From positions 1 to 64,000 of IMG/VR virus record IMGVR_UViG_3300013383_000023: 64,000 nucleotides of DNA. One strand, written 5' to 3'. The notes under the pieces were generated by a model, which saw only the letters and a list, made by a program, of their open reading frames with translations, ran no database searches and was not told the DNA's origin. Shown piece after piece: positions 1 through 64,000 of the stretch; the first letter of the stretch is position 1, and the number at the start of each line of letters is the position of its first letter. The position numbers and the translations under genes are program-made. This DNA comes from a virus (Duplodnaviria; Caudoviricetes).

Positions 1-171
1 ATCATCCACATGAACAGTCTAACTCCAACACCAAACTTCGTTTGACCTGATTTCGATGGCCAGGGGGTGCTTGCCTCGAACCTATGAGTTGGGGACTCAA
101 TAGGGGGCAGTTTCACATCTTTGCCCACACACGGTTCCATATTTTTACACATGCAATTTCTAAAAAAATAA

Positions 172-200
172 AAAATCCGAGAATTTTACTTCCCGGATTT
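172..200 (-). terminator. Intrinsic terminator for the minus-strand gene cluster
   Basis: Hairpin ATCCGAGAA-TTTTAC-TTCCCGGAT with an A-run on its left (U-tract on the - strand), overlapping the stop codon at 186. Confidence 0.5.
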
Positions 201-434
201 ATAGTCTATACTCTCAAGTTCTATTCGCTTTTTCTTGAGATTTAATCTTATATTCATACAAGCTTTTCCATTCACAAATACTTTATAATCGCCAAGATCA
301 ATTGGATAAGACTCTAATTGATTCTTGAGCATTTGCCCTGTTAGCTATATTATACTCCATCCATCTTCATCCATTCCGATAGTGGGGGTGTAGTAGCCAT
401 TATTATCTTCAACAATATCTTTAACGTCTTTCAT
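186..434 (-). CDS. Hypothetical protein, 82 aa, one in-frame TAG
   Basis: MKDVKDIVEDNNGYYTPTIGMDEDGWSII(TAG)LTGQMLK...SGK-TAA; start overlaps the end of the upstream peptide ORF; absent from the ORF track. Confidence 0.65.
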
Positions 435-498
435 CTCCAAATAAATATAAACAAGCTATTATCTCAATAGCTAAAACTAGTATTATTCCTCCAATCAT
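421..498 (-). CDS. Small membrane peptide, 25 aa
   Basis: MIGGIILVLAIEIIACLYLFGDERR*; ATGA overlap with the upstream peptide ORF. Confidence 0.5.
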   Translation of the reverse strand: MIGGIILVLAIEIIACLYLFGDERR

Positions 499-581
499 AT
501 CAATCTATCTAACCAATCGAATACAAACCCCATAAGATAATATACCGCAATTATTACTATAACAACATATAATCCATCCAT
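495..581 (-). CDS. Small membrane peptide, 28 aa
   Basis: MDGLYVVIVIIAVYYLMGFVFDWLDRLI*; starts 2 nt after the stop of 584..1120. Confidence 0.5.
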   Translation of the reverse strand: MDGLYVVIVIIAVYYLMGFVFDWLDRLI

Positions 582-583
582 GA

Positions 584-1120
584 TCAATGCTTCTTTGTCT
601 TCTTTGAATATTCTACAGTTACTGCGTCGTTTATGTTCTTTACTATCCATTGCATTAAGTAAGCCATGTGTTCATTACTGTTGTTTTCTGAAACGTATTC
701 TAGCCCTATATAAGACATCATTTCGTCTAATACATGAGTAGCTTCATGAGCTATTTCTGATATATCTGGCTTCCCGTTAAAGGCTACCAATACGCCTATT
801 TTATCATTGCTTTTACTAAATATTGAGCCATATGTACATCCAAACGTTTGTTTACCCATTCCGATTAATTTGCAGTTCTCGCATTCAGTATACCCAAAAT
901 TATCGTTTATATGTTCTTCTGTTGGGTTAAAACAAACGAACAGTGTTTGTGGATAAATATCATTAGAATATTCGTATATTTTAAGTTTATTTTTTTCATT
1001 TTTTAATCCTATATAATCATACCAACCGTTTTGTAATCTTTCTAATTGTGACTTTCTTAAGAGTTCGCAAGCTTGTTTAAATTTATTATCTTCTGCGGTT
1101 TCTTTCAGTGTTGAACACAT
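584..1120 (-). CDS. Putative zincin-like metalloprotein (HExxH)
   Basis: IAHEATHV motif with downstream NEHMAY. Confidence 0.65.
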   Translation of the reverse strand: MCSTLKETAEDNKFKQACELLRKSQLERLQNGWYDYIGLKNEKNKLKIYEYSNDIYPQTLFVCFNPTEEHINDNFGYTECENCKLIGMGKQTFGCTYGSIFSKSNDKIGVLVAFNGKPDISEIAHEATHVLDEMMSYIGLEYVSENNSNEHMAYLMQWIVKNINDAVTVEYSKKTKKH

Positions 1121-1574
1121 ACCTTGAGCATTCTTTTTCTTCTAAATCTCCATCATCATTTACTTCCCGATGCTTATATTTAATTGATTTTAAGTAATTG
1201 GCGCATTTATTATACGCTTCTGATTTCTCTTGTTTAGTAGAATATTGGTGGACATATTGTAATATTCTTTTCCAATCTACTACTCCGCAAGCTTGTATGT
1301 TACAAATATCTTCAATAAAACTATTTACTCCGCCTTCTCCGAACTTATCTCGTATTTGATTATATTCTTTAGCTGATTGCTTAAAGTATTTATTATCCCT
1401 ACTAAAAGTAGGCATACTATCTACTAAATATGCTAGATTTATTGGTGTTTTGAATATAAAGAAATACTTAGGACTATTAGTAACTGGGATACTTCTAGCT
1501 CTTAATGATAAGTAGTCAGCGTAGTATAGTATACTATTAAGTTCTATATCAGTATATTCTTCTAAGTTTATCAT
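1086..1574 (-). CDS. Hypothetical protein, 162 aa
   Basis: Intact ORF; first gene of the minus-strand cluster. Confidence 0.75.
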   Translation of the reverse strand: MINLEEYTDIELNSILYYADYLSLRARSIPVTNSPKYFFIFKTPINLAYLVDSMPTFSRDNKYFKQSAKEYNQIRDKFGEGGVNSFIEDICNIQACGVVDWKRILQYVHQYSTKQEKSEAYNKCANYLKSIKYKHREVNDDGDLEEKECSRYVFNTERNRRR

Positions 1575-1617
1575 ATATTACTCTTACTAATAACTAGGTT
1601 AAACATGTTTATCTTAT

Positions 1618-1687
1618 TAGTCTTACTAAATATATAGTCCTACTAACTATATAGTCTATATAATCTTTATAGTCTTTAACAAGACTA
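1618..1687. repeat. Four degenerate ~17-bp tandem repeats starting TAGTC
   Basis: TAGTC at 1618, 1635, 1652, 1670 (TAGTCTTACTAAATATA / TAGTCCTACTAACTATA / TAGTCTATATAATCTTTA / TAGTCTTTAACAAGACTA). Confidence 0.6.
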
Positions 1688-1740
1688 TCCCTATCTCCTA
1701 AAGAAAATATATAAAAGAAAGGGTTCTTCCCCACAGACTA

Positions 1741-1838
1741 CCATATAACGTAAAAATCTTACAAAAGTTGCAAAATTAAAAAATATTTTAATAAATTTTC
1801 ATATTTGAAACCTTTTGCTACTAAATTTACGTTAATGG
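1741..1838. promoter_or_regulatory. Back-to-back pair of putative phage promoters
   Basis: - strand GCAACTTTTGTAAGATTTTTACGTTATATGG (1771-1741) and + strand GAAACCTTTTGCTACTAAATTTACGTTAATGG (1807-1838) at the strand switch. Confidence 0.55.
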
Positions 1839-1876
1839 CCACGAAAACAGAAAATAAATAATTAAATTTCTAGGAT

Positions 1877-2293
1877 ATGACAAAAGAATTGAAATTTGTA
1901 AAGCCTTACTTCATGATGGATCCCAACGATAGAATGGTGATCTCCGAAGATGGCAAGTCTTATGTAAGTACTTACAGTGACGAATATCACGCAGATAGCG
2001 ATGACGACAATGTTTGGTCTACTTACTCTTCGACATTTGCAATATCAACAGAACAAGCCAAGCGATTGCTCGCACAGGGAGTCGTTGAGGAGGTTCATGA
2101 AACAAAGGATCAGGCTAATAAATTTGTTAATATATTTGATGAAATCGATAATCTTATTTCATTGTATACATTGCAACTTACAACGCTTGACGAAGATTAT
2201 AAAGATCAGCCATTGTGCCTTAAAAACGAAAAGCTGACAGTATTAAATAACCTCATTAAGCTTTTAAATCATCTTAAAAATTTGAAGAAATGA
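1877..2293 (+). CDS. Hypothetical protein, 138 aa
   Basis: Intact ORF; ATGA-coupled to the next gene. Confidence 0.8.
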   Translation: MTKELKFVKPYFMMDPNDRMVISEDGKSYVSTYSDEYHADSDDDNVWSTYSSTFAISTEQAKRLLAQGVVEEVHETKDQANKFVNIFDEIDNLISLYTLQLTTLDEDYKDQPLCLKNEKLTVLNNLIKLLNHLKNLKK

Positions 2294-2736
2294 ACAAAGT
2301 AGATCAATCAAAGTTAGCTGGATCTGTAGCTGAGAAGATTCAATATGAGTTCAATCGAGACTTCTTGGTAAAGCCGCTTCCAGTTGAAAAAATTAAGAAG
2401 GAGTTTACTACTCCAGTATCTACTGGCAAACATGAGGATAAGAATGGAGTTGAAGCAAATGACTTTAACGAAGTTAAAACTGAAGTAAAAGAAGTTGATT
2501 CAGATTTCATGAAGGGAATCGTTCTTAAAGTTCCGCATGAGTTTGAAAGACAGCTTTCAGATGCTAAGTTCACTCCAATTAACATTAGGGTTGGAGATAC
2601 GTTAATCTTTAAGAGATCTAATAGGTATTTTGATTTAGTTAAAGATACTATGCTCGTAGCATCATTTGATATAATAGCAGTTGAATATACTGGTGGAGAT
2701 AGAGAAAGCGTGCAAGTAGATAGCAAAGAAGCTTAA
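2290..2736 (+). CDS. GroES/Cpn10-like co-chaperonin
   Basis: Pattern RDFLVKP...GIVLKV...INIRVGDTLIF...DIIAV resembles GroES strands. Confidence 0.55.
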   Translation: MNKVDQSKLAGSVAEKIQYEFNRDFLVKPLPVEKIKKEFTTPVSTGKHEDKNGVEANDFNEVKTEVKEVDSDFMKGIVLKVPHEFERQLSDAKFTPINIRVGDTLIFKRSNRYFDLVKDTMLVASFDIIAVEYTGGDRESVQVDSKEA

Positions 2737-2959
2737 TTTAGATTATGAATTAGTTCACAAAATAGTCTACTATCAATTTAAGTTTATAGTAGATGTCATG
2801 AAAGATGATCAAGATACTCATGACATACTAATAAATGAACTATTTAAATTTAAACTTAAGCCGAGATTCAAGAATAATAAACAGGCTAATTATAGCCCAA
2901 AATGTAAATACAATGGCAAAGAAGACAACAAAGAAAGTCGTAAAGACAAAGAAGATTAA
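2681..2959 (+). CDS. HU/IHF-like DNA-binding protein, one TAG; start uncertain (TTG 2681 or GTG 2693)
   Basis: EIEKACK(TAG)IAKKLNLDYELVHKIVYYQFKFIVDVMK...ILINELFKFKLK fits the HU helix-helix-strand pattern; absent from the ORF track. Confidence 0.6.
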
Positions 2960-3302
2960 TAACCCAGAGCTTATCGTAAACACATTAGATCTTACTAATG
3001 AATTCGATACACAATTGGCAATTGTTAACGCAAAGATTGCTGCTGCTAAAGAGAATGTTACTCTTACTTTAGATGAACTTCGTATTGTTTCTGAAGCAAT
3101 TTATTGGTCAGTAAAAGACATTTGTGTAGCAGAGTCGTTGAAGTCAATTTTCGAAGATAAGCGTGAGTATTTAGTAAACCGAGATGGCGATAATTTAAAT
3201 GTTTCAAAGATCGTATATACTGAAGGGGATAAGGATCAGATGAAGAAACATGGATTTCTCAACAAGGCTTATGAGTGGGTTAAATCAAAGTTTAGTAAGT
3301 AA
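2913..3302 (+). CDS. Hypothetical protein, 129 aa
   Basis: Likely start MAKKTTKK at 2913, inside track ORF 2835..3302. Confidence 0.7.
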   Translation: MAKKTTKKVVKTKKINNPELIVNTLDLTNEFDTQLAIVNAKIAAAKENVTLTLDELRIVSEAIYWSVKDICVAESLKSIFEDKREYLVNRDGDNLNVSKIVYTEGDKDQMKKHGFLNKAYEWVKSKFSK

Positions 3303-3361
3303 TACGGTTTATTAAACACCGAAAGTTTAATATATTTTCTTCATAAAAAATTGAATTGGTA

Positions 3362-3434
3362 TTCCTACGAGACAACTGGTGGAGTCAAGTCAATATAAAG
3401 ACACAATAGCGAGGTCCGATTCCTCGGTAGGAAA
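3362..3434 (+). tRNA. Degenerate tRNA / tRNA-like element with a non-canonical anticodon arm
   Basis: Acceptor TTCCTAC/GTAGGAA, D stem GAC/GTC with TGG loop, T arm CGAGG-TCCGATT-CCTCG; anticodon arm only GTC-AATATAAA-GAC. Confidence 0.6.
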
Positions 3435-3640
3435 CTTCGTGGTTAATTCCACATGCTAAGAACTAACATTGTTGATTGTGATACATGTATTACTATCAAT
3501 ACGGTGATTACGAAATAATCAATACGATTGCACCGGATCGTATAATTGTCCGGCGAATGATTTTATAAATCCGGAGGCGACGACTCTTGTTAACAACGTC
3601 AATATTGCCCATTTGCGTAACAGCTAGCGCACCGGGCTCT

Positions 3641-4625
3641 TTTGTCCAATGAATAATTGAATATATATAATGGAAAATAAAATATATAAGCTCTCGGACG
3701 AACAGTTCGTTGAGCTACTCAAGAAAAGTTCAACAATATCTGAAGTGTTATTTAAACTTGGTTATACAGTTAAAGGAAATTCTTGGGGTTACTCTCAAGT
3801 TAAAAGAAGAATGACTGATCTTAATTTAGATTATTCTATATTTAAGGGAAAGTCAGCTGTTATAAAAACAACAAAGTTAAATACGGTTAAAAAAGAAGAT
3901 ATACTAAAAGAAAATTGTAGGCATCAGCGTACAGTACTACGAAGGTATGTTATAAAGAATAATCTTATTCCTTATAAATGCGCAATATGTGGATGTACAG
4001 AGTGGCAAGGAAAAACTTTAAGCTTGGAACTTGATCATATAAATGGTATAAACAATGATAATAGGTTAGAGAATCTTAGATTCTTATGCCCTAATTGCCA
4101 TAGCCAAACATCAACATACGGTAGTAGAAACCAACAACTTAATAGTTCAGAATACGATATTCCAGACGATTTAAGAAAGATAGTCGAAGAGAAATATAAT
4201 GAAGTTAAAAGTGTTAAAAAGGTTTCATCTATACTTGGAATACGTAGATGTGTTGTTACAAAAATAGTTAACGAATCTGGTCAAAAACATTCTAATCAGA
4301 AGTACATAATAAGATATGATAAAGATTGGAATGAGCTTGCAAGATATGGTTCTCTTGTAGAGGCGGCTAAAGCTTTAATAGAAGCTAATGAAGTTAAGAC
4401 TAAGCGGGTAAAGACTTGTACTAGAACAATAATGTACAACAAAGATGATTTTTGGTTGAACAGTCATTGGAAAATATTGGATGGTAGTGGGATAATAAAT
4501 AATCCACTATTAGAACCGTCTCTAATTGACTCGGAAGACAATGTTGACGAGGCGCAAGCGAAAGCGGCGTGACAGACTAAACGAGAGGGCTGACCTTAGG
4601 GTTGGATGCAATAGTCGAGCTTATG
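3641..4625 (+). mobile_element. Group I intron (985 nt) in the suppressor tRNA anticodon
   Basis: 5' exon ends in U; intron ends in G; P7 elements CAGACTA (~4574) and ATAGTC (4611); candidate IGS TTGGA at 4477-4481. Confidence 0.85.
3670..4572 (+). CDS. Intron-encoded HNH homing endonuclease
   Basis: CAICG...LELDHINGINNDNRLENLRFLCPNCH; NUMOD1-like C-terminus (YGSLVEAAKAL). Confidence 0.9.
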   Translation: MENKIYKLSDEQFVELLKKSSTISEVLFKLGYTVKGNSWGYSQVKRRMTDLNLDYSIFKGKSAVIKTTKLNTVKKEDILKENCRHQRTVLRRYVIKNNLIPYKCAICGCTEWQGKTLSLELDHINGINNDNRLENLRFLCPNCHSQTSTYGSRNQQLNSSEYDIPDDLRKIVEEKYNEVKSVKKVSSILGIRRCVVTKIVNESGQKHSNQKYIIRYDKDWNELARYGSLVEAAKALIEANEVKTKRVKTCTRTIMYNKDDFWLNSHWKILDGSGIINNPLLEPSLIDSEDNVDEAQAKAA

Positions 4626-4682
4626 AACCCCGGGGGAGTGGGGGCGGCACCTACATGGGCTACTAATTAAAATATAATAACT

Positions 4683-5297
4683 ATGATATTAGGTTCACAT
4701 AATACATTATCATACTTAATTCCAAGCAAATGGTATAAACGACCATTTAAATGGATGGCTAAATGTCAAAATAAAACTTATAAAGAGCAGTACGATCTTG
4801 GCGTTAGATTATTTGATCTTAGACTTAGATTTACCGATAGCCATGAAATAATTGTTTGTCACGGCAAGATTGAATATAAGTTTACTATCTACGATCTTAA
4901 AGATTTTTTAAACTTCTTAAACACTAAGAAAGATTGTTATTTGAGAGTTATTTATGAAAATACCAATTCAAAAGATATCTTGGAAAACTCTAAAGAGAGG
5001 TTATTTAAAGAGTTCTGCAGAAATATCCAAGATTCATATAAGAACATTGTTTTCTTCGGAGGTAATCGAAAATATGATTGGAAACAGATATTTAAATTTC
5101 TTGCCGAAGAGAAAGCGCCTAAATTGATTGATAGGTATTCTAGTACTACTAGCTTATTTAAATCAAATAATAGATTCTTACGTATTATAGACGACTTATG
5201 GCCATGGTTATATGCGAAATTAAACAATCATGAAAACTACAATTTGTATAAAGAGTCTGAAGATTGTCTCTTTATGGACTTTGTAGATATGAAGTAA
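4683..5297 (+). CDS. PI-specific phospholipase C X-domain-like phosphodiesterase
   Basis: ILGSHNT...AKCQ...EQYDLGVRLFDLRL...CHG motifs. Confidence 0.75.
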   Translation: MILGSHNTLSYLIPSKWYKRPFKWMAKCQNKTYKEQYDLGVRLFDLRLRFTDSHEIIVCHGKIEYKFTIYDLKDFLNFLNTKKDCYLRVIYENTNSKDILENSKERLFKEFCRNIQDSYKNIVFFGGNRKYDWKQIFKFLAEEKAPKLIDRYSSTTSLFKSNNRFLRIIDDLWPWLYAKLNNHENYNLYKESEDCLFMDFVDMK

Positions 5298-5388
5298 TCA
5301 TCCTCGTTATGACTTGCGCGAAGTCGAAAAGGCTTAGGGGATTGCGATAGAGGATGGCCGATCTAGACGGTTAACTGAAAAATCCCTT
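5298..5388 (+). ncRNA. Candidate structured RNA with a pseudoknot
   Basis: TCATCCTC/GAGGATGG, GACTT/AAGTC, CCG/CGG, plus crossing pair AGGGGATT/AATCCCTT. Confidence 0.4.
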
Positions 5389-5414
5389 CCTATTAACATT
5401 ATTTTATACTAAAC

Positions 5415-5942
5415 ATGGATCTAAAAATTAAACGATTAACAGATAAGGCTATAATGCCTGTACGCGCTCATGAAGGAGACGCAGGACTTGATCTTACATG
5501 CACTAATATCACTAGTGAAATTAATGAATGCGGTCAGCTTATTTTAGTATATCACACAGATCTTGCTGTAGAAATTCCAGAAGGCTATGTTGGATTACTT
5601 TGTCCTAGATCTAGTATTTATAAGAAGTCGTTGATGCAAACCAATTGTGTTGGAATAATTGATTCAAGCTATCGTGGAGAACTTATGGTTAAGTTTAGAG
5701 CTACTACAGATGTAGTTCCTGCGATTTATAATATTGGCGATAGATTCACACAGCTTATTATTGTTCCGTACATAGCTCCAGTTGTTACAGAAGTAACAGA
5801 GTTGTCTAAAACAGATCGCGGAGAAGGTGGTTATGGATCAAGCGACAATAAAGAAATTAGCGCGGAAACGGGATCTCGTGATAATGAGACCGCACCAGAT
5901 CAAGCGGCTGAACATAAAGACGGTTCTGAGTCGGCTGAATAA
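5415..5942 (+). CDS. dut: Trimeric dUTPase
   Basis: AGLDL, PRSS, GIIDSSYRGE and RGEGGYGSS motifs. Confidence 0.95.
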   Translation: MDLKIKRLTDKAIMPVRAHEGDAGLDLTCTNITSEINECGQLILVYHTDLAVEIPEGYVGLLCPRSSIYKKSLMQTNCVGIIDSSYRGELMVKFRATTDVVPAIYNIGDRFTQLIIVPYIAPVVTEVTELSKTDRGEGGYGSSDNKEISAETGSRDNETAPDQAAEHKDGSESAE

Positions 5943-5961
5943 TACCGGGATAAAAGCCGAG

Positions 5962-6000
5962 AAAGGGGATGTCACATAGTGGCTGCCCCTTTATTTGTTT
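5962..6000 (+). terminator. Intrinsic terminator
   Basis: AAAGGGG...CCCCTTT hairpin followed by ATTTGTTT. Confidence 0.6.
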
Positions 6001-6019
6001 AATCAATAATTAATTTAAC

Positions 6020-7618
6020 ATGTTAAAGACAAATATAATAGATACAAAATATATTGGCGATGATGGTCGTGCAAAATAGCTTTGTATAATAGAGCCAGAT
6101 TCTACTAAAGACATATCTCTCAATTCTAAAGATATAGTGTCTGCTGGGTCTATTAAAAAGTTAATTGAAGCAATTGGGCCTCATACTCCAGAATATGATC
6201 CTACTGAAATAAATAAACGAGTTTACGCTGTTGAATCGGAGATTAGAACTCTAACAAATTATGTTTACGTCGATGAAAATAAAGATGTGAATATTAGCTA
6301 GCTTAATGTTGGTGGAATTACAACTGCTAATTACGGTACTAGAATTACAGTTCCAGGCGAAACAGATGATATCGACATTGGTCTATTGGGCGGACAGAAG
6401 CCAAATAAATATTAGTATTACCCCATATTGACTGCGAAAGGATATAATAAGCCAATTGTCGATGCTATGGGGAATGTTAATTGCTTTTCCTTAAATGTGA
6501 AAGACCAGATGCATTCTTATGCTTTAATTAAAGCACATGGAGATTTAAGTGTAGATGGTGATACAGCGCTTGGAAAAGCTTATATATCTGATGTAAACAC
6601 TTATGAATTACACCCGTGGTCGAAAGATGGGATTTCGCTGTATACAAAGCATGATGATGAATCTACGAGTCGGATTGCTACATTATGTGGCCCTAAACTT
6701 AAGAATGACGACGCTTTCCCTATATTAAGTATTGCTGGTAGAACTATGTCAATTATTGATGTTAATTCAAATATTAATGCCGAAACTATAAAAGCTAGCA
6801 ATATTAAATGTGTATATACAACTGCCACAACGTATTTAGATGTTGACAGCACTTCGAATTTTAAAGGGTTGATTACTGCTACTGGCGGAATTTAGATTGG
6901 AATGGTATCAATACAGAATGGTGTTGGGCCATCATTTAATGGTATGCAATGCGGTATGACATCATCTGGCCTTATACAAACTTAGGGTGTTTATACAAAT
7001 GTTATTACAAATGGCTCGACTGAAAAGAAAGCTTATCTCACAGATGGTACAACTGCGGCATTGCCAGATACTACTGCTATTGAAGCTAATATAACATCTC
7101 TCACTAGTAGGGTGTCTGCACTTGAAAGTAATTCTTCATCTGGCTCCAGTTCTTCGTCTGATTCTGCTACATTTGATGAGTTGACAATTAACGGAGGCTC
7201 AAGCGGGAAAATATAGTTTAGTAATAATACGTTTAAATAGTGCGAGCTTCCAGGTAGAAGGGATTTAAATATATTACAGTCTACATATATTGGCTATGGG
7301 CCTGGTGGACCAGAATCTGTTGATGAATACAAATCGTACTTTTTATATGTCGATTAGCCAACATACATTAAAAATTTAAGCGTTGGATCGATATCTAATT
7401 TTTCTCCATCAAGACTTACCGGATTATATTATATAGAACCACCAACAGATAAATCTTTACAAATAGATGGCAAACTTTCTGTCGATGGAAAATCTACGTT
7501 TTATAATAGTATATCAGTTGATGGAACTGTAACGGCCACTAATTTAGCTATTTCAAGCGGTGGAAAAACTTATCAATTTGATGTCACAAAAGCCATATCT
7601 CTTGGAATTCTTAAATAA
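6020..7618 (+). CDS. Tail fibre/spike-like structural protein, 532 aa with TAG readthrough
   Basis: Single frame ATG 6020 to TAA 7618 broken only by TAG; beta-rich G/S/T composition; C-terminus resembles that of 13650..14276. Confidence 0.7.
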
Positions 7619-7626
7619 TAATTATA

Positions 7627-7857
7627 ATGGATAACGTATTAGTACAATTCGCACAGGGATTAGAAAGATTCTATTTATCTACTACATACCCTGATACAAT
7701 ATATTTTGCAACAGATACACGCAAGATCTTTTTGAATGGTGTTGTATATACTAGTCAAGAAGAAATTGACGAAAAAATTAATACTCTTACTAAAGATATT
7801 AGTACCCTTACTACTGAAGTATCAAAGATTAAAGAGTCTTTGAATCAGTTTAAATAA
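7627..7857 (+). CDS. Small fibre-associated protein
   Basis: TIYFATDTRKIFLNG motif followed by a coiled coil. Confidence 0.7.
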   Translation: MDNVLVQFAQGLERFYLSTTYPDTIYFATDTRKIFLNGVVYTSQEEIDEKINTLTKDISTLTTEVSKIKESLNQFK

Positions 7858-7880
7858 CCAATACCCTCAATTGGTTTGTT

Positions 7881-7928
7881 AGCTATGCTAGGATGGTAGT
7901 TAAATGTGTTCGAGTCACGTCATAGCTT
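7881..7928 (+). ncRNA. Minimal tRNA-like structure lacking an anticodon arm
   Basis: AGCTATG/CATAGCT acceptor-like stem; ATGTG-TTCGAGT-CACGT T arm; only CTA-GGATGG-TAG between them. Confidence 0.55.
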
Positions 7929-8027
7929 CTACAATGTTATAACATGTCCAGCATGTATAAAACTGGAATTAGTTATTTTGTGGATCCAGCAAAATAATAT
8001 TATGTTTAACATTTAAATTTTACAATT

Positions 8028-8822
8028 ATGGATACTCTTGAAAAAGTTTATTGTACAGGGCACGATAACAATGATGCCCTTGTAGCTACATTAGCTGGTT
8101 AGAACAACAATGCTATGACTGCCGCTATGATGAATGGTGGTATGAATAACTGGTGCAATAATCCATTTGTGTATCTCGTTTGGATGATGTTTGCAAACCG
8201 AATGTGGAATAATGGAGAAGGCAACACTGCATAGCTTGATTCCCTTCGTAATCAGATGTCTGATAATCAGAATAGTAATTTAATTATGGACGCTGTAAAA
8301 GGCAATAACGTAGCAATTGGGCAGTTGGCTAATAATCTTAATTGCGATTTCAATAATCTTAGTTCTGCTATTTGTGGAGTAAGAGCTGGAATTCAAGAAG
8401 TAGCTGGCAATATTAATTTCTCTGCAGAACGCGTGATTAACGCTGCCAATCTCGGAGATATGAATATCGTACAGCAACTTAAAGATTGCTGCTGCCAAAC
8501 TCAATAGAACATTATCAAGATGGGTTACGAACAGTAGCTTGCAACTTGTAATCAGACCAATACGATAACGAATGCTATCAATACAGTTAATACTGGATTG
8601 GAGCGTGGATTTTCTTCCATTGGTTATCAGATGGCTACTGATAAGTGCGATGTTATTAGAGCGGGTCAAGATAATACTCAGCGTATTATTGATACTCTCA
8701 ATAATCATTGGACTGCTGATCTGCAACAAAGATATAATGACGCAAGACTTGAATTAAGTCAGCAACGTCAGAACGCTACATTGATTGCGGCACTTAAAAC
8801 AACTACAACGACTACTGCGTAA
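8028..8822 (+). CDS. Conserved phage coiled-coil protein with CCC motif, 264 aa (TAG readthrough)
   Basis: Track ORFs 8256 and 8598 are in frame with ATG 8028; hydrophobic N-terminal segment; DCCCQTQ. Confidence 0.8.
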
Positions 8823-8828
8823 CAAAAT

Positions 8829-8870
8829 AGTGTACTGTGGGCGTAGGAATACGCCCAATGTACACTTTAT
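8829..8870 (+). terminator. Stem-loop / terminator
   Basis: AGTGTAC-TG-TGGGCGTA-GGAA-TACGCCCA-AT-GTACACT followed by TTATT. Confidence 0.6.
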
Positions 8871-8886
8871 TAATCAATTTATATCT

Positions 8887-9390
8887 ATGTTATTTAAGGA
8901 TATTAAACAAACTTATCCAGTTTTTATACTAGATAAACAATCAATAACTATTACGTAGGGAACTGTTACATCAGTAGGGTTTCCTAGATTGGATTTTAAT
9001 CAAAGTAAACCGAATGGTGTATCATCTACTGTTATTGATGTTACAATAGAAGCTAACGGGAAGACTGCTACTTATACTATTCCTGACAATCTAGCTGTTA
9101 CATATACTAATAATTTAGTATTGTCTACTAGTAAGGAGGGATTAGTTAGAGAAGTAGAATCCATGAAAGCTTCTGCTGAACAAATATTATCTTCAATAGA
9201 CAAACAGCGCGAAATTGTTTCTAAGACTACAGAATTATTATCAGACATAAATCCGATATATAAGGAGAAGAAAGAAACAGAGCAGCGTTTTACTAAAATA
9301 GAAGACTCTATTAATGATATGAAAAACATAGTTACTAACTTTATAAATAGTTTTAACAATGGGCAAAGTACTGTTAATTAGACATAGTGA
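8887..9390 (+). CDS. Hypothetical phage protein (TAG readthrough)
   Basis: MLFKDIKQTYPVFILDK... in frame with track ORF 8989; ends TAG-ACA-TAG-TGA. Confidence 0.75.
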
Positions 9391-9757
9391 TGATGATCAA
9401 AAAGATTATCATGACAAATATGGTCTTCATTTTAGTAAAGAGCTAGTTTAGAAAGCTTGCTCAGAAATGATTAACAATGATAAATCTAATCATAGTTGGA
9501 CATGTGAACAAGTTGAAAAACTATTAAAAGAATCTGGTATTAAATTACCAGAAGGGCATACTATTGAAGATGTGACCTATACTGCAAATATGGCATATGC
9601 TGATTTCTTTCCTACTTTATTAAATGAGCGACAATGCATAGATTATGCGATATTAGTTGCTAGTGATCCTGATGGATATGAGGGGATAGAATTTAGTAGA
9701 TGGCTTGCAGATGTTAAACAAAAACATATAGATATAGATTTAAACAAATTTATATAA
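9359..9757 (+). CDS. Hypothetical phage protein (TAG readthrough)
   Basis: ATG 9359 in frame with track ORF 9467; YGLHFSKEL...YTANMAYADF. Confidence 0.75.
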
Positions 9758-9758
9758 T

Positions 9759-10097
9759 ATGAATAATTGTTTATGTAATAAGAATCACGGGGTTGGCATG
9801 AATGTAAATGGCGTAAACGTAACTAGAAATATTGACCACATTGTATATGGTTCAATAATCAATGGGTACGAAAAAGGTTATTTACTTGATGCCAATGCTG
9901 TGATTGATAAAATTAAGAAATTTATTCCTAGCCAATTATATTGGATATTTGCAGATGAATAGAATGACAGTAAATGCTGCGATTTTATACCTAACATTGA
10001 TATAGATAATATAATTGAAGGAGAAACTCCTAAATAGGAAAAGGATCCTAATTGCTGTTGTAAAGATATACCGGATTAGGATATTATAAATATGTAA
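9759..10097 (+). CDS. Hypothetical Cys-containing protein (TAG readthrough)
   Basis: Frame continues through three TAGs to TAA 10097. Confidence 0.65.
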
Positions 10098-10107
10098 TCG
10101 ATTATAT

Positions 10108-11349
10108 ATGAAATTTTTAGATTCTACAGGTCTTGCTCATCTTTGGTCGAAAATGAAAGAGTATGTTGGTGGACAAATCGGCAACATTGACAGGACTTTA
10201 TATAAAGTAATCACGAAATTGCCAGATACATCTGCAGAGGCAGCGCAACTTGGATGTACTGATGTAAATAAAATCTATTTAGTATCACTTGGCACCGGCA
10301 GTCCGGCAAATCAAGAGTACGCTGAATATTTGTATAGAGGAACTAATTTTACTACTAATTACAGTAAATCAAATTGGGAGAAGCTTGGCTCATTCAGATC
10401 TACTGTAGATCTTTCTAACTATGCAAAATTAGATTCTGAGAATACATTTAAAGCTAGCCAAAAGGTAAATTCCGGCAATAAGACAGTAACAGTAAGCGCT
10501 ACTGGTATTTCATCTTCAGACAATGACGCTAATAAAGTATTTGCGACTGATGGAAGTATTGCTAACATTTCCACTGTTGTGGATTCAAATATTATCAGTT
10601 TTACACCAACTGATAGCGCAGTTAATTTTCAATATGAAGATTACGGCGAAAACAGTCATAGTGTGTAGATTCCTCAAGCAACATCTGCTAAGGCTGGCGT
10701 AATGAGTAGCCAAGATAAAAAGAATGTTGATAGACTAGTTTCTGATACTTACCCATTTGGTATTACTTCATTTGTAAATAATGTAAATGTTACCGAAAAA
10801 GGTAACACGGTAACTCCTAAATTTAATTGGGCTTATAAGAATACAGATTTTAACCCAATTAAGTCTCAGCGAATCAGCGGCGGAAATTTAGGCGGGCCAG
10901 TTGATATTCCTAATGGCGCTACAACATATTCTATTAGCAGTTTTACTAACACCTCTACAGATTCCTCAACTATACTTACATATACGCTTGTGGCGATCGG
11001 AGGAAGTACTAGTAAATCAGCTAATACATATGTAGTATTTGTGCATAGAAATTATGCTGGAGCTGTTGACGCTAGTAAGACTTCATTGACTGAATCTGAT
11101 GTTAAAGCTTTGACAAATACTGCTGTTATTAATGGCAAATCTAGAACTGTATCAATTGTTCAGAATAACCAGAAGATAGCTTATTGTTATCCTGCATACT
11201 TTGGTAACTTGTCATCAATTAAAGATGGCAATGGATTTGAAGGCTTTGGCGGCTATACTAAATCAACTGTATCAGTTGGAGGTGTAACTTATAATGTTTA
11301 TTTACAAAATATTGCTGCCACATCAACTGGTAGTTATACATTTGCTTAA
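10108..11349 (+). CDS. Tail fibre-associated structural protein, 413 aa
   Basis: Track ORFs 10108 and 10702 joined across TAG 10666; IPQATSAKAGVMSSQDK fibre motif. Confidence 0.8.
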
Positions 11350-11375
11350 TACTAACTCTTTAAACTGAATTATAT

Positions 11376-13568
11376 ATGTTTACGATTAATCAAGGATTTG
11401 ATTTAAATTCCCCTCAGTTTAATTTTAAGAGGGACTATTTTGCAAGTACAGCAGATCTTAAGGCTGCTGCAGAATCGGGATTTCCTAACTATTTTATAAC
11501 TAATGTTGCTGGTACCCTTTATCAATTTAACAGCAGTAACCCAGTAGATACGAATACCGGAAAATGGCGCAAGTTTAATGTTAGTGGTTACATTAATGAT
11601 AGCAATTATGCTAAACTTAATACAGCAAATACATTTAGCGCGACGTAGAAAGTGTTCGATCCATAGCAAGACAATTCAGTTACAATTACTACCGATTCTA
11701 TTACTGTCGGAAAAATAGATGGTAGTGTAACAATTGGTAATGATGGAATTCGCAAAACAGATGGTGGCAACAAGGAGTTGTTTGCTACAGATGGAAGTTT
11801 ATATGATGTTTCAACTCTTGAAGATAAAGCTAGTACAAATGCTAACAGCATTAATACTTTAAATACAACTGTTAAGTCTTTAAATGATAACTTTGATTCT
11901 AAGGCTCAAGCTGCAGCTAACACCGTAATTAACAATAAAGCTGGTAAAGCAAATGGTCTTGCTCAGTTGGACGCTAATGGCAAAGTTCCATCTAATCAGC
12001 TTCCATCTTATGTTGACGATGTGCTAGAGTATGATAATCTTGCCGCATTCCCAGCAACTGGCGAAACTGGTAAGATTTATACGGCTAAAGATACAAACAA
12101 GATTTATAGATGGTCTGGTTCTGCATATGTTGTAATCAGTGAAACTATTGCACTTGGCGAGACATCTTCTACAGCGTTCCCTGGAAATAGAGGTAAAGTT
12201 CTTGAAAACCAGATGACTACTAAGGCCGACAATTCTGCTCTTGCTAATTATTTGCCACTTAGCGGTGGAACGATAACGAATGGAGATTTAAGCGTATTAG
12301 GAAAAGGTGTTTTTAATATATATATAAACGAAGATGGTTTATCGATTGAGGACGAAGACAATATTCGCACGTTTTACAATCCTAGTGTGATTATAAATAA
12401 CGGAAAATCTATTAATTTACCAAGTAATGCTGGTACAATCGCTCTTACTTCCGATATTCCAAATGTTGCTAATAAAGTTGGCAAGGTAAATGTTACAGGC
12501 TCTGGTAATGCCGTTACAAGCGCAAGTGTAAGTGGTGATACTTTAACCTTAACTAAGGGTGCTAATTTCTTAACTAATCATCAAGATATTAGCGGCAAAT
12601 CTGATAAAACTCATACTCACTCTGTAAAGATTAATGGCGTTACTAAAACTATTGCTGCTACAGGCGGTGAAGCTGTAGACCTTGGTACATATCTTGTGTC
12701 TAGTGATGTTGCTGGTAAATATCTACCATTGACAGGTGGAACTTTGACCGGTAATTTATTATTTAGAGGTGAAAATAAAAATATTAATATTGCCGAATCA
12801 TTTAATTCAGATACTGATAATTATACTATTGATTTAGATTTGTATTGTGATCATATTAACATTTCAGATTCAAACGGCAGTTATGAAGCGATTGGATCTG
12901 ATTTTATTGTAGATTATAGTTACGCGGTTAGCTCAATGGCAATTTCAGATAACTCTGCTGGCATAAACGAGAATTCTAAATATGCCGGATTCGGAGTCAA
13001 CGGTTTAGATATTAAATTTGTCACCAGCGATCATCTTATTGATAACGCAAGCGGTATTAATAAAGTGTCGTTATTAGATGCCGGATTAACATTAAGTTCG
13101 CAATACGATATACATAATAAAAAACTTTATTATGAAGACGGTTTTGTTAATCCTGTGTATACAACGTATGGATTGGGAAGTATTGAATATTGTAATAATT
13201 CTATTGGTATATATACCATTAAATTTCCAGATAAATCAGGTACCATAGCATTAACATCGGATATACCTACTATACCAAGCAATCTTGCATATACTAATAA
13301 GGATAATAAATTTAGCGTAGGTCAGACATTTAATATTGATGGGAGTAAACTTACATTAGATAGTGATGGTTATAGCATTTGGGCAAATTCATCTGATTAC
13401 ACACAGTTACAATACGGTGAAATATACTATCGCGTAAATGATGTTGCATACGAAATCAAGTTTCCAACAGGAACTGGCGTTTTGGCATTGACGTCTGATA
13501 TTAAAGGATATGTAACAGCCAATGTGCAAGCTTTAACTAATGATGAAATTGATAAAGCATTAGCTTAA
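11376..13568 (+). CDS. Tail fibre protein, 730 aa
   Basis: Track ORFs 11376 and 11778 are in frame; LDANGKVPSNQLPSYVDDVLEY motif; YLPLxGGT twice; GTIALTSDI three times. Confidence 0.85.
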
Positions 13569-13649
13569 TTATTAACGAAATAACGTATTCTGCATAGTAT
13601 CTTAGATACTTTCGCGCATGCAGATAATACGTTTAATTTATTTTTACAT

Positions 13650-14276
13650 ATGAAATTTTTAGATAATTCTGGTGTAACTACGTTATGGAATAAGATTAAA
13701 GGAGCATTCTTAAGTTTAAACGGCGGAACAGTTAATGATACATTTGAAATATCTGGTAAGAAAATAGTTGTATCGACAAAATCGTATTCATTTTCAAATA
13801 TATCGCCAGGTGTAAACATTCACGCTAATACAGTTATTGATGGAAATTTTACAGCTACCGGAACTATTATTTTCATAAATAACAATAAACAAATGTTACG
13901 TATTTTAGAGAATTCCATTACTCAGAATAACACTACTTTTGTTGGTAGCGTGAACTTTGGATCGAATGATAATATCAAAATCAGTATTGAATCTGATGGA
14001 ACTGGTAAACTATATCGCGGAACTAACAACATGTATATAGGAACAGACCGAGACGCTGGATATCTATATCTTGCAGGTTCTGTTGCAGGATACGATAATA
14101 TTAATTGTAGCTCATTAACTGAAGATGGCGCCATAGCTTGGAAGTTGCTTGAAAATTCAGAATTCGAATTGGGGAATTCTGCAACAGACGGAGATTTTTA
14201 TATATGGTATAACGGCAAAAGATACACATTTGATATTGCGTCTCTTGTAAGCCAGGGAATACTTAAAGAAGGATAA
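13650..14276 (+). CDS. Tail fibre-associated protein
   Basis: N-terminus MKFLDNSGVTTLWNKIK is paralogous to 10108; FLSLNGGT motif. Confidence 0.8.
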   Translation: MKFLDNSGVTTLWNKIKGAFLSLNGGTVNDTFEISGKKIVVSTKSYSFSNISPGVNIHANTVIDGNFTATGTIIFINNNKQMLRILENSITQNNTTFVGSVNFGSNDNIKISIESDGTGKLYRGTNNMYIGTDRDAGYLYLAGSVAGYDNINCSSLTEDGAIAWKLLENSEFELGNSATDGDFYIWYNGKRYTFDIASLVSQGILKEG

Positions 14277-14278
14277 TT

Positions 14279-14740
14279 ATGGAAATTAAAACTATTAATG
14301 CTGTTGAAGCTTATAAAATATTAAAATCATTAAAGGTTAATAGCTTATCTGATGAATCTGCTATTAATGTATGGAGAACAGTTAAACTGCTTAGACCTAT
14401 TGCAGAAGAATATAATAAAGAACGAGATGAAGTTATTGAGACATTAAAAGACGATAAGTTTAACGATATGCAAGAACGTCTTGCTAAAGCTCAAGAACGA
14501 GATGTTAAAGTAAAGAACGGAGAGTATACTCTTACTAAAAAAGACATTAAAGATATTCGAGAAGTAAACGAGTATTATGCTTCATTTAATAGCAAACTTA
14601 GTAAATACTTTGGTGAAATAAACAATAAACTCGTTGATATTAACATTAACAAAATACCTGGAGAGGAACTCATTAAGGTAATTAAAGACGAAGGCAAGAC
14701 GTTTCAAGATATTGAAACCATAGACTTCTTATTTGATTAA
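14279..14740 (+). CDS. Hypothetical helical protein (possible fibre chaperone)
   Basis: Intact ORF within the fibre module. Confidence 0.75.
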   Translation: MEIKTINAVEAYKILKSLKVNSLSDESAINVWRTVKLLRPIAEEYNKERDEVIETLKDDKFNDMQERLAKAQERDVKVKNGEYTLTKKDIKDIREVNEYYASFNSKLSKYFGEINNKLVDININKIPGEELIKVIKDEGKTFQDIETIDFLFD

Positions 14741-14759
14741 CAAGATATAAATCATAATT

Positions 14760-17700
14760 ATGATACAAAACAAATTTTTAATCTACCCAAATAAAGTCGA
14801 GGTAGAAAAAGACAAAAATGAATTCCGAGCTGATGCTATTGTATTTATATCAGGCGATGCGGAACACCCCAACGATAAATCTATATACGTAGATAATGTA
14901 TATTATGATTGCAATAAAACTCCGGATGCCGATGAAATTTATGATTTGATTAAAGATAAGATCAGCTCGGATTTCGCTGTTAAAAATGAAATTAAGGAAG
15001 CTACACTATCTGAATCTGGTACTATTAAACTTTCAGATTTAGGCCCGGATCCTAAGCCTGCATCAGATGATGATAAGTATGGAGTTAGACTTTAGAATGG
15101 ACAAGCTTATGTATACATTCCAAATACAGCTCCAGAGATACCAGAAGTAAAAGATGGTGTTAGCATATTCAAATCGTCTGTATTTAAACGTTCTGATTCA
15201 GTTCCAGAAACACCAGATGGAGGATCATTTGATAATCCTTATCCAAATGAATCTTATGGGTGGGGTGATACGGTTCCAGCTGATACAGATAACAAAATAG
15301 TATGGATTAGCACAAGAATATTTACTAGCGATGGTAAATATCCGTAGCAAGATGCATGGTCTACTCCAGCAAATGTTAGTACATCTACAGATATAGAAGT
15401 TCTTTGGAATCTATATAATGGATCTTTTATACCAGATAAGCCTTCTGATAATTATATTCCGAAGACTGATGGTTCTAAATCAGATGAATGGATTACTGCT
15501 GATAAGATTGATAATAACACAGTAATCTGGATGGCAGTAAGAACTGTAAAAAATAATAAAACTTCAGAATGGGCTATTAGTAGGGTATCTGGAGAGAAAG
15601 GTGAAGACGGTACATCTTTTAAAATAAAAGGCGTTGTATCGTCATTACAAGATCTTTATTCTAATTATTCTAGAACTAATGAAGGCTTGTCGTTCTCATT
15701 TACGGTTACTACTAGTACTCCAGAAGATGAAAAGAAATATAGTAATCATATATTTATACTTGTTGATTATTCTCTTTCTAATATACTTGGAGAAGCTTGG
15801 ATTGATCTTGGATCTATTAAAGGCGCAGATGGTAAAGACGGAGCTAATGGAGAGCCTGGTAAAGATGGAGCTCCTGGAGATGATGGTAAATCTGCGTTCT
15901 ATCACGTTAAATTTACTGACAATGATAAATGTTTAACAGATCCATCACAAGTGGCTTCTAATGAATTATATGAGTCTCCAAAGGCTTATATGGGCTATTA
16001 CGTTGATTATTCTACTGCGCCAACTATAGATAGTTAGAACGCTTCCGATTATACATGGGGCAGATGCAAAGGTAACGATGGCTTTGGATATCAGTATATA
16101 TATACACTGTGCGCTTCTGAAACAAATATACCATGCCCTAAGTATTCTGGCAAAGAAGACTCAGAAGATGATAAGATCGGATATGGAGGTGGTACGCAAA
16201 CTGTTGAAATAGATGGCATGCAAACGCAAATAGTATGGACTGATAATCAAGAATCCGTATCATACGAATATCCTTATTGCTATCGAGTTTGGATGAGAAC
16301 TGATATTCAAGATACCGATGGATATTGGAATGGTTCAGAAGATAATGAATCTAGCAAATATGCAGTACTTGTGGCCAAATACGGCAAAGATGGCGAAAAC
16401 GGTGAGCCTGGATAGGACGGTAAACCTGGGCAAGATGGCAAACCAGGTAAGGACGGAGTAGATGGAAAAGATGGAAAGTCTGTTACAATTAAGGCTTCAT
16501 TAACCAGTATAAACGGGTTGCCTACATCTGGCAATACCGCTGGAGACGGATATCTTATAGATGGCAATCTTTGGGTTTATACTGGAACTTCTACAGAAGA
16601 TGATACTCATCATAATGGATTTGAAAACGTTGGTCAAATAAAGGGAGAGAAAGGCGATAAGGGCGACAACGGCAGCCCGGCATATGAATATGTTGTAGTA
16701 AAATATACTCCATCAATTATTACATTTGATGAGACGATTAACGATACTGATACATCAAAAACATATACTGTAATCGCCAATATTTATTATAAAGGATCCG
16801 AATTAGATGATTATTCTGATTTCGAAAGTGATGCCGACAACTGTAAACTTTCTATTACTGACACTAAGAATTGCAATGTGTCAAATGATACCGATTTATC
16901 AGGCATCGTATTACAAATGGATATCATAAAAAACAGTAAGACAGGTTGGCCGGATAGTGGATATTTTGACTTTGAGGTAGAATATAATAATCAAACCGTT
17001 AAATCTAGAGTCCCGTTTGTTGTAAATAAAATTGGTACTATTTATACAACCATAAATAATGGAGTGCAATCTACCATAGCCACTAAAGTTAAGACGTATG
17101 TTGACGAGTAGGGGTATGTTACTACGGACGAAATGAATACGGCAATTAATACATCTGCAAATGGTATTGAGGCTAAGATTACAGATGTTAGTACAGTTGC
17201 AAATGAAGCCAAAACTAACGCAGCATAGGCCAAGGCTACTGCAGATGGTTTTGAAACTAGGGTTAGTACTATTGAACATCAAGGAAGTGATGTTTTAAGT
17301 AGATTAAATACAGTCGAATCCGAGATAACGCAAACTAATAGTAAGATTGATGCTAGTGTAAAAAAGAATGACTTAGAAACTGTTGGCATTCATCTTGATG
17401 GAGACAATAGTACAATAAATCTTGTTGCAGATAAGACCACTATCGGAGGTAACACATTCATTACAAGTGATGGTAAGATTTCTGCTAAGTGTATTGAATC
17501 TTAGACGATCGATACAGATTCGATTACTACAAGACAACAATCTAGTTCTGGAGCATATATTAATATTGAGAATGGCGTGTTACAGATGTTTGTTGCCGAT
17601 TGGCCTTTCCCAGCCTTAACAATTAGAGCTGATTATAATTGGTCGGACGATGGCAGTCTTACTAGTGTTCCAAGATTAGCATTCTATGATCGCCAAGGAT

Positions 17701-18491
17701 TTGTTAAATGTAGTATAGATATTGATGGGGTTCATACATATACAGGTAATGGAACATGGAATACATTTAGCGCATTTAAAATTGCCAAAATGTACGATTA
17801 GAATAGTACGTCAGTAGATACTACAATTAGTAGTTTTGTTGGATTGGCGACATGGCTTTCTTCTGTAAAAGACTATTGTGATACAGTTTGGTAGATACCA
17901 ACTGATGGCGTTACTGCAAATGCAGTTATAGAAGGAATACCTGCAGATGGAGTTACACCAATGATCCTTACTGACGATTGTCAAGTTCGTAAGACTATTG
18001 GATATTGTTTAGCCGATGATTCATCTCATAGTAATGCAGTTTAGACATTGTATCAATATATGGCACCAAGAGATAGTAACGGTAAAATTACGTTGGATAA
18101 TAATAATAATTTTACTTAGGAACAGGCTACGCAAATTGATGGCAAGGTCTTTATAAAACAGATCACAACAACTGATTTTAGCAATGGAGATGTAAGTCAA
18201 TATTATCCAGAGGGATTGTTTATTAATGATAGTGCGATGATTCTTGATGGATATCCTACAGCACTGCTTGAAGATAATGGTCTTATTTCTGCAATATCTG
18301 ACAAAACTGTTACATCTATTACGTTACCTGCAATGAAAGTTGCCACAATGGTTATAAGTGATGGAGAGATACAAGATGTTGATTCGAACGATCGTTCGGA
18401 TACATCTAGCTCAAGGCATCCGTTCTTATATTCAAAGGCAAGTAAAACATATACTGGCGATGAATTGAAAACGCTTTTTAATTTAGATTAA
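14760..18491 (+). CDS. Large collagen-repeat tail fibre / receptor-binding protein, 1243 aa
   Basis: Track ORFs 14760, 15531, 16218, 16518, 17577 and 18216 share a frame, separated by TAGs; G-X-Y repeats (GKDGANGEPGKDGAPG). Confidence 0.8.
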
Positions 18492-18492
18492 A

Positions 18493-19002
18493 ATGTTTGA
18501 TATACAAGGCAGTAAAATAATATTAAAAACAGACGATTTGGCAATTCCTCCATTTCGCGATTTCTATAACAATGCTAAAAATAAACAAGATGCTATAAAG
18601 AAAATAGAGTTTATTATTTGGCGTTATAAATGGAATACTCCATACGAAGCATATCCAGAGAAAGAACGTACTTGGAGAGTTGCTAAAGATGTTTTTAACA
18701 ATAAAGATTATATACCAGACGCATAGGTAGAAGAGCTAGCAAAACGATTTAATGAGTTTCAAGAAACCCCTATGACGAGATTGCTTAAATCTTCTAAAAA
18801 TGCGGCTGAGGGGATAATGAACACAATGGATAACTATGCCAATGAAGACTTAGACATAGATACGGCTAAGAAACTTTCTGCGATACTTAAAGATGTTAGC
18901 GGTATCATAAAGTCCCTCGATCTTGCAATGAAACAGGCTAAAGCAGAACAAGTTGAAACTGGTCGAGTTAAAGGTGGTGGCGTTATTGGCATGTACGAAT
19001 AA
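18493..19002 (+). CDS. Putative terminase small subunit, 169 aa
   Basis: Joined across TAG 18724; lies immediately upstream of TerL; call rests on synteny. Confidence 0.55.
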
Positions 19003-19004
19003 AT

Positions 19005-22000
19005 ATGGTAGATTTTAATTAGAAGCTCCACAATACTGATAAATTTAGATAGGCTGCTTTATTTTTTCAGTAGAATGGATGTTATACCTTAGCCCCCAGA
19101 GGTACGACTGATTATAATAAATATTGGGAGCAAGAAACAGAAAGATGCTTAAACGGATATACTGCTTCAGACGGTGAAGGTATTACTGGATATAATTATT
19201 TTTATCTTAACTACAGCCCGATCATGAGACTTAAAGAAACTGAATATGCTGATCGTGAAGGCAATACGAGAAAGCGTAGAGAGCGTATATTAGAGTTTCC
19301 AAGTTTCTGGGATTATGATTACTACTATTACAATGCTATAGAATAGGCAGAATTAGAAGGTAAACATATGGCGGTAATCAAGTGCAGACAAAGGGGATAC
19401 GAACAACCATATAGCGAGCTTGTGGCTACACCAAATGGATTTGTTGAGATGGGATCTCTTAAGATTGGTGACGAAATATGGAATCCGGATGGAAAAACTA
19501 CAAAAGTTCTAGAAATATACGAGCAAGGATTTAAAGATGTATATAGGTTAACATTAGCTGATGGTCGTTCTGTTAGATGCGGAGCAGATCATTTATGGGA
19601 AGTGATATGCGCTAATAATCGCTTCAAGAGCAAGATTATTACAACGCATGATTTATTAAACAATGGGTTGTTTAATAATTGTACAGTAAATGGTAAGAAA
19701 TATAATACTTATAAGTATTATCTCCCAGCTATAGAGCCATTACAATACAGCGAGAAAGAATAGAAAGTACCCGCTTACGTATTAGGTGCATTGCTAGGAG
19801 ATGGAGCGTTGACAAAAAGAACTCCAAAAATATCGTCTATAGACCAAGAAATATTAGATAGATTTAAAGAGCTACTTGGAGATGGATTTGAATTTAAATA
19901 TGATCCTACTACTTCATGCGAATACAGGATTATAGATAAAGAAAGATTCATGCATAAAGATGAGTTTGAAAATGGATAGTACGGAGTAAATAGACTGCAT
20001 AGATGGATCGAGGAGTTAGGACTATGTGTTTCTTGCTCATATAAATTTATACCAGATTCATATAAATACGGATCTATTGAACAAAGGTATGAACTTATAA
20101 GAGGATTGATGGATACAGATGGATATATATCAAAAAACGGATGCATGTCTTTTATTAATACATCAAAACAATTAATAGACGATTTTGTTGAAGTACTAAG
20201 AAGTTTAGGAATACTTTGTTCCGTATCTAAACGAGCTCCAGGTAAAGGCGGAGTATAGAACGGCAGAGAAATATTTGGAACAAAATTCGCTTATGTTGTG
20301 TATATAAAGGGAAATCCTGATATATTCTTTTTATCTAGAAAGAAAAACAGGATTAAAAAGAATAGAAAGTTTAGTAATAAAGTTGCTATTACAAATATAG
20401 AATACCTTGGAGAACAAGAAAAACAAAGATGTATTTTTGTTGACAATCCAAATCATTTGTATCTTACAAGAGATTATATCCCTACACATAACAGCTTTAA
20501 AGGAGCATCAATGTTAGTGCGAAACTATATGCTTATTCCCGGATCTAAAAACTTCGCTATAGCGTCAGAATAGAAATTCTTAGTTGGCGACGGATTGCTT
20601 ACTAAAGCGTGGCAGATAATGGACTTTCTTGATAAACATACAGCTTGGGCTAAGCAACGTCTTGTGTCAACACGTATGGAAAGAACATCTGGATATAAAA
20701 TTACTGATGAATTTGGTAAGTAGACAGAACAAGGATATTTATCTAGTATTACCGGTATTACTCTTAAGAACGACCCAGAACGCGTCCGTGGTACTCGAGC
20801 TAAACTTGTATTGTGGGAAGAGGGTGGTAAATTTCCAAGCTTATTAGACGCATGGCGAATAGAATAGCCTTCTGTAGAAACCGATGACGGTATCGCGTTC
20901 GGTTTGATGGTAGCGTATGGAACTGGCGGTACGGTTGGCGCATCATTTGACGGTTTAAAAGAATTGTTTTACAAGCCCAAGTCTTATAATGTACTAAGCT
21001 TTCCAAATATATGGGACGAAGGGCGAGAGAATACTGAATGCGGATTTTTTGTACCGGCTTATTCTAATCTTGAGTCATTTGATGAAAATGGTAATCAAGT
21101 GTATATGGATAAGGATGGAAATAGTTTAAAATAGAAAGCTATCGAAGAACTTATTACACAACGTAACAAGGTAAAAGATGGAGGAGCTAGTCAATCGTCT
21201 ATCGACAGATTTATATCAGAACGTCCCATAAGACCATAGGAAGCTGTATTGGAAATTGGTAAAAATATATTCCCGAGAAAACTCTTAATGGATTAGCTTA
21301 CTAAATTGCGCACAAATAAGAAGTTGCAGAATATGAAACATATTGTCGATCTTGTATGGGATGGTGATGGAAAAGTAAAAGCTATAGAAAAGAAATCCGG
21401 AGACATTACTACATATCCATTAAAGAAGGGCGATAAGCCACATGGTTCTGTAGTAATCTGGGAGTACCCAGTTAAAGATCCGCCTTTAGGACTATATATT
21501 GCAGGCTGCGACCCGTTAAATACCAGCGGGGTATAATCGAGCAAAAACGGTGAAAGTCTAGAACAGAAAACACCGTGCTAATCTTATAGATTGCGAAAGG
21601 CTATAAGGCAGTGTAACGCATAGGAGATGAATAAATATAATTCTCCCACGAGTGCTCGACGCCAATTTGGTGATAATATATGCTGAACTACATAGGGATA
21701 TGTAGAGGTTAAGATAAAAAGCTTAGCGATAACAAATTGATGATCATGATGATAGTTTTACCAACTCTTTAGGTTCTACATTTATATTTAAGCGTGTAAG
21801 AGCAGGTGAAGCTTGGAACGATGTTATAGTAGCCGAATATTCTGGTAGACCAGATACTGCCGAAGAGTATTATGAAAACGTAAGAAAACTCTTAATATTT
21901 TATAATGCTAGACTATTATTTGAGAATGAACGTAAAGGTATATATCCATACTTTACTAATAAACATTGCGATTACTTACTTGCAGATCAGCCAGATAAAA

Positions 22001-22383
22001 TAATATCTGAAGTATTTAAAGATAGTAAAGTTTAGCGAAGAAAAGGGTGCCATATGACTAAACAGATACGGGCATATGGTGAAGGATTAATATTAGAATG
22101 GCTTATGGATGAATACGAAGAAGGTCATCCTAATATAGAAAGAATATACAGTGAGCCATTACTTGAGGAGTTGATACAAAACGACGGGGTCCGAAATGTG
22201 GACCGCGTTATAGCTTTATGTATGACGATGATATATAGAGAAGAACTATATCAAGTAAAGGTGTCTTCTGCGAAAGAACAAAATAAACAGGTTGAACTCT
22301 TTGATATGCCTCTCTTTGGTCAACAATGGTGGTAGTCCGAAGATGAAGATATAAAAGACGATATACCAACATTCTTTGTTTAA
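19005..22383 (+). CDS. terL: Terminase large subunit (exons 19005-21516 and 21740-22383; contains an intein)
   Basis: Walker A-like KCRQRGY|SF, Walker B VLWEEGG, nuclease GCDPY|DHD, FENE and NVDRV motifs; many TAG codons. Confidence 0.9.
19401..20492 (+). mobile_element. Class-3 (WCT) intein with LAGLIDADG endonuclease in TerL, 364 aa
   Basis: Starts EQPYSELVATPNG; DHLW (block B), RCIFV (block F), IPTHN|S (block G); LGALLGDG and LIRGLMDTDG. Confidence 0.9.
21517..21739 (+). mobile_element. Group I intron (223 nt, no ORF) in terL
   Basis: Removal restores GAC CCG T|AT GAT CAT (D-P-Y-D-H) and the frame; IGS GCGGG pairs with exon CCCGT; P7 GCATA/TATGC; terminal G. Confidence 0.9.
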
Positions 22384-22384
22384 T

Positions 22385-25300
22385 ATGGTACAAGATAATT
22401 TATATAATTCAACATTCCCGCAATAGAAATTACCTATTAAAAAGAAAACCGAATAGTGGCAGCATGATTGCGTAAACTATATAATTGGCGAAGGTAATGT
22501 TACATCTGGTGGATAGAATGTTTCACATTTCGGAGAGTTGTAGACCTATTATGATTTATATAATAGCAAATTCAACGAAAAGGATTTTCAGAGAATTACA
22601 AATCCGTTTCATGTCAAAGACGGATTTCCTGCTACTCCTCAAGACTTTAATATAGTAAGACCAAAAGTAGACTTACTTATTGGAGAAGAGACTAAGCGCC
22701 CATTAAATTTCAAAGTATGCCGCACTTCATAGGAGGCTACTTCTGAATTAATGGAGAAACAGAAATAGTTATTATTGCAATATATTATGCAATCAATAAC
22801 TGCAAGAATGGATTCAGAACAAGCTTAGCAATTTCAACAACAAATTGAAAGCGGCGAAGTAATGCCTCCAGAGGCAATTGCTAAATATATGGATAAAGAT
22901 TATAAAGATGTAATAGAAAATACTGCATATCACGCATTGTGTTATCTTAGAGAAAAGCTTTCATTAGATAATGAATTTGTTAAAGGTTGGAAAGATGGAC
23001 TCATTGCTGGCATGGAGTTCTATTATGTTGGAGTTCAAAATGCAGAACCTTATGTGGAACGAGTTAACCCATTAGAGTTCTCATTTGATAAAACTCCTGG
23101 GCTTGAATTCATCGAAGATGGAGCATGGTGCTGCCGCAAGATGAGATTGCCTATTACTGAAATATATGATAGATATTATGATAAGCTTGAAGAGAAAGAT
23201 CTCGCCAAACTTGAAGACATGATTAATTCTGTTCCAGCTCGTAATTACGGAGACAAGAATCCAATAGACGACTTTAATAAGATTACGTGGTTTAATCATG
23301 ATAATCCTCTTACCGATGATTATGGTAAGTCTCACATAAACGTTTGGCATGTATGCTGGAAATCGTTTAAAAAGATCTATTATGTTACTACTCAAGATGA
23401 ATCCGGATAGACTCAAGTTGATATAGTTGACGAGTCTTATATTCCTGTTGGAAATGAATTGAATATAGATCCAGATTGGATTGTCGAAGTATGGGAAGGA
23501 TATAGAGCTGGCGAAGATTTATTCTTTGGTATACAGCCAATTGAATATCAACATGTTAGTATTGATAATCCAAATAGTCAGAAGCTTCCGTATTGTGGCG
23601 CAATTTATAGCGCTACTAATAGTAAGCCTAGGTCGTTGGTAAGCATATTAAAACCTTTGCAGTATATGTATATTGTGTTGTGGTATAGACTTGAACTAGC
23701 TATTGCTAGAGACAAAGGAAAAGTAGTGAATATGGATATTACGCAAATTCCTAAGTCTATGAGCATTACACCAGAACGTTGGTTACATTACCTTTCTAGC
23801 GTTGGCGTTAATTTTATTAACCCTTTTGAGTGCTTTAAATTTGGAACAGAAGTTTTGATGTCAGATGGTTCTATTAGAAAAATCGAAGATATTAAAGTCG
23901 GAGAATCGGTAATGGGGCCAGATGGCACTCCAAGAAAAGTATTATCTAGACATATTGGCGTTGATAATCTTTACAGAATAAAAGGAGGCAGCGGATGTGA
24001 TGATTAGATTGTAAATAGTAGGCATCTGATAAAGTATAAAGAAAAGAACTTCTTCAAGAAAACTTATTTTGACAAATTGCGCACCCCAATAGATATTCTA
24101 AATGAAGATTCTAAAAAATCTTATATTAGTGGTCTTAGATATTTACAAAGAGCCGAGGATGTAAACATTAATATGGGAAAAGACGTGTTACTTGATCCAT
24201 ATATGTTAGGTCTTTGGCTGGGAGATGGATTTACAAACAAATCGGCCATTGTAAATGAAGATCAAGAAGTGTTGTATAGTATATACAGCTGGGCCAAGGC
24301 TCACAATATGGATATAACAATAGACTATACTGAAAATAATAGCGCTGTTGTATACAATATTGTCGATAAAAAAGCTAAGAAAAATATATTTAAACGATCT
24401 CTCAGATATTATAATATTTTAAATAATAAAGATATTCCAGAAGATTATATATATACATCTGTCGAAAATAGATTACAGCTACTTGCTGGATTAATAGATA
24501 CTGATGGAAGTTTTAGTAAACGAGATAGAGTGTATACATTTAGCCAGTGCGAAAAAAGGAAGCATATTGTATACAAATTGGCATTTATAGCAAGATCTCT
24601 CGGATTTAAATGTACTGTGCGGCATTATCGTAGTGGGTGTAATAAATATATTAATGGTAGCAAGAATATTAGTGTTTGCCAAGATACTTATGTGTTAAGA
24701 ATAATTGATGGCAAGTATGACATACCTTGTAGAATCGCAAGAAAACAACATCATTGGCAGAAGAAAAGAACCGAAAGAATGCTTTCGCATTTTTCTGTAG
24801 AATATGATGGAATTGGACGGTACTGTGGAATAACAGTAGATGGAGATAATTTGTTCTTACTTAAAGATTTTACTATAGTACACAATTGCGGTTGGAACAT
24901 TCCTGGAAGAGAAGGAGGTAAACCATCTAGCTTTAATTAGATAACAGCACTTGATTTAACAATGTCTAATGTAATATCGGAATACATTCAATTAATGGAT
25001 AAGATAGAGCAGCTTGCTGGGACTATCACAGGTATTACTGAACAGCGACAAGGGGCTATTACATCTTCTGAACTTGTTGGAAATGTTGAAAGATCTGTAC
25101 AGCAATCATCTCATATTACAGAGCCATTATTCTGGGTTCATAATCAGTGTAAAAGAAACGTTCTCAACATGCTTCTTAATACTGCCAAAGGAATATGGCA
25201 AGATACTGGTAAAACCAAATTGCAATATATATTCGATAATGGTGAGCGTGCTTTCTTAGATATTGAAAAGAAGTTTTATTTCGAAGACATGGATGTGTTT

Positions 25301-25921
25301 GTAAGTGATACTTCTAAGGATATCGAAAGAATTAATAAGCTACAACAGCTTATTCAACCAGCAATGCAGAATGGAGCATCATTACTTGAGGCCGCAGAAG
25401 TTCTTACTACAGACAACTTTAATTTACTTAAATAGAAACTTAAGGATATGTAGACTCGTCAAGAGCAGATGCAGCAACAACAATAGCAACAAGAGGCTCA
25501 ACAACAACAGTAGCTGCAATAGATGCAGAATGAAGCTAAGCAACAAGAACTTATGTTGCAAGAAGCATAGATGGATCTTGATAGATATAAGATTGATCAA
25601 GATAATGCTACTAAGATTACAGTTGCTGAGATATCGGCATATCGTGGTACAGAAGATAAGGATGCTAATATGAATGGCATACCAGATCCTATGGAAATAG
25701 CAAAAGATGCTACAGCTCAAATGAAGATTAGAGAAGATGCTTACACTAAACGATACGAGCAAAAACAAAAATCAGATATTGAGAAGGCAAAAATAAATCT
25801 CGAAAAGGATAAGATGGCTCATGAAACGTAGTTGCAGAAACAAAAGGATGATGCAGCTATGGAACGAGAGAAACTTAAGGCAAGAACTGCAATTAAAAAC
25901 AAAGTTGTTGGTGAGCGATGA
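22385..25921 (+). CDS. Portal protein, 1178 aa including an intein
   Basis: Follows TerL; track ORFs 22862, 23459, 24077, 24962 and 25571 share a frame; RPKVDLLIGEE, ITGITEQRQG motifs and Gln-rich tail. Confidence 0.88.
23831..24886 (+). mobile_element. Intein with LAGLIDADG endonuclease in the portal protein, 352 aa
   Basis: PFE|CFKFGTEVLMSDGS...FTIVHN|CGW; LGLWLGDG and LLAGLIDTDG. Confidence 0.92.
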
Positions 25922-27483
25922 ATAAGTTTGAAGAAACATTTCAAAGGTGGAAAAATGGTGAAAACTATTGGGATATAGTTGGGAATCCGTTTAATAAAAA
26001 GGAATAGCTTTAGCCATTAACTGACGAATAGCGTGCAGATCTTAATTCTTATCTTAATAATTTAGATCAATTTGATGAAGGTGCCGATGATGTTATACCT
26101 GTAAATACACGCGATTTGACTTATAATGTGCATCCGTCTGCTATTGGCGCAAAGAATCTTGAAGTAACATTACCAGATACCGAAGTTGTTGGTTATAGTC
26201 CAGAATACAAATAGAAGCATTATGCTAGTTCATTCGATCCTAATGGAGCAGAAGAATTTGTAGATATAGCAGGTCTTAATTTTATCCCAAACCCATTTAA
26301 GTTTACAAGACAAATAAACGAGGGGAATTATTTAGGTGCGGCAGAACAATTGTCTCCACTTATTGGGTTAGAAAGTAATACCGTTGGAACGATTGCGAAT
26401 ACAATAAATTTCAGACATCTTTTTGGCGAAGACGGAATATAGAAAACATACAAACGTCTTAAAGATTCAGATTATAGTAAAGCCGCGTTAAGTTTTGGTG
26501 GAGATTTATTATATGCATTGCCAATTTTAGATTAGATTAATAATACTAAAAATCTGCTAGAATTGTCTAAAAATAATAAAAATATTTTTAACAACGAATT
26601 AACTCGAAGGGTTTTGTATAATACCAAATAGCCTATATCTTATAGCACAAAATGGTTGACTATGGCTTTCCCATATAATTATATTAAAGCTATTGTCAAA
26701 CAAACTTAGCCAAATATAGACAACCCATGGTGGAATCGCGGAATGTTTAAAGACGTCTTTAATGGACACTTAAAACATTATGGAGTTAATAATGATGTAG
26801 CATTAGATGCGAGAAAAAATGCATGGCTTAAATATTTAAGGCTTTCGCAATCAGGCAAATATAAATTTGTCGAAAATGCAGATGGTTCATATACAAATCC
26901 TGATGCAATCGCATAGCTGACAGATATGCCAATTTTTAATAACCACACAGTACCAATAAAACAGAGTAGTCTTAATCTTAAAGATTTTGTGACGTCTGCC
27001 GGAGGAAATGTTAATGGTGTAGTTAGATAGCTATCAAAAAATTCTAATAATAATTATTATGGAATTTTGGATATTTATGATACGTTTGATCTAATGCCAG
27101 GACAAAGGATCAATAAGAAAATAATCTCGTTTTTAAACAAATCAAATATATTGCATAAGACCGGTGTTAAAATTAGAGATGTTGGAAGAAGAATAAATCA
27201 AGATTATACAGAACATAGTAGAGAAACAAAACTAGGGAATTAGTTAAAACGAATAGGTAATAAATTAATAGATTTTAATTATAAAGATAGCAAACTTTAC
27301 AATACATTGCAAAATACAGAGGTTGGCAAATTTGTAGGAGCAAAACCTTTTGACATACATTATACAATCCCATTTTCTACAGATTTAACAAAAACTATAT
27401 ATGGTTTTAATTTTCCGTTAAAGCCATTAGATAAAACCGTATATAAGGATTATTTAAAAGAAATTTATAAATCGAGAAAATAA
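25918..27483 (+). CDS. Hypothetical (probable virion cargo) protein, 521 aa
   Basis: ATGA overlap with the portal stop; frame open to TAA 27483 apart from TAGs; entirely absent from the ORF track. Confidence 0.75.
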
Positions 27484-27500
27484 ATATAATCATTTATATT

Positions 27501-28679
27501 ATGAATAAGTATTAGGAATTTATATACAGAATGTACCCATTAATTCTAGATTATACTTCTAGAAACAAACTCCCAAGATCCCTCGCTGATAATATGATGC
27601 GATAGATAGCATTTGAATCGAATTACGGGACTGCACCATTAGCGTTAAAATAGCATAACTATGGAGGGTACGGTAGAACTGGAAAAGGTGTATATAGATC
27701 GTATAAAACTGATTAGGATTTTGTAAATGACTACGGTTCGTACTTTTCAAAAAGAAAGGATTTGCAGAATGCTAAAAATATTATGGAGTTCGGAACGCTG
27801 CTTGGAAAAAAATATGGATATTATCAAGCCAATCCTGGAGACTACGCCAAAAATTTAGCACAGATGCGACAAGCTGATAAATATATGACTGCATATACTA
27901 TGCAGAATGCTAAAAAAGCGTTAGATTAGTATGTTAGTCGACAGGCAGAACAACCTACTGATGCTATAGCAGTGCAGCCAAAATACAATTTTGATGCGTT
28001 ATTAACTCCTGCAGATATTATTACAGCTAAGCAATAGTTCCAGAATATAATTCAGCCAAGCCCTTTTGATAATTTGCGTGGCAGCCTTATGCAGAATTTA
28101 AATCAACTTTAGTATTCTACGCCATAGGAGTACATGTAGCAAACTTCTTAGTATGATAATGGCAAGGATTACAATGGGTATGTAAATGCATTGGAACGTG
28201 CTGCTAATAAAATCCAAAATTCTCCATATGCTTGGAGAGATAAAGATGGGCAGAAATTATCTATAGATCGAATGCTATTACAAATGATGAATGATAATAC
28301 GTATAAGTATAAAGATGCATATGATAATGGAGACTTGACCGATCCTAGTGGCAATATGCATTTCTCAGATAAATACAAAACTGCATATCACCCAACATTC
28401 TCAATCGAATCTATATTTAGTGGCAAAAAGTCTGAAAATAATCCAGAGGGAATTATTGGTGGAGTCTGGAGTAAGGATTGGAGTAAATATTATGTTGGGG
28501 ATAGAGATAACTCTAGGTATTTCAGTCCAATTAGAACCATGATGTATTTAAAGAATGCTGAAAGCAAGCCTGTTAAACTTATATATGATTCTGGTATAAG
28601 AGATGTAATTAGAACAAAAAGATTAAAGAATCATAAAGTTTTTGGTTATGATTATGGAAAGTCTATACCAAGTCGATGA
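27501..28679 (+). CDS. GH73/glucosaminidase (FlgJ-like) domain protein, 392 aa
   Basis: MR(TAG)IAFESNYGTAPLALK(TAG)HNYGG...YRSY...DFVNDY...GYY...YAKNL; in frame with track ORF 28191. Confidence 0.75.
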
Positions 28680-28792
28680 TACTATGGCCACAGTACATGA
28701 TGTTACCCAATCGGCTCTGAAAATATATAATGCTAAATAATTATAACGCAACTAAGCGTACAAAATAGTAAAGAATTAACTCATAATTAATT

Positions 28793-29947
28793 ATGAAAAA
28801 AGATAAAAATACATCTATAATAGACACAGCTCTCGAACAGGCTGGATTTTCTAATCCAGAACAAAACGGTATCGACGAGCCTGCTACAAATGTTGATGAT
28901 ATTTTCAACAATACTATTATAACGGATGATAATTCTAATGAAAAAGATCCAGCAGATGATGCTGAGGACGATGAAAAGGATCCTGTGGAAAATCCAGATT
29001 CTAATGATGATACTGAAATTCCAGAGGATGTATTAAAAAATAATGATAATAATGATTCATCTGAAACAGACGATAGTGATAACGAACAAGGCGATACTGA
29101 AGAAGTTGATCCGCAAGAATCAAATCAGGTTACAGCCTTCTTTGACGCGTTCGCAGAAGCTATGCATTGGCAAGTAGATGATGATAACAAACCAGATACC
29201 GTTGAAGGCATTATTGATTATATGTCTCAATTAGTTGAGGAAAACAGTAAGCCTAAATATTCCGATCCACGCGTACAACAGTTGGATGAATATATTAAAA
29301 ACGGCGGACAGTTTGATGACTTCTATAATGGCTTGTCTCAAGAAATTCAATATGACACGCTCGATATGGAAGATGAATCAAATCAAAAAACGGCTATATC
29401 AGAATATCTTCAATTGCAAGGATATAATGCGGATCAAATAAAGAAGAAAGTTGAGCGCTATGAAGATGCTGGTGTACTTGAAGATGAGGCTAATGATGCT
29501 GTAGCTCAGCTCAAAATATACAAACAACACGAACTTGAGCAGCAACAGTATGAACAGCAACAGGCTTATGAACAGCAATAGCAGCAGCTTCGGCAATTCT
29601 CTCAAGATTTAAGTAATTCTATTAGTAATCTTACTCAAATACGTGGTATAAATGTTCCTAAGGAAGACCGTGTAGCACTTATGAACTATATTACAAAAGT
29701 AGATGAGAATGGATTGACACAATATCAGAAAGACTTTAATAGCAATATGGTTAACAACCTTATTGAATCTGCATACTTTACAATGAAGGGTGATGCTCTT
29801 ATTAATGGAGCAGAAAGAAAAGGTAATACTGATGCTGTTACAAAACTTCGTAAAATGCTGAGACATTCTAGTAAAAATCACTCGTCTCAGAATGTAGGTG
29901 AAACAAAACGTTCAGCCGTAGACATCGCGTCAAAGTTGTTTGGCTGA
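28793..29947 (+). CDS. Acidic scaffold-like capsid assembly protein, 384 aa
   Basis: D/E-rich N-terminus; directly upstream of MCP; joined across a TAG inside a Gln run. Confidence 0.75.
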
Positions 29948-29968
29948 TATATAACAATTTATTAATTT

Positions 29969-32462
29969 ATGAATAATACACTTTTAAATAATCTTCAGCT
30001 TTATCGCGGACGTCGTTTTAGCGACTTGGTTGATGAAAATATGATTTCTAATGCACTTTTGACAAAGCCTCATGAAATTAGTGGCCTTTTGTCACTTGTG
30101 TTTGGTACAAAAGACGATGGCGTATCAACTGCTATCGATTTGATTACTGGCGGTCTTGGTAAAACAATGACTATCGAGAATCGTGAATATGAGTGGTCTG
30201 TAATGATCGATTCTGAGCATGCTGTTAATATTCGTTATGCTAAATATAATGGTAATGCAATTACAAGTGCAGACGATAGCATTACTCCGGGTATTAACAA
30301 TAGTCCTATTTACCTTGGTCTCGAGGAAAGATATTTTGGTCCAGGCGCAGTTTTATCTTTTGATAATATTGATTTCCAAGTTCGCATTAGTGGTCATCCT
30401 TATCAGGATGGTTCTACTTGGGTATACGAGTGCTACGTAGCTGACGGATTTGCTGGTTCTTATATTCCTACAGAATATCTTCTCCCAGGACGTCAAGTAA
30501 GTCGTATTGGTTCTGCTTATGAAGAGTATAGTGACGAGGCAGACATCATCAACTATCAGACTCCGTTTAAGATGCGTAATAACCTTATGACTCTTCGTCT
30601 TTCTTATGATATCACTGGTGACGCTTATTCTACAGTTCTCGCTATTGCCTTGAAGGATCCAGAGACGGGTAAAACATCTTACTTGTGGTCAGACTATCAG
30701 TATTGGATTGCTCTTCGTGAGTGGAAGCGCCGTGAGGAAAAGATGTTGTTGTTTGCTCATTCTAACCGCAATTCAGATGGCACGTATAATCTTAAGGGAA
30801 CAAATGGGCGTCCTGTAGCTATCTCTGCAGGTTTGTTCGAGCAGATCTCTCCTTCAAATGTTCGTTATTATACTACATTGACTGCGGAACTTCTCGAAGA
30901 CTATTTGTTCGACCTTTGCTACAACATGCTTGGTACAAACGAGCGTAAGTTTATTGCATTGACTGGAGAAATGGGTTAACATTCTAGCCCCTTACAGCAG
31001 CGATGCTGTATAGCAAATCTATTTAATTGCTGGAAACTCTATTAAAATAATTAACTTAGACTAAAAATATTATGACGAATACATAGATGTTCGATAGAAA
31101 ATCAGCAGCAAAGACTTTACATAAACCATGTAGAGGTTTTGAATATAGATATATCGTTTATATCGACGGAAGCGTTTATGATAGATATACCAAAGGATTA
31201 GTAAAAAGCAACAATGGTAAAGTTACTCTTGTTGGAATAAATAATAAAGAATACTGTATGCCAATCTAGAAAATTATAGATTCTACTTTTTGTGATTTAG
31301 ATTTAACAAAATTTGACAATGTTAAAAATCACGAAGGATATCTTATAAATAAAAATGGCAGTTTGTATAATGTCAAATCTAAACGATTTGTATCCACCAC
31401 AATTAAAAATGGATATTTAAGATATAACGTAGATTGGAAAAGAAGGTTGGTGCATGAAGTATTGGCAGATCAATATATTCAAAACCCGAATCATTATGAA
31501 ACTATAGACCATGTAGATTGCAATAAATTAAATAATAGTATCGCAAATCTAGAATGGGTTACTAGAGAGGAAAATAAAAAACGCGCTTATGATAATGGAT
31601 TAAACTGCATTATTAAGACTCTTGTAACGTTTACTAAAAATAATGATTCTTTTACTCTATTGGGACTAGAAAACGCTAGTAGGGTATTTAATATTAAAAA
31701 ATCTTGTTTATGTACTATGATAAACAGATACGGAAACAAAGACATGGTTATCCCTAGTGGTTCTATGAAAGGTTATAAAATAACTACATAGAAATGTAAA
31801 TGTAATGTTCAACGACTATCCGATACGGAGTAGGATTCAAGCGAATCTGATATGGTAGACATCCAAATTGGATGAAGATATAGTCTGGTCTCTTATGAAA
31901 ATAAGAGCTCGAAAGAGATTTAGTTTAGCGAACTAAATAAACATAAACGATGAGAGAATTCGACCGAGTATTGAAAGAGAAGGCTGCTAGCTACACTCTT
32001 ATTGATACTAAGTTCATTACTGGTTCTGGTCAGGAATTGACACTTGGCGGTCAGTTTACTACTTATAAGATGTTAAATGGTATTGAATTGACATTGAAGC
32101 GTTGCGCGTTGTTTGACAATATGGAACTCTTCCGCCAGTTGCATCCTATTACAGGTAAGCCATTAATGTCTTATACATTCTTGTTTGTTGATCTTGGCAC
32201 ACGTGATGGTCAGGCAAACGTTGTTAAGGTTTGTCGTAAGGGCCGTGAATTCGTTCAGTGGTGTACTGGCGGTTCTGTACTTCCAAATGGTTACGCAAAC
32301 AATATTAATACAATGAGATCTAATAGCCGTGATGGTTATCAGGTTCACTTCCTTGGCGAAGAGGGTATTATGCTTCGCAATCCTCTGTCTTGCGGTATCT
32401 TGTATTGCGATGCTGAAGATACAGAGATCGAAAATAATGCAGACATTAACGTAGCTGCGTAA
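29969..32462 (+). CDS. Major capsid protein (exons 29969-30976 and 31950-32462; 506 aa)
   Basis: crAss-like MCP motifs (ENREYEW, IGSAYEEYS, GLFEQI, ALTGEMG|MREFD); position after portal and scaffold. Confidence 0.88.
30977..31949 (+). mobile_element. Group I intron (973 nt) in the MCP gene
   Basis: GGGT| pairs with IGS GCCC; AATTGCTGGAAA, AATCAGCAGC, TTCAACGACTA and AAGATATAGTCT elements; terminal G. Confidence 0.92.
31072..31875 (+). CDS. Intron-encoded HNH homing endonuclease, 267 aa, four TAG codons
   Basis: LVHEVLADQYIQNP...IDHVDCNKLNNSIANLEWVTREEN. Confidence 0.85.
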
Positions 32463-32477
32463 TAATTAATAATCAAT

Positions 32478-32582
32478 AATGTTCGAGCCTACGGTTTCAA
32501 TAACATGCCGGATAGAATTTAATAACTCTGCACCGGAGGCTAAGCCAATAATACGAGAGTTGTACGTAGGTGTACGACATTA
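32478..32582 (+). ncRNA. Candidate structured RNA downstream of MCP
   Basis: Closing stem AATGT-TCG-A-GCCTACG / CGTAGGT-GTA-CGA-CATT with an internal CCGG/CCGG arm. Confidence 0.4.
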
Positions 32583-32599
32583 CAACATACTAATAAATT

Positions 32600-33355
32600 A
32601 TGGTAGTTGAATTAAAAATAAAGAAACAAAATCCTTGGGTTGGTCTTGTAAAATATCGCCATTGCTTTGATTACATTGCACCGTATTGGACTAGATCTGG
32701 AGCAAGGTATACTGGTTTAACACCAGAGGACGAGAAGTATTTTGAAAAAGCTTTAGGTTATCCAGAAGGAACACTTGCTAGAACAAGTGATTTTTGGGTT
32801 ACTTATTCAGTGCGTGTTGGTTCCAGAACTGTCATTCTTGATGATAAGTATCCTAGCCAAGCTCTTATGATAAAGTTCTTGAGTAAGCACAAAAGAGTTG
32901 CTACAACATTAGAACAAAAAAATGATCCTAGTAAGGATTATATTATGATTAATAAACAAGAAGCTGCTATCCAAGCGAATAAGGCTAATAAGACAAGGCG
33001 TGAAGCGCTTAAAGAATTTGACAAGCTTAGTATGGATCAGATGCGCAAGTGTCTTAGACTTTATGGAGTATCTGCAAATGGTATGTCTAATGAGCTTGTC
33101 GAGTCTACATTGTTTAATCTTGTAGATAAGAATCCTACTAAATTCTTTGATCTGTGGGTTAATAACAAGCAGAAAGAAACTCAGTATTTGATCGAAGAGG
33201 CTATTTCTAAGGGTGTTATTAGAAAGGATAAAACTCAGTATTATTATGGTACTGAATTAATGGCTACTTCTCTTAATGATTGTATAGCATATCTCGATGC
33301 TAAAAAGAATCAAGATTTAAAGCTTGCAATTATTGCGCAGGTTGAAAATAAATAA
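32600..33355 (+). CDS. Conserved crAss-like protein downstream of MCP
   Basis: Intact 251-aa ORF without TAG. Confidence 0.8.
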   Translation: MVVELKIKKQNPWVGLVKYRHCFDYIAPYWTRSGARYTGLTPEDEKYFEKALGYPEGTLARTSDFWVTYSVRVGSRTVILDDKYPSQALMIKFLSKHKRVATTLEQKNDPSKDYIMINKQEAAIQANKANKTRREALKEFDKLSMDQMRKCLRLYGVSANGMSNELVESTLFNLVDKNPTKFFDLWVNNKQKETQYLIEEAISKGVIRKDKTQYYYGTELMATSLNDCIAYLDAKKNQDLKLAIIAQVENK

Positions 33356-33372
33356 TTAATATTACACAGCAT

Positions 33373-34119
33373 ATGAAGTACAGTGATATTATTGAAAAAT
33401 TCTTAATACTTTATGACAAGGATGGAGTCACTTCTTCATATCCGTCGCTTACAACATACGAAATTGCTACTATCTTAGACAAAGCTTACCTAGCTTTAAT
33501 AGCTCAAAAATTAACTGGTACAAATAGTAGGCAAGTACAATTTGAAGGAGATCTTAAAGCAATTGAAGATGTGAGACCATTGTTAACTACTGAAAAATAG
33601 TATACTGTAAGCGATAAATCTATAGCTCAGAATGAGATTGTATTTAAGTTGCCAAATCCTCTTTTATACTTAATACAATGCTCTGTAAGCCTTTATAAAG
33701 CTTCTCCTAGTATATTGTCCACGAACGACGATAAAATCCTTCCTGTGACAATTATATCGCATTCTGATGCATTAAATTTATTTACTACAGAAACAAATAT
33801 TCCATGGATTGAAATACCTAAAGCATATATAGAGGGATCTTATGCTCATGTATTAATAGATCCATATCAATATAAAATCAAAGGTAAGGACAATCCTTAT
33901 CTTAATATTACATTTATAAAGAAGCCTATTATGTTCTTGTCTGCATTTACTGGCAATAACGATGTATTGGACGCACAAGAAATATGGAAAAACCAAATAT
34001 TCGAACTAAGCGATACTATGGCGCAAGAGTTAATAAACTTAGCTATAGTGATGACTCTTGAGAATGTTGAATCTTCTAGGCTTCAAACTAAAGTTGCTAC
34101 ATCAAAACTTGAATCATGA
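33373..34119 (+). CDS. Head-tail ring/adaptor protein
   Basis: Joined across TAG 33598; KFLILYDK...EIATILDKA...ELINLAI pattern shared with neighbours. Confidence 0.7.
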
Positions 34120-34898
34120 CACAAGAACAAACTAGATAGCTTGGAATTGAATTTGAAAGGCGAATACAATTAATGTATCCTAATTTTGAATTAAAAGAAA
34201 AGCTTACAACAGACACTATTTATTCTATGCTCAGTGAGTTTTAGAATCAATTTGTGAAGTCTCTATTCTTGAGCGAAGATCAAGTATAGAGTGGCACAAG
34301 AAGACAACGTTGGGTAACAGATATTACAAAATTGCTTACGAAACGTGATACTATAGATTCCAAAGAAAGCAATACTGATTCGTACAGTTCAGAATTTGTT
34401 GTACCACCAGATTACTTCTTATATATTAGATCTAATAGCTTAATTTCAGAATCATACAAAGGAAAACTTGATAACCTACAAGTTATTCCAAATAGCACAA
34501 TCAAACAAGACGACGTATCAAAAGTTGTCATTTCTCATTTTAATAATCACGGCATAATTAGATACCCGTTAGTGGTATTAGAAGATAATAATAATAATGG
34601 CATAATTAGAGTAATACATGATGAATATACTAAAATAAATAAACTTGACTTAGTATATTATAGAATGCCATACGACTTTAATGTTGCTGGATTTGATAAT
34701 GATAATATGGAATCTGGAGCTATACACAGCTCTTGCGAATTACCATATACGTGCTTTGACGATTTAGTTTCTGGGGCAGTTGAATTATTTGTAACTAGCT
34801 ATAAGTTTAGATTGCAAGGAGTTCGCCCAGCTAATCAACAATAGCAATAGCAGCAACAACCACAGTAGCAACAACAAACATAGGAGGCTAACGAATGA
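34116..34898 (+). CDS. Head-tail ring/adaptor protein with poly-Gln tail
   Basis: ATGA overlaps at both ends; IEFERRI, YYRMP and CELP motifs. Confidence 0.75.
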
Positions 34899-35584
34899 AG
34901 TACTTAGATATATTAATAGGATTTGAGCGAGAGATAAACAAACTCGACGATACGATTAATAAGCCCGCTACTGATGATTCTTTATATTGGCTTAATCAAG
35001 CGGTATCAAAATTTTGCAAATTAAGAACTAATGGTGATTTTATACATCAAACCGGATACGAAGAAACGGAAAAACGATTTAATGATTTGAAAGAATTATT
35101 AACATTCTGTAACTTAGATGTAGAAAAAATCGATAGAACAAATCAATTGTACGATTCTTTTAAATATTAGTATCCACCTGATATGATGTACACTCTAAGC
35201 GAAACATTTGAGGTACAAGATTCTGAAGGAAAAAATAAAACTAATGTTCCAGTATTTGAATGCACTGCGGATAGTTTTATGTATCGCGTTACCAATTCGT
35301 TAACAGACTTTCATTACCGTGGACATTATGCTAGACCTCTTAGGGTAAGAACGTCTGACGGATGTTTGTTGTTGACCGACAAGAAGTATGATATATCAAA
35401 ATATTTTTTGCAATATTTAAGATATCCAACACAAATAACATTGGATAATCCTACTTAGGAATATTCAGATTTTACAGATATAACGCTTTATGAGATAATT
35501 AAAATAGCTGCTCAAATGTATATCGAGAATAAGAAAGATCAACGCTATTAGACATTATCAAATGAAGTAAACACACAAGAATAA
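34895..35584 (+). CDS. Head-tail ring/adaptor protein
   Basis: FEREINK...WLNQA...YEETEKR...YLRYP...EIIKIA; TAG readthrough. Confidence 0.75.
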
Positions 35585-35639
35585 TGCCCAGCCGGTTGGG
35601 TCCGGAATTTAATTAGATAGGGCTTAAATTAATTTTATT

Positions 35640-36674
35640 ATGATTACATACGTAAATACAGTTTTTGTAAATAACGACTCTAAGGGCGTTATTACAACTA
35701 CACCTGCAGCTCCTGTAGACGCTAATACACCTTCTACTGATGCTGGTAAATTTGTTATTGCTAAGACAGCAGATGATATGGGTGAGAAGGTTCGCATCGG
35801 TCTCGTTACTGATAAGATCCAAGTTATTCGTAAGAAGAATGGTAATGCATTCGCTCCAGTAATTCGCTGGACAAATGATATCAAGCCTAAGTGTCTTAAG
35901 TCTTTGAATAGCACAACTTATGAGGCCGACACTGAGGACAAGTATGATATTGAGTTCAATGGTCTTGATGCCGAAGTATTGAAAGATCTTGCTATGGGCG
36001 GTCGTCGTATTGTTGTTCGTCTTCAGTTCAAGGATCTTCCTACACGTTATCGTAAATGGTCTGAGACTTATGAGTACGTAACTAAGGAAGGCGATACGAA
36101 GGAAACAATCGCTAAAGGCATTGCTAATACTATTAACTATCAGTATAAGCGCGCTCGTGTAAACGCTACAGTTGCTGGTACAAAACTCACACTCGAGGCT
36201 ATGCCTTATGATGACGACAATGTTGTTGATTCTATTAGCTGGGCAGCTAAGGTGCGTTTCACATGCAATGTGTATTACACAAATCCTAAGGATGCTGCTT
36301 TTGCTTCTAACAATAAGTACTTCTTGAAGGGTGTTACTATTAATAAGACTCCTGGTAAATGGTATGCAGCTTCCGCTAAGCTTGTTCGCGATCGTGAGGC
36401 TCAGTCATTTGGTTATATGGGTATCCTTAACCGTGGTGAAGGTACATATCCTATTATCAAGCCAGATCTTCAGACAAAGCTTGATGGTAAGTACGACTCT
36501 GTAACTCTTGAGTTTGAGAATACTTATCGTACAGCTGATGATTGGATTAAGACAAACAAGCAGTCTGTTGAAATCTACGTAAACACTGGTAAAGGAGCTG
36601 ATGTACTTAAGGCTATACAAACAGCTTTTGGTATCGCAACTGCCGATAAGAGTGCAAGTGATACTAGTCACTAA
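35640..36674 (+). CDS. Abundant structural protein (auxiliary capsid / tail-like), 344 aa
   Basis: No TAG; MCP-like codon bias; followed by a terminator. Confidence 0.7.
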   Translation: MITYVNTVFVNNDSKGVITTTPAAPVDANTPSTDAGKFVIAKTADDMGEKVRIGLVTDKIQVIRKKNGNAFAPVIRWTNDIKPKCLKSLNSTTYEADTEDKYDIEFNGLDAEVLKDLAMGGRRIVVRLQFKDLPTRYRKWSETYEYVTKEGDTKETIAKGIANTINYQYKRARVNATVAGTKLTLEAMPYDDDNVVDSISWAAKVRFTCNVYYTNPKDAAFASNNKYFLKGVTINKTPGKWYAASAKLVRDREAQSFGYMGILNRGEGTYPIIKPDLQTKLDGKYDSVTLEFENTYRTADDWIKTNKQSVEIYVNTGKGADVLKAIQTAFGIATADKSASDTSH

Positions 36675-36682
36675 TAACATAT

Positions 36683-36725
36683 AATGCTAGGGTGGGGCTC
36701 TGCCCTGTTCTAGCATTTATTTTTT
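36683..36725 (+). terminator. Intrinsic terminator
   Basis: AATGCTAGGGTGGGGC-TCT-GCCCTGTTCTAGCATT followed by a T-run. Confidence 0.8.
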
Positions 36726-36747
36726 ATTTACATTAATACTTATAAGA

Positions 36748-37704
36748 ATGGGAAATTTAAATATTCATTGCTGCCCATCTACTTAGTATGATATAAATCG
36801 TTGTGGTCTTCCTATATATCATGTAACTATTCCAGAATGCGATTGCGGACATTATTGCAACAATCATCATTCTTGTCACTATAATGGATTTGGAGTAAAT
36901 CCGGATTGGTGTAGAATTTATTATCACAATTGCTATTTGGATAATCAATGTGGCAATCATTGTGGAATTAATAATATTTTCTTTAGCAATGATAGTGTTA
37001 CTGATGTTATAGTGGGAAATATTGGATTTGTTATAGCTGTGTTAAGTCCATGTGATTCAGATAACGATTGCTCTTGGGAGTACGATAATACTGTATTAAA
37101 GGCTATTAATGATAAAGGTAACACGTTTACATTTATGGCTATATCTGTTAGTAAATATGGAGAACCATGTTCTACTACGGTAACTTGTCGCAGTAAAAAG
37201 AATCCAGACGTATTTAATACTATTGATGTAAATGTGTATGATTATGCCGATTCTATAACAATCGCATTCCAAAAATAGTTTAACTATGTAAATTATCACA
37301 AGACTCTCGAGTTTACTCCTATTGTTAATCTTATTAGCGGATATCATCTTATAGATGATAAAGATAATGTTATGATCGTTAAAATTATTGATGGCGAAGA
37401 TTATGCACAATTATCTAAATCCGATACTGGTGTGTATACGCTGTATAACAATAATGATACTGAAAACAATAAGTCTGTGACAATTCAAGTAATGTCTAAT
37501 ATCTGCGCTCAGAATAAGAGTATGATATATAAAAACTATACATTCGAATTGCGCAATCAAGCTAATTCCGCAGAAGAATCAGAAGATGTTTATATGATTG
37601 ATACTAAATATGATTCAGCAAATCATACATTTACTTACGATATGACCAACAATGTGATTCATACTAATTCAATAGCAAACGAATTTGACTTTTACAAGAA
37701 ATAA
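36748..37704 (+). CDS. Cys/His-rich N-terminus plus Ig-like domains, 318 aa
   Basis: ATG 36748 in frame with track ORFs 36937 and 37372. Confidence 0.65.
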
Positions 37705-38132
37705 TGAACATATTACTTAAAAGAATAGCCAAGCGTGATAAATACACAATTGGCAAATTGTACATAAATGGCACTTATTTCTGTGACACTATTGAAGATA
37801 AGGATCGTGGATTAACTTAGCAAATGAGCAATACAGAAATATCTAAGATAAAAGTATACGCTCAAACTGCTATACCTACTGGTAAATATCAAATTGTAAT
37901 GACGTATAGTTCTAAATTTAAGAAAGTAATGCCCCTTTTATTAAATGTTCCAGGATTTGCTGGCATCAGAATACATTCTGGCAATACGGCAGACGATACA
38001 GAAGGATGTATTATTACTGGATAGAACAAAGTTGTAGGCAAGGTCATTAATTCAAGAGTTACCACAGACAAATTATATAGTATAATCAAAGAGGCTTGCA
38101 TTAAAGAAAAAGTTTATATAACTATATAGTGA
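37704..38132 (+). CDS. DUF5675-family protein (L,D-transpeptidase-like, candidate endolysin)
   Basis: LKRIAKRDKYTIGKLYING.YFCDTIED...AIPTGKY...GIRIHSGNTADDTEGCI; sits directly before the holin. Confidence 0.8.
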
Positions 38133-38133
38133 T

Positions 38134-38661
38134 ATGGCAATTCTAAATTCTATTGTACATATGTATAATGCCGTAAGTGGTGGCACCGCATTAGGTAAGA
38201 TTGGAATAACAATCGGCGCTCTATTAGCGTCATACATAGCGCCAATAAGTGGATTACTATTATCATGCTTTGCGTTTACTGTAGCCGATTTAATTTACGG
38301 TATAAAAGTAGCCAAACGACAAGGATAGAAGATCACTAGCGAGAAGGGTTGGAAGGGCACCCTTAAGAAAATATTAGACGAATTCGCAATCATACTATTA
38401 GCTAGATTATTAGAGTTGTCAGTAATCGGAGAACACGGTGTTTTCGTATTAACTGGTGGAACTACTGTAATAATTGCTCTTACTGAATTATGGTCTATAT
38501 TGGAGAATCTTAATACATTAAATCCAAAAGGGCCATGGAGAGGATTGTCAAAATTCTTACGTAAGAAAGGAGAATAGTATACTGGTGTTGATTTGGAAAA
38601 TTTATAGACGATTAAAGATGAAAGTAATAACAACGATAATAAGTTGGATACTGCAAAATAA
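38134..38661 (+). CDS. Holin (phage holin 4-like), 175 aa
   Basis: Several TM segments; DLIYGI...ITSEKGW...ELWSILENL; three TAGs. Confidence 0.8.
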
Positions 38662-39268
38662 AAGAATCGCCTTAGAGGCCATTTTAAGCCTCTTGGTGGC
38701 ATTATCTTTACTGTATGGGATAACTATGCGTAATAATAATAAAAAGCTCACAGAGGACTTAAAAATAGCTAATAATAACATTGAGGCCTATTAGGGGTTA
38801 CTTAGTAACTCTTAGTAGGCCAATAGTGTTTTATAGCTACGTGTGAAAGATTTGTAGTAGACAAATGATAAGTAGATTAAAGATTTAGTATATGTAGCGA
38901 AGAAGAATAACGTCAAAACTAAACAAATAAAGGCTGCGGCAACCCAAACGCAAATTATAGACGTTACGAGTGAAAACGAGACTAGTATTCCATTAGTAAA
39001 AGATATTATAATACAGGATAGTATTATATATAATATATATACTAAGTTATACTATACTATATAGAAAGATAGTATAAAGACTAAGTTAAATGTATCTAAT
39101 AAACAAGATCTTATAGTATATACTAAACGTGAATACAAGAATAAGAAATGCTTTTTAAAACGTTTATTTACATTAGATTTTAAAAAGATAGATAAGATTT
39201 AGTATAAAATAATAAACTCTAATGACTTGATCAAATAGGACAGTGTTAGAGTAATACAAATACAATAA
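38618..39268 (+). CDS. Spanin-like protein, 216 aa, 10 TAG codons
   Basis: N-terminal TM, coiled coil and beta-rich C-terminus; follows the holin. Confidence 0.65.
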
Positions 39269-39269
39269 T

Positions 39270-39950
39270 ATGAAAACATTTTCACTCCGTACATTGATAG
39301 ACGATATACTATTAATGATACGAAATAATAATATTAGTGAGAGTGAAGACTTCTCTAGAGCTTAGATAAGAGCGTGGATAATGCAATATAAGGCAGCTCT
39401 TATAAAGCAGGCTCATGATAAAGATGAAGAAACTGCCGAAGATGAAGACATAGACGATACTTATGTATCTATGAAGGGACCTCTAGAATTAGAAGAGGTT
39501 GAATCTTTGGACGATAATCACTTATTCACTAGAAGAACTAAAGAAGAAATACCGCAGCTATTTGATAAAAGCCCAAGGTCAATTATATCGGTGACTGATC
39601 AATCTGGCTGTACGATACAACAAATGCCGCAAGAACGTAGACATTTTCATTGGTTCAGAAGATATACTTATTCTGAACTTACGTATTACTATGAGAATGG
39701 AAGAATATATATTCAAGGCAATATTGATTGCGATAGGCTTAAATATATATTTGTTACTGGTATATGGGATGATAGTTCAGATGATACTGATGAAGATGAT
39801 GTTGATATACCAGGATGGATGGTCCCTCAGATTAAACAGTTTATCATTAAGAACGAATTAGCATTTATGTTAAGACTTCCAAGTGATGATACCAACAACG
39901 CGACATTACAAGGAATTAAACCTCATGGACCACAAGATACGCAGAAATAA
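39270..39950 (+). CDS. Ring/adaptor structural protein
   Basis: ATG 39270 in frame with track ORF 39381 (one TAG). Confidence 0.7.
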
Positions 39951-40383
39951 AAAATCGTATACTATCTATGACATGTACAGAAATTTTGACGAGAATGTGT
40001 CTTATTTTGATTTTAAGCGCATTTTGTCAGAGTTTAATAAACTTGTACTAGAATCTATTTAGGATCGCTCAGAGGGCTTTAAAATGCCCTATGGGCTTGG
40101 TTATATATGTATTGTTAAATATAGACCCAAATCGTTATCAAAAGAATGTTTGTCGATAGACTATAAAGCATCTAGAGAATACAATAAGCATATATATCAT
40201 TTAAATGAACATTCGGATGGGTATAAGTTTAGATTGTTTTGGTCTAAGCTTCCGCAAACATTTCCAGATAGATATAAGTATTAGTTACAGTTCGTTAGAT
40301 AGAATAAAAGACGATTAGCGCAAAATATATTTAATAACAAAGATTATATAAATATAAATGATTTACAAATATACAAAATGTGA
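39925..40383 (+). CDS. HU/IHF-like protein
   Basis: FKRILSEFNKLVLESI...FKMPYGLGYICIVK; TAG readthrough. Confidence 0.65.
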
Positions 40384-41194
40384 GTCTGTTATAGCGAAAA
40401 TATTAGCAGACTTAGATGCTTCTGAAAAGAATAATCGCATTACAGATATTCGTGAGTGGATCTTTGAGGCTATGGAAAAAATTGGTGCGCCATTACAATA
40501 TGTTACGAAAGAGTCGGAATCAATGCCAATATGTGATTATTAGGTTCCGATTCCTGATGATTTGCACGACTTAATGACTGTAGCGTATTCGGCGACTCCG
40601 GATGGCCCATGGATACCAATGAGAACTAATACATCTTCTTTCAGAGAACCAGATCATCGTAAATTCTCGCATACAGAAGTACCAATAGTTGAAAAACTTC
40701 CAACAACTCAAGCTGAATTATATACATATAAAGGCGAACTTGAATTACAAAGACATTTAAATGACGTTGAAGAATTAACATATTTCTTAAAACCAGGATG
40801 GATAGTAACAAACAGAGAACATGGGTTTGTTAAAATTTCATATAGAAGTATTACTACCGACGAACGAGGTTATCCATTAATACCAGATTTGTCTTCATAT
40901 CAAGAAGCTATATATTGGTATGTTGTTATGAAATTGAAATTCCCAAGATATTTGAATGGATAGCTTGGCGGCCATAGAAAGTATACGGCGGAAATATATA
41001 ATACGATTGTTAGAAACTGGAACTTCTATAGAAATCAAGCTTATGCTGAAGCATTAATGCCTACCGAAGGAGATATGAGAACAATAAAGAATCAATGGAA
41101 TAAACTTATCCCAGATTGGGATTCAGATGATTATTTGTTTGCTCCAGTTGGTAGACGACAAATGAATTATAACGATTACTATTATGGATATTAA
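40358..41194 (+). CDS. Tail tubular/ring protein
   Basis: IREWIFEAMEKIG...TDERGYPLIPD...AIYWYV; directly upstream of the stabilisation protein. Confidence 0.7.
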
Positions 41195-44100
41195 TAACAA
41201 TTAGCAGCAGAATACATTTGAAGGCGGAATGAATTCCGATACTTCAGATACTAGACTTTCTCCGAATTAGTATAGAGAAGCTAGAAATGTTAGACTTGTT
41301 ACTAATACTGGTAATAATTCTGCAGAAATTCACATGATAGAAGGCGTTGCTAAAGTTGGCGATCTGTATAATACAAAATAGATTCTCGCTACTACAAGTA
41401 TCCGTGATTATGGAATTATAGTTGCAGACACATCCTCCGATACTAAATCGTTTAATGTATTCTACTTTAAAAATAAGAATAATAATGTAGAATTAGAACA
41501 TTATGATTTTGGAGACATAAAACAAGTATTTAAACAGAATATAAGCGGTAATTTATAGAAGCCTGTAGATATTACTTGTAGATGGGAGAATGATAATCTA
41601 CTTAAATTATATATAGCGGATGGCAAAAATCCAATGATGCTTATTAATATATTTAAAAATTATGATGCAAATATAAGTATCGATGATTTAAGTATATACC
41701 CATCTGTAATTTTTAGTAAGCCAATATTTGAAGGATTTATTAACGGGACACTTGAAGGCGGGTTATACCAATATTCATACAGGCTATATAATAAAAATGG
41801 ATAGGCATCAGAAATATCTCCAGCCACTAATCTAATACCAATGGTATCATAGTCTGGTGATTACTATAATGGAGTTGAACAGGGTAAACCTTCTGGAAAC
41901 GGAATTTAGATAAGCATCGATGTTAACTATAATAAACTTGAATATATTCAAATAATCCGTACTCATTATGTTGAAGCTGGACAAGATCCTATTATAGAAA
42001 TTATATACGATTCAAAGCTTACAGATGATTCATTTGTTTTTTCTGATTATGGAATAAAAGCGTATTAGACATTGACTCTTGAAGAATACAATTCTATGTC
42101 TGGAGAACATATCATTCCAAAAACAATAGAATCTAAGAATGATTATTTGTTTGCAGGATGTATTAAAAAGTTTGAATCATACGATAATAACATAAAATCT
42201 GTATTTAACAATTTTGACGCCAGGTCATATTCGTGCGACATAGATGGATATGTTACGCTGTATAATCAGAATGAATAGTTAGAGTCAAGATTTAAAATAG
42301 ATGAAATTCCGGAACTCAATGACAATAATAAAGAATGGGATTGCATAAATAAGACTGGCAAATACTATGATGGAAACAGTCTCGAATATGGAGGTAGGGG
42401 AAAATACATAAGTTGGAAGTTTGTAACTGCAGATTTATATGAAGATACTACTCCGTGTGAAAAGAATACACTCGATAACGACTGTGTTTTATATGATAGT
42501 TAGCAAGAGTATTATATACACAACTAGGGCAAAGACATGGTTCCTAATGTAGCTTATAATGAATATATAGGAACTGTATTACCTTGTATAAGAAAGAAAT
42601 CTGAAAAAGTACATAAGATAACAACTCATACTATAAAACGTAATGGAGGTGCTGGATCTTATTATTATATTAATCTAAATGGCGTTAATTGGGAAAATGA
42701 ATTTAGTCCTAATTATGGAGATCCATCAGTAGCATATTCTTTAAAATCATTAAGACGAGGAGAAACGTATAGATACGCAATTGTGTTTTACGATAGATTC
42801 GGATTAACTACTGAAGCTAAATGGATAGCAGATATAAAAGTTCCAGAACTGTATGATAATGGATTTAATACATTCACGGCACACGGTGGAACTGGAGACA
42901 TAATATGCGAATCGAATGGATTCCGTTCAACAAGATGTGATTTAGTTACGCATCCTATTGGCATTAGATTCGAAGTAAATCTTCCAGATGAAATTCGAAA
43001 TAATATAATTGGTTACGAAATAGTAAGATGTAATAGATCTGAATAGAATATACGTAATCTTATGTAGGGCGTATTAGCTAGACCTATTAATGTAAAAGGC
43101 TATATGGATGGTGTAAGAACAGAAAAGTCTTATACTCCTACAGGATATTTATCTACTTGTAGATATTGGACTGGCTCTCAAATAAGATACGCAAAAGGAC
43201 AAAGCGCTGTTGACGAAGATGCTAAAAACGGAATTATTTATGAATCTGATAATTCTGAAAACTTTAATTTGTATTAGTTTATATCGGCAGAAACAACGTT
43301 TCAACCAGATAGTGCTGAATACTTACTTAAAAATAAGAATGTGACGCTAGCTGCTCAAAGGTATTTGTTCGGACAAAGTTGGGATCAACCTATAAATTCA
43401 TGGAGTGGAACAGAATCTTACGCTACAAATTTGAATAAAATTGCACTCGGCAGAATTGTAAAACCTGGCCCATATAATACAACCGTTAGATTCGGTGGAG
43501 TGTCATCTCCTAATTATAGAGACAGTAATAGACACGACTTAGAAAATGTGTATGGATTCGGGACTCAATCTTCAGCAAGCGTATTATTCCCATTTGATGT
43601 AGCTATAAAAAGACAAGGAATGGAATCTACTGACGAATTTAGACATTCTTGGTCAATGGCCATCTCGGATAAATATCAGCAATGGTATCAGAATTCGTAT
43701 TTCGACTTTAATAAAAATTCCAAACGTGCATATTCTATAGTTGGTTCAAATATTTCAGATATAACTCCTTATTGCTTTTCTTACATAAAATTATATGAGC
43801 AATCTGATGATATAACATATAGGCAAACGAATACTTCTCATAACGGAAGAATGACAACATTTTCAGCGTTTACTGGAGATTATGATAATGGAAATACATA
43901 GCAGTTTAGAAGCCTATATAATCAATATCCATATCATCTCAGTAAAGTTCAAAATGTAACTGTTGGAATTAATGATTGTAAGATGGCTTCAACTTATGAT
44001 TATTATAAGTTATTTAATGAAAGTACTGATGGTAATTCGGAAAATAAATCTATTCAGTTTAATTATTCAAATCAAGATAGTGTTGATGGATTTACTTATT

Positions 44101-46097
44101 ACAACAACGTTGTAGAAATAGCAATTGGTCAATCGTTGGATGAAGAGTTTTTAAATAGAACTGATTATGCAGGAGAGGAATTCAGAGACAATTATAAAGG
44201 TTGGTCTAATACTATATTCGGAATTGGTGGAAGATGCATGTTGTTGTCGTTAAATTATCAAGACATATCACAAAACGCAGCAACGTTCTATAATACATCG
44301 GCTGCTACTTCTAGATATAATGAAAATGATGCGATAGTATATCCTAATTATACTGTGACATAGCCATTACCAGATTATATATACAGTTATTATTACAACG
44401 ATCATAAGTATGACGTCAGACAGAATTATATCGTAAACGGATAGAATATATTTAGTAAGTATTTAGGCGGATTGGATTATCAAATAATCGATAATAAAAA
44501 GTCTAATATTTATAAAGCCAGTATGTTCGGTACATTCTTATGTAATATATAGCAAACACCAGATATATATGGAGGTCAATCTTATCAAGACAGAAAGCAG
44601 AATATATATTACAGCTATGGCGATTTCCACACTCCTGTATCATATAGAGATGACATTTTCGTATTTGATGGAGATACTTATATAGTACCATTAGAATATG
44701 TGTCAATGCATAAGTGGGCTACGTCTGATAGGCGCGTTAAGAACCCAATGAGGACGTCTATAATTTATTCTATTCCAGTTGAGACTAGTATTAATGTAGA
44801 CTTATCGTATGGTCATGAATTTAGTAAACATGCACTTGGCAAATCAGAGGGAAGCCCTACTACATTCTTACAAATAAATCCGACTGTTGATCAGAATGCT
44901 GGATATACTCAATCTGATAAGTTATATTCTTATAATGGTGTATTCTCTACTAATCAAAAAGCTAGATTATTTTCAGCCGATCAACAAGAGAAAGATTACG
45001 AAACAAGCATAGATTATCGTACATATTATTCTTCACCGATGGAGGCAAACGAAAGAATAGATAGCTGGACAAAGTTCTAGACTTCAAACTTCTTAGATGT
45101 TGATACTAGATATGGTGCAATAAATAAACTTAGAACATTCTAGAATCAATTATTATTCTGGCAAGACAGAGCTTTTGGTAAGTTTGCGGTTAATGAGAGA
45201 GCTATTATAACAGACAATTCTAACGCTGCGTTACAACTTGGCACGGGCGGAGTATTAGAAAGATATGATTACATATCCAATATACACGGAATGAAACGTG
45301 GGCAGATTACCGACACTCAGTCTGATAAAGCTTTGTATTGGTGGGATGGAAACAATTTCGATATACTTCAATATTCTAGTTAGCTTACCAATATATCTAA
45401 GTCTAATAACATTTAGAATTATTTAATGTAGAATGTAAGTAGATTTGACAGAAATCCAAGATCTACATTTGATTATAAATATAGAGAGGCAATATTCTCA
45501 ATACTTTCTAAAACCGATTCTCAAGACGGACAATCTCTTATATTCAATGAAGATACTGGCACATTTACATCGGTAAATGATACGCATGATAATATGACTC
45601 CGCTTGCTATAAATTTTGATTTGTGCAAATACTTTATAACAGATAAGTTTATTTATAAGAGCAATACTAGTGTTAATAAGCATGCATATTCTATATCTGA
45701 AAAGCAAATTAAACCATATATCAAATACGTGGTTAACAATTCATATTAGATTCCTAAGGTGTTTGATATTCAAACGTTTGGCGGATACTTCTAGGATGAA
45801 TCTGAAAATAATATTTGGGACAATAAGAATGATTTAGGATTAAACTTCTTTACACGGAATTCTACTATAAAAGATGACTAGTATTATCAAATATCTAATA
45901 TAGAAGGATCCTAGATAACTAATAGAGAATATGATTATAGATTAGACATACCTAGAGCCAAAGTTGACGGTAAGCCTAGTTTGTTTGGAAATAGAATGAG
46001 AGGAAAAACTATGACTGTTGAGATGTATTCTAATAGTAATAGTGTTGATTTTTCATTACAATATATAATTACTAAATATAGAATATCATGCAGTTAA
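41184..46097 (+). CDS. Tail stabilisation (muzzle) protein, 1637 aa
   Basis: NTFEGGMNSD N-terminus; SLRRGETYRYAIVFYD, GYEIVR, FDGDTY and LGTGGVLERYDY; all track fragments share a frame. Confidence 0.85.
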
Positions 46098-46876
46098 AAT
46101 AGATAAAATACATTAAGAATAATCATTGTTTGTCAGGATTTGCTGAAGGTGTAGATGGTAATTCAAGTTAGAGTGTAGTTTAGCAGATGATTAATGATCC
46201 AGACTTTAAGACAATCGGTATTCAGTAGTATGATGCGTCGAAATATGTAAAAAACTTATCTACGGACGAATTGTCTAATTTTAAACCAGTATTTCCTAAA
46301 ACTGGCGCTACATCGTCATTTAATATCGGAGGAGCGTTAAATAAAGCTGGAGGTATAGCATCGTCTGCGTTAGGTGCATTTTCTGCAATAAATAATGCAT
46401 TTCATGCGCCAGTTAAATCTGAAAGACAAATGAATTCTGAAGCTGGAATAAGCAGGCAGTCTATAAATGGCGTATCTACATAGTTGTAGAATGATGTAGA
46501 TACAGCAGGATAGATTAAAGAAATAAACGCTGAGAATACACAAAACACATTGGCTGCAGCAGGAGCTGGAGCACAAGTTGGATAGAAAGTTGGTAGTCTT
46601 CTTGGCCCGATTGGAGGTTTAGCTGGTGGCGTCATAGGTGGAATTGGAGGATTTGTTGCTGGAATATTCGGAGGTAAGAACAGAAAGCGCAAATTAATGG
46701 CCAGAATACGTACTGCAAATATAAATAATGCGTTAGGCAATAATCAGCGATTAAGTTATGCTAATACACAAGGCCTTCAATAGCAATATGATGCAAATCA
46801 CGAAAACACAGAAGACGATTTATTGTATGCGAACTTTGGTAAAAGTTCATTAAGAATGATTAGATATGTTAAATAA
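46088..46876 (+). CDS. Virion cargo/ejection protein with glycine-zipper TM, 262 aa
   Basis: GSLLGPIGGLAGGVIGGIGGFVAGIFGG; TAG readthrough. Confidence 0.7.
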
Positions 46877-48587
46877 TAAACAATTAGGTAAAATATGGAC
46901 GCCTGAAGGTCCTTCTTATGGCCCAGTAAATAGTCTTGTTGGTAAGGGAGAATCTATTGTAAACCTATAGGATTAGACTGGATCTATTGTTAGAGATGGT
47001 TAGTACGGACAAGATACAATCCCGTCAAACGTTAAACAAAATGATGACAATACTATATTTGGTAATCTGTTAAGACCTAATGGTCAAGAGACATTTGCAT
47101 AGGCGGCAGCTCCATACACACAACAACTTGAACAAATAAATAATATGGAGAAGAAGTATAAAAATTATGGAGATCGTAGTTCGTTGTCAAAAAGAACAGC
47201 AGAATTCCAATAGATGCAATTTAATAAAATAAAGTAGCCAATAATGCAGAACCTTAATAATCTCGCACAAGAACAAGTTAAAGTTCATCAGATGCAGCAA
47301 TAGCAACAATACAATTGTGGTAAATTACCTGGATTTGAAATAGGGGCAGATGGATTTTATAATTATCTTCAAGGAAATACTGGTTTTAAATATTTTGATA
47401 ATGATTATCTGGCAAGAACTCCAAATTACATTCCAATGATTGGTTAGGCTAAATTCTTGTCTTCTAATAAAGCCGGCAATACAGATGGAGCTTATACTCC
47501 TTGGAATGGTATGGGGAGATCCGCACAATGGATGGAAAATATGCCAGGATATTGGGATGCGACATTAACGATGCTTAATGGAGAAGGAAAACCAAACCCA
47601 ATATTTAATGCTGCGGTAAATGGCAATATTCCTTACACTAAGAACCAGCCTAATATATTAGGTAGATTTGAAGGGCTTTATGGCCCACAGCATGCTTCTC
47701 CAGATATGGAATCTGATTATATAAAGCCTGTACTTGGCAATTTCGCTAGAAGGGTTCCAAGATATAACCCATTAGATGGCAAAGCTCCAACATTAGACTA
47801 GCTGTCAATATTAACAAATAAACCATACTCTACCGATAGAAATGGATTGTTAGTAAATAAGTATTATACTGGAGGTCTTAAGTCTGACGCTCCGACAGAA
47901 AATAAATATAGCCCAGAAGGCCGTAAATCATTCTGGAAACGATTGAGTGATAAACTTACTCTAAATCCAAATGATATTGGTGATTATCATACTATCCCAA
48001 GCCTTGCTACAGCTGGAGTTGGTTTAATGTAGTATTTAAGAGCTTAGAAAGACGATCCTAAGGGTTCTGATGTATACGCTAGAAACAATTATGAAGATGA
48101 AGGTCTTAGAGGTCTTGCTGGGCTTAGACAGAATCCTTACGAAATACTTCGTCAAATGTATGATGCTGAGCGTCGTGGCGCATATTCAATAGCAAATTCT
48201 GCTAACCAAATTGGTAAAGCGAATCAAAGAGTGGCATTAGCATTAGGTTCGCAATCTAATATGGCTAAACAATTAACTGCTATAAACGAAGCCAACCTTA
48301 ATCGTAAACAACATTATTATGATCAAGCTTTATCTACTGGAGCTCAGAATGCATCTAGAAGACAAGATGCTAATAAGTACGATTTTGAGACATTTACTAA
48401 AGCTCATGCCGCAAAGGAGCAAATGAAACAAATGGGATTACGAAATGCATTATCCGCATTGTGGCAATATAATGCTAATGCATTTAAACGTGACATGGGA
48501 AATAAACAACTTAAATTATATAACAAAACGCTCAATCAAGACCAAGCTAGATTACTTGCTCAGATTGCTGCTCAATACAATATTTAA
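46866..48587 (+). CDS. Virion cargo/ejection protein, 573 aa
   Basis: Track ORFs 47457, 47847 and 48156 are in frame with ATG 46866. Confidence 0.7.
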
Positions 48588-48589
48588 TT

Positions 48590-49921
48590 ATGATATTTTA
48601 GTACGATTAGGCATTGGAAATGCCGACCATGAATGTATATGATGACGGACTCATGCAGTAGTACATAAATGCTGTTAGAGATGATTATAAGCAAGGTTTG
48701 GCTGATCAAAAAGAGTTTGTTACCAAATATGGAGATTTCTATAGTCCTATACAGAAAAGTGTTGATTGGTGGAACGAAAACGTAAATGATCCAATTCGAG
48801 ACTTTGTTGCACAAGCATCATAGTCTGGAATTGATATGAGGTCTCCTGAATTTAGAGCAGCATTATCTAGATTGCAAAACAGTATGCCATATGGAGAAAT
48901 GTAGCGTCAAAAACAGCAAGCTAAAATGGCCGAATAGTATATTTAGAATCGCGACGCTTTAATTAGAGCTGGTAAATTTGATCCAAACTTTGAAAAGTAT
49001 CTACTTAATGGCAAGACGCTAGAAACATGGGATCCAATTAAAGACGGTTTGTGGACAAGAACGTCTCCAGAACAGCTTAATGAATTATCTGCGTTTGCAG
49101 CATTATCTACAAATGGTCTTAAAGATTCGTTCATTAAACGCGAAAATGGATACGATCATTATGGTATTACTAAAGAGAGAGTCCAAGATGCTATTGGTAG
49201 AAATATGTTAGATTATCTAAACTCTAATTCTGGAAAGTATTATCTTGACTTAATAGCAAAGGCCAATAATCTCGATATTAAAGATCCAAAGCAACGTAAT
49301 CAAGCATAGCAATTACTTTTAGATTAGGCTGTAGCTAGATCTGGAAAAGTTAGCGATAATATTAAAGTTAACGAATATGATCTACTTAAGGTAAAGAATG
49401 ATTATGATGTACAAATGGAGAAGATGCGGGAGGCCAATGACATTGAAAAGTTGTTAATGAAAGGTGCTTACGGATCAACAAATGGATAGTCTGGAGTATT
49501 TGCTGCACCGAAAGGTATGACGGCAGAGTTTGTTCCTACTGGTTATCGTGTTACTCATTCGCCAGAATATTAGGGCAATATGACTAATAACGAATATAAT
49601 GGACCTGATGGGAAAGTGTCTAAATCAAGTACAACAAAACCAACGTATGCTGAAGTATATAATATAAGCGATCCGAAAAACGCAGATATATATGTAATTA
49701 ATGATAAAGGCGTTATGCACAACCTTAAAATTGGGAATCATAGTAATCACAATGTTCGTTTTTATCCAGTAAAAGGTGCAATCACAGAAGGGAGGACTGG
49801 ATTTTATTATCAATTGGGACAATTGACTTGGGCAGATAATTCTGGCAAGGATATTAAATCTAAGGACAATGTATGGATTAGACTTAGAAAGCAATACGTT
49901 CCAAATAAAACTAATAAATAA
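48590..49921 (+). CDS. Virion cargo protein, 443 aa
   Basis: Track ORFs 49049 and 49580 are in frame with ATG 48590; TAATG coupling to the next gene. Confidence 0.7.
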
Positions 49922-52900
49922 TGAATAATAATAGATTAATTTACAGAGACGCAAAACCCGCTAACTCAGAACGTGCCAATTTGTTTGACAGATTAGCAAA
50001 TGAAGCTCGTGCAAAAACTGCTGCTTTTAGACAACGCCCAGATGTATCTAAGCGTCCACGCAATGTTGAATGGGTTGATAAAGTTATTAATCAGACAAAT
50101 AAGGATTTATATGGAGATGTTGCTCAATACATCAAGCCTGTATCACGTAGTTAGGCTATAAAAGATCGTTTAGATTTTAAAAAACGATATAATGACTATT
50201 GGGATTAGGTGCGATATAGAAATAAGGTAGATCAAGAAGAGAACGCTGAAATAGAAAAAGAGCGACAATCGTTATTCGGAAATGGCTATGCCTCCAAAGT
50301 AAGTAGAGTTTTACCTATTGATCTAGCAAATCTTTCTTATACTGTTAAGAATATTGTTAATGATATTGCAGCGAATAAGGCTAGCGGTGGTGCCGAAGCA
50401 TTAGAAAGCGATAATAGAGATTTGTTAACTAAGTCAGATTTAAAAGACGATGTAATAAACTATCTTAAAATTAAGTAGCAGTTTGACTTAGTTAAAGAAG
50501 CCCTTCCGCAAACAACTGGAGATAAACGACGTGAACTTGAGAGTGAATTGTATAGCTACAAACAATATCTTGAAGATCCAAACAATATCTAGAAAATGTC
50601 AGATTACGCTAATGCAAGAAATCGTGAACATGGATTTTGGAGATAGTTTGGGGACGCTCTACGTGATGCTCCTGGTACAATGCTTGAACACGCTCTTGGA
50701 TATACTGGAAAAGCAAGAGAAGAAATTTATGGAAGTCCAGAATTAGCTTAGAAAGTACGTGATAAGAGCTTGGTAGATGACACTGTTAAAGCTCTTATTT
50801 CTAAAGGCAGAGACTCATTAAAAGGAGAAGTTGGAGATGCTGCGTATTAGGCAGATGATTATTCTCTTGCAATAGCCGGAATTGAAACAGAAGACAAATC
50901 TGACAAAAACGAAATAAAAGAAAATAATGCTAGAGCGAACTAGCTTAGACTTGATGAAGCTAGAATTAGACAGAACATTCCAAGGGTTTGGACTGAAAAG
51001 TCTTAGATAACACAGGACTAGTCTTTATTTAATCCAGATTATTGGAAATACTGTGTTCCTGGAACTGTTGGATCTTCTATATCTTCTGACAATTTCTGGA
51101 AAGCTATGGCCATCAAAGGTGGTACAGCAGCGCTTGGAGCTGCGATTGGAGCAGTAACCGGAGGCTGGAAAGGCGCCGCTTAGGGGGCTGTTAGTGGCTG
51201 GAATGCAGGTTCTGTTTTTGCATCTCCATGGGATGTGGCATCTGGATTTGATGAGAATAAAGTCGAAATCCATGACAAGTATCTTGATAATCTTTAGAAA
51301 AACCTCGATGCTAGAACCGCGAGCGATAACGCAGATGGTAAAGTATCGCCATTAAAAACAGCAACACTTTCATAGCTTTAGAAATAGAGTCTTGAGTATT
51401 GGCGCAAACGAGGAATGTCTGATGATTATATAAATAATCATTATGATATTAGTAATGATGAAGGTGTTCGTAATGTATTAAATGATCTTGCATCTGGCAG
51501 AACATCAATTACAAGCCCATTGGTTAAGGAATGCGCAATGGACGCAGCTCTTGGTCTTAATGCTCAATATTATTCAGATAATGTTGTTACAATGAGTGAC
51601 ACCTTCGTTGGATTGGGTGTAAATTGGCTTCCTGGAGGAAACTCGTTTAAGCTTGGAAAGACTATAATTAAGGGTACTGGTAAAGTAACTGGTATTACTG
51701 CTGCTGGTAAAGCGATTGCTAAATCAAAATTTGTTAAATCTGCTGGGAATATAGCAAAAAAAGCAAAAGATTATATTGGTGTTGAGCGCGGAAATAGCAT
51801 GATAATGTTTGATAACGCAGCATCTAGAGTTGCTTCTACTGGGGCTGCAATTGATGCTACTGAAGCTGCTGCTGGCGGAATGGCAAACTCATTTAAAGCT
51901 GGATATAATGCGGTTGGCGGAGCCGCAGAAGAGCTTGGATTTGGTTTAGCTGGTAAGGCTGCAGCCGGTACAGTCGCTGGTACTGGAAATGTTCTAGTTA
52001 GAGCTGCGAAATCTGCATTGCCACAGAAGTATCAGCAATTTATAGATGATTTTGGAAGAGCTGCCGTTAATAAATATCAAGGAGTATTGGATAAACTTGC
52101 TCCAGTTGGTTCGTGGAGAAGATTGGCCGCTAAATATGGATATCAATATGCCAAACGTAGAGCCATTGGTGCCTTTTCTGAGGCGACAGAAGAAGGTAAT
52201 CAATATCAGTTTTCTCAGAAAGACTTTTCTAAGTATAGATATGGATTACCATCATTAACGGATTTGTTTATTGGTCACACTGAAGCTACAATGAATGCCG
52301 TTAAATCGTATGCATCATTATTTGGCATATGTGATAGTGAGCTTAAAGACGATATGGAATATTGGAACAATGTTAAGGGCGGAGCCGCTCTTGGCATGGC
52401 CAATGTTGAAGCTGCTATTCAGTCTGGTTTGTATACAAAAGAAGCTTATCAATAGCACGCTGTTAATAAAGCTCTTCAATAGGAACTTGCGAAGAATCGT
52501 GAAGACGAAAATATGACTAGGCGTTCAAATCAAGCTGTTTCTCAACAAATGGCCAAAGGTCGTGGTGATGCGGTTATTAATTATCTTGAAGAACAAAAAG
52601 CTAATGATCAACGCAGATCAAAAGATCAGCGCATGGCTTCAGACAAACAATGGGATAACAAAATATAGACTGCTAGAGAAATACAAGCTCTTACAGAAAA
52701 TAAACAGCTTACAAGACGTCTTGAAGCTAAAGGTATAAAGTATGGCTCTGCTCAATATAATGCAGCTATTGCTGACTATTATAATTCTAGACAGCAGATT
52801 AGATAGAATCAAGAGGATATTAATGATATAAATCAACGTGTTCAACAACGTGGAACTACGAAAAATAATTTGGATGCAGTTAGGTCTTATGTTGAATAGG

Positions 52901-55900
52901 AAGTAGATCAACAGATAAAACAGTCTGGACAGAAAGTATCTGACGAAGAACGTGCTACTATTGTTGAAAACAGAGTAAAGGAGCGCGCTGCTATCAATGT
53001 TCTTTATAATCAATTATAGTCATTACTAGAGTTAAAGTCTAAAGTTAATACAGTAAAAGGATTCTTTAGAACATTAAAGCGTAATAAATTAAACAATATA
53101 CAAAGTCATTCTATTGCATTAAAACATCTTAACGATCAAATATCTCAAGTAAAATCTTAGATTAATGAGCTTCATAATCTTAGAGCTGGAATACAAAACG
53201 AAGACGAACGATTTGATGTATTTGAAGGTAGATCAGAATCCGAAATATATGATGATATAAACAACTCTAATGGCTTCATGAGAGATGGTTATGTTCAAGA
53301 TCTTTCTCAACAAAAAGCTTTATTAGAATTCGACAATCAATAGCATTTAATGCATATTGATCAGATGAATTATGGTATAGTAGAACGCGAGCGTGATACT
53401 AAAGGCTTGATTAATAAAGCTAAGAATCTAGTTTAGGATGTTAGATATGAATATAATCCAGAAGAATATGAAAGACAGCATAAAGACAGAGTTGAACGAT
53501 CTAAACGGGCAAAAGAATATTCTGATAAAGAAAAAGAGATTAACGCGAAAATAGAAACTAGCCAAAAACAAATAAAAGACCTTAAAGAGCAAAACAATAA
53601 GAACTTTAAAGAGAGCAAATAGGCTGTTGCAGAAGAAGATCAAAATATAACCAAACGGATATCCGATCTTGAAAGTGAAATAAAGAAAAATCAAGATGAA
53701 CTCAATAATCTTCGCTCTGAAGCTAAAAAGCAGAATGATGAACTTAATAATCGAGAAAGACTAGCTAGCTCTAAACGCAAAGAGGATGATAGATACGTTC
53801 AACGTATTAATAGAATTCTTGACGTTCAAAAAGAAGACGATGCTCTAAATTGGATGGTTCAAGATATTGCTGAAGGTAATGCTGGACAAAAGATCGATGA
53901 ATTGTAGGCAGAAGAATATTTTAAATAGTAGAAACAGGAAGATCAAGAAGATCAGGCCACTGCAGCTGATTATATTAGATATTAGAACGGTATAAGCGAG
54001 TTTGAGTCTAAAGAAGAACAAGAATCCGCTAAACGTGAATACGAAGAAGCTAAGAAAAAGCGTGAAGAGAAACTTAAACAGAATGGTTAGAAATGGAATA
54101 ATCGTAGACAACGTGTATTAAGGTGGGCCGCAGATAAGCTTTCTAAAGCAAAAAATAAATATAAAGGTACGACGTATTCCGCATTAGGCGTAACTCCAGA
54201 ATTCTTAGAAAATTTTGCTACTAGAATGATGTCTAGCGGTATCATTGGAGTTTATAAGATAGGCAACTTTATTGATGACCTACGAGCTACTTTACAGTTC
54301 GCCGCAAAGACCAAAGGTCTTTCTGACAAAGATGTAGACAATGAGATTAAAGAGAACAATTCTGCGATAGTACGAGCTTATAAACGAGTTTCCACTAGAG
54401 TTTCTATGGCCTTAGCATTAACTGGAGCAAACGTTAAAGATTTGTTTAGTACCGATGATGAACTTGCATAGCATTTAATTTAGATTCCTACTGAGAGATA
54501 GAATCTTAAGCAGAATTCAAATTGGACTTCAGCTTAGTTAGCAGTTAAACAAAAGTTTGATGCGTCACAAGCGTAGATTTCTAGAGATGACTTTTACACT
54601 ACTTACGTAAATGAGAATGGTAAAGAAGTAGCATATCGTAATGTTATATGGAGTGCATTTGGAAAGAAAGAAGATCAAGATAGTGCATCTTTGAAGAATG
54701 CTAAAGCAATAAGATCCGGAATATTAAATTATATTATTACTGGTGATATTAGTTATATTTAGAATATTGTTTTATCGTATGATAATGATATAGAGCTTTC
54801 TATAAAGGATACTCCAGGATATGATAAATTGGTAGCGTTTGCTACAAATTTGTATAATAATATCCAAAGTAACGGATTGATGCCATTAGATGTTAATCTA
54901 AACATATATGGCAAAGCGAAGGACGGGTCAAATATATCGAGTTAGGCTGATATTGTATTGATTGACAGAAACGGCAACGCTATAATTTATAACGTGCTCA
55001 CATCAATCTATTCTAATATAATGAATACTGGTCAAACATCTCAAGACTTAGGTACGATTAAGACTTTGGTGAGTCGTGCTATTTCTGAAATGAAGCCAGT
55101 TATTGAAATATTCCAAAATAAATACGGTCTTAATGTAAGCTGGGCTTCTATCATTCCAATACAAGTAGATCCAGGAGTTTCTATAAATGTTGAATCCGAC
55201 GTTAATGGAGTTGGCGTTTCACTTAATAATATAGAAGAGCATTATAATGTAGATAGACAACGTATTAATGGAATGCTTAATTTAGCTATTCAGAAATACA
55301 ATGATTACGCTAGATATTTAGGTGTTGATCAAAGAGTTGGTATTGATCCATCAAGTATGCCAGTATAGCAAGTGTTAGATATGATTGATTCTATAAATAA
55401 TTCTACTGAATAGTTAATCAGAATAGCTAATACTAACACTAAGAAGTCTTAGGAAACATAGTAGACAGAAAAGCGTACTGCTCCTATTCAAGATAATACT
55501 ACTTATACAGAAAAAGAATAGGCTTTTATAGAGGCAGTAACTGTTCTTGATGGAATGATATCGAATATGCAACAGCAAGAAGGATTAGTTGACGATAATT
55601 TTATATTACAAACATTAGCTTGCCAAACATCTTTGTATCAACTTCTTAAGAGCAAAGAATCGTCCATAGATAACCTTAATCCATATAGTGAAGTAGTTGT
55701 AAAAGCATTGGAATATCTCGCTAAAAATTCTACTAACTATTCTGGATGTCGTAAAGCCATCAATAATTTTGTTAGTATGTCTATAGCTAATGACACAATG
55801 ACTACATCATTGGATTCTGCTAACAACATGGAAGTGATGCTTAAGACGGCAAATTTGTGGAATAATATTTTTGGATAGATTTTAAGTTCTTAGGATTTAT

Positions 55901-58900
55901 CTAACGATACAAAAATTCAGCAATGGTATTCTGAGCTTGCCAATAATTTCTTAAAGCCATTATTGGACAATGCTAAATAGGACTTGCAAAATCGTAAAAA
56001 TATAGATCCAGTTTCATATAATATCTTTAATAAAGTATTTGGACAAACTCAAAATCTTATAGATCAGTATAACCAAAGATATAAAGTAGCCACATCTTAG
56101 CTTATTGATACTAATGATATATCTGTATTAAATAGCATGTCAACAAGAACTATTAATCCATATACACGTGCTACATCTACATCTTGTTAGCCGTCTTTAA
56201 GTTCTATGCGACAGTCTAACTTTAGATCTATGGTTACTCAAAAAGATTTTACTGCTAATGCTAAAATATCGTTTAAGTTTGATAACAGAAATAATCCATT
56301 AATGATAATTAAGTATAATGGTAATACTGTTATACTTAATTTTGCAGAACCTATATCCAAAAATGGCTCTACAAAGAATATGGAGAATTATCGAGCTTAT
56401 GCTGCTCCGTTTGTTAGAAAGCTTACATAGCTGATGCTTAAATGTCAAGCCGACCCAACGTTACATATATCTACTAAATTAAAAAAGCGTAGAGTTACAT
56501 TTAACTATGACAATGGTAAGAATGGTCGTAAATATGAGCAGCATAATGTTTCTCAGTTTCTATTTAGTTCTGAAGAGAATGGTCATAATATGTTTACCAT
56601 CAAAGTATCTTCTGAAGATAAAATAGGTACATTGAAAGACAGAAGTGGTAATTTGATAATCTGTGATCAAAAAGGTTAGTCTATTGGTAATTTTGTAGAT
56701 CCAGATACTGGAAACGGAAAATACAATCCTCCAGTTGGACAGTTAATATATATGTACAATGATGGACGTAATGAACAACATGGTAAATACACGCCAATTG
56801 TTCTTTCAGTTTAGTCGTTTGGTCAGTTAGGTATGACATAGCCTTTAATGGAATTGATTCGTCAGAGAGCAAATGGCAATATGCAGACTGAAGATGGATA
56901 TGATATTGATGATCTCATTAGTCTAGTAATGTTTACACAAGACCCATCTAGTAGATATCAAGTAACTAATAATGCAATAGCATTTGGCGACCCTGGTATT
57001 GTAACAATTGGTAGAGTTAACTATAACGTTAATGACACTAATGATTATCAAAAGCTTACTGAAGCTATTAATAATCTTCGCGTTTGTGAAAATATAGAAT
57101 TACTTAATCAGAATTTAACACTATCCGATAACGATGCTTTGCAAAAAGTTTCTAGTATATTTAAGAATACAGACGAGAAGGAAGTAAGACTCCCTAATGG
57201 TCTTGTATTTACTAGAGATGATTTTATGCATCAAGAAAACGGCATTATTACAGGATCTACATATCTTGGTTATATGATGCGTAACAATATTATTGGAACA
57301 AATGCCACTAATGTTGATGATACATATATTGAAATTGAGAGTATAAGTCTTGAAAGAAATGATGATGGAATTGGAGATGCATCGAATACTATTAAAGAAT
57401 CTAATTCTAAATCTGCTACAGCTGCTAAAGTTCAATCCGGACTTAATGGGCTAATGAGCGGAATCTTTAAATCTCAGAAACATAAACCTGGAAACGGTCT
57501 GAATGAAATAATAGATCAAAGTCAAATCGTTGGTAGAACTGACGAAGAAATAGAAGACTATAAGCGTAGAGCTTCTGATGTTATTCGACAAATGCTTGGT
57601 GATGGATCTGTAAAGACCATGCAATTTAAGAGTAGAGAAGAACTTAATGGCGAAAATCAAACTTCTGTTATTGCTGGTATTTGCCATTCTTCGTTTATCG
57701 AGCTTGGAACATTCGCTCCGGAATCTACTGTATATCATGAGGCGTTCCATAAGATATTAGAGCTTACGATGCCCTCTGCTAAAAGAGATAAGTTATATCA
57801 AGTTTATAGAAACAAATATAAGAATCAGAACTTATCGGAACGAGATGTTGCAGAAGGGCTTGCCGACATGTTTACCAGTTACGTTCAACATAATATATTA
57901 GACAAGAATCTTAAAGGGTTTAAGTATTTCTATGGATGGTGTAAGAGAGTATGGTTCAATATGATGATGTCTATCAAATTCGGAAATCAATGGAAGAACT
58001 TTAAGGCTCTTTATGCACAAATGCTTCGTGGAGATTATAATGGCAAGGATTCGTATTCTGAAAATGTAGAAAGATTCAAAAATCAATTTGGAGATTCTTT
58101 GTATTACGAATTGGAAGATAAATAGTCTGGAGAATCAGTCAAATTTGAGCATATCGCTAACATATCCGAAGCTAGAGAAGTAGCCAAATCATTGGCGTAT
58201 TTAGTAATAAAAGCAAACGGTCTCGATAGTCTTAATCCGTCTGGAACAAAACTTAAACTTAATCAATCTACTCCAAATAAATTCAATCTTATTAAATCTG
58301 GTCTTGTATCATTATTAAGAGCTGATGGTGTAGATGTGTCACAAAAGACAGACGCTCAACGTATTTATTCTGAGGTTCTTGAGCAAAAGATAGAAAATGT
58401 AGAAGAAACCGATAAGAAAGGAAATGTAATAAAGAGGCAAATTACTACTTATCCAAAATTTGCAGCGTTAATTCCGTTGATTAATCAATATATATCTTCT
58501 ATATCTACTGGATTTAATGGACGTTTACAAGATATTGAAGATGAAACCGATTCTGATGTAGATTAGGCTGTAAAAGATAATATTGATAAATTTGATAAGG
58601 CATCCTATGAATTTAATCCATTAGATCAAGTTGTGGATCGTGTTAAAGTATTTTTCGGAACGTTACCTAGAGTAAAATATGATAGTTCTTCTAAAACATA
58701 TAAATATGAAACTATTAACAGATTAGGAACTCCAGAATTTTATGATGTTAGCCAAGTATTTACTACATTAACATCTGAAGTAAACGATTTGTCTAGTATA
58801 GAAGATCTTACTAAAAAGCTCGAATCTATGAAAGATCGTGATGGGTTACATAGGCAAGTGTATCATAAATGGAAGGCTCTTTGTGATTATCTTGACAAAA

Positions 58901-61900
58901 ATCCAAACGATAATGATGCAAGACAGTTACAGATATCTGTTGCTAAATCTCTTAAATGTCATGTCAATAATTATGTATTCTGTTATAGTCAACGTGATTA
59001 GGAAGGCAATCTTATATCTCAAGTAAAGAATACAGAATATGACAGGGATACAGTATTCGCACCTAAACATTGGTTAGATAATCTTTACAACGGCAATACT
59101 GGAATATTTAGTACAATAAGAGATTCTAATGGCAATCCTGCTGTGAGTGCTGATGTTGATATATTAAAGAATGTATCTAACATGTTCGAATAGTTGAGAT
59201 CTGAGTTAAGTAGAGCAACGTCTGCCACTTCCGATAGTAGTATAATAAATCTTAATGGTGTACAAATAGATCTTGATGACCCTGCAAGCTTTAATTATTT
59301 AAAAGGATTTGTAGTACAACTTTTAAATAGTGTTGGTATTCCAATCAATAACGAACAGCTTGATTATATTCTTAACAACAGATTTGATTCTAGTGACGCT
59401 CGAGGTCTTTCATTGTTTATGAACAGCAATAGTACTGATTCAATGACTCCGTTCATTAATATTCTAGGTTCGCTTGTAAATAATGATGGTACACTGAATA
59501 ACAAATACGCATCTGACGGATATACTAATTGCGGATTTATTAAAGAATTAGCAAATTGGATGGGTCAGTATAATAGATCTAGACAGACATCTAGTCGCCT
59601 TGGATTTGATTCTAAGAGATATTATCAAGTATCATAGAACTTTGCTATATCGTAGATTACAGACATGATTAATAGCCAGGACGAAAGTAATGATATATAT
59701 AACGCATTACTAAATTCTAAGTATATGATGCTTGTTGGTCCAAGTGGAGCTGTTATGGGGTCAATATTTGCTAAAGCTATTAATAGTAAGCGTAAGTTTA
59801 AATTAAGATTGTTAACTGATATTGGAAGCAAAACAGATCGTTCTGACGATATTGGCAACACATATACTAATAGAACTGAATAGGATGACTTTATTGCTAA
59901 ATACACAGCGCTTAGAGAAGGCTATGTATTATTTCCAACTCTTGCAGATAAATCTGGGTTCGTATATATTGATATTAATAATTATGGTAATTCAGAAATA
60001 TCTATTCCAGGATTAAGTTTTGACACACAGTATGATGAACATGGTCATAGATTGTTAAGTGTAAAATCAGCTCCAAAAATTGGCTATAATCCAACAATTG
60101 GAAACTATTTTATACCTGATAATCGCGTTCTTGATTAGATGATAGAGTATGCAGAGCTTGAAAAGGCTAGAATTCTTGAAATAATGCAAGAGTGTGGATA
60201 TGAAGATCGCGATAAGATTGATGGCTATGAAGACAATCCAAATGTTAAGTTTATCCCAAAAGAATATCGAGTAAAGAATATTCATACCGGGAAAGGTATT
60301 AGATTTCAATCGTTGAGAGATTTAGTTCTCGAAGACGGCGTTACAACTGTTAATTTGTCTGACGAAAATAAAACTCCTGCAGAATTAATGAATCTGGCTA
60401 ATAAAAATTTCTTCAATAAGACTCAAGAATAGAAACGTCAGATTATGACAATGATTCTAGCTAGAGCTAATAAGAATATAGTTAATAAAGCTCTTAGTCT
60501 TGGTATTATTACTGTAGGAAACGATACTAATGGCGCAACTAAGTTAACAAATATGACAAGAAACGTATTTGATAACTTAAGAAATGTTGCATTAGATAAT
60601 GAAGAGGTCAGAGCTCTCGCTAATTATTTGTTTAAGAATAATGCTGTATTTGCAAATGAGAAAGATAACGATAAGATTACCGCTAAACGTAATCTTTGCA
60701 CAAGTTTAGCTATTGCCGCATTGCTTGGAGATGCTCAAAATAGACATATAATTGGCACGTAGGAGACTCAAAGATGGTATGTGGGCAATCCTTCATCATT
60801 TAAAAATGACGCCGATATACAGAAACGTATGGGTTCTCTCATGTCAACTGGAGAAGATAATATAATGTATTACGGAGCTCCTAAATACTATAATTGTGCA
60901 GAAGTAGCAGATTATGTTGTTGGACTTAGCGAGGACGACCACAATAAGTTTCACAATCTATTCTTAAATGGAGAATTAAAAGAAACTCTTGCAAATGCAT
61001 TAATATCTAAGCTTAAAGATGGTGAGGACAACTAGTCTAAGATTAGGTATATATATGACATGGTTTATTCTCCAGATATGACTGTAGATAAAATAGAAGC
61101 AGAATTTAATAAACTTGGTCCAGAAGCTATTGAACAAATGAATAAGGCTAAGAAGAGAGCTTCTGATTTTACTAGATCATACGATGAAAATAATGTGGCC
61201 GATGGATAGTCTTATATGTCTGATAGAATGTGCGAGCAATTGCTTAAATTTAATGGCGCATGGGTTGGAGATGTTCCAAGAGCATTTGAATTAATACGTA
61301 AAGATAATTTGACAGAAAAAGAATATTATGAAGCATATAGATTAATTCAGAAAGCTGTTAATATCGTTACTGTTAAATATACAGCATATGGAACTCGTAT
61401 CCACCCTATAACTGGTGAACCTATAACATACCTTAATAAGTTTGCTATAGCTCCTATATTTAAGAATATTGCTACTGGTAAAATGAAAGATATTTGTCAG
61501 TATATGACTGATCATAATATTGATAATCTTTTATTTGATTCTGCAGTAAAGATTGGTTCATGCAATCCTATATAGTTTAATGGGGTTTCATTTGATAATG
61601 ATCTTACTATATATCAACAGCCTTATGCTAATCTTAGAAAACAGATGAATACAGATCCAGAAGAAGGCGACGAAATGCATATCGGTACACAGATGGTTAA
61701 GGTTGTATTATCGAATCTTATTTAGAACAGATTATACAAGAATAAATCTGGAGAGCTTATTGAAGGAAAATAGATTCTTTCCGATATGATGAATTGTATT
61801 GATAAGCTTAGAGATTTTGGAGAACAAGAATTCTTAGATCAATTCTTTACTAATGGCTCAGTTGATGAATCGAAGACGTCTAATTGGCTTACTGATCAAA

Positions 61901-64000
61901 TGGGATCTAGAAATGCAACGGAACAATTAGTATCTGCGTTATCACTTAAGCCGGGAGAAGATGGCAAACTTCACCAGAATATGCCAATAGCCGCTACTGC
62001 ATCTTCTAAATGGGTTGAAAGTATCATCATATCAAATGTCAATAAGAAAATTGTAGATATTATGACTCCTGGCACTTCTTTTGTTCAACGTTCTGTATTC
62101 GCTATGGAAGATGAGAACAGAAAAGAAGGTGAAGGAGAAATAAAAGGCGCGGATTCTTACAATGGCCAAGAGCTTAAAATGATTAATAACAAGAACTCTA
62201 TGGATGCTATAGTATCTCTTGATTATTTCAAGGATATTATCCCAAAGAGTATTAAGACGTTTAAAGATGCTCGTAAATGGCTTATAGACAATAAGATTAT
62301 TGGTAATGATGCCGATGCAAATACTATTGGATATCGTATTCCTACGTAGGCAGAATCATCAATTCACGCAATAAGAATTCTTGATGTAATTGATGATGTA
62401 AAAGGATCTGTTATACTTCCTAAAGCATTTACTACTGTAACTGGTTCGGATAAAATATATCAATGTTCGAACCAGTATAATATAAAAAACTCCTTTAATT
62501 GCTGGAAACTCCATATTGTGTGGACAATCAGCAGCCAAGCCCTTTAAGGGAAGGTTCAACGACTATCGAAATCATAGTATAAGAGAAACACTTATATGAA
62601 GAAGAGAGTAGAGTACACGAAAGTGGAAATGGGGAGCTTTTAATGTATGGTAACAGTACATTAATTGAAGATATAGTCTGATCTCATTGGTAACAATGAG
62701 TTAACAAAAATGTTTGATATTGATCACCTTTATTTACAAAGATTAAACTTCAAAGTAGGTGAAGATGATAAGGTGATAGAAAATGCATACGATGCTTCAC
62801 AAAAAGAGTTTTATCAGAACAAACTATTGAATACAATGATGGTACTTCTTCTTGATACAGACAATTCCATGCATCTTCTATTCAAGTCTATTGATAACGA
62901 TACTACATTGGCGCAAGATTGTGCTAAAGCTATGAGAAAAGATAATTCTACTGCTAATCAAGCTTATAACTTTAATACATTATCAGAACAGGTTGGAAGA
63001 AAAAATACGTTTATTTCTGGTAAATTCGGTATAGGCCCTTATGCTCTTAACTTGACAATGCAAACATTGTTAGAACAATTTAATATGGACTTAAAGCCTA
63101 GCTCTATTCCTGCTAAAATTGGTAGGTCAAAAATCGGTAATCACTTTACTGACGAAGGGGATACCACATTGGCGTGGTTAAGCGCATTTATCAACGGTAA
63201 TGTCGACAATGTTAAAGACCCATGGGTGGCTAGACTTAATTCTAATAATACAACGTTCAACATGATTAATTTCTTACTTAAACTTGGTTATGGAAAACAG
63301 GCCGTTTGGTTCTGCGCACAACCTATACTTAAGAAGTATGCTGAATTCTAGAGCGTTAAGAATTGTAAGCTGTTACAAGACCCATAGAATTTTTAGTCGC
63401 AGGATGTAATGCTTGATAAGTTCTTAAAAGATAATATAGGAATGAGTCTTGAATAGGTTCGAGCGTAGGTAAAATCTATTCGTAAAAATGGCAGTAATCT
63501 AATCAAAAATACATTAGATAATGTTCTTCTTAAAAGTGCAGCTACCGAGAATGGCGCTTTGTCTGAAAAAGAGACTAAAGATTTGTAGAAGAATGTAATG
63601 CTTACGTGGTTTGCATTAGAATCATCTGCAGAATAGTTATCTAGATTAATTCAATTCTCGAAGATTGATACTAGAAAAGAAGGTAAAACGTTCTCGCAAT
63701 TGACTGCTTACAAATATGGTTATCAAGCTTTATATAACGATAACTACGATTAGTCTATGACATTTAATCAAAAGACTGCCAATTCGTAGTTAATGTATAA
63801 TGATGAAGATTTAGCAAAACTTAGAGAGGGTACTTGGATTGGCCCAAAAACTAGAAGTGTTCTTAATTCTATATTTAAAGCAATGTCTAAATAGATGTTT
63901 GTTGCAAATAATAACTTTAGATCTAAAATTATAAAGATGGCCGAAATGTTGTATCCAAATTGTAAATACACTGGCAAACTCTCGGCCAATCTTATAGATG
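49921..64000 (+). CDS. Giant virion RNA polymerase polyprotein (>4600 aa, runs off the window; exon 1 49921-62451, exon 2 from 62713)
   Basis: The main + strand track fragments from 49921 to 62349 share one frame; IGYRIPT(TAG)AESS, TGSD|FDIDHL catalytic motif, VDNVKDP; internal HEAFH zincin motif. Confidence 0.88.
62452..62712 (+). mobile_element. Group I intron (261 nt, no ORF) in the RNAP catalytic motif
   Basis: 12-bp P1: ACTGGTTCGGAT| with GTTCGAACCAGT; AATTGCTGGAAA, AATCAGCAGCC, TTCAACGACTA, AAGATATAGTCT; terminal G; in-frame TAA inside the intron. Confidence 0.92.

Follow-up and report, generated by a model that had tools for sequence, protein, structure and literature searches.

How does a phage read late genes strewn with in-frame TAG codons when the one gene found for a tRNA that could decode them is split by nearly a kilobase of other sequence? 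The question is raised by a locus at 3606-4662 (plus strand, like all features described here) in the window, the 64,000-nucleotide stretch of DNA that we analysed, which comprises positions 1 to 64,000 of the IMG/VR virus record IMGVR_UViG_3300013383_000023. The need for a decoder is evident from the genome itself. When TAG is read through, coverage by ORFs of at least 100 amino acids rises from 63% to 91%, and the longest ORF grows from 665 to 4209 amino acids. In-frame TAG codons number 13 in the TerL gene and 17 in the portal gene, occur also in the giant ORFs, and run to hundreds across the genome. Opposite TAG in alignments with the portal genes of six named crAss phages, Gln was the commonest residue (44 of 109); a homologue search with TerL gave only close relatives, probably themselves translated with TAG as Gln, and TerL was left out of this test. 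These data support the conclusion that the majority of genes in the 6-72 kb block depend on TAG being read as Gln, in line with the suggestion of a first-pass annotation that most late genes here need UAG read as Gln. The split tRNA gene is located just upstream of the first TAG-containing gene (6020-7618).

The 5´ exon of this tRNA gene (3606-3640) comprises the acceptor 5´ strand, the D arm, the 5´ strand of the anticodon stem (CCGGG), and loop nucleotides C32, U33, C34 and U35, and terminates in CCGGG-CUCU. The 3´ exon (4626-4662) begins AAC-CCCGG and provides A36, A37 and C38, the 3´ strand of the anticodon stem (CCCGG), a 4-nt variable loop, the T arm (GUGGG-GGCGGCA-CCUAC), the acceptor 3´ strand, and the discriminator A; CCA is not encoded. 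When joined, the exons give 72 nt whose minimum-free-energy fold is a cloverleaf (-29.6 kcal/mol) with an acceptor stem of 6 bp plus a U.U, a 4-bp D stem, and anticodon and T stems of 5 bp each. The joined anticodon loop reads CUCUAAC (C32 U33 C34 U35 A36 A37 C38), so that the spliced sequence has the arms, the 7-nt loop, U33, the anticodon and the purine at position 37 that are expected of a tRNA. The anticodon, CUA, exists only after the intervening sequence is removed.

The elbow of the window's tRNA is unusual. Its D loop is AACAGCUA, lacking GG, and its T loop is GGCGGCA, which is non-canonical compared with UUCGAAU. The conserved elbow nucleotides (G18 G19; T54 Psi55 C56 R57 A58) are missing here and present in 15 of 22 relatives, and detection by a tRNA finder follows the same division: ARAGORN calls a tRNA(CUA) on 15 of the 22 in-silico spliced sequences, while the window's clade, with its unusual D and T loops, goes uncalled. 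For the window tRNA itself, ARAGORN made no call when given the window, the genome (with its intron option enabled) or the in-silico spliced sequence at thresholds of 100, 90 and 80%. Given the non-canonical elbow and this rejection at 80%, the function of the window's tRNA is not assured. The stems point the other way, since the anticodon stem reads CCGGG/CCCGG in the window, UCGGG/CCCGA in L005, CCUGG/CCAGG in L193 and GUGGG/CCCAC in L002, all of which are compensatory changes. The tertiary pair 19-56 also appears to co-vary, GG D loops occurring with UUC T loops and GA with UUU, and would be G-C in the window versus U-A in L193. With respect to charging by glutamine, U1 forms a weak 1-72 pair (U.U in the window; close relatives have U-A or U.G), and A73 is present. 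Identity to phage tRNA-Gln(UUG) is 50-67% for the tRNAs of the canonical relatives, which also have its D arm, and just 38-43% for the window tRNA. We read the locus as a gene for a UAG-reading amber suppressor tRNA that most likely accepts glutamine.

The 985-nt insert (3641-4625) interrupts the gene between anticodon positions 35 and 36, and it is recognised by a U.G pairing at the last exon nucleotide, a terminal G and a covarying core. The internal guide sequence UUGGA (4477-4481) is part of a TTGGATG motif that is invariant in 20 of 20 aligned sequences. Its GGA (4479-4481) pairs with exon nucleotides U33-C34-U35, forming U3640.G4479 at the splice site, C3639-G4480 and U3638-A4481, and its UU (4477-4478) is able to pair with A36-A37 of the 3´ exon (4626-4627) as P10; the UCU:GGA pairing with its U.G wobble is predicted in other clades too. 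P1 is extended by TCCAATGA (3645-3652) pairing with TCATTGGA (4464-4471), a helix that is rebuilt from different sequences in five relatives (L010, L002, L016, L017 and L019).

The core that follows was examined for covariation in an alignment of 20 related phage loci. P2 (4484-4510), a 9-bp hairpin with one bulged G and the loop AAUAAAUA, has changed on both sides in 5 of its 9 pairs, with 98.9% of alignment cells paired. P3 is formed by CCGUCUC (4516-4522) and GAGAGGG (4583-4589), with 6 of 7 pairs double-changed. P4 (4530-4533 with 4548-4551) encloses a short P5 (4537-4539 with 4543-4545), with A-rich J4/5 and J5/4 in this 4530-4551 segment; one P4 pair changes from C-G to U-A in 7 sequences, and one P5 pair from A-U to C-G in 5 sequences and to U-G in 2. 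P6 (GCGC with GCGU) and P6a, capped by a GAAA tetraloop, occupy 4552-4570, P6 being invariant and a P6a pair changing from C-G to U-A in 6 sequences. P7, the guanosine-binding helix, pairs CAGACUA (4573-4579; the "R" element, with bulged A4574) with UAGUCG (4612-4617; the "S" element, preceded by AUGCAA as J8/7) and together with P3 makes the P3/P7 pseudoknot; two of its pairs are double-changed (C-G to A-U and A-U to G-C), and 100% of cells are paired. P8 (CUGACC-UUAG-GGUUGG; 4590-4605) likewise has two double-changed pairs and 100% of cells paired, and a P9 hairpin is found only in the distant clade L016-L022. Across P2-P8, the 41 proposed pairs are 98.7% paired, compared with 32-47% when partners are shifted; 18 of the 41 change on both sides, and none of 500 shuffles reached the observed values.

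The intron ends in G4625, the omega G at the 3´ splice site, and this position is G in 21 of the 22 loci of the first set. The last intron position is A in L002 and L187, a residue that sits badly with efficient joining of exons by a group I intron; neither of these two genomes yielded another intact tRNA(CUA) when searched for one. The window's insert thus has the U.G splice-site pair with its guide, the terminal G, a core with the P3/P7 pseudoknot and P4-P6, and the bulged P7 of a group I intron, with P7 junction sequences similar to the consensus of the Rfam model RF00028. The model itself gave no match to the intron at E≤10 or at the gathering score, in searches of 3300-5000 and of 4440-4680 (a 241-nt core), and no group I match on 24 related loci carrying the same core motif. 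The argument for group I membership is therefore made from covariation and junction sequences. The seeds of RF00028 are not bacterial (Williams 2020, bioRxiv 10.1101/2020.01.27.920355). RF00028 does match another intron within the window, with 88 bits. We consider the insert to be a group I-type intron whose structure suggests that it self-splices.

An ORF of 300 amino acids with no TAG codon (3670-4572) occupies the P1 loop and continues across P1´, P2, P3 and P4-P6 to a UGA stop at the boundary of P6 and J6/7. The translation matches Pfam HNH (PF01844) over residues 104-146 with 22.7 bits (cut-off 21.4) and PHROG 10822 with E=3e-46, and shows CxxC ... DH-N ... CxxCH, containing both the catalytic motif and the zinc-binding cysteines of an HNH homing endonuclease. 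In distant relatives the HNH ORF stops in P2, leaving the core uncovered.

Much of this had been anticipated by the first-pass annotation. The two tRNA halves with 985 nt between them and the loop CUCUAAC, the CUA anticodon created only by intron removal, the HNH ORF, the compact group I core, and the long-range P1 that loops out the ORF and sets UUGGA as the guide are all borne out, as is the prediction that standard tRNA scans would miss the gene. Recognition by ARAGORN after in-silico splicing was obtained in 15 of 22 loci and not for the window's own sequence, and the Infernal search of the intron core with a group I model, which had been proposed as corroboration, came back empty.

Where else the intron occurs bears directly on what it is for. 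Related crAss-like contigs with the same split number at least 25. Each of the 21 other loci encoding an HNH homologue has the order CTCT, an intron of 977-1003 nt, and AA[AC], and compensatory changes are seen in the tRNA stems and in the intron helices across these loci; with the window included, all 22 loci regain an anticodon loop of exactly 7 nt when the insert is cut out at its boundaries. Because the split recurs in these 21 loci and is accompanied by compensatory changes, we rejected a chance likeness to tRNA halves. An uninterrupted tRNA(CUA) gene is present in at least 110 related viral contigs, the syntenic gene of phage cr131_1 being one example, and over 39 nt the 3´ exon of the intron-bearing L209 matches the intron-free alleles of L030 and L067 without a difference. 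Between the window and L009, L010 and L013, the intron is 84-85% identical, compared with 51-77% for the exons and about 61% for the flanks. Among genomes whose flanks agree at about 60%, the exons retain 89-97% identity. Intron-free alleles occur in the wider group of relatives; no intron-free allele of the window-type tRNA was found in IMG/VR, and all 7 sampled genomes of the window's clade carry the intron.

The distribution is thus that of a mobile intron, patchy, with intron-free cognate alleles, and with the intron more conserved than its surroundings. Commonly occurring intron-free alleles, one allele known with and without the intron, and an intron conserved beyond its exons fit a selfish homing element that is tolerated by the phage because it splices out. 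The intron/HNH unit is found in several different tRNA(CUA) alleles, as would be expected from the proposal that it spreads among suppressor alleles. Since the core motif is common to at least 100 phage introns, mostly outside tRNA genes, its source seems to be the pool of introns in phages rather than the IC3 introns of cellular tRNA genes.

Does the phage have another way to read UAG? Searches of this genome by ARAGORN, Infernal and stem-loop matching found no other tRNA(CUA), as the first-pass annotation had surmised; the search for a second CUA anticodon stem-loop returned 8 stem-loops, all of them chance matches outside any tRNA context. Five complete relatives likewise gave no other tRNA(CUA). 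The genome also holds several odd tRNA-like elements. Because no other tRNA(CUA) was found and the CUA anticodon forms only upon intron removal, the altered code depends on splicing of the only tRNA(CUA) found, and splicing is obligatory.

We favor, as the probable explanation, that the phage's only UAG-reading tRNA gene is interrupted between U35 and A36 by a mobile group I intron that is a passenger. In this model, the transcript would fold such that the long-range P1 (3645-3652 with 4464-4471) closes an approximately 810-nt loop holding the HNH gene and sets U33-C34-U35 against the guide GGA. The attack after U3640 would come from a free guanosine docked in P7, the terminal G4625 would then take the same site, and ligation of the exons would give the loop CUCUAAC with its CUA anticodon. 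With the mature tRNA, presumably charged with Gln, ribosomes could translate the genes for virion, packaging and giant proteins across their several hundred in-frame TAG codons. The HNH protein, for its part, would act as a homing endonuclease on co-infecting relatives, copying the intron into those of their tRNA(CUA) alleles that lack it. Since the HNH ORF is translated through P1´-P6, a ribosome there should block folding of the ribozyme in the same RNA molecule, so splicing would be not only an obligatory but probably also a slowed step in the code switch. The dependence on splicing is better understood as a side effect of a selfish element than as a dedicated timer.

A timer is, however, what the first-pass annotation had proposed, with the ribozyme setting the moment of the code switch and of lysis. 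Here the rate of ribozyme folding and splicing would determine when UAG becomes readable, and hence late-gene expression and lysis, and translation of the HNH ORF through the core may hold the splicing rate down early. The dependence of the CUA anticodon on splicing, with no other tRNA(CUA) found, is compatible with such a role, as are the position of the gene ahead of 6020-7618 and the intron's presence in all 7 genomes of the window's clade. P1 must form across approximately 810 nt and the ORF overlaps P1´-P6, which makes maturation plausibly slow and translation-sensitive. Still, tRNA(CUA) genes with no interruption are widespread among related recoded phages, the syntenic cr131_1 gene being one of them, the same exon sequence is found both with an intron and lacking one, and the intron, which encodes a homing endonuclease, is better conserved than the exons. 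The ORF ending in P2 in distant relatives also indicates that the overlap of ORF and core is not a conserved design. We therefore find the timer unsupported and regard splicing-gated timing of the code switch as unlikely; we give a similarly low probability to the more specific version in which the long P1 and HNH translation make tRNA maturation slow and inversely coupled to early translation, so that the ribozyme step times UAG readability and with it the expression of virion and lysis genes. Given that no intron-free allele was seen in the 7 genomes of the window's clade, the intron may there have secondarily acquired a regulatory role. A further possibility is that homing, with co-conversion of exon nucleotides adjoining the insertion site (A36 included), could carry the CUA anticodon into tRNA-Gln genes of related phages and spread the code change.

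Doubtful to a greater degree is the idea that the split gene has decayed in the window's clade into a pseudogene or poor tRNA, with UAG decoded by an unrecognised factor. The window's D and T loops, without G18-G19 and T54-Psi55, the failure of ARAGORN to call the spliced sequence at 80%, and the odd tRNA-like elements of the genome would all be consistent with decay. Decay would not be expected to leave all four stems intact, with compensatory changes inside the odd clade itself (U27-A43 in L005; acceptor and anticodon stem changes and a possible 19-56 swap in L193), or to conserve the exons at 89-97% where flanks have fallen to about 60%, and hundreds of in-frame TAG codons would be left to an alternative decoder that ARAGORN, Infernal and the stem-loop search did not find. 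Finally, that a free-standing HNH gene with structured flanks was inserted and destroyed the tRNA gene is highly improbable and was rejected: RF00028 gives no match here and cr131_1 has a free-standing GIY-YIG endonuclease gene directly after its intact tRNA, but the insert has the full, strongly covarying group I helix set including the P3/P7 pseudoknot, the U.G splice-site pair, the conserved guide and the terminal G, and its removal restores the 7-nt anticodon loop exactly in 22 of 22 loci.

Group I introns are known from the anticodon loops of bacterial and plastid tRNAs, at Leu.3Ug, fMet.2Ug, Arg.5Ug and Ile2.5Ug and in 17 further settings (bioRxiv 10.1101/2020.01.27.920355). The intron described here resembles them in being inside the 7-nt anticodon loop, with a wobble at U(-1) in P1 and G at the intron end, in leaving the anticodon stem intact with few exon nucleotides in P1, and in keeping the tRNA non-functional until spliced. 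It differs in its host gene, a phage stop-codon suppressor tRNA(CUA) rather than a cellular sense-codon tRNA, and in its insertion after the fourth loop nucleotide (CUCU/...g/AAC, "4Ug" in the numbering of Williams 2020). In that survey, tRNA introns reached 1817 and 922 nt at the longest, and any longer than about 400 nt "may contain" genes (bioRxiv 10.1101/2020.01.27.920355); the intron described here is 985 nt long, houses an HNH ORF in its P1 loop and escapes RF00028.

This crAss-like gut phage otherwise has the marks of its recoded kin: a Suoliviridae-like genome, TAG as Gln in late genes with the standard code in early genes, and a tRNA(CUA) near nucleotide-metabolism genes. In crAss-like phages recoded for TAG or TGA, suppressor tRNAs have been listed as uninterrupted genes (PMC7886860; bioRxiv 10.1101/2021.08.26.457843), in contrast to the tRNA(CUA) here, which is split by an intron and in the window's clade has a non-canonical elbow. 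We found no description of an intron inside a phage suppressor tRNA in the literature searched.

Mobile group I introns with homing endonucleases are familiar from other phage genes, including T4 td (I-TevI) and nrdB (I-TevIII) and the SPO1 intron of I-HmuI, and the Synechocystis tRNA-fMet intron encodes I-Ssp6803I. In introns of this kind, the endonuclease ORF is looped out from a peripheral helix, the intron is patchy among close relatives, and the ORF partly overlaps ribozyme sequence, such that translation and folding can interfere. The suppressor intron is like these in its looped-out, overlapping ORF for a predicted endonuclease and its patchy occurrence. Unlike them, it targets a tRNA whose product changes the genetic code, and its ORF is in L1 and extends to J6/7.

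These observations place a ribozyme reaction directly upstream of a change in genetic code, and they bear on the detection of such changes. Some recoded genomes have no detectable suppressor, for which a host-encoded or very divergent one was proposed, and some suppressor-carrying genomes show no recoding (Yutin et al., 2021; PMC7886860). Suppressors that are split by an intron, in some cases with an aberrant elbow as well, offer a concrete explanation for recoded genomes that lack a detectable suppressor, and annotation pipelines would need a step that seeks them. Because a large set of phage introns is invisible to the standard Rfam model, the intron content of phage metagenomes is probably under-counted as well. 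The GGCRGCA T-loop suppressor, if functional, would show how far the elbow of a bacterial-type tRNA can drift and still work.

The two tRNA halves at 3606-3640 (ending ...CCGGG-CUCU) and 4626-4662 (beginning AAC-CCCGG) join into 72 nt whose minimum-free-energy fold is a cloverleaf, in which the acceptor stem comprises 6 bp plus a U.U, the D stem 4 bp, the anticodon and T stems 5 bp each and the variable loop 4 nt. Joining restores the 7-nt loop C-U-C-U-A-A-C and hence the anticodon CUA, as the first-pass annotation had proposed. With the HNH protein encoded at 3670-4572 as query, we collected 20 IMG/VR loci (52-97% identity) and a Bohxovirus record; in all 22 loci, the window included, a tRNA 5´ half that ends in CTCT precedes the ORF and a 3´ half beginning AA[AC] follows it, the introns measuring 977-1003 nt. 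In our view, these sequence comparisons settle that the split tRNA is genuine. crAss-like phages are known to have suppressor tRNAs and abundant introns, with some recoded genomes lacking a detectable suppressor (PMC7886860), and bacterial tRNA introns occupy many insertion settings (10.1101/2020.01.27.920355). We found no phage suppressor tRNA with an internal intron described in the searchable literature on crAss-like suppressors and bacterial tRNA introns.

As anticipated, standard scans miss the gene: ARAGORN called no tRNA in the window, and across the entire genome ARAGORN and Infernal together reported only tRNA-Lys(UUU) and tRNA-Leu(UAA). The suggested scan after in-silico splicing succeeded in part. 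Of the 22 spliced loci, 15 were called as tRNA(cta) by ARAGORN; the window was not, even at the 80% threshold, because of an odd elbow (D loop AACAGCUA; T loop GGCGGCA versus the canonical UUCGAAU). The window´s six nearest relatives were missed too, all seven sharing the odd D and T loops. The anticodon stems nevertheless co-vary (CCGGG/CCCGG in the window, and UCGGG/CCCGA, CCUGG/CCAGG and GUGGG/CCCAC in the related loci L005, L193 and L002), and pair 49-65 swaps between C-G and G-C among loci. With loop positions that we assigned ourselves, the tertiary pair 19-56 seems to co-vary as well: D loops with GG accompany UUC T loops, those with GA accompany UUU, and the window has G/C where L193 has U/A. 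On this evidence the odd tRNA seems to be under constraint and not in decay.

Intron-split tRNA(CUA) genes of this kind were also seen in L193 (IMGVR_UViG_3300032038_001557; T loop GGAGGCA, D loop AACAUUA) and in L212, whose non-canonical T arm is less regular still, and thus putative suppressors with an aberrant elbow occur in more than one sample. A 162,493-bp record, IMGVR_UViG_3300045988_076858, holds two split tRNA(CUA) genes (L008 and L010), one odd-elbow and one canonical; either two phages of ~98 kb were joined in a chimeric assembly, or a single genome carries both split suppressors.

Judged from its predicted helices, the insert at 3641-4625 has group I anatomy. The model, derived from an alignment of 20 intron sequences, comprises P2 (4484-4510), P3 (4516-4522 with 4583-4589), P4 (4530-4533 with 4548-4551), P5 (4537-4539 with 4543-4545), P6/P6a with a GAAA loop (4552-4570), P7 with A4574 bulged (4573-4579 with 4612-4617) and P8 (4590-4605). 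Standard pairs fill 98.7% of 820 cells on this model, and 32-47% after the 3´ partners have been displaced by 1-3 columns. With the P3/P7 pseudoknot counted in, 18 of 41 pairs show both-sided changes, and none of 500 shuffles reached the observed values. The long-range pairing proposed to loop out the ORF was borne out as P1 (3645-3652 with 4464-4471), a helix remade from different sequences clade by clade. So was the internal guide: exon UCU pairs with the GGA of an invariant UUGGAUG, giving U3640.G4479 at the splice site, and the guide UU is able to pair with exon AA (P10). The intron ends in G at 21 of 22 loci. In L002 (Bohxovirus ´endotrachealis´, position 3517) and an IMG/VR relative, L187, the homologous intron ends in A with the P7 G-C pair kept; neither record yielded a substitute tRNA(CUA) when searched.

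The junctions J3/4 AAUUG, CAGACUAAA and AUGCAAUAGUC are similar to the RF00028 group I consensus. The suggested covariance-model check came out negative, RF00028 giving no match on the window intron or related introns. The core is without P5abc and P7.1/7.2, and in the window clade also without the P9 hairpin. A P6-J6/7-P7 motif (GGCGCAAG...AGCGUGANNGACU, with flanks AAUUGACUUGGAA and GAUGCGAUAGUC) is present in at least 117 viral contigs from many environments in IMG/VR (L169-L247 among our loci), about 10% of those examined being in tRNA context, and by sequence it marks what appear to be phage group I-like introns. RF00028 detected 0 of 24 introns of this class, even at E<=1. Thus, the window intron is a member of a broad class of phage introns unseen by Rfam.

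The HNH ORF (3670-4572), which retains the HNH motif and its cysteines, contains no TAG and 10 Gln codons. It starts 29 nt into the intron, occupies the P1 loop and runs on across P1´, P2, P3 and P4-P6, with its UGA stop (4570-4572) at the P6/J6/7 boundary. In a distant clade the ORF terminates in P2, so the deep overlap of ORF and core is clade-specific.

When TAG is read through, ORF coverage (ORFs of at least 100 aa) climbs from 63% to 91% and the longest ORF grows from 665 to 4209 aa, a gain limited to roughly 5-75 kb. In-frame TAG codons number 13 in TerL and 17 in portal; the genes surrounding the tRNA (2290-5942) have none. In portal alignments with six named crAss phages, 44 of the 109 residues facing a TAG are Gln, Glu coming next, and canonical members of the suppressor group share 50-67% identity and the D arm with phage tRNA-Gln(UUG). 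A second intact tRNA(CUA), which would have refuted the gating idea, did not turn up: we found no other CUA anticodon stem-loop in tRNA context in the whole genome, and no other tRNA(CUA) in five complete relatives. The altered code therefore depends on removing the intron 3641-4625.

The first-pass annotation further suggested that the ribozyme could set the timing of the code switch and lysis. The search for intronless alleles that it proposed succeeded, with same-type uninterrupted tRNA(CUA) genes in at least 110 viral contigs. These include cr131_1, where the gene is at the syntenic position and is followed by a free-standing GIY-YIG gene. The 3´ exon of an intron-containing locus, L209, is identical across 39 nt to the intron-free alleles L030 and L067. 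Compared with L009, L010 and L013, the window shows 84-85% identity in the intron, only 51-77% in the tRNA exons and ~61% in the flanks, the pattern expected of an element moving between diverged alleles. These comparisons argue against a dedicated timer. On the other side, in the window´s own clade the intron is present in 7 of 7 sampled genomes, and a search of IMG/VR for an intron-free allele of the window-type tRNA found none. The intron architecture could plausibly make tRNA maturation slow and translation-sensitive.

The virus record is a single contig of 99,844 bp, rated complete by CheckV, of which the window is the first part; its closest named relatives are Bohxovirus and cr131_1/Cacepaovirus (Crassvirales, Suoliviridae, Oafivirinae). 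In the TerL/portal region (19005-21536 and 22385-25921, + strand), TerL homologues have intein and LAGLIDADG domains (PF14890, PF05204, PF14528) and an internal segment of the portal ORF (residues ~486-845) matches terminase/ATPase PHROGs, suggesting that both genes hold inserted elements. A further group I intron at 62420-62700 (+; RF00028, 88.4 bits) sits between giant TAG-rich ORFs (49921-62547 and 62710-65724) that are probably one interrupted gene, and 31740-31907 (+) gives a sub-threshold RF00028 match (43.5 bits). In the relative G005, ARAGORN called a permuted tmRNA (L168 1183-1590, - strand) with tag peptide GDYNIVDYTHVA.

Upstream of the suppressor, a tRNA-like element at 3362-3435 (+) combines a 7-bp acceptor stem and a good T arm (loop UCCGAUU) with a weak D arm and a misshapen anticodon arm; ARAGORN called it at the 85% threshold only, with a 2-nt ´anticodon´. 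Relatives have comparable odd tRNA-like genes, whose anticodon loops are 6 or 8 nt long (L158, ca; L290, tatg; L293, tt). A ~60-nt non-coding element at 3506-3565 (+), common to cr131_1 (L001 2508-2565), forms two hairpins, of which one has changed in a compensatory way (CCGG...CCGG versus CAGG...CCTG), and could be a promoter, processing signal or small RNA. Directly after the tRNA, the ORF at 4683-5297 (+) matches the PI-PLC X domain weakly (22.2 bits versus a cut-off of 23.1). It is kept after the suppressor in cr131_1 and L005 and is missing from L003, L004 and L006-L008, where a dUTPase directly follows the tRNA.
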